Origin: an uncultured Prevotellaceae bacterium
GTDB lineage: Bacteria > Bacteroidota > Bacteroidia > Bacteroidales > Bacteroidaceae
DNA: 64,000 nt
Assembly (NCBI GenBank): GCA_900316285.1
Contig: ONCG01000001.1
Span: forward strand, 213,422-277,421
Direction of reading: 5' to 3'
Shown: positions 1-64,000 of the stretch, one piece after another
How the letters are laid out: every line of letters starts with the position of its first letter
Numbering within the stretch: position 1 is the first letter of the stretch
Made by a program: the position numbers and the translations under genes
Notes under the pieces: generated by a model
Told to the model about the DNA's origin: nothing
Databases searched by the model: none
The model's input: only the letters and a program-made list of their open reading frames with translations

Positions 1-42
1 ATAAAACGCCAAGCACTTCAAATCCTTGCATCGTGAAACGTT

Positions 43-83
43 AAAAAAACAAAAGCGGTGCATCCATGATGGACACACCGCTT
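43..83 (-). terminator. Hairpin plus T-tract 34 nt downstream of rpsJ
   Basis: Stem AAGCGGTG (53-60) pairs with CACCGCTT (76-83). On the minus strand the hairpin is followed by TTTTGTTTTTTT (plus-strand A-run 43-54). Confidence 0.6.
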
Positions 84-116
84 TATGATAAGATTCTTGA
101 AATCTACGAAGAGGTA

Positions 117-422
117 TTAAACCTTGATTTCCACCTCAACACCGCTGGGGAGTTCGAGCTTCATCAGAGCGTCGACAGTCTTGGCGGTCGAGCTGTAGAT
201 GTCGATAAGGCGCTTGTAGTTCGAGAGCTGGAACTGCTCGCGGGCCTTCTTGTTAACGAACGTACTGCGGTTCACGGTGAAGATGCGCTTGTGTGTGGGG
301 AGGGGAATCGGACCGCTCACGACGGCACCCGTAGCCTTCACTGCCTTCACAATCTTCTCTGCTGACTTGTCGACCAATTTGTGGTCGTAGCTCTTCAGCT
401 TGATACGAATTTTCTGACTCAT
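117..422 (-). CDS. rpsJ: 30S ribosomal protein S10
   Basis: 101-aa [23 protein letters not shown]...; ATG start; directly downstream of fusA as in the str/S10 region. Confidence 0.97.
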
Positions 423-525
423 TGTTTAATTTACGATTTAATGATTGATTGTTTATTATTTTTTTGCCGCTAAAGAGTCATTTGCTCAACGGCAATTGGT
501 TTTGGTCTTGTTGCCTTTCCCAAGT

Positions 526-558
526 CCCCCTCCTTTTTGGGAGGGGTTAGGGGTAGGC
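526..558 (-). repeat. GC-rich hairpin element copy abutting the fusA stop codon
   Basis: CCCCCTCC-ttttt-GGGAGGGG followed by TTAGGGGTAGGC. The reverse complement is GCCTACCCC-taa-CCCCTCCC-aaaaa-GGAGGGGG. It ends 3 nt from the fusA stop (562-564). Confidence 0.8.
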
Positions 559-561
559 TCC

Positions 562-2679
562 TTACACCAGGTCGGCACGACCCTTCACCTCCTCGAGCAC
601 AGCCTTGGCGATAGAGCTTGAGAGCGGTGCGTGGTGATCGTACTCCATAGAGCTGGTGGCACGACCAGAGGTGATGGTGCGCAAAGCGGTGACATAGCCG
701 AACATCTCAGCCAGGGGAACCATAGCCTTGATGATGCGGGCGCCAGAGCGAGCCTCGTCCATGCCTTCCACCTGACCGCGACGCTTGTTCAGGTCACCGA
801 TCACATCACCCATGTTCTCCTCAGGAGTCACAACCTCCACCTTCATGATCGGCTCCATCAGAGCGGGACCGGCCTTCGGGCAGATGTTCTTATAGGCGTT
901 GATGGCAGCGAGCTCGAACGACAGCTGGTCGGAGTCCACGGGGTGGAACGAGCCATCGACGACGGTCACCTTCAGACCTGTCATGGGATAGCCACCAAGG
1001 ATACCATTCTTCATGGCAGTCTCGAAGCCCTTCTGGATGGAAGGAATGTATTCCTTAGGAATGTTACCACCCTTCACTTCGTTGATGAACTGCAGGTCGC
1101 CCTCGGTGTAGTCGGGATCCTTCGGACCGACGTTCACGATGATGTCAGCGAACTTACCGCGACCACCCGACTGCTTCTTGTAGACCTCACGATGGTTCTC
1201 AACAGTGCGTGTGATAGCTTCCTTGTAGTTCACCTGAGGCTTACCCTGGTTGCACTCCACCTTGAACTCACGCTTCAGGCGGTCGATGATGATATCGAGG
1301 TGCAGCTCACCCATACCGGAGATAATGGTCTGGCCACTCTGCTCGTCGGTACGTACGGTGAATGTCGGGTCTTCCTCAGCCAGCTTGGCAAGTCCGTTGT
1401 CGAGCTTGGCAATGTCGGCCTGGCTCTTCGGCTCCACGGCAATCGAGATCACCGTGTCGGGGAAGGTCATCGATTCCAGCACGATGGGATGCTCCTCGTC
1501 GCAGAGGGTGTCACCCGTGCGGATGTCCTTGAAGCCAACGCCTGCGCCGATGTCGCCAGCGTCGATAGACTCCATGGGAATCTCCTTGTTAGAGTTCATC
1601 TGGAACAGACGACTGATGCGCTCCTTCTTACCAGAACGGGGATTGTAGACGTAGCTACCAGCCTTCACGCTACCCGAGTAGACACGGAAGAACACCAGAC
1701 GACCCATGTAGGGATCGGTGGCAATCTTGAATGCCAGGGCAGCAGTGGGCTCGCTTTCGCTAGGCTTGCGGCCTTCCTCCTCATCGGTGTTGGGATTCAC
1801 ACCCATCACAGCCTCGGTGTCGAGGGGTGAGGGCAGGAATGCGCACACGTAGTCGAGCAGCGGCTGCACACCCTTGTTCTTATACGAAGAACCGAGCACC
1901 ATCGGAGTAACCTCCATCGAGCAGCAGCCCTTACGCAGGGCAGCGATGATCTGTGCCTCGGGAATCTCCTGACCCTCAAGGTACTTCTCCATCAGATCGT
2001 CGTCGAAGTTGGCGGCAGTCTCGATCATCTTCTCGCGCCACTCGTTAGCTTCGTCAACGAGGTCGGCGGGAATGTCCTCGATGTCGTACTCAGCACCCAT
2101 GGTCTCATCGTGCCACAGGATGGCCTTCATCTTGATGAGGTCAACAACGCCCTTGAAGTTCTCTTCTGCACCGATAGGAATCTGCACGGGGCAGGGGTTG
2201 GCACCGAGGATGTCCTTCATCTGCTGAACAGTCTCAAAGAAGTCAGCACCCGAACGGTCCATCTTGTTCACATAGCCGATGCGGGGAACGTTGTACTTGT
2301 CAGCCTGGCGCCACACGGTCTCCGACTGCGGCTGTACGCCGTCAGCTGCCGAGTAGGTAGCCACAGCGCCATCAAGCACACGGAGCGAGCGCTCCACCTC
2401 AGCGGTGAAGTCTACGTGTCCCGGAGTGTCAATCAGGTTGATCTTGAATTGCTTATTGTCGTAATTCCAGTTACATGTTGTTGCAGCAGAAGTGATGGTG
2501 ATACCACGCTCCTGCTCCTGAGCCATCCAGTCCATGGTTGCTGCACCGTCGTGCACCTCACCGATTTTGTGAGTCTTACCTGTGTAGAACAGAATGCGCT
2601 CTGAAGTTGTTGTCTTACCGGCATCGATGTGAGCCATGATACCGATGTTGCGAGTCAAATGTAAGTCGCGATTTGCCAT
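562..2679 (-). CDS. fusA: Translation elongation factor G
   Basis: 705 aa; GTPase motifs [21 protein letters not shown]; full-length EF-G architecture. Confidence 0.98.
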
Positions 2680-2754
2680 TGTTTATTCTAATCTGTTTAC
2701 TTAATACTTCTTCCTGAATCTTCTTACCTAAAACTACTTACCTGCAAACGCGAA

Positions 2755-3231
2755 TTAGAATCTGAAATGAGCAAATGCGCGGTTAGCCTCGGCCATGCGG
2801 TGCATGTCTTCCTTACGCTTGAAGGCACCACCCTGGTTGTTATAGGCGTCCATGATCTCAGCAGCCAGCTTCTCAGCCATACCCTTGCCACCACGCTTGC
2901 GAGCGTAGTTGATCATGTTCTTCATCGAAACGCTCTCCTTACGATCGGGGCGAATCTCAGTAGGCACCTGGAAGGTAGCACCACCAATACGGCGGCTCTT
3001 CACCTCCACCTGCGGAGTGATATTGTCGAGACCCTGCTTCCAAATCTCCAGGGGCGACTTCTCTTCCTTGGCCATCTTGGCCTTCACGATATCAAGAGCT
3101 TTGTAGAAAATCTCGTACGACGTGTTCTTCTTGCCGTCATACATCAGATGGTTCACAAACTTCGACACTTTAGTGTCATTGAAAATTGGATCTGGCAATA
3201 CCAGACGCTTTTTGGGTTTTGCTTTTCTCAT
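2755..3231 (-). CDS. rpsG: 30S ribosomal protein S7
   Basis: 158 aa, [35 protein letters not shown]...; conserved position between rpsL and fusA. Confidence 0.97.
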
Positions 3232-3549
3232 TTTGTTTTGAAAAATTAATTCTGCATGGGGCTGTCATCATGTTCTTCAACGTCCGCACCCGGACATTTA
3301 CTCAACCTTTATACAACTGCCGACTTTCCTCGGCTTTCTCCAGCAAAACGATAAATAAAATGTTGTTTGAATTGTTTCTGTTGAAAATGGTGCTCGGCGG
3401 CCTATGAGCTTTCAAGCGTTAAAGTCCAAGTCTTTTCAGCTTTCCTCCCAACTGAATCGAGTTCCGAAGTTCTGCGTCACGCATGCTTACCAACTCCTCA
3501 ACTTGAATCTTATAAACCGCCGACCACCATCAGCGTTTAGCGCGTCGTC

Positions 3550-3930
3550 TTACTTCTTCTGCTTCGGACGCTTGGCACCATACTTCGAACGGCGCTGGGT
3601 GCGGTTGGCAACACCGGCGGTATCGAGAGTACCGCGAACGATGTGATAACGCACACCGGGGAGATCCTTCACACGACCACCGCGCACCAGCACGATGCTG
3701 TGCTCCTGAAGGTTGTGGCCCTCACCGGGAATGTAGGAGTTCACTTCCTTCTGATTTGTCAGACGAACACGGGCAACCTTACGCATTGCCGAATTAGGCT
3801 TCTTAGGTGTCGTTGTGTAGACGCGCACGCACACGCCACGACGCTGAGGACATGAGTCCAGAGCGGGCGACTTGCTCTTGTCTACGAGCACCTTTCTGCC
3901 TTTTCTTACTAATTGTGAAATAGTAGGCAT
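3550..3930 (-). CDS. rpsL: 30S ribosomal protein S12
   Basis: 126 aa, [13 protein letters not shown]...[18 protein letters not shown]... is the canonical S12 sequence. Confidence 0.98.
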
Positions 3931-4042
3931 AATTTTACTTTTTTTGATTTATATATATTTATTTCGTTTGTTATCAACATTTTACGAAAGTACATATCTC
4001 CCCTATTCCTTACGAAAGGACACAATACGGCATTTCGGGCTG

Positions 4043-4050
4043 CAAAGTTA
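4043..4050 (-). promoter_or_regulatory. Candidate Bacteroidota -7 box (TAACTTTG) for the rpsL operon
   Basis: Plus-strand CAAAGTTA equals TAnnTTTG on the minus strand, 113 nt upstream of the rpsL ATG. Confidence 0.45.
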
Positions 4051-4441
4051 CGAACTTTTCCACAAATACATTAATAAATGCACGATTATTTTTTCGCTAT
4101 CTTAATTATTTAACGAAAAATAACAATTCATGCTTCATAAGAACCGACGTTGCCGAGTATGCTACATGCAAAATCTTGTTGGTCAGCTGCTTTTGAATGC
4201 GATTGCGGGAGTTATCCTGTTTTACCTGATGAAGACAAGTATGCCAAATGAAGCACAGGACTGTGCCTACACCTCTTTTAATATATAGAAAGGCTGCACC
4301 ATTTAATTATATAGAAAGGCTGCACAGCATTGAAAAAGCGAATCTATGTGAATGACACGCGAACAATCCATCACTTCGAGGGATTATTCACGTGTCACAC
4401 TCGCATTCTTCATAGAGAAAAACCTTATGCCGATCGATGCA

Positions 4442-4759
4442 TTAGGCGTCGCCGCGGCCTGTGCCAAACGGAGCAATGGTGCGCTGTGGCTGACCGGGAA
4501 TCTCTATTTTTCCGAACTGCTGCTCATACTTATAGATGTTCTCCTGCAGGGCGCCCAGCAGACGCTTGGCATGTTCGGGAGCCATGATGACACGGCTGCA
4601 AACCTCGGGCTGTTGCATGCCAGGCAGATGGCGTGCGAAGTCGAGGATGAAATCGGTATGTGAGTGAGTGATCAGGGCGAGGTTCGAGTACTCACCTCTT
4701 GCAATCTCAGGTCTGAGATTCAGCTGCAGCTGCTGCTGTGGTTTCTGGTTGTTGTCCAT
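4442..4759 (-). CDS. DUF3467 family protein
   Basis: 105 aa; LNLRPEIARGEYSNLALITHSHTDFILDFA is typical of the DUF3467 family. Confidence 0.8.
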   Translation of the reverse strand: MDNNQKPQQQLQLNLRPEIARGEYSNLALITHSHTDFILDFARHLPGMQQPEVCSRVIMAPEHAKRLLGALQENIYKYEQQFGKIEIPGQPQRTIAPFGTGRGDA

Positions 4760-4793
4760 TGTTGTTCTATGATTTGTTTCGTAATATTTTATG

Positions 4794-4801
4794 CAAAGGT
4801 A
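4794..4801 (-). promoter_or_regulatory. Candidate -7 box (TACCTTTG) for the DUF3467 gene
   Basis: Plus-strand CAAAGGTA, 35 nt upstream of the ATG at 4759. Confidence 0.45.
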
Positions 4802-4931
4802 GTCATTTCTTTATAAACAGTCAAAGAATTGTGGAAAATTAACAATCGGCACGGAAAATGTGGTGCGATTATTTGGTTTTACCCTTGACTTTTTGTAACT
4901 TCGCAGGCAAAATCTAACTTCTATTATTATT

Positions 4932-7325
4932 ATGAAACTGAGAAAAGTCATTTCCATCCTCTCGCTGGCAGCGCTGCTGCTGGCTGTTCCTGCGATGGCA
5001 AACGCTGCTACGACGGCAGCACCGAAAGGCAAGCCAGGCACGTTCACCGTGGGCAAGGGCACATTCCTGCTCAACGGCGAGCCGTTCATCGTGAAGGCTG
5101 CCGAAGTCCACTACCCCCGTATTCCCCGTCCCTACTGGGAGCATCGCATCCAGATGTGCAAGGCGCTAGGCATGAATGCCGTGTGCATCTACATCTTCTG
5201 GAATATCCATGAGCAAAAGGAAGGCCAGTTCGACTTCACTGGCAACAACGACGTGGCAGAGTTCTGCCGCCTGGCACAGAAGAACGGCCTCTATGTCATC
5301 GTGCGTCCCGGTCCCTATGTCTGTGCAGAGTGGGAGATGGGCGGTCTGCCCTGGTGGCTGCTGAAGAAGAAGGATATCCGTCTGCGCGAGCGCGATCCTT
5401 ATTTCATGGAGCGCGTGAAAATATTCGAGGAGAAGGTGGGCGAGCAGTTGAAGCCGCTGACCATCCAGAACGGCGGTCCGATTATCATGATTCAGGTGGA
5501 GAACGAGTACGGAAGCTACGGTGAGGACAAGCCCTACGTCTCGGAGATTCGCGACTGCCTGCGCGGCATCTACGGCAAGGAGCTGTCGCTTTTCCAGTGC
5601 GACTGGTCGAGCAACTTCGAGAAGAACGGCCTTGACGACCTGACATGGACCATGAACTTCGGTACGGGCGCCAACATCGACCAGCAGTTCCGCCGCCTCG
5701 GCGAGTTGCGCCCCGATGCACCAAAGATGTGCTCGGAATTCTGGAGCGGCTGGTTCGACAAGTGGGGAGCCCGCCATGAGACGCGCCCAGCGAAGGATAT
5801 GGTCGACGGTATGGACGAAATGCTGTCGAAGGGCATCAGCTTCTCGCTCTACATGACCCACGGAGGTACTTCCTTCGGCCACTGGGCCGGCGCCAACTCT
5901 CCTGGCTTTGCGCCCGACGTCACCTCGTATGATTACGATGCACCCATCAACGAATACGGTCACACCACACCGAAATTCTTCGAACTGCGCAACATGATGC
6001 AGAAGTACTCGGACAAGAAGCTCCCTGCTGTGCCCAAGGCTCCCGCGCCGATCATCACTGTGCCGAAGTTTGAACTGAAGGAGTTTGCTCCGCTGATGTA
6101 TGCTAATGGCGGTCTGAACACAGATGGCAATGCCGACGACCTTACTTTCGAGGCACACAACTTAGGCTGGGGTTATGCTGCTTATTACACCACGCTGCCC
6201 GAGCTACCCCTTCCGAGTGTGCTCTCAGCCGACTTCCACGACTTTGCCCAGGTATTTATTGACGGCAAGTATATCGGTAAGATTGACCGTGTGAAGAACG
6301 AGAAGAGCCTTACGATTCCACCCACAAAGGCAGGATCATCACTTGTGATTGTGGTCGAGGCAATGGGCCGTATCAACTTTGGACGAGCCATTAAGGACTT
6401 CAAGGGCATCGTCGGCAATGTCACCATTAGCTCGAAGGCTGGTAAACATGACGTTACTTACTCATTAAATGATTGGGAGAAATATTTCATCAACGATGAG
6501 TATGAAACGGCTCTGCTCGCCCTTAAACGAGCATCGGCAACAGAGAACGATGAGTATATAGAAGGTTTCAAAGACGATGCCAAGATGATGGGCGGTCGCG
6601 GCTACTACCGTGGTTACTTCAACCTGAAAAAAGTGGGCGACACGTTCCTTAACTTCGAGACGTGGGGTAAGGGCCAGGTCTACGTGAACGGCCACGCCAT
6701 GGGCCGCATCTGGTCGATAGGCCCGCAGCAGACGCTCTACGTGCCGGGCTGCTGGCTGAAGAAAGGCAAGAACGAAGTGATCGTCCTCGATGTGGTAGGT
6801 CCGAAAGAAACTGTGGTTTGGGGACAGGCTGAGCCAGAGCTAAACAAGCTGCAGTTGGAGAAGTCGAACAAGCACAACAACATCGGCGACAAGCCCGACC
6901 TGAACAGCGCCACGCCCGTGGTGGCTGGAGCCTTCAACGGCGGTAACGGCTGGCAAACTGTGAAGTTCCCGTCGGCAGCCAAAGGCCGCTACCTCGCTAT
7001 CGAAGTGGTTTCCAACCAGGATGGCAAGGACGTCACCGCCATTGCCGAACTCTATCTGCAGGGTACCGATGGTAAGCGTCTGAGCCGCGAGCCGTGGGTC
7101 GCCAAATATGCCGACTCGGAGGAAGAGAATGGTAACCACACACTCGACAAGGTCTATGACCTGCAGGAGTCTACCTACTGGCAGACCGTTCGCGGCGCAA
7201 GCCTCCCCCACCTGATGGTCATCGACCTCGGTTCGGTCCAGACCGTCACGGCGCTGGAGTACCTGCCGCGTGCGGAACAGGGTGCTCCGGGTTCAGCTAA
7301 GAACTATAAGGTTTATTTGTATTAA
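4932..7325 (+). CDS. GH35 beta-galactosidase with a C-terminal F5/8-type-C (discoidin) domain
   Basis: 797 aa with a signal peptide. GH35 hallmarks are present: HYPRIPRPYWEHRI, VRPGPYVCAEWEMGGLPWWL, QVENEYGSYG. The C-terminus is discoidin-like (STYWQT...ALEYLPR). Confidence 0.9.
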   Translation: MKLRKVISILSLAALLLAVPAMANAATTAAPKGKPGTFTVGKGTFLLNGEPFIVKAAEVHYPRIPRPYWEHRIQMCKALGMNAVCIYIFWNIHEQKEGQFDFTGNNDVAEFCRLAQKNGLYVIVRPGPYVCAEWEMGGLPWWLLKKKDIRLRERDPYFMERVKIFEEKVGEQLKPLTIQNGGPIIMIQVENEYGSYGEDKPYVSEIRDCLRGIYGKELSLFQCDWSSNFEKNGLDDLTWTMNFGTGANIDQQFRRLGELRPDAPKMCSEFWSGWFDKWGARHETRPAKDMVDGMDEMLSKGISFSLYMTHGGTSFGHWAGANSPGFAPDVTSYDYDAPINEYGHTTPKFFELRNMMQKYSDKKLPAVPKAPAPIITVPKFELKEFAPLMYANGGLNTDGNADDLTFEAHNLGWGYAAYYTTLPELPLPSVLSADFHDFAQVFIDGKYIGKIDRVKNEKSLTIPPTKAGSSLVIVVEAMGRINFGRAIKDFKGIVGNVTISSKAGKHDVTYSLNDWEKYFINDEYETALLALKRASATENDEYIEGFKDDAKMMGGRGYYRGYFNLKKVGDTFLNFETWGKGQVYVNGHAMGRIWSIGPQQTLYVPGCWLKKGKNEVIVLDVVGPKETVVWGQAEPELNKLQLEKSNKHNNIGDKPDLNSATPVVAGAFNGGNGWQTVKFPSAAKGRYLAIEVVSNQDGKDVTAIAELYLQGTDGKRLSREPWVAKYADSEEENGNHTLDKVYDLQESTYWQTVRGASLPHLMVIDLGSVQTVTALEYLPRAEQGAPGSAKNYKVYLY

Positions 7326-7340
7326 ACTGGTCATTAGCAG

Positions 7341-7370
7341 ATATAGGGACGCGGCGCCGCGTCCCTATAT
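7341..7370. repeat. Perfect 30-bp palindrome, a short member of the TAGGGACGCG element family
   Basis: ATATAGGGACGCGGC / GCCGCGTCCCTATAT. It lies between the convergent stops of the GH35 gene (7325) and the 7485 gene, so it may act as a bidirectional terminator hairpin. Confidence 0.75.
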
Positions 7371-7484
7371 GGTAATGAACGAGTTTGGTAAAAATGGAAG
7401 GTATGTCAAAATGAAATGAACCCCATAAGTATTCTGTCTAACTTCTGGGGTTCACTTCTTTTTGACACATCTTTATTTCTAATC

Positions 7485-8714
7485 TCAGAACACCCCGAAG
7501 AGGTTGTCGCGCTCGAAGAGTTCCACGACCTCACTTTCCAAAGGCGTTCGCTTCACAATCTCCAGCTGTTCCCAGAACTTTTGGTTATAGTGTTTGTCTT
7601 TGTTCTTCTTTCCTTTGCTGATTTCACTCATGAGGTTGTCAGAGAACGACATCGCAGTTTTTCCCTTCACGAAACGGTTGGCAACGTTGAACATCATGCC
7701 TGTGGTCTCGTATCGGTTGCCGGCATGCTCGTATGTAACGAGAAAGTGAACGCTCTGCACCTCGGTGAAGCCATTGTCGTGCTGATAGTTGATGACAAAC
7801 GAATAGTCGGCAGGCTCGATGGTGCGTTCCGTCAATTTTCCCTCTTCGCTGCCATGCTCCCTGTGCCAGACGCGGTCGTTGTTGCCAAAGCCCTGATAGC
7901 GCAGCACCTGGAATGTGTTCGCATCGATGTAGAGACGGGCCGTCACTGCCCAATAATTAGGATTGCGCGGAACAAAATAGACCACGTAGATGCGACGCTC
8001 GCCATCGCTAATGACTTCCACGTCGGTCTCAAAATGCCGTCTGTAGTCTTCACATAGGGGTACGAGCTGCGTGGCACCAATCAGCCGAACGGGCTCGGAA
8101 TAGAGTGCGACCTGGGCAAAGGTGAAGTAGTTCGTAGGATTCATCGTTCGACGGCTGGCCACAGACACATAGCGCCCCGTGACGAGCTGCAGGTCGGAGA
8201 GTTCGTAAGCCGATTTTCCTGAGAAGAACGACTCAAGGAAAGCTGTACACTGCCGGTTGTTCTTGCTCACCTGCCGATAGAAAAAGTTCGACTTCTTCTT
8301 GCCGTACTTCTTCGCCTCCTTCTGATGACGCGCCAGCGCCTTCTTGATGATAAAATCGGTGCCCAACACCACCACCTCACCCAACATCTCACCTTCTGAA
8401 CTGAGCAACACCTCCTGCCCAATGTCGACAGCCCGCAGGTGAACGGTCTTGTAGCCCACATATGAGATGCGCAGCACGTCAGCCGAGTCGGCATCGATGA
8501 CGAACTCGCCCTCGGCATTTGAGATAGTACTTTTCTGTCCGCTGATGTAGACCGATGCAAAAGGCAGCCTCTCACCCGTCTTCGCATCGATGGTTCGTGC
8601 ATCTATGTGAATGGGAGCCCCACCCTCTCCCGATGGAGAAAGGACAGAACCGCTCACAGGAAGGAAGAAGAGGAGTGTGAGCAGCAGGAGGATGAGTTTC
8701 AGTTTCCTAGTCAT
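7485..8714 (-). CDS. Secreted protein with a carboxypeptidase-regulatory-like (CarboxypepD_reg) domain, paralogue A
   Basis: 409 aa. It has a signal peptide and an N-terminal beta-sandwich motif (IDAKTGERLPFASVYISG...NAEGEFVI...ISYVGYKT). It is a tandem paralogue of 8735-9886. Confidence 0.8.
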   Translation of the reverse strand: MTRKLKLILLLLTLLFFLPVSGSVLSPSGEGGAPIHIDARTIDAKTGERLPFASVYISGQKSTISNAEGEFVIDADSADVLRISYVGYKTVHLRAVDIGQEVLLSSEGEMLGEVVVLGTDFIIKKALARHQKEAKKYGKKKSNFFYRQVSKNNRQCTAFLESFFSGKSAYELSDLQLVTGRYVSVASRRTMNPTNYFTFAQVALYSEPVRLIGATQLVPLCEDYRRHFETDVEVISDGERRIYVVYFVPRNPNYWAVTARLYIDANTFQVLRYQGFGNNDRVWHREHGSEEGKLTERTIEPADYSFVINYQHDNGFTEVQSVHFLVTYEHAGNRYETTGMMFNVANRFVKGKTAMSFSDNLMSEISKGKKNKDKHYNQKFWEQLEIVKRTPLESEVVELFERDNLFGVF

Positions 8715-8734
8715 ACGAATGATATCATATCAAA

Positions 8735-9886
8735 TCAGAACACTCCGAAGAGGTTGTCGCGCTCGAAGATTTCGACCGCCTCCTCTTCCACTGGCGTGCG
8801 CTTCACAATCTCATTTTGTTGCCAGAAGTCACGGTCGAGCCCCTTCCGGCCAATGAGGTCCAAAAGGTTATCGTTGAAATGCAATGTCCCACGGCTCGTG
8901 AAATAGCGGTCGGCCACGTTGAACATCATGCCCGTGGTTTCAAACTTGTGCCCATCGGCCGTGTAGTTGGTACGAAAATGCACACTGCTCACTTCCGCGA
9001 AACCGTTGTCGAGCTGATAGTTGACGACAAACGAATAGGCGATGGGATGTACAATGGCCTTATTACCCATCTTGTGCAAGACCCATTCTTTCGTGCTACG
9101 CCCTTCGTATTTCAGCAGTTGAAACGTCCTGGCATCCACATAAAGACGACCTTCGATGGCCCAGGCATCAGAGTCGCGCGGCACGAAGTTGATGACATAG
9201 ACACGCCGCTCGCCATCGCTGAGCACGTTCATTTCGGTAAGGTAGTCGCGAGCGTAGCCTCGGTGCAGGGGAACGAGTTGCTCGGTGGAAGGAATATGCT
9301 TTAGGTTAGAGAAAACCGGTACCTGTGCAAAGGTGAAGAAATTTGATGGGCTAATCGTCTGCATGCTCATCACCGACAGATAGCGACCGGTGACCAGCGA
9401 CATCTCACCCACCTGCGATGCCGAACGGGCCGTGAAGAACGACTCCAGGAAAGAATGACACTGCCTGTCGGTGTAGCCCACCTGCCGGTAGAAGTAATTC
9501 GACTTTGTCTTCCGGTACTGCTTGTTTTCCTCTTTCATCCGCTTCAGGGTGTTCTGAATAACCAAATCGGTGCCCAGCACCACCACCTCGCCCAGCATCT
9601 CACCTTCTGAACTAAGCAACACCTCCTGCCCGATGTCGACAGCCCGCAGGTGAACGGTCTTATAGCCAACATACGAGATGCGCAGCACGTCGGCCGAGTC
9701 GGCATCGATGACAAACTCGCCCTCGGCATTCGAGATGGTGCTGTTCTGTCCGCTGATGTAGACCGACGCGAACGGCAACCGCTCACCCGTCTTCGCATCG
9801 ATGATGCGTGCATCGATGTGAAGACGCTGGGCATTGGCAGAAACGGCCATAATGAACAGCAGGAGGATGAGTTTCAGTTGTTTCAT
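8735..9886 (-). CDS. Secreted protein with a CarboxypepD_reg domain, paralogue B
   Basis: I trimmed the ORF-track start (10078) to the ATG at 9886 (MKQLKLILLLFIMAVSANAQ is a signal peptide). The upstream extension overlaps the preceding gene. 383 aa. Confidence 0.8.
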   Translation of the reverse strand: MKQLKLILLLFIMAVSANAQRLHIDARIIDAKTGERLPFASVYISGQNSTISNAEGEFVIDADSADVLRISYVGYKTVHLRAVDIGQEVLLSSEGEMLGEVVVLGTDLVIQNTLKRMKEENKQYRKTKSNYFYRQVGYTDRQCHSFLESFFTARSASQVGEMSLVTGRYLSVMSMQTISPSNFFTFAQVPVFSNLKHIPSTEQLVPLHRGYARDYLTEMNVLSDGERRVYVINFVPRDSDAWAIEGRLYVDARTFQLLKYEGRSTKEWVLHKMGNKAIVHPIAYSFVVNYQLDNGFAEVSSVHFRTNYTADGHKFETTGMMFNVADRYFTSRGTLHFNDNLLDLIGRKGLDRDFWQQNEIVKRTPVEEEAVEIFERDNLFGVF

Positions 9887-9890
9887 ATCG

Positions 9891-10328
9891 TCAGTGTCTT
9901 GCGGGCCGATAGCCACCTTGTTCAATGATGTCACGACCGAGCGTGAGTGAGATGCACTGAATGCTCTGATGGCCCGAGCCGGTGTTTTCGGGGTCGTCGG
10001 TATAGCGTCCGCGCAGCCGATAGCGCAAGCCGTGGTATTCAAAGTCGCACGAGAACGACAGCCCGAGCACTGCCCCACCCTCTTCGCGACAATCCACGTT
10101 ACGCAGGGTCACGCGCTCGCGCCTCACCTGTCCACGCTTAGCCACGGTGGCATCGGCCAGCCTTGTCCGCCCACCTGCCTTCAGCCGCGCGTCGTAGGTC
10201 ATGCGCAGACCAATGGTCAGCGAGTCGTTCATGCGTGCCTGCCAGTTCACCTGCATGGCCTGTTGCGACCTCGCAGCCGTTGCAAGGAGCAGCGAGAGCA
10301 ATGTCAGGACAAGCATTTTCATGTTCAT
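9891..10328 (-). CDS. Small secreted hypothetical protein
   Basis: 145 aa with a signal peptide (MNMKMLVLTLLSLLLATAARSQQ). Its start overlaps the upstream stop in an ATGA, and its stop lies 4 nt before the next start. No family recognised. Confidence 0.6.
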   Translation of the reverse strand: MNMKMLVLTLLSLLLATAARSQQAMQVNWQARMNDSLTIGLRMTYDARLKAGGRTRLADATVAKRGQVRRERVTLRNVDCREEGGAVLGLSFSCDFEYHGLRYRLRGRYTDDPENTGSGHQSIQCISLTLGRDIIEQGGYRPARH

Positions 10329-13300
10329 CGCGCCACCTCCTTTGTGATGAATCCCTGCGGTGTGACGCCCTCTGCCGACACGGCTATCGACTCCGTGAAG
10401 CCATTGTTCCAGAATGTCACGCGGGCATGTCCCTCATTGTCGGTCACCAGACTGGGATTCCAATACAGCGTGCGACGGTAGTCGCCCTGTTCCGGCAGCG
10501 GGTCAAGGCTGTAGTCCACGCGATAGAACTCGTCGGGGTCGCTCAGTCCCTGGAAGTCGATGCGATAGCCGTAGAAGTCGGGCTCTGGCAGACCGGCAGG
10601 ATAGAGCGGGTCGGTCTTGAAGTTGATGATCGACGTCAGCGGCGACGTACTGCTCTTCGACCGTTCTGCGAAATAGGGCGTCATCACTTCACGATAGCGA
10701 CCCTCCTGATGAATCAGCTGGCGGTCGTCGGCATCTGCATAGAGATAGAGCTTGCTGAAGTTCACGTCGGCAGGGAAGAACTGCATGCCCGGTGCAAGAT
10801 TCTCTCTGCGTCCGTAGAAGCCCGGCTCGCGGAAAATGGTCTGCCGGCCGTACTCCGGCGCATCGATGAACGTGAGGTTCATGCCATCCAGTCCCATCAG
10901 CATGAGCAACTTGTAGAAGTTATGATAGGAACGGAACGCCTGGTCGAACTTATAGTCTTTATAGGAGTGCCACTTGTTGAAATCACGCATCGGGCGGGCA
11001 GCCTGACCAGCCGTGGTCGCCGCGGCTATCTTGCCTGCGTTCAACCCTTTCTGCTTCTGCTCAGCCTCCTCGCGAAGGTATTGCTCCATGTCGGTGAAGA
11101 AGCGGTCGTCGGCAAAGTTGTTCTGGTAGAGGCCTTCCCTTGCATCGTCGGGTTGCCACCAGCCACCCCTCGTCATGTCCTGTCCGATGAGTCGGAAGCC
11201 ATCGTCGTGGTATTCATACGAGAAGGTAATGAAGTGGAAGTCGTTGATGGTGCCGAAGATGTTCGAGAGATACGACATCATGTGTCGCACATCGATGACG
11301 GCCGCCGGCTTCACCTCGCGGAAATCAGCCCAGCCGCGACGCTTGGTCTTCTTCACCTCAGGCAGCACATAGGCCTGACTGCGACGGTCGTAGTAAGTGA
11401 AGGGCACAACCGAAGTCTTGTTTATAGCCATGTAGCCTTGGCGGAAAATGTTATGGTCGACGGGCTCGTTCAGGGCGCGCGTCTCGTAGTAGTCGTAGTT
11501 GCGAGCCACGGGCGAATAGGCGTTCATCGGGATGATGTGCTTGCCCAGCAGATAGCCCGGCCGCTTGTTCTTGTAGACCGAGAAGTTATGGCCAGCCACG
11601 CCTGCCTTATACATGCCGATGACCTCGGCACTCTGCTCGTTCAGCGTGAGTGCCATGCGCGACGTTCCGAAGAAGGGATTCAGGTTGAACATGAAGAATC
11701 CCAGCGAGTCGGTTTTGATTTCTGCCGACACAACGCCATCGTAGGGGGTAATCAGCTCGTTGTACACCCACATGGGTTTCTTTAGGTTCTTCCACAGCAC
11801 ATATTCGTATTCCCCATGGTCGTCGACGACGCGGCCGCGGAAGTTCAACCCGCGCTCCACCGCCATCAGCGGGTCCCAGCGCTCGCCACTCATCATGCGT
11901 TCGAAGTCGTAGCGCGTCCAGCCCTGCACCATCATCAACAGGTCGAGGGCGACGCGATGCTCACGGTCGTCGGCCTCGAAATAGTATTCGGGATGCGGAA
12001 TGAATCCTTTCACCTCGCTACCCAGCAACAGATAGGAAAGCACGTTGCCATCGGCGTAGGTGCCGTCGCGATAGAGGCCGTCGGTGATTGCCATCGAGAG
12101 TTTGTTGCGTTCCTTCACTGGATTTCCATCGGCATCGACGAGCTGGCAGTCCAGCGTCACCTTCTCGAAAGGCTTCAGCGCCGTACCCTCCTCGGGCATC
12201 GACACCTGCAGACGCAGGCCGTCCATGTCGTGATTATTCACGAACACCTCGCGCTGGGCCAGCACCTTGCCTTCCTCGGTGAAGAGCGTAAAAATGTTCA
12301 CGCCCGTCTGCAGCGATGCCTTGTCGACGACGACGCTGGCACGCTCGGTAGCGGTCATGTCGAGCACGTCGTAATAGAGCGTGGTGCCACGTGATGTCAC
12401 ACTCAGGCCGAGTCGCATACCATCGGTCTGACTGTTGCGGGCCACGCTGGCGCGGAGGGCATCGTCGCCGGTGGAGAACACGTTCAGCACATAGCCGCGG
12501 CGATGGGCACGGGGCAGGCGGAACGTGTAGTCGCGACCTTCATAGGTGACGCTGAGCTTCAAGCCGCGCAGCAGTTCATCCTCGGCCTCATCGCTTTCGT
12601 CGCTGGTCATGCTGAACATACCGCGACCGGCATAGTCGGTCTTGAACGTGCCTATCTCCTTCCCATTGCGCAGGAGGCGGCCTTCGATGTTCAGCGTGCG
12701 ACCCTCAGTGCTACGGGCTTGGAAGGCTACACGCGTGGGCACGCCGCGAACCATGTTTCCACCCTCAGGATAGAAGTCTATCTTCAGCTTGTCGCGCTCG
12801 TTGTCGAGCAGCGATGCGGTGGCCTTGGGCAGGCGTGGCATGCGCTTCTGTCCATACTGCCCGTTCTCCACACGGTCGTAGATGGGAAACACGCGACTGA
12901 AGATACCGGCATTGCCACGCAGGTATTCCTGGAAGCGCTCACCGTAGAAGTCTTTCGCGAGAATACCCGACAGGCGGTCCCAGCCATGGCCATAGTCGTC
13001 GCCGCTCTTCTTCACCGACGGTGGTACGCCGGGAGTGAAGTTCAGCATCCACGCCGTGAAGGCACGCACCTCGTAGAAGCCGGCGTTCAGCGTGTCCTTC
13101 AGCAGGAACGAACCGCTGGCCTGCCCGTTTCTCACCATCAGCTTCTGCGTCTCTACAGGGAAGCCGATGGGGTTCACGAGTTCCACGTAGAGAATACGGC
13201 TGAGGTCAGAGGCCTTCAGCGACGCACCGTCCACCACGTATGCCTTGAACCAGATATGCTCGCCCTTATAATAAGAGGTGTTGTCGAAATGCAGATAAAC

Positions 13301-13477
13301 GCGCTCCTGCGGATTCTGCCTGGCAAAGCGTTCGAAGTTCTCCTGCCGCTGTGTCAGCAGTGAGTCGGGGTCGGCATCCGTCGCCGATGGCCATCCTGCA
13401 GCAGAGGCACCTAGAGCACCAGCCGACCACAGCAAGCCGGATGCCCATATCAAAAGTTTGGATAATCTTCTCGTCAT
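10325..13477 (-). CDS. Large secreted protein with MG2 / alpha-2-macroglobulin-like N-terminal domains
   Basis: 1050 aa with a signal peptide. VYLHFDNTSYYKGEHIWFKAYVV...GFYEVRAFT matches the MG2-domain pattern. The C-terminal TLYWNPSLVTDNEGHARVTFWNN is typical of this Bacteroidota family. The family call comes from motif memory only. Confidence 0.65.
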   Translation of the reverse strand: MTRRLSKLLIWASGLLWSAGALGASAAGWPSATDADPDSLLTQRQENFERFARQNPQERVYLHFDNTSYYKGEHIWFKAYVVDGASLKASDLSRILYVELVNPIGFPVETQKLMVRNGQASGSFLLKDTLNAGFYEVRAFTAWMLNFTPGVPPSVKKSGDDYGHGWDRLSGILAKDFYGERFQEYLRGNAGIFSRVFPIYDRVENGQYGQKRMPRLPKATASLLDNERDKLKIDFYPEGGNMVRGVPTRVAFQARSTEGRTLNIEGRLLRNGKEIGTFKTDYAGRGMFSMTSDESDEAEDELLRGLKLSVTYEGRDYTFRLPRAHRRGYVLNVFSTGDDALRASVARNSQTDGMRLGLSVTSRGTTLYYDVLDMTATERASVVVDKASLQTGVNIFTLFTEEGKVLAQREVFVNNHDMDGLRLQVSMPEEGTALKPFEKVTLDCQLVDADGNPVKERNKLSMAITDGLYRDGTYADGNVLSYLLLGSEVKGFIPHPEYYFEADDREHRVALDLLMMVQGWTRYDFERMMSGERWDPLMAVERGLNFRGRVVDDHGEYEYVLWKNLKKPMWVYNELITPYDGVVSAEIKTDSLGFFMFNLNPFFGTSRMALTLNEQSAEVIGMYKAGVAGHNFSVYKNKRPGYLLGKHIIPMNAYSPVARNYDYYETRALNEPVDHNIFRQGYMAINKTSVVPFTYYDRRSQAYVLPEVKKTKRRGWADFREVKPAAVIDVRHMMSYLSNIFGTINDFHFITFSYEYHDDGFRLIGQDMTRGGWWQPDDAREGLYQNNFADDRFFTDMEQYLREEAEQKQKGLNAGKIAAATTAGQAARPMRDFNKWHSYKDYKFDQAFRSYHNFYKLLMLMGLDGMNLTFIDAPEYGRQTIFREPGFYGRRENLAPGMQFFPADVNFSKLYLYADADDRQLIHQEGRYREVMTPYFAERSKSSTSPLTSIINFKTDPLYPAGLPEPDFYGYRIDFQGLSDPDEFYRVDYSLDPLPEQGDYRRTLYWNPSLVTDNEGHARVTFWNNGFTESIAVSAEGVTPQGFITKEVAR

Positions 13478-13506
13478 AACTTTCGTTTTTAATTGATTTC
13501 TGCTGC

Positions 13507-13514
13507 AAAAATAA
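13507..13514 (-). promoter_or_regulatory. Candidate -7 box (TATTTTTG) for the 13477-7485 operon
   Basis: Plus-strand CAAAAATA, 30 nt upstream of the ATG at 13477. Confidence 0.45.
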
Positions 13515-13763
13515 TCTATTCTGCCGTAACAGCCTTGTTTTCGACTTCACATAAACTTCACTTTTGGTGAAATGCCCTATTTGTGAGCTACCTTTTGCAC
13601 ACGAGCAGACTCTTCCTTTCGGGCAGACACGGGGGCTGCTCCTACCTTTGGGTGTTTGTTGCGATAACACGAGCCGCAGGCTCTTTTCACTTTTAACTTT
13701 TCACTTCGCGCTTGCGCGGCGGTCTGCCCCTACGGCTAGATGGCGACAACGCTGGCGCGCAAC

Positions 13764-13790
13764 TCCCCTCCTTTGGAGGGGCGGGGGAGG
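13764..13790 (-). repeat. GC-rich hairpin element copy abutting the stop of the TPR regulator gene
   Basis: TCCCCTCC-tttg-GAGGGG-CGGGGGAGG. It ends 1 nt before the stop codon at 13792-13794. Confidence 0.7.
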
Positions 13791-13791
13791 T

Positions 13792-15195
13792 TTATAATGA
13801 CATCACAAACTGATTCAACTCGTCGGCCGTGCCCTCACGCTCAAACATCCGGGTGAAGAGGCGTTTGCGGGCATTGGTCGTAGCCTGCTGAGTGCGATGG
13901 AAGATGTTTGAAATCTGCAGGTTGCCCAGTCCCAACCGAATCAGACAGCACATGCGCAGCTCGGCAGGTTTTATCTTCGGATAGAACACCACGAGGCGGT
14001 TCACGAAACCATCGGCATGCTCGTTCAGCAACGCCTGCAGCTGCGACCATGCGTCATCGCCCAATTCGCCACTACCGCCCTGCCCAATGCGCTCGCAATC
14101 GGCATAGACTGCCGACTGACGGAAGGCTGCCAGCAGACGGTCTTGCTGTGAGCGGTTCTGCTCTTGGGCGGCTAGTCGCTGTTCCTCCTGTCTACGGCTC
14201 TGCGTAACCACCTGCGCCTGCAGGCGTCGCATTCGCCAGCGGAAGAAGGCCGCCACGCCTGCCACGGCCAGCAAAGCCAGCAACGCCACGCCCCAGAGGC
14301 GCAGCCGTAGCCGTCCGTTCTCGCGCTCCACACCAATCTGGTCTTCCAACGACGACACCAGGTCGCCATTCTCACGCACGGTCTGACGGTTCACGCTGTC
14401 CATCATCGCCACACACTCCATGGCACTCAGCCACGCCGACTCGTAGCGGCCGTTGCCGCTCTCCATCTGTGAAAGCAGCATCGTCGCCGCAGCATGTGTC
14501 TTCACGTTTGCACTCTCGCTGGCACGCAGCAACGCCTCTTCAGCTTCTGCCTCACGGCCAAGCCATAGCAGCGCACGCCCGCGAGCCAGCCACATCGCTC
14601 CAACGCCGTCCTCCTCCTGTTTCCCAGAGGCCGACGGGCTGCCAAGTTCAGCCGAACGCTCCAGCCTGTCCATCTCCTCCAACAACCGGCTCACCTGCTC
14701 CTTGTCGCCCTGCTGCAACGCCACATCCATCCACTCGGGCCAGAGGTCGGCACGAGCCTCATCGAGATGTGCCGCCTGTGCCAGCCCGTCGGCCTTTTCG
14801 AAACAGTTGGCAGCCGAGGCTATCCATTCCGGCGACCGCAGACACCGCGACATATCGCGCAGCGCATACACCATGTGCAGCGTGTCGCTACTCGACTGCG
14901 AAAGGTCGAAAGCACGACGGAAGGCCGTCAGGGCATCGTCACGATTGCCTGCCAACAGCTGCAGATTGCCCATGGCAAGCGTGGCCTCCACCGCCCACTG
15001 CGATGTACCGCCCTCCTCCTGTGCCAGCCTGTAGGCCTTCAGCGCATCGCCCTTCCGGCCCTGTTGCTCCAGCTGACAGCCTTCGCGGTAGTGGTCCTCG
15101 GCACTGTTGCGGCCCAAGCAGCCCGCCAGCACCATTGTTGCCACCACCAGCAATACGGCCCATCGGCATTCCGTTCTGATCATTTTTCTCTTCAT
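13792..15195 (-). CDS. Membrane-anchored TPR-repeat protein with a C-terminal HTH-like domain (putative regulator)
   Basis: I set the start at ATG 15195 (MKRKMIRTE...LAGC lipobox-like); the ORF-track start at 15231 is a TTG. The protein has TPR-like repeats, one internal TM segment, a coiled region, and a C-terminus (ELRMCCLIRLGLGNLQISNIF...ATTNARKRL) that resembles an HTH. Confidence 0.7.
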   Translation of the reverse strand: MKRKMIRTECRWAVLLVVATMVLAGCLGRNSAEDHYREGCQLEQQGRKGDALKAYRLAQEEGGTSQWAVEATLAMGNLQLLAGNRDDALTAFRRAFDLSQSSSDTLHMVYALRDMSRCLRSPEWIASAANCFEKADGLAQAAHLDEARADLWPEWMDVALQQGDKEQVSRLLEEMDRLERSAELGSPSASGKQEEDGVGAMWLARGRALLWLGREAEAEEALLRASESANVKTHAAATMLLSQMESGNGRYESAWLSAMECVAMMDSVNRQTVRENGDLVSSLEDQIGVERENGRLRLRLWGVALLALLAVAGVAAFFRWRMRRLQAQVVTQSRRQEEQRLAAQEQNRSQQDRLLAAFRQSAVYADCERIGQGGSGELGDDAWSQLQALLNEHADGFVNRLVVFYPKIKPAELRMCCLIRLGLGNLQISNIFHRTQQATTNARKRLFTRMFEREGTADELNQFVMSL

Positions 15196-15200
15196 GACTG

Positions 15201-15208
15201 CAAAGATA
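15201..15208 (-). promoter_or_regulatory. Candidate -7 box (TATCTTTG) directly upstream of the TPR regulator start
   Basis: Plus-strand CAAAGATA, only 5 nt from the ATG at 15195. This implies a leaderless mRNA or use of a downstream start (ATG at 15183). Confidence 0.35.
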
Positions 15209-15388
15209 CGATGAAATGAGCGAATCACCAAATCTTTTGAAAAGAAACAAAGAAACCATTGCTTTCAGCACCTTTCGCGGTGGTTTCTACTACTCTCATG
15301 CTGTTCCGCAAGCATGTAGGACACCCTCTTCACAGCTTTTCAAATCGAAGCTATCTGCATTCACAAACTTACAACAATCATGCATATT

Positions 15389-15650
15389 TTCGGCAGCATA
15401 CCTGCCAAACATGCGCAGCAAGTCTGCAATCTTTACGCAGCATTGTGGCAAGCTTTGTGCAGCATTGCTGCCTAAATTGTGCAGCAATGCTGCCGAAGTT
15501 GTGCAGGATAGCTGCCTAAGTTGTGCAGCAATGCTGCACAACTTGTGCCAGACTGCTGCACAAATTCTGGCAGTGTGGTTTTCCGATGTTAAAGCAAAAA
15601 GACACCGATGTCAAAGCAAAAAGACACCGATGTCAAAGCAAAAAGATAGG
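15389..15650. repeat. 22-bp phased palindrome array (12 units), locus 1
   Basis: Unit cores begin at 15395, 15417, 15439, 15461, 15483, 15505, 15527, 15549, 15571, 15593, 15615 and 15637. The best units read TTGTGCAGCAaTGCTGC. The last three units are near-identical 22-mers, CCGATGTyAAAGCAAAAAGAyA (15583-15648). Confidence 0.9.
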
Positions 15651-15695
15651 CAATCCACTTTCTATCTCTTTTGAAGAGCTTCGTACTGATTGGGA

Positions 15696-16040
15696 TTAAT
15701 CTGTCACCACATCATTAAAATGTTCTTTTCCCCAGTCTATTAGTGCCGTGAGTACAGGCATCAACGATTTGCCTGTCTCAGTGAGCGAATACTCCACTCG
15801 AGGAGGAACCTCAGGATAAAACTCACGATGAACGAGGTGACTCTGTTCCAGGTTCTTCAGCGTCTGCGAGAGCATCTTCTGGGAGCAATCCGTCATCAGC
15901 CGACGAATCTCGTTGAAGCGCAACACATCTGTCTCGCTGGTGTGAAGCATATAGAGCACCAACATGGACCACTTGTCGCCGAAACGACTCAACACTCGCC
16001 TGATGGGACAAGCTAAATACTCTGCTTTGATATCTGCCAT
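15696..16040 (-). CDS. HxlR-family transcriptional regulator
   Basis: CPIRRVLSRFGDKWSMLVLYML...PPRVEYSLTETGKSL is the HxlR winged-helix signature. I chose the ATG at 16040 because the GTG at 16067 overlaps the predicted -7 box. Confidence 0.88.
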   Translation of the reverse strand: MADIKAEYLACPIRRVLSRFGDKWSMLVLYMLHTSETDVLRFNEIRRLMTDCSQKMLSQTLKNLEQSHLVHREFYPEVPPRVEYSLTETGKSLMPVLTALIDWGKEHFNDVVTD

Positions 16041-16066
16041 AATTGTCGGTTTTTCCGTTGATGCCA

Positions 16067-16074
16067 CAAAGGTA
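16067..16074 (-). promoter_or_regulatory. Candidate -7 box (TACCTTTG) for the HxlR gene
   Basis: Plus-strand CAAAGGTA, 27 nt upstream of the ATG at 16040. Confidence 0.45.
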
Positions 16075-16218
16075 GCAAATAGTTACCAAGTTTCGCGAAT
16101 AAACTATGTTAATCTGAGTTAAAGTCGTTTTCCGCAATCTCCGAAAACATCACAATTCCTACTTTTTGGTAACTATCTCACCAAAAAGTGCCTTCTTGTG
16201 GGAATGAAAAACTTGCCG

Positions 16219-16226
16219 TACCTTTG
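16219..16226 (+). promoter_or_regulatory. Candidate -7 box (TACCTTTG) for the cupin/PNPOx pair
   Basis: TACCTTTG lies 43 nt upstream of the ATG at 16269, divergent from the HxlR gene. Confidence 0.5.
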
Positions 16227-16268
16227 CATCGTCAAATAGAAACAATAACCATTTAAACGATTAGAAGT

Positions 16269-16724
16269 ATGAAACAGATTGAGACCATTAAGACTGGTAA
16301 GAACTACAGCGCAGTAAGCGTAGGTAAGATGAGTGAGATTATTGAGCACGAGCTCCCAATGGGACCGAATGTGACCATTCAGGGTAAGGTGTTCGCAGGA
16401 CAGGCAGTAGGTGCAACAGGTAGCGAGTTTTCGTTCCAGACACTCGTTCCGGGTCAGGACAGTGGATTTCTGCACACACACAAGACCCACGAGGAACTCT
16501 ACTTCATCCTAAAGGGTGAGGGTCAGTATCAGGTGGATGGCGAGGTGTTCCCCGTCAGCGAGGGTACCATCATCCGAGTGGCTCCCGATGGCAAGCGTGC
16601 ACTGAAGAACACGGGTAGCGAGAATCTGACAATGCTCTGCATCCAGTATAAGGCCAATGCCTTCACTGAGGCCGACAGCCCCATGACAGACGGTAACATT
16701 CTTCAGGAACCGCTAAACTGGTAA
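16269..16724 (+). CDS. Cupin domain protein
   Basis: 151 aa; GFLHTHKTHEELYFILKGEGQYQVDGEVFPVSEGTIIRVAP is a cupin_2 motif. Confidence 0.85.
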   Translation: MKQIETIKTGKNYSAVSVGKMSEIIEHELPMGPNVTIQGKVFAGQAVGATGSEFSFQTLVPGQDSGFLHTHKTHEELYFILKGEGQYQVDGEVFPVSEGTIIRVAPDGKRALKNTGSENLTMLCIQYKANAFTEADSPMTDGNILQEPLNW

Positions 16725-16731
16725 GACGGCA

Positions 16732-17184
16732 ATGATAAAGAAAGCACTTGACTTTCTGCGCAACCACAATGAGGTGGCTTTCGCTACGAGCGACGGCCAC
16801 CTTCCTAAATTGCGCATGTTCCAGATTATGAAGCAGGAGAACAACGTACTTTATTTTTCTACTTCGGCAGAAAAAGCCGTCTGGAAGGAACTGAAGCAGA
16901 ACCCCAATGTGGAGGTGTTGGCTTATGCCGACAACATATCCGTACGCTGTTCAGGCATGGTGAACTTCGACGTAGAGGAGGATGTGAAGCAATGGATCTA
17001 CGATCATAATCCCGTCTTGCCCCGTCTCTATAGCAGTTACGACAAACTTGCCTATTTCTGCCTTCCTATTGCTGAGATGGATTACTATGATCTCACCCCT
17101 ACCCCACCCGTGTTTCTTCATTTTGACTTAATGGCTGGTGAAATCGGTAAGGGCTTCGTGGGTGAGCGATTCAAAACTCAATGA
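16732..17184 (+). CDS. Pyridoxamine 5'-phosphate oxidase-like FMN-binding protein
   Basis: 150 aa; N-terminal AFATSDGHLPKLRMFQIM...LYFSTSAEKAVWKELKQNPNVEV is the PNPOx-like split-barrel pattern. Confidence 0.75.
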   Translation: MIKKALDFLRNHNEVAFATSDGHLPKLRMFQIMKQENNVLYFSTSAEKAVWKELKQNPNVEVLAYADNISVRCSGMVNFDVEEDVKQWIYDHNPVLPRLYSSYDKLAYFCLPIAEMDYYDLTPTPPVFLHFDLMAGEIGKGFVGERFKTQ

Positions 17185-17253
17185 TAGCACTCTAGGCATC
17201 GCCCATCGCTGATATCATCGCCAAGCCGCGCCATCTCCATTTGCACTTGCATC

Positions 17254-17296
17254 AAAAAAAAGGCAACCCAGCCTGACCATTCAGACTGGGTTGCCT
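17254..17296 (-). terminator. Rho-independent terminator after rpoC
   Basis: An 11-bp stem AGGCAACCCAG (17261-17271) / CTGGGTTGCCT (17286-17296), followed on the minus strand by T8. Confidence 0.8.
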
Positions 17297-17318
17297 TGTT
17301 GTTATTGCGAAGTTTGCT

Positions 17319-20300
17319 TTAATCAGCTACTTCTGAATCACCGAAGTCGAGGACGTTCTTGCGGTTGGCCTGCATGCGGTCGTACTCTTCGCGAGAACCG
17401 ACTACAATGCGATCCCACTGGCGCAGACCGGTGCCTGCAGGGATGAGGTGACCGCAGATGACGTTCTCCTTCATGCCCTCGAGGTAGTCCTGCTTTCCGC
17501 GGATGGCGGCCTCGTTGAGCACCTTCGTCGTCTCCTGGAAGGATGCAGCCGACATGAACGACTTCGTCTGCAATGCTGCACGGGTGATACCCTGCAGAAT
17601 CTGCGTCGATGTAGCGGGCACGGCATCGCGCACCTGAACAGGACGGAGGTCGCGGCGCTTCAGCGAGGAGTTCTCGTCGCGCAGACGACGGGCGGTGACA
17701 ATCTGTCCGGGCTTCATGGTCTCGGAATCACCAGCGTCGGTGACGACCTTCTTACCCCAGATGCGATCGTTCTCCTCAGAGAAGTCGAGCTTGTCGACGA
17801 GTGCATCCTCGAGGAACGTGGTGTCGCCGGGCTCGTTGATCTGCACCTTGCGCATCATCTGACGAACGATAATCTCGAAGTGCTTGTCGTTGATCTTCAC
17901 ACCCTGCAGACGATAGACGTCCTGCACCTCGTTGACGATGTATTCCTGCACAGCGGTGGGACCCTTGATGGCAAGGATGTCGCTAGGAGTGATGACACCG
18001 TCGGAGAGCGGTGTGCCGGCACGAACGGCGTCGTGTTCCTGCACGAGGATCTGCTTCGACAGCGAGACAAGATACTTCTTCTGGTCGCCAGTCTTCGAGG
18101 TGACGATGATTTCGCGGTTACCACGCTTCACCTTACCCATGGAGACCTCACCATCGATTTCGCTCACCACAGCGGGATTGCTCGGGTTGCGGGCCTCGAA
18201 GAGCTCAGTGACACGAGGCAGACCACCGGTGATATCACCAGCACCACCCACGGCACGCGGAATCTTCACAATTGTCTGACCGGTTTCGATGGCTGCACCG
18301 TCGTCGACCACTACGTGACCTCCCACAGGGAAGATGTAGCTACCGATGACCTCGCCGTCGGCATTGAGGATGTCGCAGCTCGGCACGCGGTTGTGGTCCC
18401 TGGAGTCGGTGATGATCTTCTCGGTAAGACCAGTGGTCTCGTCGGTCTCGGCCTTGAAGGTGGAACCTTCGATGACATCGCGGAAACGCAGCTTACCTGC
18501 ATATTCGGTAACGATGACGGCGTTGAACGGATCCCAACGGGCCACGAGCTCGCCCTTGTGGACGATGTCGCCATGACGCTTGTAGAGCGATGAGCCATAA
18601 GGCACGTTGAGCGTGGAGAGCACAATCTTCGTATTGGGATCGACGAAGCGGATTTCGGCCAGACGGCTGACAACCATCTCGCAGGTGACTTCCTGTTCGC
18701 CCTGCTTCTCAGTATAAGGAACGGTGCGCAGCTCATCGAACTCGATGCGGGCATCGTTCTTAGCAACGATCGATGCATTGGCGGCGGCATTACCTGCCAC
18801 ACCACCGGCGTGGAACGTACGCAGCGTGAGCTGTGTACCCGGCTCACCGATGGCCTGTGCGGCGATGACACCAACAGCCTCACCCATCTGCACCATGCGC
18901 TGTGTGGCAAGGTTGCGGCCGTAGCACTTCATGCAGACGCCGCGGCGCGACTCGCAGGTGAGCACCGAACGAATCTCGACACTCTCGATGGGCGATGCCT
19001 CGATGGCAGCCACCTTATCTTCAGTGATCTCCTCACCAGCGGCACAGATGAGCTCGCCCGTGGAGGGATGGATGATGTCGTGGACGCTGACGCGACCGAG
19101 GATGCGCTCACCAAGCGATGAGATGACCTCGTCGCCACTCTTCAGAGCGGTGCAGATGAGTCCGCGGAGCGTGCCGCAGTCTTCCTCATTAATAATCACG
19201 TCGTGCGATACGTCGACGAGACGACGAGTCAGATAACCGGCGTCGGCCGTCTTCATAGCGGTATCAGCAAGACCCTTACGGGCACCGTGTGACGAGATGA
19301 AGTACTCGAGCACCGACATACCTTCCTTGAAGTTCGACAGAATCGGGTTCTCAATGATCTGCTGGCCTTCGGCACCGGCCTTCTGCGGCTTTGCCATCAG
19401 ACCACGCATACCGGAGAGCTGCTTAATCTGGTCCTTAGAACCACGGGCACCGGAGTCGAGCATCATATAGACGGCGTTGAAGCCCTGGTCGGCCTCAGTC
19501 ATCTCCTTCAAGAGGATGTCGCCAAGCTCGTTGTTCACGTGTGTCCAGGCATCGATGACCTGGTTGTAGCGCTCGTTGTCGGTGATGAAACCCATGTCGT
19601 AGTTGGCCTGGATTTCGTCGACTTCCTTCTGACCCTTGGCAACGATGCCTTCCTTCTCGGGCGGCACGATGATATCGTCGAGGTTGAACGACAGACCGGC
19701 CTCGTATGCCATGCGGTAACCGAGGTTCTTGATGCCATCGAGGAAGTCGCAGGCGCGAGCCATACCGACATTCTTGATGACGTCGGCAATCATGCCACGC
19801 AGCGTCTTCTTAGAGATGATATCGTTGAAGAATCCTACCTCGTCGGGCACGATACCATTGACGATAACGCGACCCACGGTGGTATCAACCATGTGGCGAA
19901 CGCGCTTGCCGTCGACGATGTCGTCGACCATCACCTTCACGGGAGCGTGCAGGTCGCACTTGCCTTCGTTGTTGGCGATGATAGCCTCTTCGGGACCGTA
20001 GAAGGTGAGACCCTCACCCTTGGCACCCGGGCGCTTCTTGGTGATATAGTAGAGACCGAGCACCATGTCCTGTGAAGGCACGGTGATAGGTGCTCCGTTG
20101 GCAGGATTCAGAATGTTGTGGCTCTGCAGCATGAGGATCTGTGCCTCGAGGATGGCCTCGTTCGACAGCGGGAGGTGAACAGCCATCTGGTCACCGTCGA
20201 AGTCGGCGTTGAAGGCGGTACATGCCAGCGGGTGAAGCTGGATGGCCTTACCCTCGATGAGCTTCGGCTGGAAGGCCTGGATACCCAGACGGTGAAGCGT

Positions 20301-21644
20301 AGGAGCACGGTTCAGCAGTACGGGATGTCCCTTCATGACGTTCTCGAGGATGTCCCAGATGACCGACTCGCGGCGGTCGACAATCTTCTTTGCCGACTTC
20401 ACCGTCTTCACGATGCCGCGCTCAATGAGCTTACGGATGATGAACGGCTTGTAGAGCTCGGCTGCCATGAGTTTCGGCAGACCGCACTCGCCCATCTTCA
20501 GCTCAGGACCGACAACGATGACCGAACGGGCAGAATAGTCGACACGCTTACCCAGGAGGTTCTGGCGGAAGCGTCCCTGCTTACCCTTCAGTGAGTCGGA
20601 GAGCGACTTCAGCGGGCGATTGCTCTCGCTCTTAACAGCACTCGACTTGCGGGAGTTGTCGAACAGTGAGTCGACAGCCTCCTGCAGCATGCGCTTCTCA
20701 TTGCGAAGGATGACCTCGGGAGCCTTGATCTCCATGAGGCGCTTCAGACGGTTGTTACGAATGATGACGCGACGATAGAGGTCGTTGAGGTCGCTGGTGG
20801 CGAAACGGCCGCCATCCAGGGGAACCAGCGGGCGCAGCTCAGGCGGTGTGACGGGAATGATCTTCATCACCATCCATTCGGGACGGTTGATATCGCGGCT
20901 GGCGCGGAATGCCTCTACCACCTGCAGACGCTTCAGAGCCTCAGTCTTACGCTGCTGCGAAGAGTCGTTGCTGGCGCGGTCACGCAGCTCATAGGAGATG
21001 GCATCGAGGTCGAGGGTTGCCAGCAGCTCATAGACAGCCTCGGCACCCATCTTTGCAACGAACTTATTGGGATCGGTGTCCTCAAGCAGATCGTTGTTGG
21101 GATCGAGCATCGGCAGCAGGTCGGCAAGCTCTTCCTCGGTGAGGAGGTCGTACTTGTGCGAGCCGTTGATCTCGTTGCCCTCGGCATCCTTGCGGCCCTC
21201 GAGCACACCCGGCTTGATGACGACATATTTCTCATAGTAGATGACTGCATCGAGCTTCTTCGTAGGCATGCCGAGCAGATAGCCGATCTTGTTGGGCAGG
21301 CTGCGGAAATACCAGATGTGAGCCACAGGAACGACGAGCTCGATATGGCCACTGCGGTCGCGGCGCACCTTCTTCTCGGTTACCTCTACACCACAACGGT
21401 CGCAGACAATGCCTTTGTAACGGATGCGCTTGTACTTGCCGCAGGCGCACTCATAGTCGCGAGTCGGACCGAAAATGCGCTCGCAGAACAGACCGTCGCG
21501 CTCGGGCTTGTACGTACGATAGTTGATGGTCTCAGGCTTGGTGACCTCACCATACGAATTTTCGAGAATCTCCTCAGGCGAAGCGAGTCCGATGGTAATC
21601 TTCGAGAAGTTATTCTTTACCTTTGTATCTTTTTTGAAAGCCAT
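17319..21644 (-). CDS. rpoC: DNA-directed RNA polymerase subunit beta'
   Basis: 1441 aa. It carries the zinc-binding CxCGKY..C..CGVEV motif and the [12 protein letters not shown] catalytic motif. Confidence 0.99.
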
Positions 21645-21687
21645 ATTTCAATTGACGATTTACAAATTTTGGGATATACGATTTCGC

Positions 21688-25503
<3,816 letters not shown>

Positions 25504-25582
25504 ATGATAATGAATAATACTAAAATGGTCTTATGGGGGCAATAGGCCTGACGCCTATCATGCAAAATGCGTCGAAAGACAC

Positions 25583-25620
25583 AAAAAGGTTAGGACCCAC
25601 CGACTGGGAAGATCCTAACC
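25583..25620 (-). terminator. Hairpin plus T-run between rplL and rpoB (attenuator-type terminator)
   Basis: Stem GGTTAGGA (25588-25595) / TCCTAACC (25613-25620), followed on the minus strand by TTTTT. It occupies the classic rplL-rpoB attenuator position. Confidence 0.6.
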
Positions 25621-25653
25621 ATATTTTCAAAAAGAATGTGTAATGCTCAGTGA

Positions 25654-26031
25654 TTACTTGAGCTCAACCTTAGCACCAGCCTCTTCGATGGCCTTCTTCA
25701 GGTTCTCAGCCTCGTCCTTCGACAGACCTTCCTTGATGGTTGCGGGAGCGCCGTCTACGAGATCCTTAGCCTCTTTCAGACCAAGACCGCAAGCCTCTTT
25801 CACAGCCTTCACAACCTGCAGCTTAGCAGCACCAACCTCGGCGAGGACAACGTCGAACGATGTCTTCTCTTCCTCAGCAGCAGCTGCACCAGCAGCGGGA
25901 CCAGCAGCTACAGCAACAGCTGCAGCAGCGGGCTCAATACCATACTCGTCCTTCAGGACTGTTGCCAACTCGTTAACTTCTTTCACAGTAAGGTTTACCA
26001 ACTCTTCTGCAATAGCTTTAATATCTGCCAT
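25654..26031 (-). CDS. rplL: 50S ribosomal protein L7/L12
   Basis: 125 aa with an Ala-rich hinge and the C-terminus [27 protein letters not shown]. Confidence 0.98.
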
Positions 26032-26082
26032 TTTTATTTAAGATTTTAATTTGTTTTACAATGTTAGTGTTATCAGTTTCGC

Positions 26083-26604
26083 TTATTGGTTACGCTCAGC
26101 GATAGCGTCAAGCAGACCGTGAATCTTGCCACCGGCGTTGAGACCAGAAACAACATTCTTGATCGGGGACTGCAGCAGGGCAACAACGTCGGCAATGAGC
26201 TCGTTCTTGCTCTTGATTGCACAGAGTTCAGCCAGCTTGTCGGCACCGACGAAGATGCTCTCTTCGGCATAGGCAGCCTTCAGCGCGGGAACTTCCTTCT
26301 TATTGTCCTTATACTCCTTCAGCAACTTGGCGGGAACATTGGCGGTGTTGCAGAACAACATAGCCGTGCTACCCTTCAGGGCTGCATACAGGGGTTCGTA
26401 GTCAATGTCACTTGCCTCAAAAGCCTTGCGGAGAAGCGTGTTCTTCACGACCACCATCTTCACGTCGTTCTTGAAGCACTTGCGACGCAGATTGCTTGTA
26501 TCAGCAGCGTTCAGACCTTCGACGTCTACGAGGTAGAAGTGCGAAAACTCCTTCAGCTTCTGGCCAAGTTCTACAACGACAGTATCTTTTACTTCTTTTC
26601 TCAT
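26083..26604 (-). CDS. rplJ: 50S ribosomal protein L10
   Basis: 173 aa, located between rplA and rplL. L10 pattern. Confidence 0.95.
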   Translation of the reverse strand: MRKEVKDTVVVELGQKLKEFSHFYLVDVEGLNAADTSNLRRKCFKNDVKMVVVKNTLLRKAFEASDIDYEPLYAALKGSTAMLFCNTANVPAKLLKEYKDNKKEVPALKAAYAEESIFVGADKLAELCAIKSKNELIADVVALLQSPIKNVVSGLNAGGKIHGLLDAIAERNQ

Positions 26605-26622
26605 TTTACAAAACTTTTAGAG

Positions 26623-27315
26623 TTACTCAACTGATTTCGGATCAACCTTGATACCCTTACTCATCGTGCTCGAAATAAAGATACTCTTGATGTATGTACC
26701 TTTAGCAGCGGCGGGCTTCAGCTTGATAACGGTAGCAATGAATTCCTTTGCGTTACCGTAAAGCTGATCAGGAGTCATATTGATCTTACCGATCGAGGTG
26801 TGGATGATACCAGCCTTGTCGACCTTAAAGTCAATCTTACCCTGCTTTACTTCCTTCACTGCCTTAGCAACGTCCATAGTGACAGTACCGCTCTTGGGGT
26901 TCGGCATCAGGCCACGGGGACCGAGCACACGGCCCAGGGGACCGATCTTACCCATGCAAGAGGGCATAGTGATGATAACATCAACATCTGTCCATCCACC
27001 TTTGATCTTTTCTACATATTCGTCAAGACCAACATAATCAGCGCCAGCTTCCTTTGCAGCAGCCTCCTGATCGGGAGTACACAGTGCGAGCACACGCGTA
27101 ATCTTACCAGTTCCGTTAGGCAGCGACACAACGCCGCGAACCATCTGGTTGGCCTTACGCGGGTCAACACCCAGTCGTACGTCGATATCAACAGAAGCTT
27201 CGAACTTGGTCGTGGTGATTTCCTTCACCAGATCCATAGCCTCTCTCAGCGTGTAAGCCTTCCCTGCTTCAATCTTCTCAGCGACTGATTTCTGATTTTT
27301 TGTCAGTTTACTCAT
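26623..27315 (-). CDS. rplA: 50S ribosomal protein L1
   Basis: 230 aa, [16 protein letters not shown]...[10 protein letters not shown]. Confidence 0.97.
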
Positions 27316-27342
27316 GTTCTTAATTGAAGTTTATAGTTAATG

Positions 27343-27780
27343 TTAACCAGGGAAGTCCCCTTTGACTGTGATGCCCATACTGCGAGCAGTACCGGCAACA
27401 AGCTTCATGGCTGATTCAACTGTGAAGCAGTTCAAGTCTTTCATCTTGTCCTCGGCGATAGCGCGAACCTGATCCCATGTGACAGAAGCGACCTTCTGAC
27501 GATTGGGCTGTGAGGAACCGCTCTGCACCTTGGCTGCCTCTTTCAACTGTACTGCTGCAGGAGGAGTCTTGAGTTCGAAGCTGAACGACTTGTCGGTATA
27601 GTAAGTGATCACTACAGGAATTATCTTACCAGCCTTATCCTGTGTTCTGGCGTTGAACTCTTTGCAGAATCCCATGATGTTAATACCCTTGGAACCCAGA
27701 GCAGGGCCCACGGGAGGAGAGGGATTAGCAGCGCCACCTTTAATCTGTAACTTGATTAATCCAGCAACTTCTTTAGCCAT
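27343..27780 (-). CDS. rplK: 50S ribosomal protein L11
   Basis: 145 aa, [29 protein letters not shown]. Confidence 0.98.
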
Positions 27781-27842
27781 TTCTTTGTTAATAATTAAAA
27801 TTTGAATGATATGAAAGAAGCATCAGAGCCCGTAACAACTCA

Positions 27843-28388
27843 TCAACCTTCTTTCTCGACTTGCATAAAACTGAGCTCCAGCGGAGTTTTCCGACCGAAG
27901 ATCTTAACCATCACCTTCAGCTTGTGCTTCTCGGCGTTCACCTCTTCGATGACACCGCTGAAGCCGCTGAACGGACCATCCGTAACCTTGACTGTCTCGT
28001 CGACCATGTAGGGGATGACAACTTCATCCACGAGTTCGGTCTCTTCGGCATTGCCAAGCATACGGTTGATGTCCGCCTGTGGCACGGGCGAGGGATTGTC
28101 CAGTCCGCCAAGGAATCCCAGGCAGTTCGGCGTGAAGCGCAGCGTGTGCGCCACGTCGCCTACCAAGTTGGCTTCAACAAAGACATAGCCAGGAAGACTG
28201 ATCTTCTCCTTGACTACTCTTTTGCCATTACGCAAGGAAGCATGTTTCTCCATCGGTATCAATACCTGGGAAACATGAGCCTGCAGCAGCGGGTTGTGTT
28301 TCATCTCGGCCTCGATGTATTCTTTCACCTTGGCCTCCTTGCCACTAACAGCCCGGAGCACATACCATTTCATTCCTGTTTCTGCCAT
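27843..28388 (-). CDS. nusG: Transcription termination/antitermination factor NusG
   Basis: 181 aa with an NGN domain ([12 protein letters not shown]) and a C-terminal KOW domain (V.V.DGPF.GF.G.IEEV). Confidence 0.96.
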
Positions 28389-28401
28389 TTCCTTTTAACG
28401 A

Positions 28402-28593
28402 TTAACCTGGATAAACCATGCTCATGATCCATCTGAACGCAGAGTCCATACAGAACACAACCAGCGCAATGATAAGGGAAGCAGATAATACAACCACTGC
28501 ACTGTGCGTCAGCTCACGGCGTGTCGGCCAAGTCGTCTTATGCGCAAGTTCTTCGTAACAAGCCTTGCAATAATTAATGAATTTCTTAAACAT
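28402..28593 (-). CDS. secE: Preprotein translocase subunit SecE
   Basis: 63 aa starting at ATG 28593 (MFKKFINYCKACYEELAHKTTWPTRRELT... plus one TM segment). The longer ORF-track version runs into tRNA-Trp. Confidence 0.9.
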   Translation of the reverse strand: MFKKFINYCKACYEELAHKTTWPTRRELTHSAVVVLSASLIIALVVFCMDSAFRWIMSMVYPG

Positions 28594-28610
28594 ATTACCT
28601 TCTATTTTCG

Positions 28611-28683
28611 CACGGGAAGTAAGACTCGAACTCACGACCCTCGGTTTTGGAGACCGATGCTCTACCAACTGAGCTATTCCCGT
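28611..28683 (-). tRNA. tRNA-Trp (anticodon CCA)
   Basis: Hand-folded cloverleaf: ACGGGAA-TA-GCTC..GAGC-A-TCGGT-CTCCAAA-ACCGA-GGGTC-GTGAG-TTCGAGT-CTTAC-TTCCCGT-G. Confidence 0.9.
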
Positions 28684-28785
28684 AAGTAAAGCCCCCACCC
28701 TCGAGCGGGGGCTTTATGAATTAACTGACTAGTCTAAACTGTAGGACCAGCCTGACAAGTCGGACTAGTCTGACTTGGCTGAGGA

Positions 28786-29979
<1,194 letters not shown>

Positions 29980-30060
29980 AGCTTTTGTTTGTCTATTTGA
30001 ATTATTACTGAATAATCTGTTTTTCTTCGGGATTGTCTGTCTTAACCCAGGCCGAAGTAG

Positions 30061-30132
<72 letters not shown>

Positions 30133-30140
30133 AAGACGTG

Positions 30141-30213
30141 AGCGGAAAACGGGGCTCAAACCCGCGACCCCCAGCTTGGAAGGCTAGTGCTCTATCAACT
30201 GAGCTATTTCCGC
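30141..30213 (-). tRNA. tRNA-Gly (anticodon TCC)
   Basis: Acceptor GCGGAAA/TTTCCGC, anticodon loop CTTCCAA, T-loop TTTGAGC. Confidence 0.88.
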
Positions 30214-30299
30214 GTTTCCGCAAAAGGGGCTTGTCCGGATAGCCTTATTGAAGAATTTCAAGTACTGGCCTCACCGAATTCGCCGCTACTTTTTAGGAG

Positions 30300-30382
30300 T
30301 GGGTGGTGATGGATTCGAACCACCGAAGTCGAAAGACAACAGATTTACAGTCTGCCCCATTTGGCCACTCTGGAAACCACCC
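30300..30382 (-). tRNA. tRNA-Tyr (anticodon GTA)
   Basis: Acceptor GGGTGGT/ACCACCC, anticodon loop CTGTAAA, and a long variable arm. 83 nt. Confidence 0.88.
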
Positions 30383-30432
30383 AATGTTTAGTGTTCACTT
30401 TCTGTCCCTTTGGTCTCGCCTCGCTAAGGGAG

Positions 30433-30506
30433 AGCCTCTTGTCGGATTCGAACCAACGACCCCGAGATTACAAATCACGTGCTCTGGCCAACTGAGCTAA
30501 AGAGGC
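30433..30506 (-). tRNA. tRNA-Thr (anticodon TGT)
   Basis: Acceptor GCCTCTT/AAGAGGC, anticodon loop TTTGTAA, T-loop TTCGAAT. Confidence 0.88.
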
Positions 30507-30560
30507 AAATCCTTGCAGCCGTCAGGCGTCGCAATTTTAGGACGTGTCGTAAAACGGCTG

Positions 30561-30568
30561 CAAAGATA
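30561..30568 (-). promoter_or_regulatory. Candidate -7 box (TATCTTTG) for the tRNA-tuf transcription unit
   Basis: Plus-strand CAAAGATA, 55 nt upstream of the first tRNA-Thr. Confidence 0.5.
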
Positions 30569-30608
30569 ATACTTATTTTTGAATCACCAAAATTTTTTCG
30601 ACTTTTTT

Positions 30609-30908
30609 TTATTGATTTCTCAATTTTTCCTTGAATTTCGTCAGTTGGACCTTCATTGCGTCCACACATTGGTCGATTCCTTCCTCAAAAGTGTCACATG
30701 TCTTCTCAACGAAGAGTGTCGTCCCGGGAACGTTCACGGAGAGGCTTGTCTCCTTGTTCATCGCCGTGGCGGGCTTCACCACCTTCAGCTGTACTTCTGC
30801 CGACTTGATGTCCTCAAACGTCTTTTCCAGTTTGCCGACCTTCTTGTCTACGAATGCCTGCAGTTTGTCTGTGGCATCGAACTTGATAGCTTGAATTTTG
30901 ATTTCCAT
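30609..30908 (-). CDS. hpf: Ribosome hibernation promoting factor (HPF/RaiA family)
   Basis: 99 aa, MEIKIQAIKFDATDKLQAFVDKKVGKLEKTF... is the sigma-54 modulation / S30EA family pattern. Confidence 0.9.
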   Translation of the reverse strand: MEIKIQAIKFDATDKLQAFVDKKVGKLEKTFEDIKSAEVQLKVVKPATAMNKETSLSVNVPGTTLFVEKTCDTFEEGIDQCVDAMKVQLTKFKEKLRNQ

Positions 30909-31014
30909 AATTACCTCCTATTTTAATAAGGTTAGTATTAAGTATATTCGTTTGATCGCTTCATCGCCCTATCGTTTTCACGATATTTCGCTTTCACGAT
31001 GTTTCTTTCTCATT

Positions 31015-31899
31015 TCACACTTCCCTGGGGTGAGCTTTGGCGTAGGCGCGCCGCAACTGTTCGAAGGTGGTGTGTGTATAGATCTCGGTCGTCGAGAGTT
31101 TCGAGTGGCCGAGCAGTTTCTTCACACTCTCTATGCCAGCCTCGTTGTTAAGCATTGCGGTGGCGAAGGTATGGCGCAGCACGTGAGGCGAGCGCTTCTT
31201 CATCGTGGTCACCCGCGAGAGGTGATGCTGGACAATCTGGCGAACCTTCTGGCTGGTCATCCGCTGACCATCGTCGCCGACGAAGAACGCCTGGCCGTCG
31301 CTCGGAGTCTCGGCATCGCGACGCTCAGCGTAGAGGCGCAAGGCCTTCTGCAGTTCGCTGCCGAAAGGAATGAGGCGTTCCTTGTTGCCCTTTCCCCTCA
31401 CCTTGAGTTGCTGAGCCGCGAAGTCGACCGACGCATTGTCGAGGCCCGTGAGTTCAGAGAGACGGATGCCCGTGGAGTAGAACATTAATATTATGGTACG
31501 CGCGCGAAGGTCGCCCATCTCGTCAGTCCACATGTCATCAGCCAGCAGACGGTCCATCTCACTCTCACGCAGATACTGCGGCAACAGCTTCTTCCCCTTT
31601 GGCCCCTTGAGTCCATGGGCGGGATCGCGCTCCACGATACCTCTGGATAAGGCAAAACGATAAAGGGAACGCACCGCGCTCAATCTTCTGTTGATCGAGG
31701 TGGCAGTGTTTCCTTTATCCATCATACTCTCCATCCAGCCGCGGATGACGTCCGAGTCTACCGACTCCCACGAGAGCTGATCATCCAAATTCTTGAAGAA
31801 AGCCTCAAACGACCTCAAGTCGTCACCATAGGCTTTCACCGTACGTTCAGAGCGGTTGCGCTCATATTGCAGGTAGCTCAAAAACTGGTCAATCGTCAT
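31015..31899 (-). CDS. Tyrosine recombinase, XerC/XerD family
   Basis: The N-terminal SAM-like domain (FLSYLQYERNRSERTVKAYGDDL) and catalytic residues (..LRHTFATAMLNN..LGHSKLSTTEIYTH) are present. I preferred the ATG at 31899; the ORF-track start at 31908 is a GTG. Confidence 0.9.
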   Translation of the reverse strand: MTIDQFLSYLQYERNRSERTVKAYGDDLRSFEAFFKNLDDQLSWESVDSDVIRGWMESMMDKGNTATSINRRLSAVRSLYRFALSRGIVERDPAHGLKGPKGKKLLPQYLRESEMDRLLADDMWTDEMGDLRARTIILMFYSTGIRLSELTGLDNASVDFAAQQLKVRGKGNKERLIPFGSELQKALRLYAERRDAETPSDGQAFFVGDDGQRMTSQKVRQIVQHHLSRVTTMKKRSPHVLRHTFATAMLNNEAGIESVKKLLGHSKLSTTEIYTHTTFEQLRRAYAKAHPREV

Positions 31900-31978
31900 A
31901 GTTGCCACGGGGTTTTCCGTTATTTGGCAACTAAGTTACGAACTTTTTTCCGAACCACCAAATTTTCGGGGAAATATT

Positions 31979-32173
31979 TTAGATTTCCTCGTTCTGACGC
32001 AACTTCTGCACGTAGATGGCGTGCTCCATCTTCAGGCGCTTCAGCACAGAGGGCTTGTTGTACTGCTGACGGCGGCGGAGTTCCTTCACCACGCCGGTCT
32101 TCTCGTACTTTCTCTTGAACTTCTTCAGTGCTCTTTCGATGTTTTCGCCTTCTTTTACAGGTACAATAATCAT
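31979..32173 (-). CDS. rpsU: 30S ribosomal protein S21
   Basis: 64 aa, MIIVPVKEGENIERALKKFKRKYEKTGVVKELRRRQ. Confidence 0.96.
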   Translation of the reverse strand: MIIVPVKEGENIERALKKFKRKYEKTGVVKELRRRQQYNKPSVLKRLKMEHAIYVQKLRQNEEI

Positions 32174-32285
32174 GTTTACTACTTTTGATTTTAAGTTGTT
32201 ATACTATTTGTTTTAATTCGTTCAACACTACCACTCTCGGGCCTTCAGAGAGCCGTTTCCGGCTAGTAGACACGAAAAGCGGATG

Positions 32286-32293
32286 CAAAGGTA
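32286..32293 (-). promoter_or_regulatory. Candidate -7 box (TACCTTTG) for rpsU
   Basis: Plus-strand CAAAGGTA, 113 nt upstream of the rpsU ATG. Confidence 0.4.
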
Positions 32294-32434
32294 CAGCAAT
32301 TTTTCGAATCTGCCAAATTTTTCTGCGAATTTTCATTCCAGAGGGCGAAAAAAATATATTATTTGACAAAGAATGATTCGTGCTCATTTGTGTAATTTGT
32401 GTTCGATGTTATCCCATAAAAAGGTTTATGCGCG

Positions 32435-32695
32435 TTTTGACCTCACATACTCCAGAAATCTTCTGAAATGCCTTTGTACAAAGGAATTGAGGCACGGGAG
32501 GTCACAACGAGGAACCTCCCGTCAACCTCCCGTTTTTCATTACCTACAAGACTAGGAGAATAAGGGATTTTGCGCTCTGATTAGGAACGCCCCCAAGACA
32601 GGAGGTTGGCGGGAGGTGTGACGGGATGTTACAAAAATTGCAAGTGCTTGATACAGAAGTGGTTAAGAGCAAAATGGGTGTATGTGAGGTCAAAA
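32435..32695. other. 261-bp module bounded by a 16-bp perfect inverted repeat, with a nested second inverted repeat
   Basis: The outer repeat is TTTTGACCTCACATAC (32435-32450) against GTATGTGAGGTCAAAA (32680-32695). The inner pair is CCTCCCGTCAACCTCCCG (32515-32532) against CAGGAGGTTGGCGGGAGG (32599-32616). The inner arms sit 64 and 63 nt inside the outer ends. No ORF is present. Confidence 0.75.
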
Positions 32696-32721
32696 TGAGA
32701 AGGATCTTTCTTTTCGAAGAC

Positions 32722-32918
32722 GGGAATTAATGCTTTCGGAGACTGGGAGCAATGCTTCCGAACACCCAAAGCAATGCTTTTAAAGGCCAAGAGCATAGCT
32801 TCGGACCTCTAAAAGCAATGCTCTAGACGGCTGAGAGCAATGCTCTGGATGATAGAGAGCAATGCTCTGGAAGCTAAGGAGCATAGCTCTGGTGGTAAGG
32901 AGCATAGCTCTTCATTGA
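32722..32918 (+). repeat. 22-bp phased palindrome array (9 units), locus 2
   Basis: Cores AGCAATGCT / AGCATAGCT begin at 32726, 32748, 32770, 32792, 32814, 32836, 32858, 32880 and 32901 (the last step is 21 bp). Confidence 0.9.
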
Positions 32919-33026
32919 TGCGGATGATATGAGAAAGAGATGAGAAAGGATGACGATTTGAACCCAATAAAAATGGATTTATGGCATAAAGTTTCTTATT
33001 TCTCACCGATATTGATTAGAATTGAG

Positions 33027-33034
33027 TAATTTTG
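33027..33034 (+). promoter_or_regulatory. Candidate -7 box (TAATTTTG) for glycerate kinase
   Basis: TAATTTTG lies 26 nt upstream of the ATG at 33060 and only 11 nt from the ATG at 33045. Confidence 0.5.
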
Positions 33035-33059
33035 CAAAATCAATATGAATGAAGTCAAT

Positions 33060-34214
33060 ATGGGCAAGATCATAGTAGCCATCGATTCGTTCAAAGGCTG
33101 CCTGGCATCTGCAGAGGCTAATCGGGCAGCGGTGGAGGGTATTCTCGCAAGAATGCCTGAGGCTGAGGTGTTGTCGATTCCCGTCAGCGACGGTGGCGAA
33201 GGTTGGCTGGAGGCGTTTAGGAGCCCCACTCCTACCCCCTCCCCAGTAGGGAGGGGAACTAGCCCTACCCCGCCCCTCACCAGTGGGGAGGGAAACCCTA
33301 CTCCAACCCTCCCCAGCAGGGAGGGTGTCCTAGTGGAGGTGGAAGTGAGAGATCCGCTCATGCGACACATTTCAGCACCGTATTTGGTGATGGGCGATAC
33401 GGCTGTGATTGAGATAGCCAAGGCCAGTGGACTGACGCTACTCAATGAAGAAGAGCGCAATCCGATGATTGCAACCAGCTACGGCACTGGGCAACTTGTG
33501 GCTGATGCGGTTCGCCGAGGATGCAGACATATTATCGTTGGGCTTGGCGGAAGTGCGACGAGCGATTGCGGGATAGGTATGCTCCGTGCCATCATCGACA
33601 GTTTTGCCAAGCACGGTTCATGGGATGATGTCCACGAGCTCGATGCCGTTCATTTCACGATTGCAACCGATGTCACCAATCCTTTGTGTGGAGAGAACGG
33701 AGCCGCTCATGTATTTGCCCCACAAAAGGGGGCCACACAGGAAATGGTCCAGTTGCTCGATGCCCGTGCTAAACGGTTTGCCGAAGTCTCTGCCAGACAC
33801 TTCGGCTACGATTGTCAGAATGAGCCTGGTGCAGGAGCCGCAGGCGGACTTGGCTATGCGTTCTTGCAATATATGAATGCTGAACGTCAGTCGGGCATCG
33901 ACCTCCTGTTCGACACGATTGGGTTCGACAGGCTGTTGGACGATGCTTCCCTCGTCATTACAGGCGAAGGAGCCTCCGACCGACAAACGCTGATGGGCAA
34001 GGTTCCTTATGGAATCCTGCAACGTGCCAAGGCGCATCAGGTGCCCGTTGCCCTGATAGCAGGCCGCATTGAAGACCGCCAAGAGCTACTTAACGCGGGT
34101 TTCTCTCAAGTGGTTTGCATCAACCCACCGAATCTGCCCGCCGAAGAAGCCATGAAGCCAGAAACGGCGAAGAGGAACATTTTCGATACGATGCAGCTTC
34201 TCACTTTTTCTTAG
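33060..34214 (+). CDS. glxK: Glycerate kinase carrying an in-frame repeat insertion
   Basis: MGKIIVAIDSFKGCL...PVSDGGEGW...GGSATSDCGIGM...PGAGAAGGLG...VITGEGASDRQT are GlxK/GarK family blocks. I preferred the start at 33060 because MKIV-type N-termini are typical and the -7 box is too close to 33045. Confidence 0.9.
   Translation: MGKIIVAIDSFKGCLASAEANRAAVEGILARMPEAEVLSIPVSDGGEGWLEAFRSPTPTPSPVGRGTSPTPPLTSGEGNPTPTLPSREGVLVEVEVRDPLMRHISAPYLVMGDTAVIEIAKASGLTLLNEEERNPMIATSYGTGQLVADAVRRGCRHIIVGLGGSATSDCGIGMLRAIIDSFAKHGSWDDVHELDAVHFTIATDVTNPLCGENGAAHVFAPQKGATQEMVQLLDARAKRFAEVSARHFGYDCQNEPGAGAAGGLGYAFLQYMNAERQSGIDLLFDTIGFDRLLDDASLVITGEGASDRQTLMGKVPYGILQRAKAHQVPVALIAGRIEDRQELLNAGFSQVVCINPPNLPAEEAMKPETAKRNIFDTMQLLTFS
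33223..33329 (+). repeat. Three tandem in-frame copies (33-nt period) of the GC-rich hairpin element inside glxK
   Basis: CCT-ACy codons recur at 33231, 33264 and 33297. Each unit contains CCCCTCCC-loop-GGGAGGGG or a one-mismatch variant. The units encode PTPSPVGRGTS / PTPPLTSGEGN / PTPTLPSREGV. Confidence 0.9.
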
Positions 34215-34256
34215 AAGCCAACATCAGAAGGCGGATGGCAAGAGATGTCAGGCCGC

Positions 34257-34493
34257 CTACTTATTCAGTTTGTTCCAGATCCACAGAACTACTACGGCAC
34301 CAATAACGGCTGTACCGATGTTACTGAACCAGCTGGGTTGCCAAGAAATACCGAGCAGTCCCAGCAACCAGTTGCCGACGACACCACCTACGAGTCCGAG
34401 GAACAGGTCAATCCAGCAGCCTTTTCCTTCGCCGCCGGTAAGTTTAGCGGCAATAAAGCCAGCCAAGATTCCAGTGATAATTGCTTCAATCAT
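34257..34493 (-). CDS. GlsB/YeaQ/YmgE-family stress-response membrane protein
   Basis: 78 aa, MIEAIITGILAGFIAAKLTGG...GLVGGVVGNWLLG, with Gly-zipper TM helices. Confidence 0.85.
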   Translation of the reverse strand: MIEAIITGILAGFIAAKLTGGEGKGCWIDLFLGLVGGVVGNWLLGLLGISWQPSWFSNIGTAVIGAVVVLWIWNKLNK

Positions 34494-34659
34494 AATTACT
34501 TCAATTTTAAAACTATATTCTATCAGTTATTGTGAAGACAACAAGAACAACTTGGAACAACATGTAGTTGTTGATGGTTCTTTCTCCGCGTCGCTACGAA
34601 AGCGGCAGAGCCGAGCGGTCTATGTTGTCTTTGGAAATAATATACGCTAGGTCGTTTTC

Positions 34660-36438
34660 TTACAGCGCCCTGCATGCATTGCGGAGCCATGCCTGATGAT
34701 CTTCATCGAGATAGGGCGAGAGGGTGTCGTAGACACGCTGGTGATAGGCGTTGAGCCAACTGATTTCCTCTGGCAGCATCTCTTCGACGATGATTGGTGT
34801 GAGGTCGATGGGACATAGCGTGAGGGGATCGAACTGCAGGAACGGTCCAAACTCGCCTTCCATGTAGGGTGTGACAAGTAATGTGTTCTCGATGCGCACT
34901 CCAAAACGACCAGGTAGGTAGATGCCAGGCTCGTCGGTGACGGTCATGCCTTCGACGAACGGCGCCGGTTTCCATTCCATACGGAACTGATGCGGACCTT
35001 CGTGAACATTCAGGTACTGCCCTACCCCATGACCAGTGCCATGCAGGTAATTCAATCCTTCGCGCCACATGTACTGACGGGCGAGCACATCCATCTGCGT
35101 GCCGGCAGCACCGCGCGGGAAGATGCAACGTGAAAGCTGGATGTGGCCGCGTAGAACAAGTGTATAGATGTGTCGCTGTTCGTCGGTGATGGGACCAACA
35201 GCAATGGTACGAGTGATATCGGTGGTGCCATCGAGATACTGCGCACCGCTATCGAGCAACAGCAATCCCTTGGGAAGCACGGGGATATCGGTCTCCGGTG
35301 TAGCCTCATAGTGAATGATGGCACCATGCTGTTCGTAACCACAGATGGTGTCGAACGAAATGTCGCGGAATCCCTCCTGCTCTGCACGCAGGGCTGTTAA
35401 CTTCTTGTCGAGCGAGATTTCAGTCTCTCCTCCAGCCTCAACAGCAGGCTGCAACCACTTCAGAAACTTCACCATCGCCACGCCATCCTTGATCATCGCG
35501 CGGCGAAACCCCTCAATCTCCGTAGGGTTTTTAATGGTCTTCATCGTTGCGATGGGCGAGGCGCCGCGCACGATTTCGCGCTGCACAGCCTTCATCAGCG
35601 TGTAACTGGTCTCGTTGGGATCGAGCAGGATGTTATACTCGAAGTAGTCGTGCAGGCCGCGAGCCACGTTCTGATAGTCGTCAACATCAACGCCGCAGTC
35701 GTGCAAGTAGGCCTGCACATCGGCTGGCAACTTCACCTTATTAATATATAAAGTGGTGCGTGTCTGCGAGATGAGCAGATAGGAGACGAAAACGGGGTTG
35801 CAATGCACATCGCTTCCACGGAGGTTCAGCGTCCAGGCGATATCGTCGAGGGCAGAAACAAGCATGCCGTCGGCGTGCTGGCGGCGCAGGGCCTCGCGAA
35901 TGCGGCGCAGCTTCGAAGGCGTTTCCTCACCAGCATACTTCAGCGGATGAATCTCCACGGGATTCATGGGGATGGCGGGACGGTCGTTCCAGATGAAACG
36001 CAGTGGGTCGTAGTTGGTGCGTAGCGTCAGTCCGCCCTCCTTTCGCAGGTCGGCGATGAGATCTTCTATGAAGGCTGCGGAATTCGTCATTCCGTCGGCA
36101 GCGACCTCCTTTGAGCGGCTGTTGCGAAGTTCCTGACCAAGCCATTCGGGAATCGTTGGCGTGCCGGGCATCTTCAACTTCATCAGCTGGAACTCCGTGC
36201 CCCGCAACTGTTCTTCTGCTGCGAGGAAGTAACGGGAGTCGGTCCAGAGGGCGGCACTCGTCATCGTGACCACAGCCGTGCCTGCCGACCCGTTGAAACC
36301 ACTGATCCACTCGCGTCCTTTCCAATGGTCGGGCACGTATTCACCGTTATGCGGGTCGGTGCTGGTGAAGATGTAAGCAGCCAGGCTTTCGCGCTGCATC
36401 TCCGTGCGCAGCGCCTGAATTCGTTCGTTGATAGTCAT
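34660..36438 (-). CDS. Aminopeptidase P family (M24B Xaa-Pro aminopeptidase)
   Basis: 592 aa. N-terminal creatinase/prolidase-like domains are followed by an M24 catalytic domain (LLDSGAQY..GTTDITRT, HGTGHGVGQYLNVHE, EPGIY). Its start overlaps the DUF58 stop in an ATGA. Confidence 0.9.
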   Translation of the reverse strand: MTINERIQALRTEMQRESLAAYIFTSTDPHNGEYVPDHWKGREWISGFNGSAGTAVVTMTSAALWTDSRYFLAAEEQLRGTEFQLMKLKMPGTPTIPEWLGQELRNSRSKEVAADGMTNSAAFIEDLIADLRKEGGLTLRTNYDPLRFIWNDRPAIPMNPVEIHPLKYAGEETPSKLRRIREALRRQHADGMLVSALDDIAWTLNLRGSDVHCNPVFVSYLLISQTRTTLYINKVKLPADVQAYLHDCGVDVDDYQNVARGLHDYFEYNILLDPNETSYTLMKAVQREIVRGASPIATMKTIKNPTEIEGFRRAMIKDGVAMVKFLKWLQPAVEAGGETEISLDKKLTALRAEQEGFRDISFDTICGYEQHGAIIHYEATPETDIPVLPKGLLLLDSGAQYLDGTTDITRTIAVGPITDEQRHIYTLVLRGHIQLSRCIFPRGAAGTQMDVLARQYMWREGLNYLHGTGHGVGQYLNVHEGPHQFRMEWKPAPFVEGMTVTDEPGIYLPGRFGVRIENTLLVTPYMEGEFGPFLQFDPLTLCPIDLTPIIVEEMLPEEISWLNAYHQRVYDTLSPYLDEDHQAWLRNACRAL

Positions 36439-37727
36439 AGGCTTTGTTGTTTGATTTCGAGATATTTGTTGATTACATTTACTGACAGTTGCTCGGGCTG
36501 AGTGAGCAAGGCGGTGATGCCGTGCTGGCGCAACAACGACACGATGAGTCGCTTCTCGTAGACGAACTTCTCGGCAATGACATCGACCACCTCCTGCCCC
36601 TTGCCTCTTGGCGTGAGTTCGTCCTCGAAGAACACCACGAGCAGACGGTGGCGCTTAGAGAGCTGCTGCAAGTAAGGCAGCTGGCGTCGCAGGGCGACAA
36701 GCGTGGTGAAATTGGTGTAGAGCACGAGCAGCGACCGCTTCGTGATGTGCTTGTTCACACTGACGCAGAGCGCACTGTAGTCGGTCTCGCCAAACTCCGT
36801 CTGCTGGGCATGGAGCACCTCCATGGCCTTTTGCAGATGGCCTTGCTGCCGCTCGGCACGCAGGAAAGTGTCTACATAGTCGGCAAAGGTGATGATGCCG
36901 GCACGGTCGTCCTTCCGCATCGCCACGTAGGAAAGTGCCAGCGAGGCATTGATGGCATAGTCGAGGAGTGTCATGCCGCGGAAAGCTTGCTGCATGACAC
37001 GTCCCTTGTCGATGATGCTGTAAATCTGCTGCGAGCGCTCGTCCTGATAGACGTTCACCATGAGCTGATGCCGACGGGCCGTGGCGCGCCAGTTGATGGT
37101 GCGGTAGTCGTCGCCGACGACGTAGTCCTTGATTTGTTCGAATTCCGTGTGATGGCCCACGCGGCGGATGCGCTTGATGCCCTGCTCCGTGAGATTATTA
37201 TGGATGGCAAGGAATTCGTACTGGCTGAGATGAGCAAAAGAAGGGTAGACCTTCACCTCCTGGGATTGCCCTGTGGTGAAGCGCCGTTCGGCAAGGCCGA
37301 TCAGCGTGCGGGCAAAGAGGCGGATGTGACCGAAAGAATAAATGCCCCGGCGCGTGGGACGAAGGTGGTAGTTGACAGATGACTGAGGACCGTCTACAGA
37401 TGGGATATGGCTGGGGGCAGTGAGCCCGGCGGGCACTTCGTCGATGATTTCCACCCTGACGGGAATGCGGTGACGATTTTCGATGGTGATGCTGACAGCA
37501 TTGTCGTCGCCATTCGAGAAGCGGTCGGCGCAATGGCGCGTGGCCGAGAGAGTTGGCTGACTTCTTGCCCAGGGCCAGTAGAGCAGAGCGAGGTCGGCGG
37601 CGAGCAACAGCAACAGTGCAAAGAGCATGCAGCGCCCGATGGTGAACAACGGGAGCCATAGGTAGCCGCCAGCAATCACTAAGATGACGACCGTCATGGC
37701 AATATAGAATCTGCGCGTCAAAAACAC
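36435..37727 (-). CDS. DUF58 domain protein (MoxR partner)
   Basis: 430 aa with two N-terminal TM helices and the DUF58 core (FEQIKDYVVGDDYRTINWRATAR). It has a GTG start; an alternative ATG lies at 37697. Confidence 0.85.
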   Translation of the reverse strand: MFLTRRFYIAMTVVILVIAGGYLWLPLFTIGRCMLFALLLLLAADLALLYWPWARSQPTLSATRHCADRFSNGDDNAVSITIENRHRIPVRVEIIDEVPAGLTAPSHIPSVDGPQSSVNYHLRPTRRGIYSFGHIRLFARTLIGLAERRFTTGQSQEVKVYPSFAHLSQYEFLAIHNNLTEQGIKRIRRVGHHTEFEQIKDYVVGDDYRTINWRATARRHQLMVNVYQDERSQQIYSIIDKGRVMQQAFRGMTLLDYAINASLALSYVAMRKDDRAGIITFADYVDTFLRAERQQGHLQKAMEVLHAQQTEFGETDYSALCVSVNKHITKRSLLVLYTNFTTLVALRRQLPYLQQLSKRHRLLVVFFEDELTPRGKGQEVVDVIAEKFVYEKRLIVSLLRQHGITALLTQPEQLSVNVINKYLEIKQQSL

Positions 37728-37860
37728 TCTAAACTGGGCTCTAGGTTCTAGTTTCTGGTTTCGAGTTTCGAGTTTCTGGTTTCAAGTTTCTCGTTTCGAA
37801 CTACTCTAAAAACTCTCAACTCTAAACTGACTCTCAACTCTAAACTCTCAACTCTAAACT
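37727..37860. repeat. Intergenic spacer made almost entirely of heptamer-phased repeats
   Basis: Eight in-phase heptamers GTTTCnn occupy 37744-37799. They are followed by about eight heptamers CTCTmAA / CTnAACT (37801-37860), which are reverse-complement-like to the first set. Confidence 0.85.
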
Positions 37861-38827
37861 ATTTAGGAACTTCAACTCTTTCGATGAGACGCTGCGCGAC
37901 CTTCAGCGGCGTGTGGCCCTCCATCTCGGCCTCAGCATTGAGGATGAGACGGTGCTGCAGGATGCTGGGTGTGACCTGCTTGATGTCGTCGGGCGTCACG
38001 AAGTCGCGTCCCTGCAGCAGCGCATAGGCTTTCGATGCCTGCAACATGGCCACCGAGGCACGCGGCGAGGCACCGAGGAAGATGGCTTTCGACTGCCGCG
38101 ACAGTTGCACGATGGAGGCGATGTAGCGCATCAGCGACGGCTCCACAAACACCTGCCGCATCAGTTGGCGCAGCTGCAGCAATTCGTCGTGCGTGATGAC
38201 AGGCTTCACATCCTGCAGCCGCGTGAAGGCGGCATTCTCATTGTGATGAGCCAGGATGGCCACCTCCTCATCGAGCGACGGATAGCCCATCGTGATTTTC
38301 ATGAGGAAACGGTCGGTCTGTGCTTCAGGCAACTTGTAGGTGCCCTCCTGCTCCACGGGGTTCTGCGTGGCGATGATGGTGTAGATGTCGCCCATGCGAC
38401 GCGTCTCGCCGTCGATGGTGACCTGCCGTTCCTCCATCACCTCGAAGAGGGCCGCCTGCGTCTTGGCTGGAGCGCGGTTGATTTCGTCGACCAGCACGAT
38501 GTCGGCAAAGACCGGACCGGCATGGAAGTCGAAGGCCTGCGTCTGCATGTTGAACACCGTCGTGCCCAGCACGTCGCTAGGCATGAGGTCAGGCGTGAAC
38601 TGGATGCGGCTGAAGCGCGTGTCGATGAGTCGGGCGATGAGTCGCGCCAATAGCGTCTTGGCCACACCCGGCACGCCCTCGATGAGCACGTGGCCGTCGG
38701 CGAGGATGGCGGTGAGCACAAGGTCGACGGTGGCCTCTTGTCCCACGATGACGTGGCTGATGCTTTCGCGCAACTGGCGGATTTTCTCCGCAAACTGTGT
38801 GAGGTCGATTCTTTCTGTCTGTTCCAT
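37859..38827 (-). CDS. MoxR-family AAA+ ATPase
   Basis: 322 aa with Walker A (GVPGVAKT), Walker B (VLVDEINRA) and a MoxR-type C-terminal lid. Confidence 0.93.
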   Translation of the reverse strand: MEQTERIDLTQFAEKIRQLRESISHVIVGQEATVDLVLTAILADGHVLIEGVPGVAKTLLARLIARLIDTRFSRIQFTPDLMPSDVLGTTVFNMQTQAFDFHAGPVFADIVLVDEINRAPAKTQAALFEVMEERQVTIDGETRRMGDIYTIIATQNPVEQEGTYKLPEAQTDRFLMKITMGYPSLDEEVAILAHHNENAAFTRLQDVKPVITHDELLQLRQLMRQVFVEPSLMRYIASIVQLSRQSKAIFLGASPRASVAMLQASKAYALLQGRDFVTPDDIKQVTPSILQHRLILNAEAEMEGHTPLKVAQRLIERVEVPK

Positions 38828-40117
38828 TTATCTGATTCTCTTTGTTATTTCATTCATTTGGTTGACGTAGGTCTCCATCGCCTTCCGCGTGATCTGGCTT
38901 TCATCCAGGTGCAGCCGGCGCAGGTCGCTCAGCAGCGAGGCCACCTCGTCGGGATGCATTCCTACAGCATGTGCCAACAGAGGGATGTTCTGATTGTCCT
39001 CAACCGTGTCGGTGATGTCGATGTTGAGTAGTCGGCGCAGCTCCTCGGCAAAGTAGGTGAACTTCTTCAGCGTGAGGTCGCGCCAGTCGCGGCGCTGCTC
39101 GTAGAGGCCGGCGATGAGGGCGACGAACTCCTGCGAACGGTCTTCGGGACTTTTCACCACCGGCACGGCACGCTGTCGGCGGCGGGCGGTGAAGAGCAGG
39201 AACGCCAGGCAGGTGAGCATCGTCAGATAGAGAGCCCAGCGCAGGGGCCTGTGGGTGAGGAAATAGCGCAGCGGCGAGCCTTCCACAGCATCATCGCGGG
39301 TGGGCAGGTAGGCCGTAGAGCGCACCACGGGCAGGTCCTTCACCTCGTTGAGGATGCGCAGCACGTAGTCGCGTCCCTCGTCGTCGAGGATGCCGTAGTT
39401 CGTGAAGAGCAGCGGCGTGGAAGCCAGGAAGACATGACCCTTGCCGATAGGGAAATCGACAGCCATCATCCAGGCATCGCTCTTCGGACTGAAAGCCAGT
39501 ACGCGGTAGTCGCGCTTGACAGTCTTTGATGGCGTTGTCACCTTCTCCTCGGAGGTACCTTCGATAGAATCGAGGTCGAAATCTTCCAGCAGATGGCGGC
39601 TGCCCAGCTGCGGATAGAGCATGAACGTACGCGACCAATAGGGGGTTCCATAGCGTTTCCAGAGGATGAGCGAGTCGCGCTTGTAATGCTGGGCAAGCCC
39701 CATTTGCATAGGCTCCGAACTCCAATCGGTAGTGGCATAGACGCCCATCGTGTCCTCCATCTGACTGCTGAAACCGTGAGCGACAAGGATGATTTTGTTG
39801 CCACGCTCAGCCATTCGCAGCATAGTCTTGACGTCGATGTTCTCCAGATTATAAAGATGTTCCGCCACCACCAGCACGGTCTGCCTGCGCGTCGTGTCGG
39901 CTTGCTCCAGCTGGTAGAGGGTCTGCCGCGTGACCTGGTAGCCGTTGGGCAGGGTGGCCTTGAGCACGCTGTCGAAGAGTTGGCTGCCGAAGGGCTGCGT
40001 GCTCTTCGCGCTGAACGACGGATGCCAGTTGAAGCGGCGCGGCATGCGATACTCGGCCACGAACACCACAGCGAGGAATGCCACGATGCAGAGCATGTAG
40101 ACGCGTGAGAACTTCAT
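38828..40117 (-). CDS. DUF4350-like membrane protein
   Basis: 429 aa with an N-terminal TM segment and a second TM segment near residue 290. It sits between DUF4129 and MoxR, as in the conserved cluster. The family call is from context and memory. Confidence 0.6.
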   Translation of the reverse strand: MKFSRVYMLCIVAFLAVVFVAEYRMPRRFNWHPSFSAKSTQPFGSQLFDSVLKATLPNGYQVTRQTLYQLEQADTTRRQTVLVVAEHLYNLENIDVKTMLRMAERGNKIILVAHGFSSQMEDTMGVYATTDWSSEPMQMGLAQHYKRDSLILWKRYGTPYWSRTFMLYPQLGSRHLLEDFDLDSIEGTSEEKVTTPSKTVKRDYRVLAFSPKSDAWMMAVDFPIGKGHVFLASTPLLFTNYGILDDEGRDYVLRILNEVKDLPVVRSTAYLPTRDDAVEGSPLRYFLTHRPLRWALYLTMLTCLAFLLFTARRRQRAVPVVKSPEDRSQEFVALIAGLYEQRRDWRDLTLKKFTYFAEELRRLLNIDITDTVEDNQNIPLLAHAVGMHPDEVASLLSDLRRLHLDESQITRKAMETYVNQMNEITKRIR

Positions 40118-40716
40118 GCCGCACCTCCTTCCTGACTGAGCCTGAGCACCTCATCATAGAGCCCGCGCGTGGCCTCGAAATTGCCGTAGCGCACGCGCAG
40201 GAAGTGCTGCGTGAGCAGGCGGAAAGCCTCTGACGGAAACTCGCGCACATACTGCGTAGGTGTCTTCGACGGTTGCCAGTCGATGCGCCCCGTGTCGCTC
40301 AGCCGCCGCAGCGTCTTCAGATAGACGTAGCGCACGGCCTGGCGGTAGTTCTCCTGACTGAGCGCACGGCTGATTTCAGCATTGAAGTCGATGCCGTAGA
40401 TGTTGTCCGGCAGTTCTTCCTCCTCAGCAGCAGTCTTTCGGTTGCGCATGAAGAGCTCCGGGCGATATCGATAGAGGAACCACGCGATGAGCCCTATCAC
40501 GACAACGCCGAGGAACATCAGCACGGCATTGCGCACGCCCACCGAGAGGCTGTCGTCGAAGAAAGTGTCCACCCATCTGAGGAACTTCTGCACCAGCCAG
40601 TCCCACAACGACTCCTGCTGCGCTACGAGCTCGCGGTTGTAGTCGTAGGCAGGATTCTGCTGCATCGCATGTAGCTGAGCGGTGTCGCAGGCCAGGGTGT
40701 CGGTGAAAACTGACAA
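40114..40716 (-). CDS. DUF4129 domain protein
   Basis: 200 aa with a central TM segment and a C-terminal pattern (YVYLKTLRRLSDTGRIDWQPSKTPTQYVREF...RVRYGN) typical of DUF4129. It has a TTG start; an alternative ATG lies at 40665. Confidence 0.7.
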   Translation of the reverse strand: MSVFTDTLACDTAQLHAMQQNPAYDYNRELVAQQESLWDWLVQKFLRWVDTFFDDSLSVGVRNAVLMFLGVVVIGLIAWFLYRYRPELFMRNRKTAAEEEELPDNIYGIDFNAEISRALSQENYRQAVRYVYLKTLRRLSDTGRIDWQPSKTPTQYVREFPSEAFRLLTQHFLRVRYGNFEATRGLYDEVLRLSQEGGAA

Positions 40717-40731
40717 AATGCGGCTATTGGT

Positions 40732-41667
40732 TTACAGGTTCTCAAACTTGTCGATGTCGGCCTCCACGGTGACGTGGTCAATCTTCTCGGCAGCATGACC
40801 ATACTGGTAGGCCAGGCCGATGGTGGGCACGGCGTAGCAGAGGAACGTCACGAACGACTGCAGCACGGAGAGCAGGAACACCATGAAGCCGAAGCCCGTC
40901 GTGCCGACGAAGCTCTCGGCATCTTCCTCCATTCCAAATGCGGCCTGAGCGCCGAGGGCAATGCTCCACGGCAGCGAGATGATGCCCGAGACGATACCTA
41001 CAATCAGTCCCAGCACAAACATCACGGCAAAGATGCCGCCCCACGTGCGGAAGCCCAGTCGCATTGCCTTCTTCAGTGCTCCCACCAGCGTGATGTCGTC
41101 TTCAAAGAGATAGATGGGCGTCATGAGCGAGATGGGCACGAGCACCACGAGCAGCGCGATGTAGATGACCGCTAGAAAGAGCACCCGCAGCGCAGTGCCC
41201 AGCACGAAGACCAGCGCCCCAGCCACGGCACTCACCAGCAGCCCCAGCAAGAGGGCGAAGCCCAGCAGCTTGAACGAGCGCTTCAGCGCAGGCATGAACA
41301 CGGGCTTAAACTCCGCCCACGTCAGGCCACGCAGCCGATTCTCACGCTCGCCATAGACGCGCATCAGTCCGTAGACGACGGCGCTCAGCAGCGGATAGCC
41401 CACGAACAGGGCCACCACGATTCCTCCGAACGAGGAAGCCAGTTCCACCATCGCTTCCGGCGACACTTCATCGCCGTTGGCGGCCAGATGCAGCACACTG
41501 TTCAGGTAGCCATTCATGGCCAACCCCATGACGAGGGCCACGGGCAGCATGAAATAGGTGATGTACTTCAGCAGCGGCTTCAGGTTTTCGCTGACGAAGG
41601 CGAACGTGTCGCTGATTTTCTCGCCGAACTGGCGCACCTTATACAAGGGAATTTTCTGTGTTTCCAT
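40732..41667 (-). CDS. Polytopic membrane protein (uncharacterised)
   Basis: I chose the ATG at 41667 (METQKIPLYKVRQFGEK); the ORF-track start is a TTG. There are about six predicted TM helices. It overlaps the end of the upstream gene by 29 nt. Confidence 0.65.
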   Translation of the reverse strand: METQKIPLYKVRQFGEKISDTFAFVSENLKPLLKYITYFMLPVALVMGLAMNGYLNSVLHLAANGDEVSPEAMVELASSFGGIVVALFVGYPLLSAVVYGLMRVYGERENRLRGLTWAEFKPVFMPALKRSFKLLGFALLLGLLVSAVAGALVFVLGTALRVLFLAVIYIALLVVLVPISLMTPIYLFEDDITLVGALKKAMRLGFRTWGGIFAVMFVLGLIVGIVSGIISLPWSIALGAQAAFGMEEDAESFVGTTGFGFMVFLLSVLQSFVTFLCYAVPTIGLAYQYGHAAEKIDHVTVEADIDKFENL

Positions 41668-42610
41668 TTTTTCTTTTAATAGGTAAAACGATATAATAGA
41701 ATATGACAAATGCAAGCGAAGAGAGGATGACCGTCAGCCGCACGGCGTCGGGCCACTCGGTGTGGCGGGTGCAGAAGCCTTCGATGAAGCCTGCCACGAC
41801 GAACAGCGGCACCGTGCCCACGACGATCTTCAGCGAGCGGCGGGCACCCCTGCGGAACGACTCCAGCCGCGACAGCGTGCCGGGAAACAGCCAGCCGTTG
41901 CCCAGCACCACACCGGCCGCACCGGCCACGATGATGGCAGAAATCTCCAGCGTGCCGTGCAGCCACACGGCGAGCATCGACTCCGTGCCCAGCCCCTGCT
42001 GGAAGAAGAACGTCTGGAACGAACCCAGCATCACGCCGTTCTGAAACAGGTAGTAGCCCGTGCCGACCGATGTCAGCAGGCCCATGGCAAACACCACGAA
42101 CGACACCCAGATGTTGTTCAGCGTGATGCCGAGAAACATGTCGGTCTCGTTTTCCGACCCATACACGCCCATCGGCTCGCCCTTCGCGATGTTCTCGAGC
42201 GTCATGTCGACATAGCCGTCGCCCAGTATCACACGGCAGAACTCCGCATCGCCCAGCTGCGACACCACACCGATGAGCACGCTCACGGCGAAAATCGCCA
42301 GCGACACCAGCAGCGCCCGCCGTTCCCGGTGCATCGCCAGCGGCACCTCGTGGGTCCAGAACGTCACCAGGCGCGACCAGCGTTCGCGCTTCGACCGATA
42401 CAGCTCGTTGTGCAAGGCCGAAGCCAGGTTGTTCAGGTACATCGTGATGCGCGACTGCGGATAGTGGCTCTGTGCGAAGGCCAGGTCGGAGGTGGTTTCC
42501 ACATAGGCATCGGCCAGCTCGTCGGGCGACACGCTGCTCACATCGGCGACGATGCCCTCCGTGGCACGCCATTTTTCGATGTTCTGCCGAATGAAAACTA
42601 CTTCCTTCAT
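41639..42610 (-). CDS. SpoIIM-like (stage II sporulation protein M family) membrane protein
   Basis: I chose the ATG at 42610 (MKEVVFIRQNIEKWR). The protein has a cytoplasmic N-domain followed by about five TM helices, matching the family pattern from memory. Confidence 0.65.
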   Translation of the reverse strand: MKEVVFIRQNIEKWRATEGIVADVSSVSPDELADAYVETTSDLAFAQSHYPQSRITMYLNNLASALHNELYRSKRERWSRLVTFWTHEVPLAMHRERRALLVSLAIFAVSVLIGVVSQLGDAEFCRVILGDGYVDMTLENIAKGEPMGVYGSENETDMFLGITLNNIWVSFVVFAMGLLTSVGTGYYLFQNGVMLGSFQTFFFQQGLGTESMLAVWLHGTLEISAIIVAGAAGVVLGNGWLFPGTLSRLESFRRGARRSLKIVVGTVPLFVVAGFIEGFCTRHTEWPDAVRLTVILSSLAFVIFYYIVLPIKRKNGNTENSLV

Positions 42611-42632
42611 CGTTTTTCGTCTGTTTTCATTG

Positions 42633-42640
42633 CAAAAGTA
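42633..42640 (-). promoter_or_regulatory. Candidate -7 box (TACTTTTG) for the SpoIIM-like to pepP gene chain
   Basis: Plus-strand CAAAAGTA, 23 nt upstream of the ATG at 42610. Confidence 0.5.
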
Positions 42641-42652
42641 GATATTATTTTT

Positions 42653-42660
42653 TAATTTTG
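42653..42660 (+). promoter_or_regulatory. Candidate -7 box (TAATTTTG) for the RDD gene
   Basis: TAATTTTG lies 31 nt upstream of the ATG at 42691. It forms a back-to-back divergent promoter pair with 42633-42640. Confidence 0.5.
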
Positions 42661-42690
42661 CAAGCGAAACAGGAAAAAACGTCAATCACA

Positions 42691-43398
42691 ATGGCTGACA
42701 TCATTACCGGACAATACGTCAAGATCACGCAGACACCCGCCAGCATCGGCGAGCGCATGGCCGCCCAACTCATCGACTGGGTGGTGATGCTGGCCTACTT
42801 TTTCTTGATGCGATATTTCTTCGACATGGCTGGCCTGTACAGCACCAGCCTCATCCTTCTATTCATCATACTCCCCATCCTGTTCTACTCGCTGCTCTGC
42901 GAAGTGTTCAACAACGGGCAGTCGCTGGGCAAGCGCATCATGAAAATCCGCGTCGTGATGAAGGACGGCTCTACGCCCACGCTGGGCAGCTACCTGCTGC
43001 GCTGGCTGCTCTGGACGGTCGACGGCCCCACCCTGTCGTTCCTGGGCGTGCTGGTCATCCTCATCAACCGCCACAACCAGCGCCTGGGCGACCTCGCCGC
43101 CGGCACGATGGTGGTGCGCCTCAACAGCTACTCGCGCCTGCAGGTGTCGCTCGACGAGTTCCGCCACCTCAGTCCCGACTACCGCCCCACCTATCCGCAG
43201 GCCGCCGACCTCTCGCTGGAGCAGGTGAACCTCATGAGCAAGACGCTGGAACTCGACATGGACGACCCGCGCATCTCAGCCCTTGCCGCCAAGGTGCGCC
43301 AGACGCTTGGCATACAGACCGTCCACGAACGCAGCGACGTGTCGTTCCTCTGGCAACTCGTGCGCGACTACCAATACTACGCACTCGAGGAGATTTAA
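42691..43398 (+). CDS. RDD family membrane protein
   Basis: I chose the ATG at 42691 (MADIITGQYVKI). ERMAAQLIDWVVM... plus three TM helices and the RLGDLAAGTMVV motif define the RDD domain. Confidence 0.8.
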   Translation: MADIITGQYVKITQTPASIGERMAAQLIDWVVMLAYFFLMRYFFDMAGLYSTSLILLFIILPILFYSLLCEVFNNGQSLGKRIMKIRVVMKDGSTPTLGSYLLRWLLWTVDGPTLSFLGVLVILINRHNQRLGDLAAGTMVVRLNSYSRLQVSLDEFRHLSPDYRPTYPQAADLSLEQVNLMSKTLELDMDDPRISALAAKVRQTLGIQTVHERSDVSFLWQLVRDYQYYALEEI

Positions 43399-43434
43399 AG
43401 TGCTCCACCCCGGGGTGGGGCACTTGTGTTTTGG
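43399..43434 (+). terminator. GC-rich hairpin plus a weak T-run after the RDD gene
   Basis: AGTGCTCCACCCC / GGGGTGGGGCACT followed by TGTGTTTTGG. Confidence 0.5.
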
Positions 43435-43673
43435 TAATTACATACTTTTAGGCCCAACAGGGATTTTATCCGCTACGCGGGCTTCGAAAAACATAATAAA
43501 ACCACAAAAACCAAAGAAAACATTTGGCTTTTATCTGTGTATACCCTAAATGTTTTTTCCTGTTTTTGATGTTTTCTTTTGTTTTTTAAAGGCGCGAAGC
43601 GCATTATGAGCTTAGAGTCAAATTCTATAGGTTTCCTGCATTTTTTAGATTAAATAACATTTCACGGCGAAAA

Positions 43674-43704
43674 AACTCTAAGCTCTAAACTCTAAACTCT
43701 AAAC
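43674..43704. repeat. Heptamer repeat (AACTCTA, about 4.5 copies) just upstream of the mdh -7 box
   Basis: AACTCTA-AGCTCTA-AACTCTA-AACTCTA-AACT. Confidence 0.8.
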
Positions 43705-43711
43705 TTTTTTG

Positions 43712-43719
43712 TAATTTTG
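43712..43719 (+). promoter_or_regulatory. Candidate -7 box (TAATTTTG) for mdh
   Basis: 62 nt upstream of the mdh ATG. The leader (43742-43780) is itself an AAATCGT-type 7-8-mer repeat. Confidence 0.5.
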
Positions 43720-43780
43720 CAGTCGAAATAAAAATTTTCAAAAATCGTAAATCAATAAATCGTAAATCCGTAAATCAACT

Positions 43781-44773
43781 ATGGCATTTTTAACTAACGA
43801 CAAACTCGTCATCGTCGGCGCAGCCGGCATGATCGGTTCCAACATGGCTCAGTCGGCTCTGATGATGGGCCTCACGAGCAACCTGTGTCTCTACGACGTG
43901 TTCTCACCCGAAGGCGTAGCTGAGGAAATGCGCCAGAGCGGCTTCGACGAAGCCACCATCACCGCTACCACCGATGCCGAAGAGGCATTCCGCGGAGCTA
44001 AGTACATCATCTCCTCTGGTGGTGCTCCCCGTAAGGAAGGCATGACACGTGAGGACCTGCTCGCAGGCAACTGCAAGATAGCCGAGGAGCTGGGTAAGAA
44101 CATCCAGAAGTTCTGCCCCGACGTGAAGCACGTCGTCATCATCTTCAACCCCGCCGACCTCACCGGCCTCGTCACGCTGCTCTATAGCGGACTGAAACCC
44201 TCACAGGTAACAACCCTCGCTGCCCTCGACACCACTCGTCTGCAGAGCGCACTTGCCAAGAAGTTCGGTGTGAAGCAGAGCGAGATCAAGGGCTGCGCCA
44301 CCTATGGTGGTCACGGCGAGCAGATGGCTGTGTTCGGCTCTCACGTAGAGATTGCCGGTCGCAAGCTCATCGACATCATTGGTACACCTGAGTTCCCCGC
44401 TGAGGAGTGGGAGCAGATGAAGAAGGACGTCACCCAGGGTGGTGCCGCCATCATCAAGTTGCGTGGCCGTTCCAGTTTCCAGAGTCCGTCTTATCTCTCT
44501 GTTGAGATGATTCGTTCGGCTATGGGCGGCGAACCTTTCCGCTTCCCCGTCGGAACCTATGTGAAGACTGACAAATACGACCACATCATGATGGCCATGA
44601 AGACCACCCTCGACGTTACGGGTGCCCACTTCGAAGTGCCTCAGGGTCTGCCCGAGGAGAACGCCAAGCTCGATGCCAGCTATGAGCACCTCTGCAAGAT
44701 GCGCGACGAGCTCGTGACGCTGAACATCGTACCGCCCATCGCTGAGTGGTCGAAGATCAACCCGAACCTGTAA
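43781..44773 (+). CDS. mdh: Malate dehydrogenase (Bacteroidota 330-aa type)
   Basis: Rossmann motif VIVGAAGMIGSNMA. LDH/MDH family blocks are present throughout the length. Confidence 0.85.
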   Translation: MAFLTNDKLVIVGAAGMIGSNMAQSALMMGLTSNLCLYDVFSPEGVAEEMRQSGFDEATITATTDAEEAFRGAKYIISSGGAPRKEGMTREDLLAGNCKIAEELGKNIQKFCPDVKHVVIIFNPADLTGLVTLLYSGLKPSQVTTLAALDTTRLQSALAKKFGVKQSEIKGCATYGGHGEQMAVFGSHVEIAGRKLIDIIGTPEFPAEEWEQMKKDVTQGGAAIIKLRGRSSFQSPSYLSVEMIRSAMGGEPFRFPVGTYVKTDKYDHIMMAMKTTLDVTGAHFEVPQGLPEENAKLDASYEHLCKMRDELVTLNIVPPIAEWSKINPNL

Positions 44774-44806
44774 GCCCCACCCCTGCCCTCCCCTGTAGGG
44801 AGGGGG
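44774..44806 (+). repeat. GC-rich hairpin element copy abutting the mdh stop codon
   Basis: GCCCCACCCC-TGCCCTCCCC-tgta-GGGAGGGG begins at the first base after the TAA (44771-44773). Confidence 0.85.
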
Positions 44807-44830
44807 ATGACAATTAATCATTGACAATTA

Positions 44831-44876
44831 AAAATGCCGTGCGACTCGTTTGAGTGCACGGCATTTTTTGTTTTTA
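44831..44876 (+). terminator. Rho-independent terminator of mdh
   Basis: A 12-bp stem AAAATGCCGTGC (44831-44842) / GCACGGCATTTT (44856-44867) running into TTTTTTGTTTTT. Confidence 0.85.
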
Positions 44877-44945
44877 CTTGAATTACCGAAATAAAATTAC
44901 CGAAAAATAATAATTGATATAAATCTCATAAGCAAACTCCCTCTC

Positions 44946-45303
44946 CTGGAAAGCATTGAGTTCGTGATGCTGGAGCATTGACCTTGTGATGCAAGAGCAT
45001 TGAGGTTGTGGTGCGAGAGCATTGAGGTTGTGGTGCGGGAGCAATGAGTTAGTGAGGCGGGAGCATTGACATTGTTCAGTAAATTAACTTAATTTGTGCA
45101 GTAAATTAACTTAATTTGCGTGGTAAATTAACTTATTTTACTTGGTAAATTAACTTAATTTGCTGAATAAATTAAGTTAATTTACTTTTCAATTTAAGTT
45201 AATTCATGAAAAGGGAGCATTGCTGACGGTTCACGAGACGATTGCTATAGATAAACAAAAGCAATGCTCCACTCAATATAGAGCACTGCTTTACTATGGG
45301 AAA
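44946..45303 (-). repeat. 22-bp phased palindrome array (16 units), locus 3
   Basis: AGCAWTG cores begin at 44952, 44974, 44996, 45018, 45040 and 45062. TAAATTAAcTTAATTT units begin at 45080, 45102, 45124, 45146, 45168 and 45190. AGCA-type cores resume at 45216, 45238, 45260 and 45282. All sit in one 22-bp register. Confidence 0.92.
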
Positions 45304-45355
45304 AACAAAAATAGTAGCAACGATATCGCAGATGGCACAATACCCTCTGCAGTAA

Positions 45356-45553
45356 GACCCCAAAGGGGTCACACTATGGCAACCGCAGGTCTTGACCTGC
45401 GGTGGAAGTAACTACGCAGGGGACGACTTCGAAGATGTCGCACAATAGCACTGTCATTCTTGTTGTGCGACCCCTCTGGGGTCGTAGCCATGTGGATGCC
45501 TTACCACCGCGGGTCAAGACCCGCGGTTACCATAGTGTGACCCCTTTGGGGTC
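45356..45553. other. 198-nt structured module: two inverted ~50-nt copies flanking a hairpin-rich core (candidate ncRNA or MITE)
   Basis: The left arm (45356-45405) matches the reverse complement of the right arm (45500-45553) at about 46 of 50 positions. Each arm holds two local hairpins: GACCCC-nnn-GGGGTC and CCGCrGG-n6-CCyGCGG. The core has stems 45437-45445 / 45463-45471 and 45469-45483. Confidence 0.75.
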
Positions 45554-45589
45554 CTTTCTCGATTCATCGGGGTCCTTTCTCGATTCATC
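45548..45589. repeat. Perfect 21-bp direct repeat, two copies
   Basis: GGGGTCCTTTCTCGATTCATC occurs at 45548-45568 and again at 45569-45589. The first copy starts inside the last hairpin of the structured module. Confidence 0.9.
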
Positions 45590-45611
45590 TTTGTGCCATC
45601 TAATATATTAT

Positions 45612-45697
45612 TAAAAAAAGTTGTCCCTTGTTGTTTGGGTTGTCTTTTTAAAAAACTAATGGTGTTATTTAAAACAACTCAAACAACAAGGGACTAC
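45612..45697 (-). terminator. Long hairpin plus T7 after the GH29 gene
   Basis: AGTTGTCCCTTGTTGTTTGGGTTGT (45619-45643) pairs with ACAACTCAAACAACAAGGGACTAC (45674-45697). On the minus strand the hairpin is followed by TTTTTTT. Confidence 0.7.
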
Positions 45698-45719
45698 TTA
45701 TCGAACTATAGGTCAACGA

Positions 45720-47327
45720 TTACTTGATCTTCAGCACGGGAGCAATCTTGTTGCAGGGGGCAGGGAGTGTGACGACAAGGCCTTCGGCAGTCTGGCGGGC
45801 TTTCACCTTGCCATAACCAAGGAGTGTGACGCTGCCGACCTTGCGGCCATAGGGGTTGCCCTTGCGCAATGACTTGATGACGAGCTTACTATTTTCCGGC
45901 CAACTCATTGCTGTTACATATAGCACACGGCCCTTTTGGTTGAAGCGGATGTCACGATAGTCCATGTTCGAATACTGCCCATCGTTGAAGCCTTGCGCGT
46001 TGAGGGCGATGCTCTTCTCTGCCACAGGACCTTCGCCGAACACCTTCCAGGGGCGTGTGCCGAAGATGCTTTCGCCGTTCACCGTCATCCAAGCCTCGAG
46101 GTCATCGAGCACTACTGCCTCCTTTTCATCATACGTACCATCGGCGCGCAGGGGGATGGAAAGCAACAGGTTACCATTCTTCGACACAATGTCGACCAGC
46201 ATTTTTACTACCTGTGCTGCGCTCTTATACGACCCACGCTCATAGATGCTCGTGTTGTAGTGCCATCCACCAATGCAGTTGCACGTCTGCCAAGGTTCGT
46301 CGACGATGTAGTTTGGTGCTCCACGCTCCACATCCCACGTCAAAGCCTTGCGCTGCTCTTCATCGAGAATCTTACCAAACACCACTGCCCGCGGGTTGCG
46401 GTTATAGAGATGGGTGACTATCTTCAAACCACAATCGCTGATGGCATGGAATGGCAATACCGTTGCATCGAAGTAGATGAGGTCGGGTTGATAGCGATTG
46501 ATGGCATCGAGCGAACGATCGTAGAAATTCGTGACGAACTCCTGCGAGGGAATAGCGGCCCCGTGTGTCCAGTCCCACTGCTGGTGGATGGCTCCATTCC
46601 ACCAAGCCCGCTCGCTCATGGGATGCTGTTGCTGGTAGAGCTGCTGCGGGTCGAAGCCTTCCCACCATTTGCCCTTGCCATCTTCCTTGGTGAGATGACC
46701 ATCGTAGTAGACGCCTGCTTTCGAGCCGTTCAGGTCGTAGCGCTGCGCGGGTTCATACCACGTCCATGCATGATCGGCGTGGAAGGAGATGCCCAACGGC
46801 AGGCCAGCCTTCTTCGCTGCCTTCGCCCACTCGTCGAGGATGTCGCGCTTCGGACCGATGTTCTTCGAGTTCCAGGGCTGATACTTCGAGTCCCAGAGGT
46901 CGTAGTTGTCGTGGTGATTGCCCAGCACGAAGAAATACTGCGCGCCGCAGCGCTTATAGCGTGCGACGAGTTCGTCGGGATTCCATTTCTCTGCCTTGAA
47001 GAGCGGCAGCACATCCTTGAAGCCGAACTCCGAAGGATGGCCGTAGTGCTCGACGTGGTATTTATACTCACGCGTACCTTCCATATACAAAGAGCGGGCC
47101 ATCCAGTCTCCGGAGCCTTCTACGCATTGCGGCCCCCAGTGAGCCCAGATGCCGAACTTCGCGTTGCGAAACCACTCGGGTGTCTGATGCTGGCTGAGCG
47201 ACTGCCATGTAGGTTGATACTTGCCCGTCTGCATCGGCTCGTGAGCCTCCGACACAGGCACTTGGTACTGCTGCGCCGAGACCGTCAGGCTCAAGGCGAG
47301 AAGCAGGGTTGTGATGGTTGCTTTCAT
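45720..47327 (-). CDS. GH29 alpha-L-fucosidase
   Basis: 535 aa with a signal peptide. WFRNAKFGIWAHWGPQ, YFFVLGNHHDNYDLWDS and ISFHADHAW are GH29 blocks. Confidence 0.88.
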   Translation of the reverse strand: MKATITTLLLALSLTVSAQQYQVPVSEAHEPMQTGKYQPTWQSLSQHQTPEWFRNAKFGIWAHWGPQCVEGSGDWMARSLYMEGTREYKYHVEHYGHPSEFGFKDVLPLFKAEKWNPDELVARYKRCGAQYFFVLGNHHDNYDLWDSKYQPWNSKNIGPKRDILDEWAKAAKKAGLPLGISFHADHAWTWYEPAQRYDLNGSKAGVYYDGHLTKEDGKGKWWEGFDPQQLYQQQHPMSERAWWNGAIHQQWDWTHGAAIPSQEFVTNFYDRSLDAINRYQPDLIYFDATVLPFHAISDCGLKIVTHLYNRNPRAVVFGKILDEEQRKALTWDVERGAPNYIVDEPWQTCNCIGGWHYNTSIYERGSYKSAAQVVKMLVDIVSKNGNLLLSIPLRADGTYDEKEAVVLDDLEAWMTVNGESIFGTRPWKVFGEGPVAEKSIALNAQGFNDGQYSNMDYRDIRFNQKGRVLYVTAMSWPENSKLVIKSLRKGNPYGRKVGSVTLLGYGKVKARQTAEGLVVTLPAPCNKIAPVLKIK

Positions 47328-47404
47328 GTTTATAGTTTCAAGTTTAAAGTTTCTAGTTTCTAGTTTCTAGGTTCAAGTTTTTGGTTTCAAGCTCCTAGTT
47401 TTTG
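47328..47404. repeat. Eleven in-phase heptamers starting at the base next to the GH29 start codon
   Basis: GTTTATA GTTTCAA GTTTAAA GTTTCTA GTTTCTA GTTTCTA GGTTCAA GTTTTTG GTTTCAA GCTCCTA GTTTTTG. On the coding strand this reads (nnGAAAC)n running into the ATG. Confidence 0.9.
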
Positions 47405-47444
47405 GTAATTACAACAAGGAAGCTATATAGAATTTACCTTGAAA

Positions 47445-47520
47445 ATGTAGGGACGCGACGTGTCGCGTAGTTGGATTTAGCTTTTCCCTTCCATAAACGC
47501 GGCACGCCGCGTCCCTACAT
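47445..47520. repeat. 76-bp GTAGGGACGCG double-hairpin element, copy A
   Basis: Arms ATGTAGGGACGCGACGTGTCGCG (47445-47467) and CGCGGCACGCCGCGTCCCTACAT (47498-47520) flank a 30-nt spacer. It is closely similar to copy B at 55837-55913. Confidence 0.88.
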
Positions 47521-47564
47521 GTGGGTTCAAAATATATAACCACCAAATGATTAATTCTCAATTA

Positions 47565-49520
47565 TCAAATTTCAATTACTATGACCATGCCGCCACGAGC
47601 CGGCAGGGGGACGGCTTCAGGCAGCGAGTTGGGATGAAAAATGATCCAAGGAGTCTGCTCATTCCCTGCAGAGAGGGGACTACCCGAGTCGGCAAAACAG
47701 GTGATGTTCTTGAACCCTTGAACCTTTGAACGCTGCGAAGCAGCTTTTAAACCTTTTATCTTCTTCAGTCCCTTCAGGCTGACGGTCTGCTGTTCGTCGC
47801 GTCCGTTGAGCATGCCCACATACCACTTGTTGCCACTACAGCGAGCCATGACAACGTATTGTCCTGGATAGCCGTCAATCAGACGCGTCTCGTCCCAAAC
47901 GGTCGGCAGCTGGCCAAGGAACTGCTGCACCTCCTTGGGCTGTGCAAGGAAGCTCTCGGGGCGGTCGGCCAGATGCTGCAATGCCGACTCAAAGACTACG
48001 GTCAGCGCCAACTCATGGCCATGGGTGGTGATGTGTGGATGCTGCGAGTCGCTAAAGGCACAAGGCGTGTAGTCCATCGGTCCGATGACGTTGCGTGTGA
48101 AGGGCAGCATGCAGTTATGAGCCGCAGCCTTTCGGGTGAACGTTGGCACATTGTTATACCATTCGGCACCATAGACGCCCTCCGTGGAGAGAAGGTTCGG
48201 CCACGTTCGCTGCCAGCCGCGAGGAATCGTAGCACCATGGAAGTTCACCAGCAGATGATGGCGGGCGCCACACTCCAGCAAGTCCTGACAATACTGCATG
48301 TTCATCTGGTTATCGCCGGAGAAGAAGTCAATCTTCACACCAGCCACGCCGATGCGCTCACACCAAGCGAACTCTCGCTCGCGGTCTTCAGGCTTATTCA
48401 ATCGGAACTTCGGTCCCGGTGCCCCATTGATCCATCCCACCGAGGAGTTATACCATATCATCGGCTTCACGCCCTGCTGGCGGGCATACGCCACGGCGTC
48501 TTCGACGGTCTTGCCATCCTTCATCTCATCCCATTCGGCATCGATGAGCACATAGGGCAGATGCAGCGCTACCGCCATATCAACATACTTCTTAATGATG
48601 TTGTAATCGTTGGAGCCATGATTGTAAGCCCAGTAGACCCACGACACTACGCCGGGCTGAATCCAACTGGTATCGGCAATCTTACTCGGCTCTGCCATAT
48701 CGGTGATGAGCGTCGACTCAACGATATCAGCCAGCGAACCCATAATGACTACACGCCACGGCGTATGCCACGACCCGCTGATTTCAACTTCGTTCTGATC
48801 GGGAACGACACGATAGAGTTCGCCTTCGCTATGGAGACACGATGCACTCTGTCGCGATTCAATGTTCGACTCACTGATGAGGGCATACACCGTATGTCCA
48901 TGCCGATGGTCGGAGAAGTCGAACAAGGCGGGATAGCCCCAGAGGTTTGACGGCTGGCGTCCCCAGCCCGCACTCACAGGTTTTCCATCGAACGCAAGCG
49001 GAAAGAATCCTTCGTAGGCATCGCTCCACGGCTGCACCCAACGAGGGGTTCCATCGGGGATTCGGAATGCGGTTTGTTCCGACGAAAAGCGGCAGGGGGG
49101 CAGATTCTCCAATTCATAACGAAAGGCGATGCCGTCGTTGCAAAGCCGCATGACGAGCACCTGTTCTTGCCCTTCAGCATCGCGGAAGGTGTAGCGATAT
49201 TCGTTATATTGATTGGTGCAGTGGAGGCGCTTACCTGCCAGCATCGTATAATCCACATCGACGCGATGCCCCTCCCCCGACGCAACGAGGGAAAGAGAGG
49301 CTGGTCTTCGTTTGCCATCAGCAGACAGAGACACGCCAACATCGGCAATTGTCAGCACTTGCCGGCCCTGATAAAGCACGTCGAACCCGTTTGCATGCGG
49401 CTGCAATCCAATGCGACCGTTCGGCGAATGAGCCGGTGCTGCCACGACGGACACGCTACAAAGCAACGCCAACAGCGCAGCTAATGAAACACCCAAAATG
49501 GTTTGATTCTTTCCCTTCAT
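47565..49520 (-). CDS. GH97 glycoside hydrolase (alpha-glucosidase / alpha-galactosidase family)
   Basis: 651 aa with a signal peptide. YVLIDAEWDEM, GVAGVKIDFF and NFHGATIPRGWQRTWPNLLSTEGVYGAEW match GH97 (SusB-like) blocks. Confidence 0.85.
   Translation of the reverse strand: MKGKNQTILGVSLAALLALLCSVSVVAAPAHSPNGRIGLQPHANGFDVLYQGRQVLTIADVGVSLSADGKRRPASLSLVASGEGHRVDVDYTMLAGKRLHCTNQYNEYRYTFRDAEGQEQVLVMRLCNDGIAFRYELENLPPCRFSSEQTAFRIPDGTPRWVQPWSDAYEGFFPLAFDGKPVSAGWGRQPSNLWGYPALFDFSDHRHGHTVYALISESNIESRQSASCLHSEGELYRVVPDQNEVEISGSWHTPWRVVIMGSLADIVESTLITDMAEPSKIADTSWIQPGVVSWVYWAYNHGSNDYNIIKKYVDMAVALHLPYVLIDAEWDEMKDGKTVEDAVAYARQQGVKPMIWYNSSVGWINGAPGPKFRLNKPEDREREFAWCERIGVAGVKIDFFSGDNQMNMQYCQDLLECGARHHLLVNFHGATIPRGWQRTWPNLLSTEGVYGAEWYNNVPTFTRKAAAHNCMLPFTRNVIGPMDYTPCAFSDSQHPHITTHGHELALTVVFESALQHLADRPESFLAQPKEVQQFLGQLPTVWDETRLIDGYPGQYVVMARCSGNKWYVGMLNGRDEQQTVSLKGLKKIKGLKAASQRSKVQGFKNITCFADSGSPLSAGNEQTPWIIFHPNSLPEAVPLPARGGMVIVIEI
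47708..47756 (-). repeat. Intergenic-type heptamer/hairpin repeat embedded in-frame in the GH97 CDS
   Basis: CTTTGAACGCTGCGaAGCAGCTTT matches the reverse complement of 50578-50612 at 23 of 24 positions. It is flanked by TTGAACC heptamers and encodes KGLKAASQRSKVQGFKN. Confidence 0.7.
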
Positions 49521-49532
49521 AATGATCGGTCT

Positions 49533-50549
49533 TTAAAACTTCGTCAAAATGCGGAACACTCTGCCCGGAGCGGCAGCCCACTCGTCCATCGCCTTTTGTG
49601 CCTCCTCGGGAGTTACCTCGCTACTGATAAGACGGTCGACGGGACACGTGCGGCGCTCCATATAGTGGATGACGGCACGGAAGTCCTGCGGCAGGGCATT
49701 GCGCGAGCCGCGAATGTCGAGTTCCTTCTGGACGAAATACTTCGTTTGGAACGACACTTCGCTCTTGGCATAGCCGATGCAGACCACACGTCCCGTGAAG
49801 GCTACTACGTCGACAGCCATCTGATAGGTGGGTGTGCTGCCCACAGCCTCGATGACCACATCAGGACCAAAGCCACTGGTCATTTCCAGCAAGCGAGCGT
49901 TCACGTCGTCGGTCTTCGTGTTCAGCGTGTAGCTCGCACCCATCTCGCGTGCCAGCTGCAGCTTTTCGTCGTCGATGTCGGCAGCAATCACGGTGGCACC
50001 ACGCAGGGCCGAGCGCACTACGGCACCCATGCCCACCATGCCACAACCGATGACGAGCACCACGTCGCTATCGGTCACCTGTGCACGGCTCACGGCATGG
50101 AAGCCTACGCTCATCGGTTCCACCAGTGCACATTCACGGGGTGTGAGCAGTCCGGCGGGAATCACCTTCTCCCACGGCAGCACCAGTCGCTCGCGCATCG
50201 AGCCATTGCGCTGTACGCCCAGCGTCTCGTTGTGCTGGCAGGCATTGGGACGTGCATTGCGGCACGAGGCACACTTGCCACAGTTGGTGTAGGGATTCAC
50301 CGTGACCACCATGCCAGGCTTCAATCCTTCCGGCACCTCGCTCCCCACGGCCTCGATGACAGCTCCCACCTCATGACCGGGAATGACAGGGAGTTTCACC
50401 ATCGGGTTTCTGCCCAGATAGGTGTTGAGGTCACTGCCACAAAAACCAACATACTGCAGGCGAATCATCACATCGCCTGCCTTCATCTCTTGTTCGGGGA
50501 CATCGACAATCTGCATCTGTCGTTCCCCTGTTATCTGTATTGCTTTCAT
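49533..50549 (-). CDS. Zn-dependent MDR-family dehydrogenase (candidate L-galactonate 5-dehydrogenase)
   Basis: Motifs GHEVGAVIEAVG, the CGKCASCRNARPNAC structural-zinc lobe, and GCGMVG Rossmann. I chose the ATG at 50549; the ORF-track start at 50564 is a TTG. Confidence 0.85.
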   Translation of the reverse strand: MKAIQITGERQMQIVDVPEQEMKAGDVMIRLQYVGFCGSDLNTYLGRNPMVKLPVIPGHEVGAVIEAVGSEVPEGLKPGMVVTVNPYTNCGKCASCRNARPNACQHNETLGVQRNGSMRERLVLPWEKVIPAGLLTPRECALVEPMSVGFHAVSRAQVTDSDVVLVIGCGMVGMGAVVRSALRGATVIAADIDDEKLQLAREMGASYTLNTKTDDVNARLLEMTSGFGPDVVIEAVGSTPTYQMAVDVVAFTGRVVCIGYAKSEVSFQTKYFVQKELDIRGSRNALPQDFRAVIHYMERRTCPVDRLISSEVTPEEAQKAMDEWAAAPGRVFRILTKF

Positions 50550-50557
50550 ATCTATAT

Positions 50558-50650
50558 GGTTCAAATGCGCTGCGCGCGTTCAAAGCTGCTACGCAGCGTT
50601 CAAAGTTTAAAGATCAAATGCGCTGCGTGCGTTCAAGGTTCAAAGTTCAA
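50558..50650. repeat. Spacer of GTTCAAA heptamers interleaved with GCGCTGCG hairpins
   Basis: GGTTCAA-atgcgctgcgcgc-GTTCAAA-gctgctacgcagc-GTTCAAA-GTTTAAA-GATCAAA-tgcgctgcgtgc-GTTCAAG-GTTCAAA-GTTCAAT. Confidence 0.85.
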
Positions 50651-50654
50651 TATA

Positions 50655-51593
50655 CTATTCACTCATATTTTTAATATACGGTAGCTCGGGCAGGTTGCTG
50701 AAGCCATAGAAGCGACAAGCGTTCTCGCCAAGGAAGAGGCGTTTCTCGGCTTCGGTGAGTTCGGGTGTCTTCACAACGAAATCGTACGACATGCGATAGG
50801 TGATGGCGGTGATGGTGCGAGGATAGTCAGAACCCCACATCAGCTTCTCCATACCCACCAGGTCGGCAGTCTCTTTGATAGCTCGCACGGCCGACGGGAA
50901 GGGATAGAACTCTGAGTTATAAAGCCAAGTGATGCCACCCGACTCCACCATCACATTCACGTTGCGTGCCAATGATATCTGCTCGCGCCACGCTTCGTTC
51001 TCCCATGGCGGCGACTGCGGTGGGTTAGCCATACCCAGATGACCGATGGCGATGCGCAGGCGAGGACATTCGGCGATGACCTCGCGTAGCTGCGATACTT
51101 GTTCCATACCATCTTCCAATGTGATGGAGAGGAATACATCGCGTTCTTCCATCAGGTGAAACATCCTCATCATCTCCGGCGATGTGAGCGGTTTGCCCAA
51201 CAGACGATGACCGGGAATGGCAATGCCGCGGAAACCTTGCTCCTCAATGAGCCCACGTGCCTGGTCATAAAAGCCATCACGCAGGTAGTCGACCATGCCG
51301 CAGATGAGGAAGCGGTCGGGATAAAGGCGGCTGACCTCTGCGAGGTAGTCGTTTTGTATGCCATCGATGAACTCCTGCACGACAACGGCTGCCGCCACTT
51401 GTGCATAGTCCATGTTCGAAAGAAACACCTCGGCTGTGTTGCGCCCGTCGATGATGAATGGCGGTATCATCTGCACCTCCTCACCAAGGAAGAGCGAGCG
51501 GCCATTCTTCAGCGTACGTATCGGCAGTCCGTTCCACGAGGTGTCCTGCCGGAGCCATAAGTGGCTATGTGCATCTATGAGTTGATAGTTCAT
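50655..51593 (-). CDS. Amidohydrolase_2-family lactonase (candidate L-galactono/fucono-1,5-lactonase)
   Basis: 312 aa. It has an IDAHSHLW metal-binding start and a ..WGSDYPR end, matching the PF04909-type fold. Confidence 0.8.
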   Translation of the reverse strand: MNYQLIDAHSHLWLRQDTSWNGLPIRTLKNGRSLFLGEEVQMIPPFIIDGRNTAEVFLSNMDYAQVAAAVVVQEFIDGIQNDYLAEVSRLYPDRFLICGMVDYLRDGFYDQARGLIEEQGFRGIAIPGHRLLGKPLTSPEMMRMFHLMEERDVFLSITLEDGMEQVSQLREVIAECPRLRIAIGHLGMANPPQSPPWENEAWREQISLARNVNVMVESGGITWLYNSEFYPFPSAVRAIKETADLVGMEKLMWGSDYPRTITAITYRMSYDFVVKTPELTEAEKRLFLGENACRFYGFSNLPELPYIKNMSE

Positions 51594-51672
51594 CTGTTAG
51601 AGTTGAGAGGTTGAGAGATGTATATGAATCTATAAAAGGTAATCATAATTATCAATTATCAACTATCAATTA
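51594..51672. repeat. Spacer with two heptamer runs
   Basis: GTTAGAG-TTGAGAG-GTTGAGAG lies at the 5' side and AATTATC-AATTATC-AACTATC-AATTATT at the 3' side. Confidence 0.75.
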
Positions 51673-52623
51673 TTAACTGTTCTTCCATCTTACACGCTGT
51701 TGGTCGCCGATGATTTCCTTTACTTTTTCTACAAGCTGCCAGTCGATGGGCTTCTCCACATAGCTGATGCTGCGCAACACATTCTCGGGCGAAGCACTGC
51801 TGAAGAGCGTTGTGGCGATGCGCGGCGACAGACTTACGGCAAACTGAATGGCAAGCTCCTCGATGGGATAGCCTTGAGCGGCACAGTATTCGGCAGCACG
51901 CTTGCAGGCATCGCGCAGGCTTTCGGGAGCGGGATGCCAGTCGGGAGCTCCGCGCGACGAAAGCAGTCCCATCGAGAACGGCGACGCATTGATGACGCCA
52001 ATGCCACGCTCCTCGAAGTAGTCGAGATAGTCGGTGAGCATATCGTCGTTCAGACTGTAGTGGCAGAAGCAGAGGATGCTCTCTACGGTGCCTTCCGGCG
52101 AGTGGTCTACGACCCACTGCAGGTTCTCTGGCTGCAGGTCGGTGATGCCCACATGGCGCACAACACCCTCTTCGCGCAACTTCACAAGTGCAGGCAATGT
52201 CTCGTCGACCACCTTCTGCAAGCCGCCCGGCAGAGCAGCCTGGAACTCGATGTCATGCACATTGATGAGGTCGATATAGTCGATACCCAGTCGTTCCATG
52301 CTCTCATAGACGCTGCGGGTGACACGCTCAGCCGAATAGTCCCACATGTTGACACCATCCTTGCCATAGCGGCCCACCTTCGTGGAGAGGTAGTACTTGT
52401 CGCGGGGAATCTCACGCAATGCCTTACCCAACACCTGCTCGGCCTTCAGATGGCCATAGTAGGGCGACACATCGATGAAGTTAATGCCATTATCTACGGC
52501 TACATGCACAGCACGAATGCCTTCTTCTTCGCGGATGCCATGGAACACGCCGCCGAGCGACGATGCCCCAAAAGACAACGCCGATACCCGCATACCAGTT
52601 TTTCCAATTTCGTTATAAACCAT
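51673..52623 (-). CDS. Aldo/keto reductase (L-galactose / L-fucose dehydrogenase-like)
   Basis: 316 aa. GKTGMRVSALSFGASSLGGVF...GINFIDVSPYYG...STKVGRY...FSAERV...YIDLINVHDIEF closely follows the L-galactose dehydrogenase pattern. Confidence 0.85.
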   Translation of the reverse strand: MVYNEIGKTGMRVSALSFGASSLGGVFHGIREEEGIRAVHVAVDNGINFIDVSPYYGHLKAEQVLGKALREIPRDKYYLSTKVGRYGKDGVNMWDYSAERVTRSVYESMERLGIDYIDLINVHDIEFQAALPGGLQKVVDETLPALVKLREEGVVRHVGITDLQPENLQWVVDHSPEGTVESILCFCHYSLNDDMLTDYLDYFEERGIGVINASPFSMGLLSSRGAPDWHPAPESLRDACKRAAEYCAAQGYPIEELAIQFAVSLSPRIATTLFSSASPENVLRSISYVEKPIDWQLVEKVKEIIGDQQRVRWKNS

Positions 52624-52689
52624 ATCTATCTTGTAACTTTGATTTTCCTTAGGGCTTAAAGGTTTTAAAGGGATTTCCCTTTTCTTCCC

Positions 52690-54948
52690 TTATTTTGTCT
52701 TGAGTTCTTTCCGTGCGGAATGGCGAACGAAGACAGGTATGCGACTCTTGTCGACGGCTGTCGTCACAGTCTGTCCGCCTTCATAGTGCCGACCGGTATA
52801 GTAGTCGTCCCAGCCGCCTTTGCAACGGGGCAGATAGGTTTTCCACTCGGTCACGCCCGGCTCGGTGATGGGACTCACTAGGAGCGACGGTCCGAACATA
52901 TACTCGTACGACTGGCGTAAGGCCTCGGGATCGTCGGCGAAGTCGAACACCAAGGGGCGCATCAGCGTATAGCCTTCCTTGGCAATGCGCTCGGCACATT
53001 TCTCTATATAGGGGCGCAGGTTCTCACGCTCACGCAGACAGCCTGCGATGATCTGCTGAGCCTCTGCGCCGTAGTTCCAAGGCTCGGTGTTGCTCATGTA
53101 GCCATGCACGCGCATCAGCGGCAGGAACACACTCGTCTCAATCCAGCGCAGCATGCGTTCGATGTAGGCGGCATCGTTGTATTGATTGCCCGGACGGAAG
53201 AAGCCGCCGGCATCGTAGGTCCACCAAGGCACACCCGCTGCCTGCACTCCCAGTCCGGCCACAATCTGCCGGCGGAAAGTCTCCCAGTCGTTGCCCACGT
53301 CGCCACTCCACAAGGCGGAGCCATAGCGTTGTATACCAGGGAAGCCGCTGCGAGTAAGAATCATCGGCTCACGACCTGCAGCCACCAGTCCCTCATAGAC
53401 CGTCTTATTTACCAGCAGCGGATACACGTTGCGCACCAGTTCGCCCGACCAGCGGCCAGCGTTCACGCGGCGTCCAGCCAAGTCGTCGTTCTCCGGTTCC
53501 GTAGCATCCTGCCACCACGCATCGATGCCCAGCGGCACGAGCCGTTGGTTGAAGTTCCGCCAATAGGCCGCTGCAGCAGCGGGATTGAAGAAGTCTATCC
53601 AGTCGGTACCAGGAATATAATAGTCGGCCGCCAGCATTTCGCGACCCACCTCCGAATTCTTATCAATCTTCGACCAAACGCTCAGCATCAGCTTGATTCC
53701 CATCTTATGAAGGCTGTCGGTGAGCAACTTCGGGTCGGGATAGCGGTCTTCGTCGAAGCGCATGGCATTCCAGCCATACTTGCCCCACCACTGCCAATCC
53801 TGCACCAGCATGCTCACGGGCAGCTTTTCCTGCTGGAAGCGGTTGGCAGTCTCGAGAATCTCCTGCGATGAGTGGAATCGCTCGCGGCAATGGATGTAGC
53901 CCAGTGCCCAGTCGGGCATCAGCGGACACGGACCCGTCAATTCGCGATACGCAGCGATGATTTCATCGGGTGTGCCGACGAACACGGTGTAGTCGACGGC
54001 TTTTGCCACGGGCGAGCGGAATGTCGTCTCGTCTTTCACACGGTCATAGTAAAGCACGGGGCGGTCGTCTCTCGTGAGCTCGGCCGTGAGCGTGTGGCGT
54101 CCTGCCTCCAGATGCACAATCTGCGATGCCGTCGGCGGCAGCCAGAGGTTCTGCATGTTGATGACCGTCTGTCCATCAATCACGAGATTATGACGGCGTG
54201 CCATCTTCTGTCCTACATCGAGCAGCAATGCATAGTCGCCAGCTTCAGCGATGTCGAGGGTAGCTTCGAAGATATGACGCTCGCGCACCTCGCGACGACC
54301 ACCAGTGGTTGAGGTGACGTTCACCACCTCACTCTCGCCTGCCCCACTGCGCTTCACAAGACTCACGCTGCGATTGCAGGGGTTAAAGTCGGTCAGTCCG
54401 TAGTTGTTCCACAAAATGCCATAGCCCTTACTCGAGATGAGCATCGGCAGCGAAATCTGCGTGTTCACCTGCGTGAGTCGTCGCGACAGGCCACGCACAT
54501 TGCTGAAACCATCCTGGAACTGTCCGAGGCCAAAGAGGCATTCGTCGGCCGGTGAGGCAAAGGAAAGTGTAGCGGTGCCGTCATGCAACTGGTGGCGGAG
54601 TGCCGTGAACACGGTGTTACCCCGCTTGTCGAGCACGCGCAGCGACTGTCCATCGGCGCCAATGCTCACCTTCACATCACTCTTCTTTACTTCGTCGTGC
54701 TTCACATACAGCCAGTCGGGCAGCTCGTCCAACCCTTCCGCGATGGATTTGGGAACGGCCTCGCTGTTGGTGTATTGCACTCTGACTGCATTCTTTGCAA
54801 CCATTTTCACTGTCAGCCGTCCGCCAGCAGCCATGCTTGCATCACTGCGCACGGTTCCTGCTGCCTGGGCACTAAGACTGCACATCCCCACTACCAGCAC
54901 TGCCAATAGTGTTGAGAATAAACTTTTCAGATTTGTAGATTGATCCAT
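52690..54948 (-). CDS. GH31 glycoside hydrolase
   Basis: 752 aa with a signal peptide. The catalytic region GIDAWWQDATEPE and LTRSGFPGIQRYGSALWSGDVGNDWETF resemble GH31 blocks. Confidence 0.75.
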   Translation of the reverse strand: MDQSTNLKSLFSTLLAVLVVGMCSLSAQAAGTVRSDASMAAGGRLTVKMVAKNAVRVQYTNSEAVPKSIAEGLDELPDWLYVKHDEVKKSDVKVSIGADGQSLRVLDKRGNTVFTALRHQLHDGTATLSFASPADECLFGLGQFQDGFSNVRGLSRRLTQVNTQISLPMLISSKGYGILWNNYGLTDFNPCNRSVSLVKRSGAGESEVVNVTSTTGGRREVRERHIFEATLDIAEAGDYALLLDVGQKMARRHNLVIDGQTVINMQNLWLPPTASQIVHLEAGRHTLTAELTRDDRPVLYYDRVKDETTFRSPVAKAVDYTVFVGTPDEIIAAYRELTGPCPLMPDWALGYIHCRERFHSSQEILETANRFQQEKLPVSMLVQDWQWWGKYGWNAMRFDEDRYPDPKLLTDSLHKMGIKLMLSVWSKIDKNSEVGREMLAADYYIPGTDWIDFFNPAAAAAYWRNFNQRLVPLGIDAWWQDATEPENDDLAGRRVNAGRWSGELVRNVYPLLVNKTVYEGLVAAGREPMILTRSGFPGIQRYGSALWSGDVGNDWETFRRQIVAGLGVQAAGVPWWTYDAGGFFRPGNQYNDAAYIERMLRWIETSVFLPLMRVHGYMSNTEPWNYGAEAQQIIAGCLRERENLRPYIEKCAERIAKEGYTLMRPLVFDFADDPEALRQSYEYMFGPSLLVSPITEPGVTEWKTYLPRCKGGWDDYYTGRHYEGGQTVTTAVDKSRIPVFVRHSARKELKTK

Positions 54949-54952
54949 GTTG

Positions 54953-54960
54953 CAAAGATA
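54953..54960 (-). promoter_or_regulatory. Candidate -7 box (TATCTTTG) 4 nt upstream of the GH31 ATG
   Basis: Plus-strand CAAAGATA is immediately adjacent to the start codon, which would imply a leaderless transcript. Confidence 0.3.
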
Positions 54961-55220
54961 ACAAAAAAACAGGACACATCAAAGCATTTCCCACGCTTTT
55001 TCGTCCTCGTGTAACATAATTGAAGGAAATTGAAACCTCCTATAAAATAACCCAACTACCATGAGTGTAGGGAATAAAGGATACAAAGGGGAGAGGTTCT
55101 AATGGTTTATGACTGCAAAGAGAAGATAAAATAGTTGAAAAGCAGAAGCGCTGAACGGTTGAAAGGTTGAAAAAGATGAAAAATCTCGGTGCCGTCATCG
55201 CGATAGTCACAGGATTTTTA

Positions 55221-55228
55221 TAATTTTG
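55221..55228 (+). promoter_or_regulatory. Candidate -7 box (TAATTTTG) for the ECF sigma gene
   Basis: 47 nt upstream of the GTG at 55276. Confidence 0.5.
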
Positions 55229-55275
55229 CAGCCCGAAAGAAGCGCGAAGGAACTTCACACGTAAACTTGTAAATC

Positions 55276-55797
55276 GTGAATCGCAAAGTGAATATCGAAG
55301 AACTATTCCTGCAATACTATCGGCCGCTGTGTCTGTATGCCCTCCGCTTGTTGAGCGATTTAGACAGGGCAGAGGACGTCGTGCAGGATAGCTTCGTGAA
55401 AATCCTGGAACGCCCTGCCAGCATTTCCCATCTGCCGGAGAGGCAAGTGGCTGCTTACCTCTTCCGTATCGTGCGCAACCGCTGTGTCGATGAGTTGCGC
55501 CGCGACGAACAGCAGACCGTACTGTCGTTGGAAAGCCCAGGGCATGGCGAACTGCCCGTAAAGCAAGAGGATGTGGACAAGGCAGTGGTGGCCGCACGCC
55601 TCTGGACGGCCATCGATGCCCTGCCCGACCGTTGCCGCGAAGTTTTTCTCATGGCCAAGCGCGACGGCATGACCTATCGTGAGATTGCCGAGGAGCTTGG
55701 CATCTCCGAGCGTACCGTGGAACACCAGGTGTCAAAGGCACTCCGCCTGTTGCGTTCTACGGGCAAAGATTTCTTTCGTCTGTTGTTGTTTCTGTAG
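55276..55797 (+). CDS. ECF-type RNA polymerase sigma-70 factor
   Basis: 173 aa with region 2 (LFLQYYRPLCLYALRLL...AEDVVQDSFVK) and region 4 (FLMAKRDGMTYREIAEELGISERTVEHQVSKAL). It has a GTG start; no in-frame ATG is nearby. Confidence 0.9.
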   Translation: MNRKVNIEELFLQYYRPLCLYALRLLSDLDRAEDVVQDSFVKILERPASISHLPERQVAAYLFRIVRNRCVDELRRDEQQTVLSLESPGHGELPVKQEDVDKAVVAARLWTAIDALPDRCREVFLMAKRDGMTYREIAEELGISERTVEHQVSKALRLLRSTGKDFFRLLLFL

Positions 55798-55836
55798 TGC
55801 CAAGGTAATGCTTCTTTGGAAAGAATCGCCTGAAAA

Positions 55837-55913
55837 ATGTAGGGACGCGACGTGTCGCGTAACTGGACCATGCCTTTCCACCTACAAAAACGCGACACGT
55901 CGCGTCCCTACAT
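55837..55913. repeat. 77-bp GTAGGGACGCG double-hairpin element, copy B
   Basis: A perfect 23-nt inverted repeat, ATGTAGGGACGCGACGTGTCGCG (55837-55859) / CGCGACACGTCGCGTCCCTACAT (55891-55913), with a 31-nt spacer. It lies between the sigma gene and the TonB receptor gene. Confidence 0.9.
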
Positions 55914-56154
55914 ATCATTGCCTTTTTGGGACTAGAGCACCGTGTTCGCGGAATTTCACTATGGTAAAAAGTTCTTTTCACCACAATAAATTGCTCTTTT
56001 GACCATAGTAAATGACCCGTGAAGTATATTTTCTGCGGTTTACAGCTATTTTTTTACAAATCAGAAATAGGGGTTTTCGTGCGTTTTGCCGTTATAAGGG
56101 ATGAAGTCAATTGATTTTCAGTGAATGCAAAAGAAGAAAAAAAAAACGGAAGAC

Positions 56155-58923
56155 ATGAAGAAAAAAATAATCTTTCTAATATTATGGATGTTGCCGGTGG
56201 TGGGCTGGGCTCAGGGCCCAGCCACTATCCGACAAGTGATGGACGAGATGCACCGCACGCGCGGCGTGAACTTCGTCTACGACTCGTCACTCAACGTGGG
56301 GCAGGCGTACAAGGGCCCCGATGTGAAAGCGCTGCCGCTGAAGGAGGCGCTGCAAAGGCTGTTCCGAGACTCGGGCATCGGCTACACCATGAAGGGGAAG
56401 TACGTGATGCTAAAAGCTTACCCCCAGCCCCTCCCTAAGGAAAAGGGAAAAACGAAGCGGTGGACGGTGAGCGGCTACGTACGCGATGAACAGGGCGAGA
56501 CGCTGCTGAATGCGACTGTCTTCGACCTGACCAGTGGCCAGGGCACGATGACCAACGAGCATGGTTTCTACTCACTGACGTTGCCTGAGGGCGAGCATCG
56601 GCTGCGCGTGAGCTACATTGGCTTCGAGGATAAGAACGAGACCGTAAGCCTGCATGCCAACCGCTCCCACCTTTTTATATTAAAGGAGAACGCGCGCGTG
56701 AGCGAGGTGGTGGTAACGGCCGATCTGAACTCGCCCGTGACGGGCACACAGATGGGTAAGCGGTCGCTGTCGCAGCAGGACATCAAGATGGAGTTCTCGC
56801 TGCTCTCGTCGCCCGACGTGGTGAAGACATTGCAGCGTCTGTCGGGTGTGCAAGAGGGTATCGAGGTGGCCTCGGGCCTCTACGTGCATGGCGGCAACAA
56901 CGACGAGAACCTCTTCCTCATCGACGGCACACCGCTCTACCAAATCAACCACTCGCTGGGACTCTTCTCCTCGTTCAATGCCGACGTGGTGAAGAACGTG
57001 GACTTCTACAAGAGCGGCTTCCCTGCCCGCTATGGCGGCAGGCTATCGAGTGTCGTCGACGTGCGCACGAACGACGGCAACTGGGAACGCCTGCACGGCT
57101 CCTATCGCATCGGGATGCTCGACGGAGGGTTTCAGCTGGACGGACCCATCAAACTGAAAAGCGAGAAGCGGAGGGAGGAGAATGGAGAGGTGCGCGGTGT
57201 AGACTTTGGCACCTCCTTCAACATCGGGCTGCGCCGCTCATGGCTCGACCTGCTGACTCGGCCAGCCTTCGCCATTGCCAACCACTACAACGACGAGGAG
57301 AAGATTACGCTGGCCTACGACTTCTACGACCTGAACGCAAAACTGACGCACATCTTCAACCGCCGCTCGCAGATGAACCTGAGCATCTACAACGGACAGG
57401 ACGCGCTCAGCACGAAGGACGACTGGCGTGAAGCCTGGAGTGGTGAAGACTACAGTAAGCTGAGCTACCACGATATCTACAAGAACCGATTCCGCTGGGG
57501 CAACCTGAACGCCGCGCTGAACTGGCGCTACCAGTTCTCGCCGAAGCTGCTGGCGAACTTCACCGCCGTCTATACCCACAACCGCGCCTCGCTGCTCACC
57601 ACCGACGACGAGCAATCCTTCGACGAAGAAGACAACATAAACGACCATACCTACATTGAACACAACTACCGCTCCACCATCAGCGACCTGGGCTACCGTT
57701 CGGAGTTCGACTACCGACCATCGCCGCACCACCACATCCGCTTCGGCCACGACTACACCTTCCACCAGTTCCGACCGCAGACACGTTCGCAGGTGTATCT
57801 GTGGGGTGTGCAGGAGGAGGCCGACAGCCTCACGGGCAGCAGCCATAACCACCACGCAGCCCATGAGCTGACTGTCTACGGCGAAGACCAGCTGACGCTC
57901 AGCGACCGCTGGAGCCTGAACGGTGGCCTGAACCTCTCGCTCTTCGGCATCAGCGGCAAGGCGTTTGTGGGCGTCGACCCGCGCCTGGCCCTAAAATACC
58001 AGCTGCGCGAGGACCTCTCGGCCAAGGCTTCCTACACGATGATGACGCAGTATGTACACAAGATTTCAAACTCCGTGTTGGAGTTGCCCACCGACTACTG
58101 GGTTCCAACGACTAAACGGCTGCGCCCCATGCACTCGCAGCAGTGGGCAGCAGGCATCTATTGGAACCCGCGACTGCGCAACCACGCGAGCCTGACACTC
58201 TCGCTGGAGGGCTACTATAAACTATCGCGCAACCTGTTGCAATATAACTCGTGGGGCGGACTGGTGCCGCCAGCACAGAGCTGGGACCAACTGGTGAGCG
58301 TGGGCCGCGGCCGCTTCTACGGACTGGAGCTCGACGCGCAGTATCGCACGAAGCGCCTGCAGGCCGACCTGGCCTACACGCTGTCGTGGAACGAGCGCCG
58401 CTTCGACGACTTCTATGAGAAGTGGTATCCCGACAAGTTCGACAACCGTCACAAGCTGAACCTCTCGCTGCGCTACAGCTTCAGCAAGAAGACGCAGATG
58501 TATGCCGCCTGGACCTACCACACGGGAAACCACATGACGTTGCCCACGCAGTATGTGCAGATGCCCACGCTGCCGAAAGGGGAGGCCTACCCCCAGCCCC
58601 TCACTGAAGGGATGGGAGTCTTTGCGGACGGGTATACTCATGGGGAATTCATCTATGAGCGGCCCAACAACATCACGCTGCCTGCCTATCACCGGCTCGA
58701 CGTGGGCTTCAACTTCCACCACACCACGAAGCACGGCCACGAACGCATCTGGAATCTCTCCGTCTATAATGCCTACTGCCACCTGAACCCGCTATGGGTG
58801 GACATCGAATACAAGGAACTGAAGGAAAACAAGGTGAACTTGAACGGGCACGAGAGCTTCAGCGTGAAGACACGTGGTTACATTCCCATCATCCCATCGG
58901 TGAGTTACACGATTAAGTTTTAG
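56155..58923 (+). CDS. TonB-dependent receptor with an N-terminal STN-like signalling domain and a CarboxypepD_reg domain
   Basis: I chose the ATG at 56155 (MKKKIIFLILWML...AQG). The order is an STN-like domain, then CarboxypepD_reg (VSGYVRDEQGETLLNATVF), a plug, and a beta-barrel ending ...SVSYTIKF. Confidence 0.88.
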   Translation: MKKKIIFLILWMLPVVGWAQGPATIRQVMDEMHRTRGVNFVYDSSLNVGQAYKGPDVKALPLKEALQRLFRDSGIGYTMKGKYVMLKAYPQPLPKEKGKTKRWTVSGYVRDEQGETLLNATVFDLTSGQGTMTNEHGFYSLTLPEGEHRLRVSYIGFEDKNETVSLHANRSHLFILKENARVSEVVVTADLNSPVTGTQMGKRSLSQQDIKMEFSLLSSPDVVKTLQRLSGVQEGIEVASGLYVHGGNNDENLFLIDGTPLYQINHSLGLFSSFNADVVKNVDFYKSGFPARYGGRLSSVVDVRTNDGNWERLHGSYRIGMLDGGFQLDGPIKLKSEKRREENGEVRGVDFGTSFNIGLRRSWLDLLTRPAFAIANHYNDEEKITLAYDFYDLNAKLTHIFNRRSQMNLSIYNGQDALSTKDDWREAWSGEDYSKLSYHDIYKNRFRWGNLNAALNWRYQFSPKLLANFTAVYTHNRASLLTTDDEQSFDEEDNINDHTYIEHNYRSTISDLGYRSEFDYRPSPHHHIRFGHDYTFHQFRPQTRSQVYLWGVQEEADSLTGSSHNHHAAHELTVYGEDQLTLSDRWSLNGGLNLSLFGISGKAFVGVDPRLALKYQLREDLSAKASYTMMTQYVHKISNSVLELPTDYWVPTTKRLRPMHSQQWAAGIYWNPRLRNHASLTLSLEGYYKLSRNLLQYNSWGGLVPPAQSWDQLVSVGRGRFYGLELDAQYRTKRLQADLAYTLSWNERRFDDFYEKWYPDKFDNRHKLNLSLRYSFSKKTQMYAAWTYHTGNHMTLPTQYVQMPTLPKGEAYPQPLTEGMGVFADGYTHGEFIYERPNNITLPAYHRLDVGFNFHHTTKHGHERIWNLSVYNAYCHLNPLWVDIEYKELKENKVNLNGHESFSVKTRGYIPIIPSVSYTIKF
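56416..56450 (+). repeat. Degenerate GC-rich element copy, in-frame in the TonB receptor (domain linker)
   Basis: GCTTACCCCCAGCCCCTCCC-taaggaaaa-GGGAAAAA encodes AYPQPLPKEKGK. It shares the 15-nt TACCCCCAGCCCCTC with the copy at 58585. Confidence 0.65.
58585..58616 (+). repeat. GC-rich element copy, in-frame in the TonB receptor (barrel loop)
   Basis: GCCTACCCCCAGCCCCTCAC-tgaa-GGGATGGG encodes AYPQPLTEGMG. Confidence 0.7.
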
Positions 58924-58954
58924 GCCCACCCCTACCCCTCCCCATGGGAGGGGC
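58923..58954 (+). repeat. GC-rich hairpin element copy abutting the TonB receptor stop codon
   Basis: GGCCCACCCC-TACCCCTCCCC-at-GGGAGGGG starts at the last base of the TAG (58921-58923). Confidence 0.88.
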
Positions 58955-58996
58955 GCTTGAATAGTAATTGCATAATGGAATAAGAACAAACAGAAA

Positions 58997-60130
58997 ATGA
59001 TGAATAGAACAACAATACTCAAGCGCCTCAAAAAGGTGCTGCTCAGTACTATTTTGCTACCCCTCCCTTGGGGAGGGGCAGGGGTGGGCCTCACTTCCTG
59101 CACCGACCACTACGACCTGGACAAGCTGCAGAACACGTCGAAGCTGGTGGTCTACTGCTTCCCGGCTACTGACGACACCACCTACATCAGCGTGACGGCC
59201 AGCGTGGCCGTAAAGAAGTTCACCGACACCCGAGGCATCCGCCCGCTCGACGACGCACAGGTCGTCTATCGCGTGAACGGACAGGAGCGGCCCGTGCATC
59301 AGCTCTCGGCCCTGCTGCCAGGCGAGGACGAGGCCAATGGCGTGTTCTACGTGCTCGGAGGCCATCAGCCCGGCGACCGCGTGGAAATCCGTGTCAGCCA
59401 TCCTGACTACGGCGAGGCCACGGCTGAAGCTACTGTGCCCGACGCCGTGCCCGTGAGCCTCGACCGCGTCGTGACCACCACAGAGTTCGACCCCGACTGG
59501 TATGACACCCGCACCTTCCACAAGCTGCTGGCCACTTTCACCGACCCTGCCACGACCGCCGACTACTATGCCGTGCGCGTCGTTCAGAAGCAATACGCCG
59601 GTTCGGCCACGGGCCACGTCTACGAAGGTGGACAGGAAATCAGCACGTGGTACATCAGCAACATCGACGACTACCGGCGCCTGTGTGAGCAATATCCCAC
59701 CATCGTGTGGGAGGTGGAGGTGAGCGACTCCACCATCAGCTGGCCCGAAATCGTCATCAACGACGAGCCGCTGCTGAATCCGCTCAGCGAGATAGACTCC
59801 GACTTCGGTTTCTCGTCCGACTTCTACGGCGGCTTCTGCATCTTCAGCGACGAGCAAATCAGCGGACAGACCTACACGCTGCATCTGAACATCCCCACCT
59901 ACAACCACCGCGGACAGGAAAACTCCTGGGGCGAGGCCTACAGCGTGCTGCTCTACCGCATCTCGCCTGAGTTCTACCGGTTCCTGAAGTCCTACAACGA
60001 CATGGCCAACAACGAACTGGCACAAGGCGGTTTCGCGCTGGTGCCCCCCACACTCTCCAACGTCAACGGCGGCTTCGGCCTGCTCGGCACCTATGCCACA
60101 GGCTGGAGCGACTGGAAAAGAACGGAATAA
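58997..60130 (+). CDS. DUF4249-family lipoprotein (TonB-receptor partner)
   Basis: 377 aa with lipobox LTSC. KLVVYCFPATDDTTYISVTAS and the C-terminal SNVNGGFGLLGTYA fit the DUF4249 pattern (from memory). Confidence 0.75.
   Translation: MMNRTTILKRLKKVLLSTILLPLPWGGAGVGLTSCTDHYDLDKLQNTSKLVVYCFPATDDTTYISVTASVAVKKFTDTRGIRPLDDAQVVYRVNGQERPVHQLSALLPGEDEANGVFYVLGGHQPGDRVEIRVSHPDYGEATAEATVPDAVPVSLDRVVTTTEFDPDWYDTRTFHKLLATFTDPATTADYYAVRVVQKQYAGSATGHVYEGGQEISTWYISNIDDYRRLCEQYPTIVWEVEVSDSTISWPEIVINDEPLLNPLSEIDSDFGFSSDFYGGFCIFSDEQISGQTYTLHLNIPTYNHRGQENSWGEAYSVLLYRISPEFYRFLKSYNDMANNELAQGGFALVPPTLSNVNGGFGLLGTYATGWSDWKRTE
59057..59090 (-). repeat. GC-rich hairpin element copy (inverted relative to 58923-58954) inside the DUF4249 signal peptide
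   Basis: CTACCCCTCCC-ttg-GGGAGGGG-CAGGGGTGGGCC. Its reverse complement matches the 58923 copy at about 29 of 32 positions. It encodes LPLPWGGAGVGL. Confidence 0.88.
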
Positions 60131-60136
60131 AACCAA

Positions 60137-61255
60137 ATGAAAATGACGATGAATACATTAAGAAGAATTCTCATCAATCGTCTCAGCTCACTGACAACCC
60201 TTCCCTCAGTGGGGGGCTTGGGATGGGCTGTCGCCTTGTGGCTCGGGGTGGCCCTTACCTCCTGCACTGACGACAACGACGAGCAGCGCATCAGCGGCGT
60301 GCAGGCTTCGGTAGAAGCACCCGTGCTGACCTTCTACATAGAGGACACGGACGGCAACGACCTGCTGGCCAATGGCGACGGGCTAAGTGTGTTCTGCAAG
60401 GAGACGGGCGAGCCGTTGCCTTTCACCCTCGGGCAGGATGAAGTGATGTTGTGGCAGCACAGGGAGCCAACGAACGTCAACGTGCTGACCGTCACGCTTC
60501 CCACGCCCTATCACAGCACTGACGACAAGGAATTTGTCTACACCCTCGACCCGACGCTCGCCATCCTGACCGACGGATTGAGTCAGCCCGTCGAGGTGAA
60601 GATCTTCTACGACTACGACCTGCGCTACGAACACGACGACAACGGCCTGCGCACTGCCGTCGTTGACTACAAGCCCAAGAACATCAGCTTCGGCAACCAT
60701 GAGCTGCAACACGACACGCTGCACGTCATCGCAGAGGACAGCTACCCCTACCTGCGCGTTGATGGCGACACGCTTCGTGTGCAACTGCGATTCCCGGCTG
60801 CAGATGCTCCCTTGCCCCAGCTGTCGTGGGACGACGAGTCGCAATGCTGGACGGGCGACGCCATGCAATGCCGCATGCAACTGGACGGGCGCATCATCGC
60901 CAAGCCGCATGAAACCATCGCGACAAGCCGTCACGCAGAACGTGTCGTCAGCGGCGAAGGCCAGCTGTGCGACAGCATCTACGACGCCATAGACCTCAGC
61001 TTTCCGCTGCCTTACATCTATGGCATGGACGAAAGCTACACGCACAGCCATTTCCGCTTCACGCTCTCCATGCAAAGCCCGCAACTCTTCGGCGACAACC
61101 ATGAGCACTCGCTGCAGCTGTTGCTCAACCAATGGAAAAGCGACATTGAACGTAAACAAATCAATGTCTGGCAGACATACCTCGACGGCCAAGAACTCGA
61201 CACACCATCCTACTATATTGGCTACCCATATCATATAACTCTAAACTGGAAATAA
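60137..61255 (+). CDS. Hypothetical lipoprotein
   Basis: 372 aa with lipobox LTSC. No family recognised. It starts 7 nt after the DUF4249 gene. Confidence 0.7.
   Translation: MKMTMNTLRRILINRLSSLTTLPSVGGLGWAVALWLGVALTSCTDDNDEQRISGVQASVEAPVLTFYIEDTDGNDLLANGDGLSVFCKETGEPLPFTLGQDEVMLWQHREPTNVNVLTVTLPTPYHSTDDKEFVYTLDPTLAILTDGLSQPVEVKIFYDYDLRYEHDDNGLRTAVVDYKPKNISFGNHELQHDTLHVIAEDSYPYLRVDGDTLRVQLRFPAADAPLPQLSWDDESQCWTGDAMQCRMQLDGRIIAKPHETIATSRHAERVVSGEGQLCDSIYDAIDLSFPLPYIYGMDESYTHSHFRFTLSMQSPQLFGDNHEHSLQLLLNQWKSDIERKQINVWQTYLDGQELDTPSYYIGYPYHITLNWK
60198..60228 (-). repeat. Degenerate GC-rich element copy inside the signal peptide of the 60137 lipoprotein
   Basis: CCCTTCCCTC-agt-GGGGGG-CTTGGGATGGGC encodes LPSVGGLGWA, in the same frame as the copy at 59057. 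Confidence 0.6.
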
Positions 61256-61269
61256 AAACCATCTGCAAT

Positions 61270-61758
61270 ATGAAAACCGACGACAAGCAAAAACAACTGG
61301 AAGACTTCGTGCTGAACCATTATCAGCAAGGAAAACTCGACACGCAGAAGGCTCTGCGCAACGTCAGAGAGCGGCTGCAGCAGAGGGAAGGCCAACGGCA
61401 GGAAGTACGCATCGTTCCACTCTGGCAACGCTTGCGCCATATTGCTGCCGCCGTTGTGCTGGTACTGGTCATGGTGAGTGCCTACGCCATCTATAGGAGC
61501 AACGCTAATCATCAGTCTCCATCGGCCACCACGCCGCAACCCACCGCCATCACTCAGCCTTCACAGCCTAAATCCTTCCACTTCGACAACACGCCCATCA
61601 ACCAAGTGCTCGCTGAACTCGATGCCTACTACGACCTGCAGCTCAGTGCCAGCGACACCACCAAGCACCTCTCAGGCGACTTCGAAGCCGAATCGCCCGA
61701 GATGCTCATCGATATGATTGAGCAGACACTGGGAATTGAGGTTAAGCGTAGTGAGTAA
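61270..61758 (+). CDS. Miniature FecR-like anti-sigma candidate (N-domain, TM segment and DUF4974-like C-terminus, no central FecR domain)
   Basis: 162 aa with a TM segment (HIAAAVVLVLVMVSAYAIY), a P/T/Q-rich linker, and the C-terminal FHFDNTPINQVLAELDAYYDLQL...LSGDF...MLIDMIEQTLGIEV. Confidence 0.65.
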   Translation: MKTDDKQKQLEDFVLNHYQQGKLDTQKALRNVRERLQQREGQRQEVRIVPLWQRLRHIAAAVVLVLVMVSAYAIYRSNANHQSPSATTPQPTAITQPSQPKSFHFDNTPINQVLAELDAYYDLQLSASDTTKHLSGDFEAESPEMLIDMIEQTLGIEVKRSE

Positions 61759-61812
61759 TCCTATTCGCTCATCGCAGAATAGGTTATTACAGTAGGGGAA
61801 AAAGTATATAAT

Positions 61813-61852
61813 AAACAAAAAATGAGTAGCGGCTCCCCTGCCACTACTCATT
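61813..61852 (-). terminator. Rho-independent terminator after recQ
   Basis: Stem AATGAGTAG (61821-61829) / CTACTCATT (61844-61852), followed on the minus strand by TTTTTTGTTT. Confidence 0.7.
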
Positions 61853-61861
61853 CAATCTTTC

Positions 61862-64000
61862 TTAGTTCGCCTGTTCCGAGAGGAACTTGATGCGCACGAG
61901 GCGAATCTCGTCCTCCGAATACTCGGGGCCAAGCTCGTCCTGTGCAGCATCGAGACTGTCGGTGTCGCTCTCGCGGAAGTAGTCGTAGATGTCATCGACA
62001 TGGTCGTCGTCCATGACTTCCTCGAGGAAGTAGTCGATGTTGAGCTTCGTGCCGCTGTAGACAATGGCTTCCACCTCGCTGAGCAGTTCGTCGAAGTCGA
62101 GTCCCTGTGCATTGGCGATGTCGTCAAGTGCCACTTGCCGGTCGATGCTCTGAATGATCTTCACCTTCAGCATCGACTTCTTGGCAACGGTGCGCACACG
62201 CATGTCCTCGGGTCGCACGATGTCGTTTTCTTCACAATAGGTGCGGATGAGGTCGCAGAATGGCTTTCCATAGCGCTTCGCCTTACCAACGCCGACGCCC
62301 TGTATGTTCTGCAATTCCTCGAGCGTTACGGGGAACATCGTCGCCATCTGATCGAGCGAGATATCCTGGAAGATGACGTAGGCCGGCAAGTCGTATTTCT
62401 TTGCCATCTCCTTGCGCAGGTCCTTGAGCATGGCGATAAGTGTCAGGTCGAGGGCGGTGCCAACGCCGTCCATGTCGACATCGTAGTCGTCGTCGTTGAA
62501 CTCGGTGTCTTCGACAATCATGAACGAATGCGGGTTCTGCAGGAAGCGCTTACCTGCAGCCGTCACCTTCAGCAGTCCGTAATTCTCTACCTCCTTGCGA
62601 AGATAACCGGCGATGAGTGCCTGACGGATGACGGGATTCCAAATCTTGTGGTCTTCGTCCTCGCCTTCACCAAACTCCTCCAACTGGTCGTGCTTATGAG
62701 AAACAATATCGTCGGTGGCATGTCCGCTCACGAAGTCAATGACGTAGTCCTGACGGAAGTTCTCCTTGATGGCAAGAATGGCCTTGAGCACGATGATGAG
62801 AGCGTCCTTGCCCTCGCGCTTCTCCTTTGGATGCAAGCAGTTGTCGCAGTTCTGGCAGTTGTCCTTGTCGTATTCCTCACCGAAGTAATGCAACAGCATC
62901 TTGCGACGGCATACACTCGACTCGGCATAGGCGGCAGTCTCCTGCAACAACTGGCGACCGATGTCCTGCTCGGCCACGGGCTTTCCCTCCATGAACTTCT
63001 CGAGTTTCTGCAGGTCCTTATAGGCATAGAAGGCGATGCAGATGCCCTCGCCGCCGTCGCGGCCGGCACGTCCCGTCTCCTGATAGTAGCCTTCGAGGCT
63101 CTTCGGGATGTCGTAGTGGATGACGAAGCGCACATCGGGTTTGTCGATGCCCATGCCAAAAGCAATGGTTGCGACGATGATGTCGATACGTTCCATCAGG
63201 AAGTCGTCCTGCGTCTCTGAACGTGTCTGCGAGTCGAGGCCTGCATGATAGGCAGCAGCCTTGATGTCGTTGGCCTGCAGCACGGCTGCCAGCTCCTCCA
63301 CCTTCTTTCGCGAAAGACAATAGACGATGCCGCTCTTACCGGGATTCTGCTTGATGAAACGGATGATCTGCTTGTCGATGTCCTTCGTCTTCTGTCGCAC
63401 CTCATAATAAAGGTTCGGGCGGTTGAAGGAACTCTTGAACTCTACTGCTCCGACGATGCCCAGACTCTTCTTGATATCGGTGCGCACCTTATCGGTGGCA
63501 GTGGCCGTGAGTGCGATGACCGGGGCATTGCCGATGCGATTGATGGTTGGGCGGATATTGCGATACTCGGGTCGGAAGTCGTGTCCCCACTCAGAGATAC
63601 AGTGTGCCTCATCGATAGCATAGAACGAAATCTTGATGCCCTTGAGGAACTCTACATTCTCGTCTTTGTTCAGCGACTCGGGAGCCACATAGAGCAACTT
63701 CGTCCGACCTTCGCGCACATCGTCCATCACCTGCTGGATGGCCGCCTTGTTCAGCGAGGAGTTCAGATAGTGCGCCAAGCCCTCCTCCTCGCTCAGACCA
63801 TTGATGACATCCACCTGGTTTTTCATCAGTGCGATGAGCGGTGAGATGACAATGGCTGTGCCTTCCATGATGAGCGACGGCAACTGGTAGCAAAGACTCT
63901 TGCCACCACCTGTCGGCATAAGCACGAACGCATCGTTGCCTGCCAGCAGATTGCGGATAATCGCCTCCTGATCGCCTTTGAACTTGTCAAAGCCGAAGTA
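61862..64000 (-). CDS. recQ: ATP-dependent DNA helicase RecQ (5' end lies beyond the window)
   Basis: Motifs MPTGGGKSLCYQLP, DEAHCISEWGHDFRP, a zinc-binding region, RQC and a C-terminal HRDC domain. The frame stays open upstream of the ORF-track Met (...YFGFDKFKGDQEAIIRNLLAGNDAFVL), so the gene runs off the window edge. Confidence 0.95.
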   Translation of the reverse strand, partial: YFGFDKFKGDQEAIIRNLLAGNDAFVLMPTGGGKSLCYQLPSLIMEGTAIVISPLIALMKNQVDVINGLSEEEGLAHYLNSSLNKAAIQQVMDDVREGRTKLLYVAPESLNKDENVEFLKGIKISFYAIDEAHCISEWGHDFRPEYRNIRPTINRIGNAPVIALTATATDKVRTDIKKSLGIVGAVEFKSSFNRPNLYYEVRQKTKDIDKQIIRFIKQNPGKSGIVYCLSRKKVEELAAVLQANDIKAAAYHAGLDSQTRSETQDDFLMERIDIIVATIAFGMGIDKPDVRFVIHYDIPKSLEGYYQETGRAGRDGGEGICIAFYAYKDLQKLEKFMEGKPVAEQDIGRQLLQETAAYAESSVCRRKMLLHYFGEEYDKDNCQNCDNCLHPKEKREGKDALIIVLKAILAIKENFRQDYVIDFVSGHATDDIVSHKHDQLEEFGEGEDEDHKIWNPVIRQALIAGYLRKEVENYGLLKVTAAGKRFLQNPHSFMIVEDTEFNDDDYDVDMDGVGTALDLTLIAMLKDLRKEMAKKYDLPAYVIFQDISLDQMATMFPVTLEELQNIQGVGVGKAKRYGKPFCDLIRTYCEENDIVRPEDMRVRTVAKKSMLKVKIIQSIDRQVALDDIANAQGLDFDELLSEVEAIVYSGTKLNIDYFLEEVMDDDHVDDIYDYFRESDTDSLDAAQDELGPEYSEDEIRLVRIKFLSEQAN

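Follow-up and report, generated by a model that had tools for sequence, protein, structure and literature searches.

In the window analysed here, a stretch of 64,000 nucleotides from a rumen Prevotella, a gene for glycerate kinase carries three tandem copies of a G/C-rich hairpin with its reading frame preserved, and hairpins of the same kind lie elsewhere in the window next to stop codons. This raises the question of whether an intergenic repeat has entered and multiplied within an enzyme gene, and of what became of the enzyme. Very probably, the array is a tandem of a small G/C-rich repeat whose usual home is just past stop codons, and which was inserted and then amplified in the glycerate kinase gene. 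The gene, the array and the related copies are listed in Table 1.

Table 1. Glycerate kinase gene, repeat array and related repeat copies in the window.
Feature	Coordinates	Strand	Remarks
Glycerate kinase gene	33045..34214	+	389 codons from ATG 33045; PF02595, TIGR00045, 3cwc, Foldseek
Expanded loop R59-V95	33219..33329	+	37 residues vs 7 in insert-free orthologues
Unit 1, 39 nt, AGCCCCACTCCTACCCCCTCCCCAGTAGGGAGGGGAACT	33222..33260	+	perfect 8-bp hairpin; encodes SPTPTPSPVGRGT
Unit 2, 33 nt, AGCCCTACCCCGCCCCTCACCAGTGGGGAGGGA	33261..33293	+	imperfect hairpin; encodes SPTPPLTSGEG
Unit 3, 33 nt, AACCCTACTCCAACCCTCCCCAGCAGGGAGGGT	33294..33326	+	perfect 8-bp hairpin; encodes NPTPTLPSREG
Intergenic copy	526..559	-	2 nt past TAA of EF-G gene (562..2679, minus)
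Intergenic copy	13760..13794	-	2 nt past TAA of TPR protein gene (13792..15231, minus)
Intergenic copy	44772..44806	+	directly after TAA of malate/lactate dehydrogenase gene (43781..44773)
Intergenic copy	58921..58953	+	directly after TAG of TonB-dependent receptor gene (56125..58923)
Inverted copy in 5' end of DUF4249 lipoprotein gene (58997..60130)	59058..59092	-	encodes signal-peptide LPLPWGGAGVGL
Degenerate copy in signal-peptide region of adjacent lipoprotein ORF (60137..61255)	60196..60229	-	encodes TTLPSVGGLGWA; E 0.0014
Degenerate in-frame copy near C-terminus of TonB-dependent receptor ORF	58583..58615	+	encodes PKGEAYPQPLTEGMGV; E 0.003

Tandem Repeats Finder placed a repeat at 33236-33325 (period 33, 2.6 copies, 78% matches, score 106) and a repeat search recovered three copies whose starts lie 37 and 33 nt apart; the two agree on the three in-frame tandem hairpin copies in glycerate kinase that a sequence-only reading of this DNA had described. 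That reading had given a 33-nt unit recurring three times; the tandem repetition stands, but the units measure 39, 33 and 33 nt. The hairpins of the insert are of the CCCTCCC/GGGAGGG type, with perfect 8-bp stems found by the repeat search at 33236-33243/33249-33256 and 33306-33313/33319-33326, and the hairpin of unit 2 is imperfect. Unit 3 has a DNA hairpin z-score of -3.05, and the RNA fold of the array one of -3.15, a value that speaks for a structured segment and is silent on function. The core of the element, CCCTCCCCAGTAGGGAGGG, searched with at most 3 mismatches, matched 6 times in the window against 0.00 expected from 100 shuffles.

Between the conserved blocks ...DGGEGWLEAF and LVEVEVRDPL the insert encodes RSPTPTPSPVGRGTS-PTPPLTSGEGN-PTPTLPSREGV, with reading frame and peptide exactly as first given; the hairpin itself is read as PSPVGRG in unit 1 and, in another frame, as L[PT]S[GR]EG in units 2 and 3. 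The expanded loop lies between the helix with the invariant DGGEG and the first strand of the next domain, and the net gain is 30 residues over insert-free orthologues (37 versus 7) or 33 over the Salmonella structure 3cwc, rather than the approximately 36 extra residues estimated at first. In an AlphaFold model of moderate quality (mean pLDDT 70.8, alignment of 25 sequences), residues 64-91, between helix 52-59 and strand 95-102, have a pLDDT below 50; the insert is predicted to be a flexible, disordered loop, in line with the surface loop proposed before, and it is presumably translated as part of glycerate kinase and probably neutral.

The ORF, for which many annotations use the alternative start ATG 33060 (384 aa), matches the class I glycerate kinase profiles over their full length, scoring 382.8 bits (E 2.1e-114; cut-off 23.3) against Pfam PF02595 and, as protein, 344.5 bits (cut-off 168.45) against NCBIfam TIGR00045; two equivalog models that bear on regiospecificity (2-kinase versus 3-kinase) are far under their cut-offs (NF007401, 239 versus 625; NF007668, 232 versus 686). 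The family-profile match falls into three stretches, with one break at the insert according to the HMMER alignment to 3cwc (E 4e-61), which is interrupted between query residues 59 and 93. Foldseek assigned the moderate-confidence model to the two-domain glycerate kinase fold, with 3cwc (E 4e-25) and 1to6 (E 4e-21) as best matches and TM-scores of 0.62-0.71. Outside the insert dN/dS is 0.08-0.13 (about 0.1) over 354 codons, and among insert-bearing alleles it is 0.094-0.127, including the comparison of the window with locus L091 at a dS of 1.0. DGGEG and more than 150 further alignment columns are invariant, an intact ORF is kept by more than 100 alleles, to which NCBI gives the name glycerate kinase, and synteny around the gene is conserved. 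The substitution pattern indicates that the glycerate kinase with its insert stays under purifying selection and, together with the intact alleles and the TIGR00045 score, bears out the view that the gene has not been broken. It is scarcely credible that the gene is decaying or unexpressed and that the array is tolerated since the gene no longer matters: nothing positive speaks in favour of this, the selection signal already contradicts it, as do the intact, NCBI-named alleles and the conserved synteny, and a terminator and promoter scan of 32400-34700, with counts at shuffle level, placed no such site within the insert. Nor is the tandem array an assembly artefact, since the identical protein is present on 11 contigs (NCBI, ENA, Logan) and independent assemblies account for the more than 100 variant alleles.

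The polarity of the change follows from the orthologue alignment, in which a 7-residue loop, EAFQAAMGGEIVEV, stands at this position in about 75 Prevotellaceae species (orthologues L002-L080, P0113-P0120) and likewise in the solved enterobacterial glycerate kinase structure; the long loop is an insertion rather than ancestral. Among 118 close homologue clusters, the loop has 7 residues in 8 clusters, 13 in 4, 22-26 in 11, 35-38 in 91, 46-48 in 2 and 52 or 61 in 2, and the steps 7, 13, 22-26, 35-38 and 46-48 correspond to 0 to 4 units. Comparison of the DNA gave alleles with 0, 1, 2, 3 and 4 units whose boundaries are orthologous, so that the copy-number variation suspected earlier does occur among relatives, in whole-unit steps. 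The closest alleles (at least 96% identity) uniformly have three units and whole-unit changes appear at about 92-95% identity; slippage is therefore not fast, and the variation lies between sister lineages and does not represent rapid phase variation.

Since the single-copy allele has a net gain of only 18 nt, native codons were replaced, and a search of glxK found neither a target-site duplication nor a clean empty-site junction; judging from these alleles, the first insertion was not a clean cut-and-paste event. Unit 3 resembles the sole unit of single-copy alleles and would be orthologous to it, and unit 1 probably goes back to a separate event or to a copy that has diverged. In other lineages the same loop holds unrelated palindromic inserts, of 42 nt in L067 and of 60 nt in L018 (with a copy in L024), and a 72-nt element is nested in the loop of L087, with copies in L048 and L001. 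The glycerate kinase loop thereby appears as a permissive site that has been struck independently by other palindromic elements.

We propose that one 33-nt unit would have entered the gene in an ancestor of this Prevotella lineage, replacing most of the 7-residue surface loop that joins the DGGEG helix to the following beta-strand. It would have persisted there because the unit has a length divisible by three and reads through in this frame without a stop codon, and because the loop can accommodate a flexible Pro/Thr/Ser/Gly segment. A 39-nt unit would have been added upstream later, and the 33-nt unit would then have been duplicated or lost as whole units, giving alleles with 0 to 4 units, likely because the structure-prone repeats promote replication slippage or unequal recombination. 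A different view of the same alleles is that the Pro/Thr-rich segment has been selected as a functional module, for instance a linker altering domain motion, oligomerisation or localisation, and that its likeness to the repeat reflects origin only. The good conservation of the last unit, PTPTLPSREG, would fit such a module but is equally explained by recency or by a DNA-level hairpin constraint, and the predominance of three units (91 of the 118 clusters), the retention of the insert across a dS of about 1.0 and its position at a domain junction, a few residues past the invariant DGGEG, have to be weighed against the persistence, in intact ORFs, of alleles with one, two and four units, with 2-residue deletions and with a 24-residue nested insert, which argues that insert length and sequence matter little. 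As the segment is also predicted to be disordered and unrelated inserts occupy the same loop in other lineages, we consider a selected module very unlikely and retain insertion and amplification of a repeat.

Besides the array, the window contains four family members that abut stop codons and three inside other ORFs, and this agrees with the earlier observation of the element as a non-coding unit. The four (526, 13760, 44772, 58921) lie 0-2 nt past the stop, their C-rich arm being in the sense strand of the gene that precedes them. The units in the gene can be aligned with them over about 34 nt, including a 5' extension, GCCCyACCCCT, beyond the hairpin, and an nhmmer profile built from the window copies recovers both gene units and intergenic copies (E 1e-5 to 4e-3); the insert therefore belongs to the intergenic repeat family, as had been supposed. 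The consensus shared by 9 aligned window copies is aGCCCyACCCCTrc-CCCTCCCC-loop-GGGAGGGG, the nearest intergenic relative of unit 1 is the copy at 44772-44806, and the copies at 58921-58953 and 59058-59092 form an inverted pair. The site after the dehydrogenase stop codon, filled in the window, is empty in L085 and L086, which are 93-98% identical across the syntenic region; comparison of these sequences shows a recent insertion of the repeat family. Further in-frame cases are found in lipoprotein signal peptides, in a DNA-alkylation-repair gene in L048 and in ValRS and CysRS in metagenome loci. Rfam searches at gathering thresholds of the window and of L048, L001 and L087 returned tRNAs only, with no known RNA family over the element, and a scan of viral contigs with the core pattern gave 0 matches. 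When sequence strings (GGGGAGGGG and the like) were searched in the literature, the papers returned dealt only with eukaryotes or G-quadruplexes; searches for Prevotella with REP or MITE yielded nothing of relevance.

In-frame selfish palindromes are already known from Rickettsia RPEs and intragenic REPs. RPEs (Ogata et al. 2000; summaries in PMC10969869 and PMC3733652) are selfish palindromes that occur between genes and in frame in functional housekeeping genes, their encoded peptide being thought to lie where the fold is undisturbed. The Prevotella element likewise occurs both between genes and in frame within unrelated genes that stay functional, with orthologues that lack it, whereas RPEs, going by these summaries, are about 100-150 bp long, reside in an obligate intracellular alphaproteobacterium, encode a conserved peptide and are without the triplex-type architecture described below. 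With a unit of 33 nt in a different host, homology to the Rickettsia families is implausible, and the likeness can be taken as analogy only. We know of no description of RPEs as tandemly amplified, copy-number-variable arrays.

Intragenic REPs (GTAG- or CGTC-tagged; Di Nocera et al. 2013, PMC3733652) are 20-40 bp long and some lie in known genes. A REP mobilised by a RAYT, an IS200/IS605-like tyrosine transposase, and landing within the gene by chance would account for a G/C-rich palindrome of 20-40 bp found mostly just downstream of ORFs; as here, REP ends abut and often supply the flanking stop codon, and within genes REPs occur as dimers or groups encoding 20-30 residues (PMC3733652). Some loops (CAGTAGGG) contain GTAG, as does GGGGTAGGG on the reverse strand. 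A REP carries its tag at one end of the hairpin, at the 5' foot. The tag geometry here is wrong, however, as CTAC precedes the hairpin, so that GTAG follows it on the reverse strand, and CTGC replaces CTAC in several copies. Tag and tag position thus differ from those of REPs; the Prevotella element has a third block, a non-palindromic C-tract, in addition; grouped REPs are mostly head-to-head dimers, whereas the Prevotella array consists of direct tandem units with population copy-number variation; and there is no RAYT gene among the ORFs examined, which were those of the 64-kb window only. Membership of the REP/RAYT family was rejected on tag geometry (CTAC or CTGC before the hairpin, GTAG or GCAG after it on the other strand) and on the lack of tag conservation among copies, and a chance REP insertion is very unlikely.

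What the sequence-only reading had missed is that the element is a three-block motif of a described triplex-type class, BoxC/PIT/TM. It is composed of a C-tract, CCCyACCCC, a second C-tract, CCCCTCCCC, a loop of 3-5 nt and a G-tract, GGGAGGGG, of which blocks 2 and 3 make the hairpin. The reverse strand reads CCCCTCCC-N3-5-GGGAGGGG-N2-3-GGGGTGGG, a block order C-G-G that matches the purine-type intrastrand-triplex motifs BoxC, PIT and TM. An ITxF-like scan for C-G-G blocks, with stems of at least 8 nt, loops of 1-6 nt and no more than one mismatched triplet (C-G*G, T-A*T/A), detected 5 motifs in the window, unit 1 among them; 20 shuffles yielded 0. Unit 1 is a class II triplex motif on the minus strand (33225-33256, stem 8, one mismatched triplet), and the copies at 44772, 58921, 59058 and 13760 are supported by the scan; the copy at 58583 has support with a relaxed mismatch setting, and units 2 and 3 and the copy at 526 pass only with two mismatched triplets allowed and look like decayed triplex motifs.

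Like BoxC, PIT and TM_ECO (Hoyne and Maher 2000, 2002; PMC4666352), the element is about 30-37 nt long and G/C-rich, with a C-stem and two G-stems of 8-9 nt each and loops of 1-6 nt; it occurs in many copies per genome, with loops more variable than stems and with inverted pairs, displays local sequence instability between close strains, and has no known function or mover. The TM_ECO pattern CCCTCNCCC-N3-6-GGGNGAGGG-N3-GGGNGAGGG itself is not matched, the stems being CCCCTCCC / GGGAGGGG / GGGGTGGG with a second loop of 1-3 nt, and the stem CCCCTCCCC stands where TM_ECO has CCCTCNCCC; the element shares the architecture and belongs to a different sequence sub-family. TM_ECO has been catalogued in Proteobacteria and is exclusively intergenic in E. 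coli MG1655 (Holder et al. 2015, PMC4666352), whereas the element of this rumen Prevotella (Bacteroidota) also lies in frame within genes and in a tandem direct array; its intergenic copies, unlike TM_ECO, abut stop codons in one orientation, and units 2 and 3 are degenerate as triplex motifs, unlike the BoxC/PIT/TM_ECO class. The same study linked TM elements to local genome instability, found no stable triplex in vivo and saw triplex only in isolated single strands; PIT elements block DNA polymerase in vitro (Hoyne and Maher, as cited in its introduction). The hairpin rather than the triplex may be the relevant structure. With its four G-tracts the reverse strand may also be read as a G-quadruplex motif; we prefer the triplex, since the A/T register at the centre is compatible with T-A*T triads and agrees with the described class.

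The agent that moves the element is an inferred part of our explanation, and to our knowledge the BoxC/PIT/TM class has had no known origin since the 1990s. A tentative candidate is a cassette in which a DUF559 gene (Vsr-like, PD-(D/E)XK) lies between inverted triplex-hairpin motifs; it is possible, although we would not presume it, that the units are solo ends or MITE-like derivatives of such a cassette, mobilised in trans. The endonuclease would cut at or near the motifs or their targets, and repair would copy the cassette or only its ends into the 3' ends of genes and, occasionally, in frame into genes, which would supply a mover and so extends, but does not exclude, insertion and amplification of a repeat. 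In loci fetched by the motif only, DUF559 lies between inverted motifs in frame within tRNA-guanine transglycosylase (L145), LeuRS (L092) and ValRS (L151, which also bears a solo unit, SPTPALPEGEG), and between genes in L102, L180 and L189; a rumen Prevotella has a DUF559 cassette between argG and argC whose left motif abuts the argG stop codon. Four DUF559 genes were picked for termini that bore no tell-tale sequence; three of them (Flavobacterium, Nitrospinota, Elusimicrobiota) are flanked by motif pairs, and the fourth (Anaerolineaceae, L221) has no convincing flanking motif. In E. coli ycjD, a DUF559 gene, the 3' end contains a degenerate motif, a canonical BoxC/TM_ECO follows about 190 nt downstream, and motif-encoded peptides stand at the called termini in many of the best 120 DUF559 matches. 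Of the metagenome matches only low-GC, Pfam-checked cases were kept, ORF-context statistics being uninformative because of long spurious ORFs in high-GC contigs.

The Vsr/DUF559 clade also includes a characterised homing endonuclease, I-Bth0305I (PMC3424549), a Vsr-like (EDxHD) enzyme (Taylor et al. 2011, as cited there). As with such homing endonucleases, the DUF559 cassettes place a small PD-(D/E)XK Vsr-fold gene within conserved genes, here in frame in TGT, LeuRS and ValRS. Known Vsr-like homing endonucleases ride in group I introns or inteins, whereas neither was seen with the DUF559 cassettes, which are bracketed by inverted triplex-hairpin motifs and apparently translated through. There is, however, no DUF559 gene in the 64-kb window or in 91 Prevotella loci around glxK, and the glxK array is made of direct repeats. 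The association is a correlation from small samples that were in part selected by the motif, the motifs vary between cassettes (C6/G6, CCCTCTCCC, CCCCTCCCC), DUF559 genes may instead have landed beside pre-existing motifs, and no link of TM_ECO to transposons, phages or plasmids was found by Holder et al. (PMC4666352). In 25 papers that name DUF559, the mention is in passing only. More speculative still is the generalisation that BoxC/PIT/TM repeats stem from a DUF559 (Vsr-fold) cassette spread across phyla, as its terminal repeats and as solo or MITE-like derivatives, and that the cassette and its ends target the 3' ends of genes. If true, in-frame read-through would supply housekeeping enzymes with loops of the (S/T)PTPxLPxGEG type or with a complete endonuclease domain, and the copy-number-variable glxK array would be one visible outcome.

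The locus offers a natural series in which one enzyme under strong purifying selection carries 0, 1, 2, 3 or 4 selfish DNA units in one loop, and which lets one test how proteins take up peptide segments derived from junk DNA and how new loops originate. The array can be used as a strain-typing marker in this Prevotella lineage, and it cautions annotation pipelines, since extensions encoded by the motif at N- and C-termini are common, as are split domain matches. The main study of triplex repeats left the spreading agent open, and with DUF559 bracketed in E. coli (ycjD), Prevotella, Flavobacterium, Nitrospinota, Elusimicrobiota and unassigned metagenome contigs, there is a candidate for it that can be tested. 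In a dominant gut and rumen genus, triplex-type repeats move from intergenic into coding sequence, and the local hypervariability of the array fits the instability proposed for triplex motifs.

The open reading frame at 33045..34214 (+) encodes a protein of 389 residues that belongs to the glycerate kinase family (Pfam PF02595, E 2.1e-114; NCBIfam TIGR00045, 344.5 bits against a cut-off of 168.45). Within this gene, glxK, Tandem Repeats Finder places an array at 33236-33325 (period 33, 2.6 copies, score 106), and a repeat search returned three copies at spacings of 37 and 33 nt, with two perfect 8-bp hairpins, CCCCTCCC/GGGAGGGG and ACCCTCCC/GGGAGGGT. These results and the codon-level reading (Table) bear out the tandem in-frame hairpin repeat described by the sequence-only reading; there are indeed three units, but the first is 39 and not 33 nt long, its hairpin being read in another frame, and the gain is about 30-33 residues instead of about 36. 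The core sequence of the element has six matches in the window, with zero expected from shuffles.

Table. Repeat units, element copies and related features; positions are those of the window unless a relative or metagenome locus (L-number) is named
Feature	Position or locus	Strand	Detail
glxK insert, unit 1	33222-33260	+	39 nt, read as SPTPTPSPVGRGT
glxK insert, unit 2	33261-33293	+	33 nt, read as SPTPPLTSGEG
glxK insert, unit 3	33294-33326	+	33 nt, read as NPTPTLPSREG
Element copy	526-559	-	0-2 nt past EF-G stop codon
Element copy	13760-13794	-	0-2 nt past TPR protein stop codon
Element copy	44772-44806	+	0-2 nt past malate/lactate dehydrogenase stop codon
Element copy	58921-58953	+	0-2 nt past TonB-dependent receptor stop codon
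One-unit glxK alleles	L085, L091, L001		TTT AGG [AGCCCTACCCCGACCCTCCCCAGTAGGGAGGG]A GCG
Two-unit glxK allele	L089		39-nt unit and one 33-nt unit
Three-unit glxK allele	window		
Four-unit glxK allele	L088		
42-nt element in glxK loop	L067:7224-7274		
60-nt palindrome in glxK loop	L018:10154-10213		copy at L024:502-557
Second repeat	L087:425-504; L048:6262-6336; L001:5175-5254		
22-nt-periodic arrays	15455-15566; 32747-32910; 44952-45204		
ACGGGAGGT / AACCTCCCGTC-type repeats	32497-32533; 32597-32630		direct and inverted
DUF559 in tRNA-guanine transglycosylase (TGT)	L145:1127-2785	-	inverted triplex-hairpin motifs both sides
DUF559 in LeuRS	L092:1147-3216	+	inverted triplex-hairpin motifs both sides
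DUF559 in ValRS	L151:1160-4315	+	inverted triplex-hairpin motifs both sides

In an HMMER alignment, query residues 5-59 pair with residues 2-56 of 3cwc, a Salmonella glycerate kinase structure, and query residues 93-359 with its residues 60-347, so that query residues 60-92 have no counterpart, and nearly all of 80 species-level Prevotellaceae loci have a 7-residue loop (…DGGEGWLEAFQAAMGGEIVEVNVKDPL…). The same element does abut stop codons as a non-coding unit, as had been claimed, at four sites in the window, and at all four its C-rich arm lies on the sense strand of the upstream gene. Alignment of all copies extends the homology beyond the hairpin (aGCCCyACCCCTrc-CCCTCCCC-loop-GGGAGGGG), and a profile from the window copies picks up intergenic members as well as the units in the gene. 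A relative whose syntenic region is 93-98% identical lacks the copy behind the dehydrogenase gene (filled site in the window, TAA followed by GCCCCACCCC…GGGAGGGGGATGA and then CAATTAAT; empty site, TAA followed by TCAATTAAT), so the family has inserted recently, and precisely at a stop codon. The short-loop orthologues and the family copies after stops thus agree with the earlier proposal that an intergenic-type repeat invaded the enzyme gene, and the glxK insert is such an insertion. Native codons were replaced in the first insertion, which lengthened the gene by only 18 nt net, and no target-site duplication is visible in representative allele DNA.

Loop lengths form a stepwise series. Among the best 120 glycerate kinase matches, all from rumen Prevotella, the loop has 7 residues in 8 clusters, 13 in 4, 22-26 in 11, 35-38 in 91 and 46-48 in 2, and in a further 2 clusters it has 52 or 61 residues with a nested insert. 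Representative alleles differ by whole units at the DNA level: unit 2 of the window matches that of the two-unit allele and unit 3 matches unit 3 of the four-unit allele, so what separates the alleles is single 33-nt units gained or lost. The anticipated variation in copy number is seen among relatives, in whole-unit steps from 0 to 4, starting at about 92-95% protein or 92-94% nucleotide identity, but the closest alleles (at least 96% identical to that of the window, among these 120 matches) uniformly carry three units.

The window has other repeats too. The 22-nt-periodic arrays, with a palindromic core (GAGCAATGCTC / GAGCATAGCTC), are intergenic and look like putative phased binding sites; one array precedes glxK by 150-300 nt. 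Between that array and the S21 gene, likewise upstream of glxK, are the ACGGGAGGT / AACCTCCCGTC-type repeats. At ~36440-43770, about 7.3 kb with DUF58, vWA-like and neighbouring ORFs is represented in the otherwise syntenic L085 by 1.2 kb of other sequence.

Over 354 shared glxK codons dN/dS is 0.083-0.127, a range that includes pairs of insert-bearing alleles (dS 0.2-1.0), and DGGEG and more than 150 other alignment columns are invariant. The gene has not been broken by its insert on these measures, in line with the sequence-only reading, and as far as sequence can tell the kinase still works. Mapped onto an AlphaFold model, as that reading had proposed, the insert is predicted to follow helix 52-59 and precede strand 95-102, with pLDDT <50 at residues 64-91 (mean 70.8, shallow alignment); the best structural matches of the model are the glycerate kinases 3cwc and 1to6. 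A scan of the insert found no terminator-like site. Judging from the loci compared, the loop is evidently permissive, since other elements occupy it: a different 42-nt CCCTCCC…GGGAGGG element at the same position in another species (L067), a 60-nt palindrome in place of the loop in L018, with an 89%-identical copy in L024, and in L087 a 72-nt element nested within unit 2, of which L048 and L001 have copies at 91-95% identity. Inserts have repeatedly landed or survived in this loop.

The palindromic inserts of the L018 and L067 lineages are unrelated to that of the window. The short element shares both of its ends (5' GCCCCAyTCCGA…, 3' CCCC-loop-GGGG) with a second repeat, which is about 75-105 nt long and contains three hairpins. 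L087 has this second repeat nested in glxK unit 2, L048 has it in-frame in a DNA-alkylation-repair gene, and in L001 it precedes the glxK match, apparently between genes.

A loose metagenome scan with ACCCC…CCCTCCC…GGGAGGG gave matches of which those listed lie on contigs of 37-73% GC, most with a further, unforced C-tract directly 5' of the pattern. The general form is C4-N-C4-NN-C3-4TC3-4, loop, G3-4AG3-4, or CCCCTCCCC-loop-GGGGAGGGG-NN-GGGGTGGGG on the other strand, and so has the three blocks, C-G-G, by which purine-type intrastrand triplex motifs are built. Such motifs were named BoxC first, PIT elements next and TM_ECO in Holder et al. 2015 (PMC4666352), with the pattern CCCTCNCCC-N3-6-GGGNGAGGG-N3-GGGNGAGGG, 3610 copies across 262 proteobacterial genomes, an association with local genomic instability and no link found to transposons, phages or plasmids. 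An ITxF-like scan (stems of at least 8, at most 1 bad triplet, loops 1-6) found five triplex motifs in the window, unit 1 of the glxK insert among them, and 0 in 20 shuffles; units 2 and 3 pass only when two bad triplets are allowed. These scans suggest that the element belongs to the triplex architectural class, in a sequence sub-family different from TM_ECO. In MG1655 TM_ECO is always intergenic (PMC4666352), whereas the Prevotella element, in Bacteroidota, also occurs in coding sequence. No Rfam family matches it, and a REP/RAYT identity was rejected, as the GTAG tag varies among copies and flanks the hairpin on the wrong side.

Other genes also carry in-frame copies. In the window, the signal peptide of a DUF4249 lipoprotein contains LPLPWGGAGVGL, which comes from an inverted copy at 59058-59092; a degenerate copy likewise codes for signal peptide in the adjacent ORF, and another lies within a TonB-dependent receptor ORF. 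Among DUF4249 homologues, the majority have a signal peptide that is short and ordinary, and several others have similar PLPWGGxGxG segments. Two inverted copies, 105 nt apart, surround the DUF4249 gene start at 58921-59092; enclosed in this MITE-like pair are the start codon and the greater part of the signal peptide (MMNRTTILKRLKKVLLSTILLPLPWGGAGVGL). In other organisms, solo in-frame units occur in ValRS (SPTPALPEGEG after WWGHRIPVWY), CysRS and phosphoglycerate mutase, and in the L048 protein a long form of the element splits a DNA_alkylation domain. In-frame selfish palindromes are a kind already known from the Rickettsia RPEs (PMC10969869, PMC3733652), and intragenic REPs encode 20-30 residues (PMC3733652); what sets the glxK case apart is its tandem array of variable copy number, together with the class of element and the phylum of the host. 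By analogy, the insert would be a BoxC/PIT/TM triplex-type repeat behaving like an RPE.

One member of these ~33-nt structure-prone repeats, which insert beside stop codons, lies inside glxK and has been duplicated and deleted in whole units, with the enzyme under purifying selection throughout. Slippage during replication or unequal exchange between repeats has probably made the array grow and shrink, which would fit the instability and polymerase stalling reported for the triplex class (the latter as cited in the introduction of PMC4666352). Survivors would be only multiple-of-three additions, free of stop codons and in a tolerant loop; the observed insert lengths are 33, 39, 42, 60 or 72 nt, and no others. 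The encoded Pro/Thr/Ser/Gly segment is probably a passenger. We consider it highly probable that an intergenic-type triplex repeat was amplified in-frame in the constrained glxK, and the sequence-only interpretation is supported.

Pfam scans of motif-containing metagenome ORFs located a DUF559 (Vsr-like endonuclease) domain in-frame inside TGT, LeuRS and ValRS, each time flanked by inverted copies of the motif, one reading C-C-G and the other C-G-G; the hosts are low-GC organisms. Stand-alone DUF559 genes (L102, L180, L189) have the same inverted bracketing, and a rumen Prevotella cassette in the argG-argC interval reads TAG, then CCCCCCTCTGTCCCCCCAAAGGGGGG, DUF559 and CCCCCCCTTGGGGGGATAGAGGGGGG. 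When four DUF559 genes were picked for having no tell-tale termini, three (Flavobacterium, Nitrospinota, Elusimicrobiota) proved to be bracketed and the Anaerolineaceae gene had no convincing flanking motif; motif-encoded peptides lie at annotated ends in many of the best 120 DUF559 homologues. In E. coli K-12 the DUF559 gene ycjD (in L213, NC_000913.3 1351000-1352400) has a degenerate motif at its 3' end (…SPSP*); next comes a partial duplicate of the ycjD 3' end and, about 190 nt downstream of the gene, a canonical BoxC/TM_ECO (CCCCTCGCCCC-TCT-GGGGAGAGGG-TTA-GGGTGAGGGG). Beyond the right-hand motif of some cassettes (L180:1-1492 and protein records P0252, P0271, P0279 and P0307) stands a ~50-nt duplicate of the 3' end of the upstream host gene (…AQKLLGISLEGSVG), and the cassette would seem to rebuild the host-gene end that it interrupted. 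A characterised homing endonuclease belongs to the Vsr/DUF559 clade (PMC3424549). A possible but rather doubtful reading of this correlative evidence makes the motifs the termini, and also the solo derivatives, of an endonuclease cassette; DUF559 genes are absent from the window and from the 91 Prevotella glxK loci compared, and the link was not found in the searchable literature, of which our coverage was incomplete.

The glxK locus provides a clean natural 0-to-4-copy series within a constrained enzyme, and triplex repeats now extend into coding sequence in Bacteroidota, with the DUF559 lead on the element's mover adding interest.

Follow-up and report, generated by a model that had tools for sequence, protein, structure and literature searches.

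The window analysed here, a stretch of 64,000 nucleotides from an uncultured Prevotellaceae bacterium, contains a 946-bp gap between mdh (43781-44773, + strand) and a GH29 fucosidase gene (45720-47327, - strand), in which only short ORFs are found. The gap is edged on its left by a terminator-like hairpin of mdh on the + strand (44830-44868, AAAAATGCCGTGC..GCACGGCATTTTT, with 13-nt arms that are 100% complementary) and on its right by a long hairpin downstream of the GH29 gene on the - strand (45618-45699, with 29-nt arms that are 90% complementary), in agreement with the original prediction of a gap between convergent terminators without a credible ORF. Between both hairpins lies array A3, a 352-bp block of sixteen 22-bp units (44952-45303; no strand is assigned to this or any other array of the window) that follows a strict 22-bp register, and this layout places every unit where it had been predicted. 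The lag-22 identity across A3 is 0.67, as compared with 0.27 ± 0.05 at other lags. Over the whole 64 kb, lag 22 was obtained in 40 of the 47 strongly periodic segments of 110 nt, all 40 of them inside A3 or the arrays A1 (15389-15650) and A2 (32722-32918), and TRF called a period of 22 for blocks 1 and 2 of A3.

Block 1 of A3 (44952-45083) consists of six 22-bp units with the consensus AGCATTGAGGTTGTGATGCGGG and a lag-22 identity of 0.76, whose AGCATTG/AGCAATG elements start at 44952, 44974, 44996, 45018, 45040 and 45062. These units contain AGCAWTG, which is the left half of the family core, together with a weak inverted repeat of their own, GCATTG..TGATGC. They had been described as dyads about a centre in the core and are only half-palindromes, given that AGCATTGAG lacks the right half-site; the 22-bp distance claimed between dyad centres at the junction with block 2 is thus nominal, the inverted repeat of block 1 being a different one. 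Block 2 (45072-45205) comprises six AT-rich 22-bp units (TTGTGCAGTAAATTAACTTAAT; lag-22 identity 0.82), each bearing a 7-1-7 palindrome AAATTAA-S-TTAATTT. The TAAATTAASTTAATTT palindromes start between 45080 and 45190, at the positions originally given, although only four are perfect and the remaining two have one and two mismatches. The AT-type dyad has six matches in the window against 0.04 expected, and the whole block forms a quasi-palindrome with 61-nt arms (45071-45131 / 45133-45193) that are 80% complementary. Block 3 (45216-45303) displays four conserved cores at an exact 22-bp spacing, AGCATTGCT at 45216, ACGATTGCT at 45238, AGCAATGCT at 45260 and AGCACTGCT at 45282, which keep the register of block 1 and are separated by spacers unrelated in sequence (lag-22 identity 0.52, versus 0.24 at other lags). 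The motif AGCAWTGCT has ten matches in the window, all within A1, A2 and A3, where 0.77 are expected and none of 100 shuffles reaches ten, which bears out the proposal that the three arrays have an AGCA-W-TGCT core in common. Within A3, TTGTG occurs at the same phase in blocks 1 and 2 and AGCAWTG is common to blocks 1 and 3, so the blocks, sharing motifs in phase, look like variants amplified inside one array. Amplification of this kind keeps the phase automatically, and the persistence of phase across the switch of sequence class, pointed out in the original prediction, is by itself no proof of constraint.

The other arrays of the window show the same period. A1 is built of approximately eight units of TTGTGCAGCAATGCTGCCTAAG, some of which are full 22-bp palindromes, followed by three units of CCGATGTCAAAGCAAAAAGACA, with period 22 throughout, and it abuts a -7-like box TAAGTTTG at 15371 on the - strand, belonging to a TPR gene (13792-15231). 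An ORF that overlaps A1 (15216-15674) has no Pfam match and is a spurious one created by the array. A2 contains nine units with the core GAGCAATGCTC / AGCATAGCT and variable spacers, and is located 110-300 bp upstream of the promoter-like box TAATTTTG (33027) of a glycerate kinase gene. A short 22-bp array of 2.2 copies of TAAAAAGCTCTTTTCACCACAA (55965-56012), with the dyad AAAAG-CT-CTTTT, precedes the gene for a TonB-dependent receptor at 56125. The genes that neighbour the window arrays are mdh, GH29, rpsU, xerC-like, glycerate kinase, TPR and HxlR genes.

Regarding the gap itself, contigs with an identical mdh protein carry an identical gap except for one scaffolding gap of Ns, and 80 metagenome mdh loci (protein identity of 94% or less) have nothing in common with it by BLAST. 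Relatives of the GH29 gene were mostly without synteny, and in the one syntenic contig the remaining 318 bp after the gene were unrelated to the window gap. The inverted-repeat element at 45323-45608, beside A3, has no second copy in the window or in any fetched locus. At the gathering threshold, Rfam returned only tRNAs from the window, and the sub-threshold matches by E-value in the gap were generic long hairpins on eukaryotic miRNA models, which are meaningless.

The arrays are members of a family that extends to other Prevotellaceae genomes and to phages; confinement of the family to the window, which the original prediction had named as an outcome that would refute it, is clearly not the case. 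AGCAWWGCT occurring three times at exactly 22+22 bp was found at no fewer than 54 loci in Prevotella, Hoylesella and other Prevotellaceae, a single genome having as many as 13, and matches in other phyla mostly have different spacings; of 58 loci in Prevotellaceae, 54 have a period of 22. The units share a conserved dyad of 13-15 bp, ARRAGC-WWW-GCTYYT, and the approximately 8 bp between dyads are free in sequence and fixed in length. Accordingly, in a sequence logo built from 127 units of many genomes positions -6 to +6 hold 0.6 to 2.0 bits and positions ±8 to 11 less than 0.3 bit. The centre of the core, first described as A-W-T, is across the family a free W3 triplet (AGC-WWW-GCT) at which only 33% of the units pair, and 24 of 56 arrays show in-place flips of this triplet (ATA/TAT). 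Units run head-to-tail, with only the 3-nt centre flipping and no conserved tetranucleotide outside the dyad. All arrays are intergenic, 21 in tandem, 12 in divergent and 8 in convergent contexts, which are near-random proportions; a classical operator role is unlikely, since the arrays occur equally in the three kinds of intergenic region.

A sample of 475 kb of Prevotella DNA, chosen via mdh and not via repeats, showed a clear peak of tandem-repeat periods at 21-22 bp, with 16 arrays at 22, 12 at 21, none at 19-20 and two at 23, and many unrelated dyads share this period. The period of 22 bp is not absolute, as variants of 21 and 23 bp exist. Significant internal palindromes were present in 8 of 30 arrays with periods of 21-23, as opposed to 2 of 62 at other periods, and about 3% of the genes in the sampled DNA have a 21-23-bp array upstream. 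In KH2P17, units of the GCCAT class, the same class that is found upstream of one HU-HIG gene, abut AGCTATGCT units in phase.

To describe how the arrays change, loci of different genomes and strains can be compared. Arrays are better conserved than their flanks in the locus pairs L152/L194 and L039/L052. Orthologous rpoD genes of two species both have an array upstream, with 4 units in one and 6 in the other, and differences of a single unit occur between strains. RGIG5030 contains a dispersed 410-bp shared block with an array in its middle and unrelated flanks, and L171 and L172 likewise have a common array block and differing flanks. An all-against-all BLAST of flanks (the window, 11 arrays of RGIG7592, 6 of Cattle_2_mag_37 and 4 of H. 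marshii) gave no shared leader, tail or terminal inverted repeat. The arrays fold far better than shuffled sequences (mean z around -7, and -9.0 for A3) and do so strongly on both strands, with no strand bias, the sense strand being better in 12 of 21 co-directional cases. Stem pairing at distance 5 from the centre reaches 58%, versus 42% in the control, a modest covariation; at distance 6 there is none, and G-T and A-C mispairs are equally frequent.

The gene association that stands out is with HU-HIG genes. In those passages of Burroughs et al. (2017; PMC5499826) that deal with HU-HIG, where it was defined, the clade is presented as dimeric, greatly expanded, fast-diverging, Bacteroidota-specific, of HU fold and of unknown function, without known targets; its members are considered unlikely to be sequence-specific, and no conserved neighbourhood is reported for them. 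The same passages do not mention upstream 22-bp arrays, which were found in the present analysis. Of 14 homolog groups of HU-HIG genes, 7 have a 22-bp dyad array in the 300 bp preceding the gene, and the other seven have none within that distance. Such an array precedes only 12 of 362 control genes (3.3%); the binomial p is 3.5e-8 for 6 of 8. In P. dentalis DSM 3688 (CP003368), a four-unit array at 981726-981813 is located ahead of the HU-HIG gene at 981842-982309. Five dyads upstream of HU-HIG genes are unrelated to each other: AAAGC-WWW-GCTTT, GAGCAnTGCTC, AGTGAG-GCCAT-CTCACT, AGAAAC-CATG-CCTTTCT and GTGAAACGA-TCGTTTCAC. RGIG7592 has, besides its HU-HIG-upstream array, 13 dispersed arrays of the family; the units upstream of its HU-HIG gene share AGGTTGTGG and AGCAWTG with block 1 of A3, and the A2 unit matches them at 17 of 22 positions in a comparison by eye. 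Using a custom HMM, no HU-HIG gene was detected in the window or beside any of 56 host family arrays, and the arrays of the window would consequently be sites acting in trans. As the 14 HU-HIG groups are homologs, gene and array may also simply be inherited or mobilised together.

Phages carry the arrays as well. Among 53 IMG/VR phage contigs, arrays of 4-5 units occupy two fixed intergenic positions, one 39-41 nt upstream of a HU-HIG gene and the other upstream of a tail gene, and the arrays of the phage operons begin -6 to +3 nt from the upstream stop codon. In these arrays 141 of 155 TAGCTTT(G) boxes face the downstream gene, a count that comes from only two or three independent loci.

Considering the conserved dyad, the free spacer of fixed length, the conservation above that of the flanks, the fixed phage positions and the HU-HIG association, we tentatively favor a reading, placed just short of probable, in which the arrays would be phased binding arrays for dimeric HU-HIG-type proteins that grow and shrink in phase like minisatellites. 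These features are consistent with the original idea of phased sites for a dimeric protein; its companion claim, that the arrays are not freely slipping minisatellites, is weakened by the one-unit differences between strains, the 4 versus 6 units at the rpoD loci and the block-wise amplification. A3 would be one of a Prevotellaceae-wide class of intergenic arrays with the dyad RRAGC-WWW-GCTYY and derived variants every 22 bp. This distance is about two helical turns, and neighbouring dimers, each placed on one dyad, would be aligned on one face of the helix. The binder would be a dimeric, sequence-reading protein of the nucleoid type, the best candidate being the Bacteroidota-specific HU-HIG branch of the HU/IHF family; HU-HIG proteins are the likeliest binders by the position of their genes, that is, through guilt by association. 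Different HU-HIG paralogs may read different dyads, which would explain a single period among unrelated dyads. Where an array precedes the gene of the protein itself, it would serve autoregulation, and the arrays elsewhere, including the three of the window and those of phages, would be further sites that structure the DNA or modulate nearby promoters. The arrays change as whole units are duplicated or lost and as variant units are amplified in blocks, so that the phase is kept. Classical HU/IHF dimers occupy approximately 30-35 bp when bending DNA, a poor fit to 22-bp packing. A bolder version, which we regard as somewhat unlikely, is that HU-HIG proteins are sequence-specific after all, each paralog having its own dyad, set in 22-bp rows, also present in phages, through which its gene is autoregulated and tens of intergenic sites are marked on each chromosome; this would amount to a new nucleoid or promoter code in which array classes and paralogs co-diversify.

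The same observations can be read as a palindromic minisatellite, selfish or neutral and akin to BrickBuilt or REP/BIME, without cellular function, which would be generated by hairpin-seeded slippage and template switching, would take its period from founder units and would have spread in small non-autonomous elements or originated locally. The strictly intergenic location in all orientation classes at near-random proportions, the one-unit strain differences, the 4 versus 6 units at orthologous loci, the block-amplified variants of A3 and the strong folding of both strands are in agreement with it; the dispersed blocks of RGIG5030 and of L171/L172, with their differing flanks, suggest mobility, the in-place ATA/TAT flips are what hairpin-mediated template switching predicts, and BrickBuilt is a close precedent in a related family (PMC4596501). 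We consider it unlikely, given that a core of 13-15 bp kept across genera beside spacers randomised at constant length is unlike neutral decay, that arrays are conserved above their flanks, with phage positions fixed and a HU-HIG association that is non-random, and that the arrays of the window, RGIG7592, Cattle_2_mag_37 and H. marshii have no common leader, tail or terminal inverted repeat, the BrickBuilt terminal repeat being absent. The folding, the start of phage arrays close to the upstream stop codon and the modest covariation at distance 5 could also point to an element acting as RNA, a row of hairpins in UTRs or in a transcript of its own, whose role would lie in stabilising or processing mRNA or in titrating an RNA-binding protein. 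REP elements of E. coli are known for mRNA stabilising and processing. The lack of strand preference, the equal frequency of G-T and A-C mispairs, the lack of covariation at distance 6, conserved stems of just 3-5 bp, the position of A3 between the terminators of both neighbour genes and the lack of an Rfam match make such a role improbable.

Tandem promoters, or docking sites for RNA polymerase, seem comparably doubtful and in our judgement have a low probability. In ATA-centred units the core is TAGCTTTG, a match to the Bacteroidota -7 box (TAnnTTTG), and transcription from a flipped unit would run in the opposite direction. In favor of this reading are the TAGCTTT(G) inside ATA-centred cores, the orientation of the phage boxes, the location of '<<<>' arrays, mostly between genes whose starts face the boxes, and the bidirectional promoter activity of BrickBuilt segments (PMC4596501). 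However, the phage boxes represent two or three independent loci only, and host boxes face 80 gene starts and 58 gene ends, a difference that is not significant when counted per array (18 versus 11). AAT/ATT-centred units, which are most of the units of the window, have no TA, and the left half AAAGC, needless for a promoter, is conserved equally to the right half. Furthermore, canonical -7 boxes are found downstream of arrays (TAATTTTG in L236, TAACTTTG in L255/L265, and those at 33027 and 15371 in the window), and one array in five is located between convergent genes. It is very unlikely that the repeats are iterons of a replication origin or a partition site, with A3 as the origin of an integrated plasmid- or phage-like element. 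Dyad-bearing direct repeats of about 22 bp beside an AT-rich segment are reminiscent of iteron origins, lambda ori and R6K among them, and phages also carry arrays, but chromosomes have many arrays, the surroundings of A1, A2 and A3 are free of initiator, partition and mobile-element genes, and the phage arrays precede a tail gene and a HU-HIG gene rather than replication genes.

Prevotellaceae dominate rumen, oral and many human gut communities, and their non-coding DNA is almost undescribed. The arrays share a strict geometry, recur in Prevotella phages and are associated with the gene of the abundant HU-HIG family, defined in 2017. If the HU-HIG link is true, these proteins would have specific, predictable targets, the question would be directly testable, and there would be a reason for one period among unrelated repeats in Prevotellaceae genomes. 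From a practical point of view, the arrays break short-read assemblies, create spurious ORFs and could act as strain markers.

As for systems already described, CRISPR arrays have repeats of at least 23 nt, unique spacers of similar length and usually cas genes; here the conserved part is 13-15 nt, the spacers are about 8 nt, and the window ORFs close to the arrays include no cas genes. CRP/FNR-like sites, sigma-54 promoters, LytTR sites (9-bp repeats with 12-13-bp spacers) and the 22-bp sites of Tn7/Mu transposon ends do not fit in sequence, copy number or context. A literature search on 22-bp arrays in Prevotella or Bacteroidota gave the BrickBuilt paper as sole match, and a Segatella copri transcriptome paper does not mention repeats. 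The element, not recognised as a described one in the original prediction, has a close published analogue in BrickBuilt, a 23-nt minisatellite of P. gingivalis (Klein et al., 2015; PMC4596501). Both are found in Bacteroidales, are strictly intergenic and amount to about 19 or more copies per genome; in both, dyad-symmetric units of about two helical turns are repeated head-to-tail, long stem-loops are predicted, conserved and variable positions alternate in the unit, the unit number is strain-variable and no Rfam family matches. One BrickBuilt copy adjoins a gene of the HU family (PF00216; PMC4596501). BrickBuilt differs in period, flanks, ends and host range: its period is 23 nt, whereas all three window arrays have 22; it possesses common leader and tail segments and IS5-like terminal inverted repeats GAGACCTTTGCA, which the window arrays lack; and its occurrence is restricted to P. 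gingivalis and P. gulae, in contrast to the Prevotellaceae family, which spans genera and phages. The single match to GAGACCTTTGCA in the window, with two mismatches, is inside rpoB/rpoC at 22391, and 6.25 such matches are expected by chance.

REP/BIME elements are likewise dispersed intergenic imperfect palindromes (21-65 nt) that cluster in arrays, and, as with the Prevotellaceae arrays, they are found both after stop codons and between convergent genes. Their binding partners in Enterobacteria include HU/IHF-family nucleoid proteins (the IHF-binding RIB/RIP BIMEs) and gyrase, and their function is debated. REPs alternate in orientation within BIMEs, have a GTAG-type 5' tetranucleotide and a cognate RAYT transposase (IS200/IS605-type), and follow no fixed 22-bp register; alternating orientation and a conserved 5' tetranucleotide are traits that the arrays do not have, and no RAYT-type transposase gene was noticed in the window. 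Origin iterons and partition repeats resemble the arrays in their direct repeats, which measure about 17-22 bp, keep helical phase and contain internal dyads. In the 22-bp iterons of R6K, lambda ori and pSK41 parC, each repeat is occupied by a protein dimer, the repeats are phased on the same side of the helix, and the binder is often encoded by an adjacent, autoregulated gene. A replicon has one or a few iteron- or centromere-like arrays, beside rep or par genes, whereas the Prevotellaceae arrays number tens per chromosome with no such genes nearby; with HU-HIG proteins as the candidate binders, there would be as many paralogs as there are dyad classes with the common period.

The window is a rumen Prevotella chromosome segment with rpoB/rpoC, tuf and tRNA genes, and its array A3 (44952-45303) lies in a 946-bp gap without a credible ORF between mdh (43781-44773, + strand) and a GH29 alpha-L-fucosidase gene (45720-47327, - strand), whose product has its best relatives under the name Prevotella; the gap is identical in a contig of a metagenome assembly labelled STEW19. 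When A3 was written at 22 bases per line, its sixteen units fell into a single unbroken register, in agreement with the original prediction: six units in block 1 (AGCATTGAGGTTGTGATGCGGG), six AT-rich units in block 2, each with AAATTAA-S-TTAATTT, and four units in block 3, where AGCAWTGCT or a near match is the sole shared part. TRF assigned a period of 22 to blocks 1 and 2, and the proposed 22-bp lag was confirmed by an identity of 0.67 at lag 22 in A3 versus 0.27 ± 0.05 at other lags. Over the whole 64 kb, 40 of 47 strongly periodic 110-nt windows showed lag 22, all 40 of them inside A1 (15389-15650), A2 (32722-32918) and A3. The AGCAWTGCT core, said to be common to these three arrays, occurs ten times in the window (0.77 expected) and never outside them, and the AT-type dyad was observed six times (0.04 expected). 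Two structural details had to be revised: the block-1 units, described as dyads, are actually half-sites about the centre given for them (AGCATTGAG), and the supposedly fixed A-W-T centre is, family-wide, a free W3 triplet, palindromic in one third of the units. Phase is indeed kept in A3 where the sequence class switches, with TTGTG shared in phase by blocks 1 and 2 and AGCAWTG by blocks 1 and 3, but this would be expected anyway if the blocks were variants amplified within one array. Neighbouring in-phase blocks of differing class also occur in the genome KH2P17, where AGTGAG-GCCAT-CTCACT units adjoin AGCTATGCT units.

Several other repeats surround the arrays. Directly right of A3 is a 286-bp inverted-repeat element (45323-45608) with outer arms at 45323-45340 and 45591-45608, inner arms of 50 nt at 45356-45405/45504-45553 that are 94% complementary, and a perfect 21-bp direct duplication at 45548-45589; no second copy was found in the window or any fetched locus, nor any Rfam match, and it may be a MITE-like element or a structured RNA. 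A hairpin motif, CCCTCCCC-NNNN-GGGAGGGG, follows the mdh stop codon (44776-44810) and recurs as a 33-bp tandem repeat (2.6 copies, 33236-33325) within the ORF of glycerate kinase, to which each copy would contribute 11 codons. Rumen HU-HIG genes have a similar motif in their long leader (contig L264, ~1310-1345), and the hairpin appears to represent a second repeat family dispersed in rumen Prevotella. Just upstream of A2, in the rpsU-glycerate kinase gap, the 11-bp repeats AACCTCCCGTC and their reverse complement GACGGGAGGTT (32513-32533/32597-32630) face each other about 65 bp apart, and a related 23-bp repeat, AACCTCCCGTCACACCTCCCATA, is present in contig L078 of the genome RGIG7592.

The family is not confined to the three loci of the window, although such confinement had been named as a finding that would refute the original prediction. 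When GTDB species, each represented by one genome, were scanned for triplets of AGCAWWGCT cores 9-17 free bases apart, at least 109 stretches were found, with exact 22+22 bp spacing in at least 54 from Prevotella, Hoylesella and other Prevotellaceae genomes, and the fixed 22-bp-spaced core pattern was found in 53 IMG/VR phage contigs. Among the matches listed, up to 13 loci fall in one genome, and those from other phyla mostly have different spacings and appear unrelated. A few Prevotellaceae arrays (in L007, L091, L032 and L101) have periods of 21 or 23 bp, so 22 is a strong mode and not an absolute rule.

We aligned 56 arrays (251 units) on their cores, and derived a consensus, A-R-R-A-G-C-[W-W-W]-G-C-T-Y-Y-T, from the 127 units that belong to arrays in which ATA/TAT centres predominate. 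Positions -6 to +6 of these units carry 0.6 to 2.0 bits of information and positions ±8 to 11 less than 0.3 bit, implying that a unit consists of a 13-15 bp dyad and about 8 bases that vary in sequence and not in number. Outside the AGC/GCT arms pairing is weak (five positions from the centre, 58% versus 42% in the control; at six positions, no excess), and G-T and A-C mispairs are equally frequent in family units. The centre triplet appears in both orientations (ATA/TAT or AAT/ATT) in 24 of the 56 arrays, in units otherwise alike; phages and many genomes, Hoylesella marshii among them, repeatedly show three units with one flipped unit at the end.

The period itself reaches beyond this sequence. 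Among non-redundant arrays in 475 kb of Prevotella DNA, fetched via mdh and not chosen for repeats, periods peaked at 7 (34 of 163 arrays), 15 (16), 22 (16) and 21 (12), with none at 19-20 and 2 at 23. The 22-bp units of this sample bear no mutual sequence relation, and significant internal palindromes occur in 8 of its 30 arrays at period 21-23 versus 2 of 62 at other periods. The 22-bp period is thus a property of Prevotella genomes that is not bound to a single sequence. The commonest period, 7, is also represented in the window by intergenic repeats at 37740-37860, 43673-43705, 47322-47401, 47553-47578 and 51647-51678 (units TTTCAAG/TTTCTAG, AACTCTC, AAACTCT and AATTATC).

All family arrays are intergenic, and where both neighbours were called, 21 lie between co-directional, 12 between divergent and 8 between convergent genes, near the expectation for random intergenic placement. 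Four apparent in-ORF cases are ORFs created by the repeat itself; the 152-aa ATG ORF that traverses A1 (15216-15674), which matched no Pfam family, is probably an artefact of a stop-free repeat, and similar repeat-made ORFs were seen in L041, L078 and L101. Arrays of the window, of RGIG7592, of Cattle_2_mag_37 and of H. marshii have no flanks in common. Copy number and context exclude an origin or iteron role.

Strain and species comparisons indicate that the arrays change slowly and in whole units. Unit number does not differ between two contigs that are 99% identical over 7 kb, and their array is better conserved than the adjacent upstream DNA; exactly one 22-bp unit separates two contigs encoding an identical HU-HIG protein; and orthologous rpoD genes of two species (79% nucleotide identity) have upstream arrays of 4 and 6 units that differ in outer bases and spacers. 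There are also hints of mobility or recombination. RGIG5030 has two copies, 87% identical, of a 410-bp block with a central array (L039 816-1222, L052 2393-2802); their flanks are wholly different, yet both keep four units and nearly identical spacers. Such a pair is either a composite element of the BrickBuilt type or the product of two related strains binned together. The close strains L171 and L172 have in common, at ~700-790, a three-unit AAAAGG-TWA-CCTTTT array of about 75 bp with unrelated DNA on both sides, and 99% identity from position 850 on, which places this array at a recombination or insertion boundary.

In phages the arrays occupy two fixed intergenic positions. At one, the array runs from the upstream gene's stop codon to 73 nt ahead of the called start of a large ORF for a tail protein, and a canonical TAATTTTG box lies between array and ORF; at the other, it ends 39-41 nt ahead of a gene whose 164-aa product matches Pfam HU-HIG (PF18291, E = 1e-25) and Bac_DNA_binding. 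A survey of homologs of this protein in encoding-contig and plasmid collections found a 22-bp dyad array at most 300 bp upstream of the gene in 7 of 14 groups. The units are AAAGC-ATA-GCTTT in phages; AGCTATGCT twice, AGCATAGCT and AGCACAGCT in Prevotella dentalis DSM 3688 (P0145), with 42 nt between the end of the final core and the ATG; GGAGCAnTGCTCYGTAGG in 7-8 units, and after them a TAACTTTG promoter box, in rumen Prevotella including RGIG7592 (P0177 and P0178); AGTGAG-GCCAT-CTCACT five times (P0162); AGAAAC-CATG-CCTTTCT four times (P0136); and GTGAAACGA-TCGTTTCAC in Parabacteroides distasonis. Across the seven groups the period is always 22, whereas the dyads are five and unrelated. In another group an 11-bp array precedes the gene and a family 22-bp array follows it, in a further one a 22-bp array lies 440 bp upstream, and in five the 450 bp upstream contain no array with a period of 11 or 21-23 bp. 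Among control genes (mdh loci and the window), 12 of 362 (3.3%) have a 21-23-bp array at most 400 bp upstream; against this rate, the 6 of 8 in the first groups gives p = 3.5e-8. By inspection, the A2 unit has 17 of 22 positions in common with the RGIG7592 HU-HIG-upstream unit, and A3 block 1 has AGGTTGTGG and AGCAWTG in common with it.

Further features accompany these genes. The 1458-bp contig L028, binned as an Atopobium sp. MAG, has an array of the phage type together with an HU-HIG gene 95% identical to that of the phages, and is almost certainly a mis-binned Prevotella phage fragment. An AT-rich 11-bp array of half the usual period (AAAATTAATGG, 3.9 copies, L268 1395-1436) lies 65 nt upstream of one HU-HIG gene and loosely resembles the AAATTAA half-site of the AT-type units in the window. 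In P. dentalis, a second Prevotella and B. finegoldii, HU-HIG genes have on their downstream side 9-10-bp repeats (GTTGTTAYCC; CACAGATTG with inverse ATCTGTGAA) near a small gene annotated 'smalltalk protein' (L249 3528-3996; L268 2386-2412 and 2974-2992; L273 1260-1286), and may be a second conserved non-coding feature of HU-HIG cassettes.

From this evidence we infer, as the best-supported reading, that the arrays are phased rows of candidate binding sites for dimeric HU-HIG-type proteins. The period would be set by a common protein architecture and the different dyads read by different paralogs; an array upstream of the protein's own gene would be an autoregulatory site, and the remaining arrays dispersed sites acting in trans. 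This model accounts for the conservation pattern, the period common to unrelated dyads, the indifference to gene orientation, the retention in phages and the gene association. Counting against it, seven of the 14 groups are without a 22-bp array within 300 bp upstream, and no HU-HIG gene occurs in the window; the association could also reflect nothing more than joint transmission of gene and array. The chief alternative is a hairpin minisatellite, selfish or neutral, like BrickBuilt or REP. It explains the whole-unit changes, flipped centres, block amplification and few dispersed blocks, but leaves unexplained the cross-genus conservation of cores beside randomised, fixed-length spacers, as well as the HU-HIG association. 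The arrays fold strongly relative to shuffles (mean z about -7; -9.0 for A3 as single-stranded DNA), equally so on both strands, with no sense-strand preference relative to neighbouring genes (12 of 21) and no Rfam match. Readings as RNA hairpins or as promoter boxes find some support in the phage arrays, but both fail or are non-significant in host arrays.

The link of the arrays with HU-HIG proteins is the part that would be new, and it is directly testable. Burroughs et al. (PMC5499826) defined HU-HIG as a Bacteroidota-specific, fast-diverging clade with a massive recent expansion and no conserved gene neighbours; they considered sequence specificity unlikely and suggested that the proteins act in conflicts with invasive DNA. 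According to a 2025 preprint (10.1101/2024.06.24.600358), sequence reading by Bacteroidota IHF-alpha-like proteins, some with the HU-HIG signature, is untested. The relevant passages of the two papers make no mention of upstream arrays. The closest described element is BrickBuilt of Porphyromonas gingivalis (PMC4596501), likewise a strictly intergenic, dyad-symmetric minisatellite, one copy of which adjoins a PF00216 HU-family gene. BrickBuilt is defined by a 23-nt period, a shared leader and tail and IS5-like terminal repeats, features that the present arrays do not have (the BrickBuilt terminal repeat is absent), and their range is far wider. In function they recall both the repeat rows of iterons or centromeres and the enterobacterial BIMEs that bind IHF, without belonging to either class.

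Follow-up and report, generated by a model that had tools for sequence, protein, structure and literature searches.

An intergenic hairpin-rich module in rumen Prevotella is very probably the interior of an IS1595-derived MITE

The stretch of DNA analysed here (the window, 64,000 nucleotides) is chromosomal DNA of a rumen Prevotella and contains rpoB/rpoC, a tRNA cluster, and GH97 and GH29 glycosidases. An identical stretch is present in a scaffold from a cattle-rumen metagenome. The malate dehydrogenase gene mdh (43781–44773, + strand; Pfam Ldh_1_N and Ldh_1_C), with a predicted terminator hairpin at 44829–44866, is convergent with a GH29 alpha-L-fucosidase gene (45720–47327, − strand; Pfam Alpha_L_fucos, 7e-86), and a 29-nt inverted repeat (I2, 45618–45699) lies directly downstream of the latter. 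The gap between the two 3′ ends measures 946 bp and is packed with repeats. It comprises the hairpin-rich module and, adjoining the element described below, arrays with a 22-bp period at 44947–45198. Plasmid and phage collections have no megablast match to the region. Since rpoB/rpoC, the tRNAs, and the glycoside hydrolases mark the setting as chromosomal, plasmid or phage iterons and a replication origin are discarded as explanations.

A preliminary description of this DNA drew attention to a 198-nt module with two inverted arms, and the arms, hairpins, 9-bp stem, and double 21-bp repeat that it reported are all found as described. The arms (45356–45405 and 45504–45553) are 50 nt long, 94% complementary, and 98 nt apart. 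The interior is a nested palindrome of short G+C-rich hairpins, namely T1, H2L, H3L, S4, H3R, H2R, and T1′, given here for the + strand. The terminal hairpins T1 (45356–45370, GACCCC-AAA-GGGGTC) and T1′ (45539–45553, GACCCC-TTT-GGGGTC) are 100% and 99% paired across copies, respectively. H2L (45382–45403; repeat I7, arms 45382–45391 and 45394–45403) reads ACCGCAGGTC-TT-GACCTGCGGT and is the A-T version, and H2R (45506–45527; repeat I9, arms 45506–45515 and 45518–45527) reads ACCGCGGGTC-AA-GACCCGCGGT and is the G-C version. H3L (45425–45439, GACTTC-GAA-GATGTC) is degenerate with one T.T mismatch, and is the most conserved stretch of the core. It is invariant in most copies and served as a search pattern; loci L001 and L160 have a perfect H3L, with GCCCCC/GGGGTC or GACCTC/GAGGTC. 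H3R (45469–45483, GACCCC-TCT-GGGGTC) is 99% paired and has one A-T to T-A double change (L229). The central stem-loop S4 (45440–45468, GCACAA(T)...(G)TTGTGC; repeat I4) has a 17-nt loop and 88% of its cells paired, and the 9-bp stem GTCGCACAA/TTGTGCGAC occupies 45437–45445 and 45463–45471. The 64-kb window, for which 0.07 occurrences of GACCCCnnnGGGGTC are expected, has three, each of them in the module. Three differences separate the arms: 45387 (A vs G), 45398 (T vs C), and 45380 (C vs T). The statement that they differ only by hairpin-preserving double substitutions is borne out by 45387 and 45398, which together make an A-T to G-C swap within a local hairpin; it is slightly overstated because the third difference, 45380, lies in a linker.

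The earlier coordinates are too narrow. Homology among the copies passes the terminal hairpins and reaches terminal inverted repeats (TIRs) of about 25 bp, and the full element extends from 45316 to 45613, with boundaries that are good to ±2 nt only because of A-runs. The left TIR (45316–45340, + strand) is AGCAACGATATCGCAGATGGCACAA, as aligned to the family TIR and to loci L156, L178, and L246 (GGCAATGATATAGCAGATGGCACAA). The family consensus of about 25 bp is GGGAAYGATATACCTGTTGRCACAA, and the window-type subtype is GGSAAYGATATMGCAGATGGCACAA. The inner TIR portion corresponds to the 18-nt inverted repeat I5 of the repeat search. Spacer a (TACCCTCTGCAGTAA, 45341–45355, + strand) separates the TIR from the terminal hairpin; it is kept in L156, L178, and L227, and in L239 it is found beyond the core, on the other side. 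The right TIR (45590–45613, − strand; reverse complement TAATAATATATTAGATGGCACAAA) is aligned to the right ends of L156, L164, and L239, and is degenerate at its outer end in the window copy. This TIR is adjoined by the perfect 2 × 21-bp tandem duplication (repeat D2, 45548–45589, + strand), composed of GGGGTC and spacer b (CTTTCTCGATTCATC). The 21-mer is single in L156 and in an inverted-module variant of this locus, and both of its copies bear the same T>C change in the sister strain L140. The double repeat is a lineage-specific tandem duplication of the window lineage only, and not part of the element design. L140 also has two adjacent changes that bring its left arm closer to its right arm, in the manner of a conversion tract.

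The element is flanked by an 8-bp target-site duplication (TSD), with AAAATAGT on the left (45308–45315) and AAAAAAGT on the right (45614–45621). The window TSD is imperfect, with 7 of 8 positions matching. Among 15 elements with these TIRs, the 8-bp TSD is perfect in 8 and matches at 7/8 or better in 13, whereas the offset controls give 0/300 perfect, 1/300 at 7/8 or better, and a mean of 2.5 of 8. The target 8-mers are A/T-rich and varied in sequence, as in TACCAATA (L167), TTAGTTTT (L156), TATTGGTA (L220), TTTTTTAT (L241), and TAATGGGA (L201).

The empty site is present in two rumen scaffolds, L249 and L250, in which window positions 44701–45311 are contiguous with 45614–45800. The junction reads ...GGAAAAC AAAAAAGT TGTCCC.... 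Both scaffolds encode fucosidase variants of the same 90%-identity cluster, whose proteins carry the source name Prevotella sp., and their flanks and upstream arrays are as in the window. Contigs of sequencing runs X25 and X26 have the identical 45311/45614 junction. The insertion-site polymorphism that the preliminary description proposed to look for is thus found, and the precise empty junction with the same flanks shows that the element is a precise, lineage-specific insertion. Together with the TIRs and TSDs, it shows that the element moves as DNA. The 22-bp arrays are still there in L249 and L250 and do not belong to the element. Distant relatives also lack the module: L145 and L149 have an LRR_5 gene in the gap, and in L251 the gap is just 103 bp.

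In IMG/VR, 31 loci match the terminal repeat. Six loci have an IS1595-family transposase gene about 240 nt inside the TIR. L202 (2277 bp) has two inverted copies of the repeat around an ORF and a perfect TSD, AATAATAA, and L205 (3087 bp) has inverted repeats around an ORF and a TSD matching at 7/8. Both ORFs contain DDE_Tnp_IS1595 (3e-44 and 9e-46) and Zn_ribbon_IS1595 domains, and match the NCBIfam IS1595 family transposase model at 207–211 bits against a cutoff of 75. In L189, L203, L191, and L193, the same transposase gene lies inside one detected repeat only. The TIR of the autonomous elements (GGGAACGATATACCTGTTGGCA...), which are IMG/VR contigs, differs from the window TIR at about 6 of 25 positions. 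The 64-kb window has no IS1595 transposase, the genome loci covered include no autonomous element, and no relative of the transposase with a solved structure was found. The same ends also enclose other short interiors, in L201 (165 bp), L217 (557 bp), and L246 (524 bp, with the window TIR subtype), as well as passenger ORFs in L214, in L195 (an LRR_5 ORF), and in L202 and L205. The small non-coding elements measure 165–557 bp.

A reference for IS1595-family insertion sequences is the 2009 work of Siguier, Gagnevin, and Chandler. The features of a MITE are all present in the window element: TIRs, a TSD of fixed 8-bp length, small size, non-coding sequence, multiple copies, and a precise empty site. 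TIRs common to elements with an IS1595 transposase, together with the 8-bp TSDs, indicate derivation from the IS1595 family and not from IS200/IS605. The 198-nt module is very probably the interior of a non-coding element of about 298 bp (45316–45613), an IS1595-derived MITE at an intergenic site in rumen Prevotella. The preliminary description had named a non-autonomous mobile element as a candidate, without a transposase nearby, in agreement with the extra copies, the insertion-site polymorphism, and the window free of IS1595 transposase. Its IS200/IS605-style, hairpin-ended candidate is set aside in view of the TIRs of about 25 bp, the 8-bp TSDs, and the ends common to IS1595 DDE elements. 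The element resembles IS1595-family insertion sequences such as ISApl4, which makes A/T-rich 8-bp direct repeats (PMC12561309), in its A/T-rich 8-bp TSDs, in TIRs that belong to elements with DDE_Tnp_IS1595 and zinc-ribbon domains, and in its passenger-ORF relatives L202, L205, L214, and L195. In contrast, it has no transposase gene. Its nested G+C-rich palindrome is unrelated and has no counterpart in the autonomous elements, where A/T-rich hairpins resembling terminators are located close to the ends.

Some 20 distinct modules homologous to that of the window occur at unrelated intergenic sites in several rumen and gut Prevotella genomes, so that the proposed search for additional genomic copies is answered in the affirmative. 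A stringent arm pattern finds one more copy in another Prevotellaceae MAG, oppositely oriented and with other surroundings. Looser patterns find full-length homologues in the Prevotella MAGs RGIG8062, RUG12665 (at least 6 loci), and UBA6994. The conserved core GACTTCGAAGATGTCGCACA, used as a query on metagenome contigs, gives 27 further loci, and the core pattern was not found in IMG/VR. A sister family comprises 26 distinct units, 25 of them in the human-gut MAG UMGS580 and one in UMGS868; many of the UMGS580 units are at contig ends, and single units, inverted pairs, and tandems are all represented in this MAG. The copies examined are all intergenic, in both orientations, and in convergent, divergent, and tandem gene settings. 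Module words have 5–10 times the depth of the flanks in rumen metagenomes. L122 is not a length variant, its difference being a scaffold gap of N. The element is of an ordinary kind, a new MITE family within a known IS family, and is unusual only in its pair-mutated but intact internal hairpins. An orphan candidate for a structured RNA thereby becomes an annotated mobile element, and for the family the ends, the target duplication, the IS family of the parent, and a host range of rumen and gut Prevotella are now defined. These MITEs fragment MAG assemblies and serve as strain-level polymorphism markers. A literature search for the sequences of the element found no paper. Bulk catalogues of MITEs exist for Bacteroidota (PMC11602168) and may already contain it anonymously.

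Conservation of the hairpins is assessed in alignment A2, which comprises 20 modules, with seven local helices (T1, H2L, H3L, S4, H3R, H2R, and T1′) as the structure tested. With the local hairpins, 93.2% of cells are paired and 8 pair positions are doubly changed (18 cells); none of 500 shuffles reaches these values, and slid controls are 36–43% paired. T1 is GACCCC/GGGGTC in 6 of the 20 copies; the other 14 have GACCTC/GAGGTC, in which T-A replaces C-G in a compensatory manner, and no copy mixes the two. At the H2L pair 33/44, 16 copies have AU, 3 have GC, and 1 has GU. Independently, the H2R pair 206/217 is AU in 16 and GC in 4, and at pair 203/220 CG is found in 19 and UA in 1. Other double changes are C-G to A-T (L221), C-G to T-A (L228 and L229), and A-T to T-A (L229). 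Intermediates are also present: L140 has a G.T in H2L, and the S4 pair 98/153 is a T.G wobble in 12 of 20 copies, on the window strand only, with further cases in L140 and L241. Pairing between the two arms is 89.2% overall, with pair 11/285 unpaired in 13 of 20 copies and pairs 33/217 and 44/206 unpaired in 3 each. In the UMGS580 family, H2 is extended by a hypervariable stem that has 10 pairs with compensatory changes and at least three unrelated stem sequences. The covariation thus goes beyond the single pair seen in the window, and the earlier view that local stem-loops are maintained, and not arm-to-arm pairing, agrees with the 8 compensatory pair positions and with the breakage of arm-to-arm pairs at the same positions. 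The number of independent compensatory events behind these 8 positions is uncertain because the copies share descent and whole hairpins may be exchanged. The alignment supports selection, or at least strong maintenance, acting on the local stem-loops at the level of the family.

The whole element folds as one long hairpin, both as RNA (−166 kcal/mol, z = −13.6) and as DNA (−86 kcal/mol, z = −12.3). Such z-scores are automatic for a long palindrome, and they do not discriminate between local and arm-to-arm structures. At the gathering score, Rfam 15 identifies only tRNAs in the window and nothing in 10 related loci, and at a permissive threshold it gives just sub-threshold matches of the miRNA-precursor type, as any long hairpin does. 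In Logan contigs, which are strandless data, the runs labelled as RNA share the repeat-driven depth profile and ratios of the DNA runs. An RT-PCR metatranscriptome (X37) covers the 3′ end of mdh and leaves the element uncovered. The scan for a sigma-70 consensus finds no promoter-like site in the core, and such promoter and terminator scans are uninformative because Bacteroidota promoters depart from that consensus.

The interior is able to flip between the palindromes at its two ends. In runs X25 and X29, contigs join the reverse complement of the right flank (45569–45649) to 45362–45437, and the junction 45362<->45569 shares 6 nt, GGGGTC/GACCCC. Near-identical strains thus carry the whole module inverted at this locus, as seen at the level of contigs. 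Relative to the asymmetric spacers a (TACCCTCYGCAGTAA) and b (AGATGAATCGAGAAAG), the core also lies both ways round, with the window and L156 in one arrangement and L239 in the other. Because the terminal hairpins are palindromic, they are direct and inverted repeats of each other at once, and both inversion and deletion are possible. Apparent opposite-strand junctions (45402->45505) are discarded, as they can result from a contig assigned to the wrong arm.

Other readings of the locus have been weighed against an IS1595-derived MITE. The strong fold, the compensatory changes in the local stems, and the G.U-type wobbles on one strand only (pair 98/153, UG in 12 of 20; L140) are what a stand-alone structured RNA gene, either an sRNA or a cis-regulatory RNA with stems under selection, would display. 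This reading is nevertheless very unlikely, as a high z-score accompanies any long palindrome, neither strand matches an Rfam family, the sigma-70 consensus scan finds no promoter, and copies of either orientation are found between convergent, divergent, and tandem genes, while the TIRs, TSDs, and precise empty site mark movement as DNA. The ncRNA candidate of the preliminary description is accordingly not retained, with no Rfam family and no transcript signal separable from DNA. The perfect subterminal hairpins also recall a single-stranded-DNA element with hairpin ends moved by a Y1 HUH transposase, such as an IS200/IS605 PATE or a REP/BIME with its RAYT. The motif GACCCCnnnGGGGTC(G/A)CAC in many Bacteroidota repeats, the BIME-like single, inverted-pair, and tandem units of UMGS580, and the GTAG after the H3R hairpin are in line with such an element. 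Its TIRs and statistically clear target duplication make that origin extremely improbable, since IS200/IS605 and REP have neither. Moreover, the GTAG is 3′ and not 5′ of H3R, the ends are common to DDE IS1595 elements, and no Y1 transposase was noticed beside any copy on informal inspection.

The inverted module in the X25 and X29 contigs and the two core orientations relative to spacers a and b would also fit an inverton, in which the 50-nt arms are recombination sites and a flip of the core alters the expression of a neighbouring gene. Inverted repeats of 50 nt are, however, expected to invert by general recombination or template switching. The neighbouring genes point their 3′ ends at the element, no recombinase gene is adjacent (the neighbours are mdh, the fucosidase gene, and GH97), and the core has no promoter-like sequence in the sigma-70 consensus scan, all of which make a regulatory switch highly improbable. 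A further doubt concerns only the claim of selection on the stems. The local stems could be unselected, with a palindromic origin and later upkeep through templated repair within a strand or through swapping of whole hairpin cassettes between copies. The same A-T/G-C alternative is in H2L of some copies and in H2R of others, like shuffled alleles, and UMGS580 copies that are otherwise nearly identical differ at one position by stem alleles of three or more unrelated kinds. In L140, the adjacent changes look like a conversion tract, and both 21-mer copies are changed together. Against this, 8 pair positions are doubly changed, whereas inner stem positions that are otherwise invariant have 4 single broken cells; one T.T mismatch is fixed, some pairs at the stem ends are frayed, and wobble intermediates exist. 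To our knowledge, no such repair process is established for stems of 6–8 bp. Upkeep of the stems without selection is therefore considered somewhat unlikely, though it deserves serious weight.

For the IS1595-derived MITE, the most plausible route of movement is in trans. The transposase from an autonomous copy elsewhere in the cell would bind the terminal repeats and would insert the element at staggered 8-bp cuts. The hairpins are dispensable for recognition by the transposase because unrelated interiors use the same ends. They may instead act in single-stranded form, most likely on read-through RNA, with about an even chance that this is correct. With similar reservation, the stem-loops would terminate, insulate, or protect at the 3′ end and stabilise read-through transcripts, and would render insertions harmless. 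A comparable role has been proposed for REP, ERIC, Correia, and bcr1 elements. The alternatives are that the hairpins aid the synapsis of the ends in transposition, or that they are kept up without selection. A single functional strand, the + strand of the window, is weakly suggested by the wobble pairs, which are confined to one strand. Interiors that are rich in hairpins, free of them, or gene-carrying are found between the same transposon ends, and they constitute a natural experiment on hairpin conservation; a share of the hairpins in transposition, transcript termination, or stability is thus directly testable.

The recurrence of the hairpin motif GACCCCnnnGGGGTC(G/A)CAC in many Bacteroidota repeats hints at a shared constraint behind it. 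A rather unlikely extension is that the hairpin cassette is a strand-specific module that hitch-hikes in IS1595 MITEs, as structured RNA or single-stranded DNA bound by a putative protein of the host or the element. It would be akin to the GACCCCnnnGGGGTC(G/A)CAC repeats of Bacteroidota and could be flipped at its terminal palindromes. If true, Bacteroidota would have, in this cassette, a REP-like system that travels on a DDE transposon.

Structured MITEs include Correia/NEMIS of Neisseria, ERIC/IRU of enterobacteria, RUP and BOX of pneumococcus, and bcr1 of the Bacillus cereus group. They are small, intergenic, and multi-copy, with TIRs and TSDs, form stable stem-loops when transcribed, and have modular insertion variants; compensatory base changes are reported for bcr1. 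The window family differs from them in host phylum and parent IS family, and conserves local hairpins and not an end-to-end stem. REP/BIME sequences are likewise short G+C-rich intergenic palindromes that occur singly, in inverted pairs, and in clusters, with compensatory stem changes. They lack TIRs and TSDs and are tied to Y1 transposases, whereas both are present in the window element, whose link is to a DDE transposase. IS200/IS605 PATEs are also non-autonomous and have conspicuous subterminal hairpins, but they have no TIRs or TSDs and insert beside a fixed tetra- or pentanucleotide, unlike the window element. BrickBuilt, a minisatellite-MITE of Porphyromonas gingivalis in the Bacteroidales, is intergenic and contains 23-nt bricks (PMC4596501). 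It shares with the window element its order and intergenic position as a MITE, and the 22-bp-period arrays at 44947–45198 recall the bricks by description only. In contrast to the bricks, these arrays are outside the window MITE and are present in L249 and L250, which lack it.

The region upstream of the IS1595-derived MITE carries an array of six 15-bp palindromes, AAATTAA[C/G]TTAATTT, at an exact 22-bp spacing (window 45079-45198). The central base is C in the first four palindromes and G in the last two. In rumen metagenomes, the word depth of the array is about 100 times that of its flanks, and strains differ in its copy number. The palindromes are kept in the MITE-less alleles of two relatives, L249 and L250, and are missing from the more distant relative L251; they are thus separate from the MITE, being either a very abundant repeat element or a protein-binding array.

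Directly 3′ of the mdh terminator lie about six 22-bp units containing AGCATTG (window 44947-45070), and a related 22-bp array occupies the same position in the fucosidase-mdh loci of the sister species, L145 and L149. These units may be likened to BrickBuilt, the minisatellite-MITE of Porphyromonas gingivalis (PMC4596501). Short-period arrays adjoin further MITE copies too, namely L001, L160, L167, and the loci of UMGS580, a human-gut MAG with a sister MITE family. The array in L001 comprises four copies of TACCACGGCCTGGTAA and one inverted copy at 22-bp spacing (4378-4476), L160 has arrays of GC-rich hairpins of about 21 nt (5050-5150 and 5360-5500), and L167 (3555-3620) and the UMGS580 loci contain CCTATCA/CACCTA microsatellites.

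Just downstream of the fucosidase gene is an A/T-rich, 29-nt inverted repeat with 90% complementarity (window 45618-45699), which is retained in L249 and L250 and is probably the terminator of that gene. The sub-threshold Rfam matches to miRNA precursors are due to this repeat. In the sister species, the fucosidase-mdh gap is occupied by an LRR_5 gene (L145 4454-5629, L149 4469-5644), and a TIR-like end, ...GGACAGACAGATGATATCATT, is also present in the L145 spacer. At another locus, L195, an LRR_5 (BspA-like) ORF lies between the same IS1595-type TIRs as those of the MITE (3490-5079), with no clear TSD around this element.

The sister family of UMGS580 (L015, L079, L081, and L123-L139) consists of otherwise near-identical copies, among which the extended stem of the interior hairpin H2 has at least three unrelated sequences. 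All versions of this stem are paired and are capped by GCGAAGC or GCGTAGC, which correspond to the very stable d(GCGNAGC) mini-hairpin.

Outside the Prevotella MITE, the GACCCCnnnGGGGTC(G/A)CAC hairpin also occurs in further Bacteroidota, namely Spirosoma, Chitinophagaceae, Cyclobacteriaceae, and Flavobacteriales (L059, L067, L102, L106, L073, L060, L003, and L057). An Rfam search found no family for these loci. The hairpins are arranged either in pairs, whose two members are separated by about 50 nt and flank a 'gtttatag...ctataaac' stem, or in long tandem arrays, that of L057 having a period of 167 bp.
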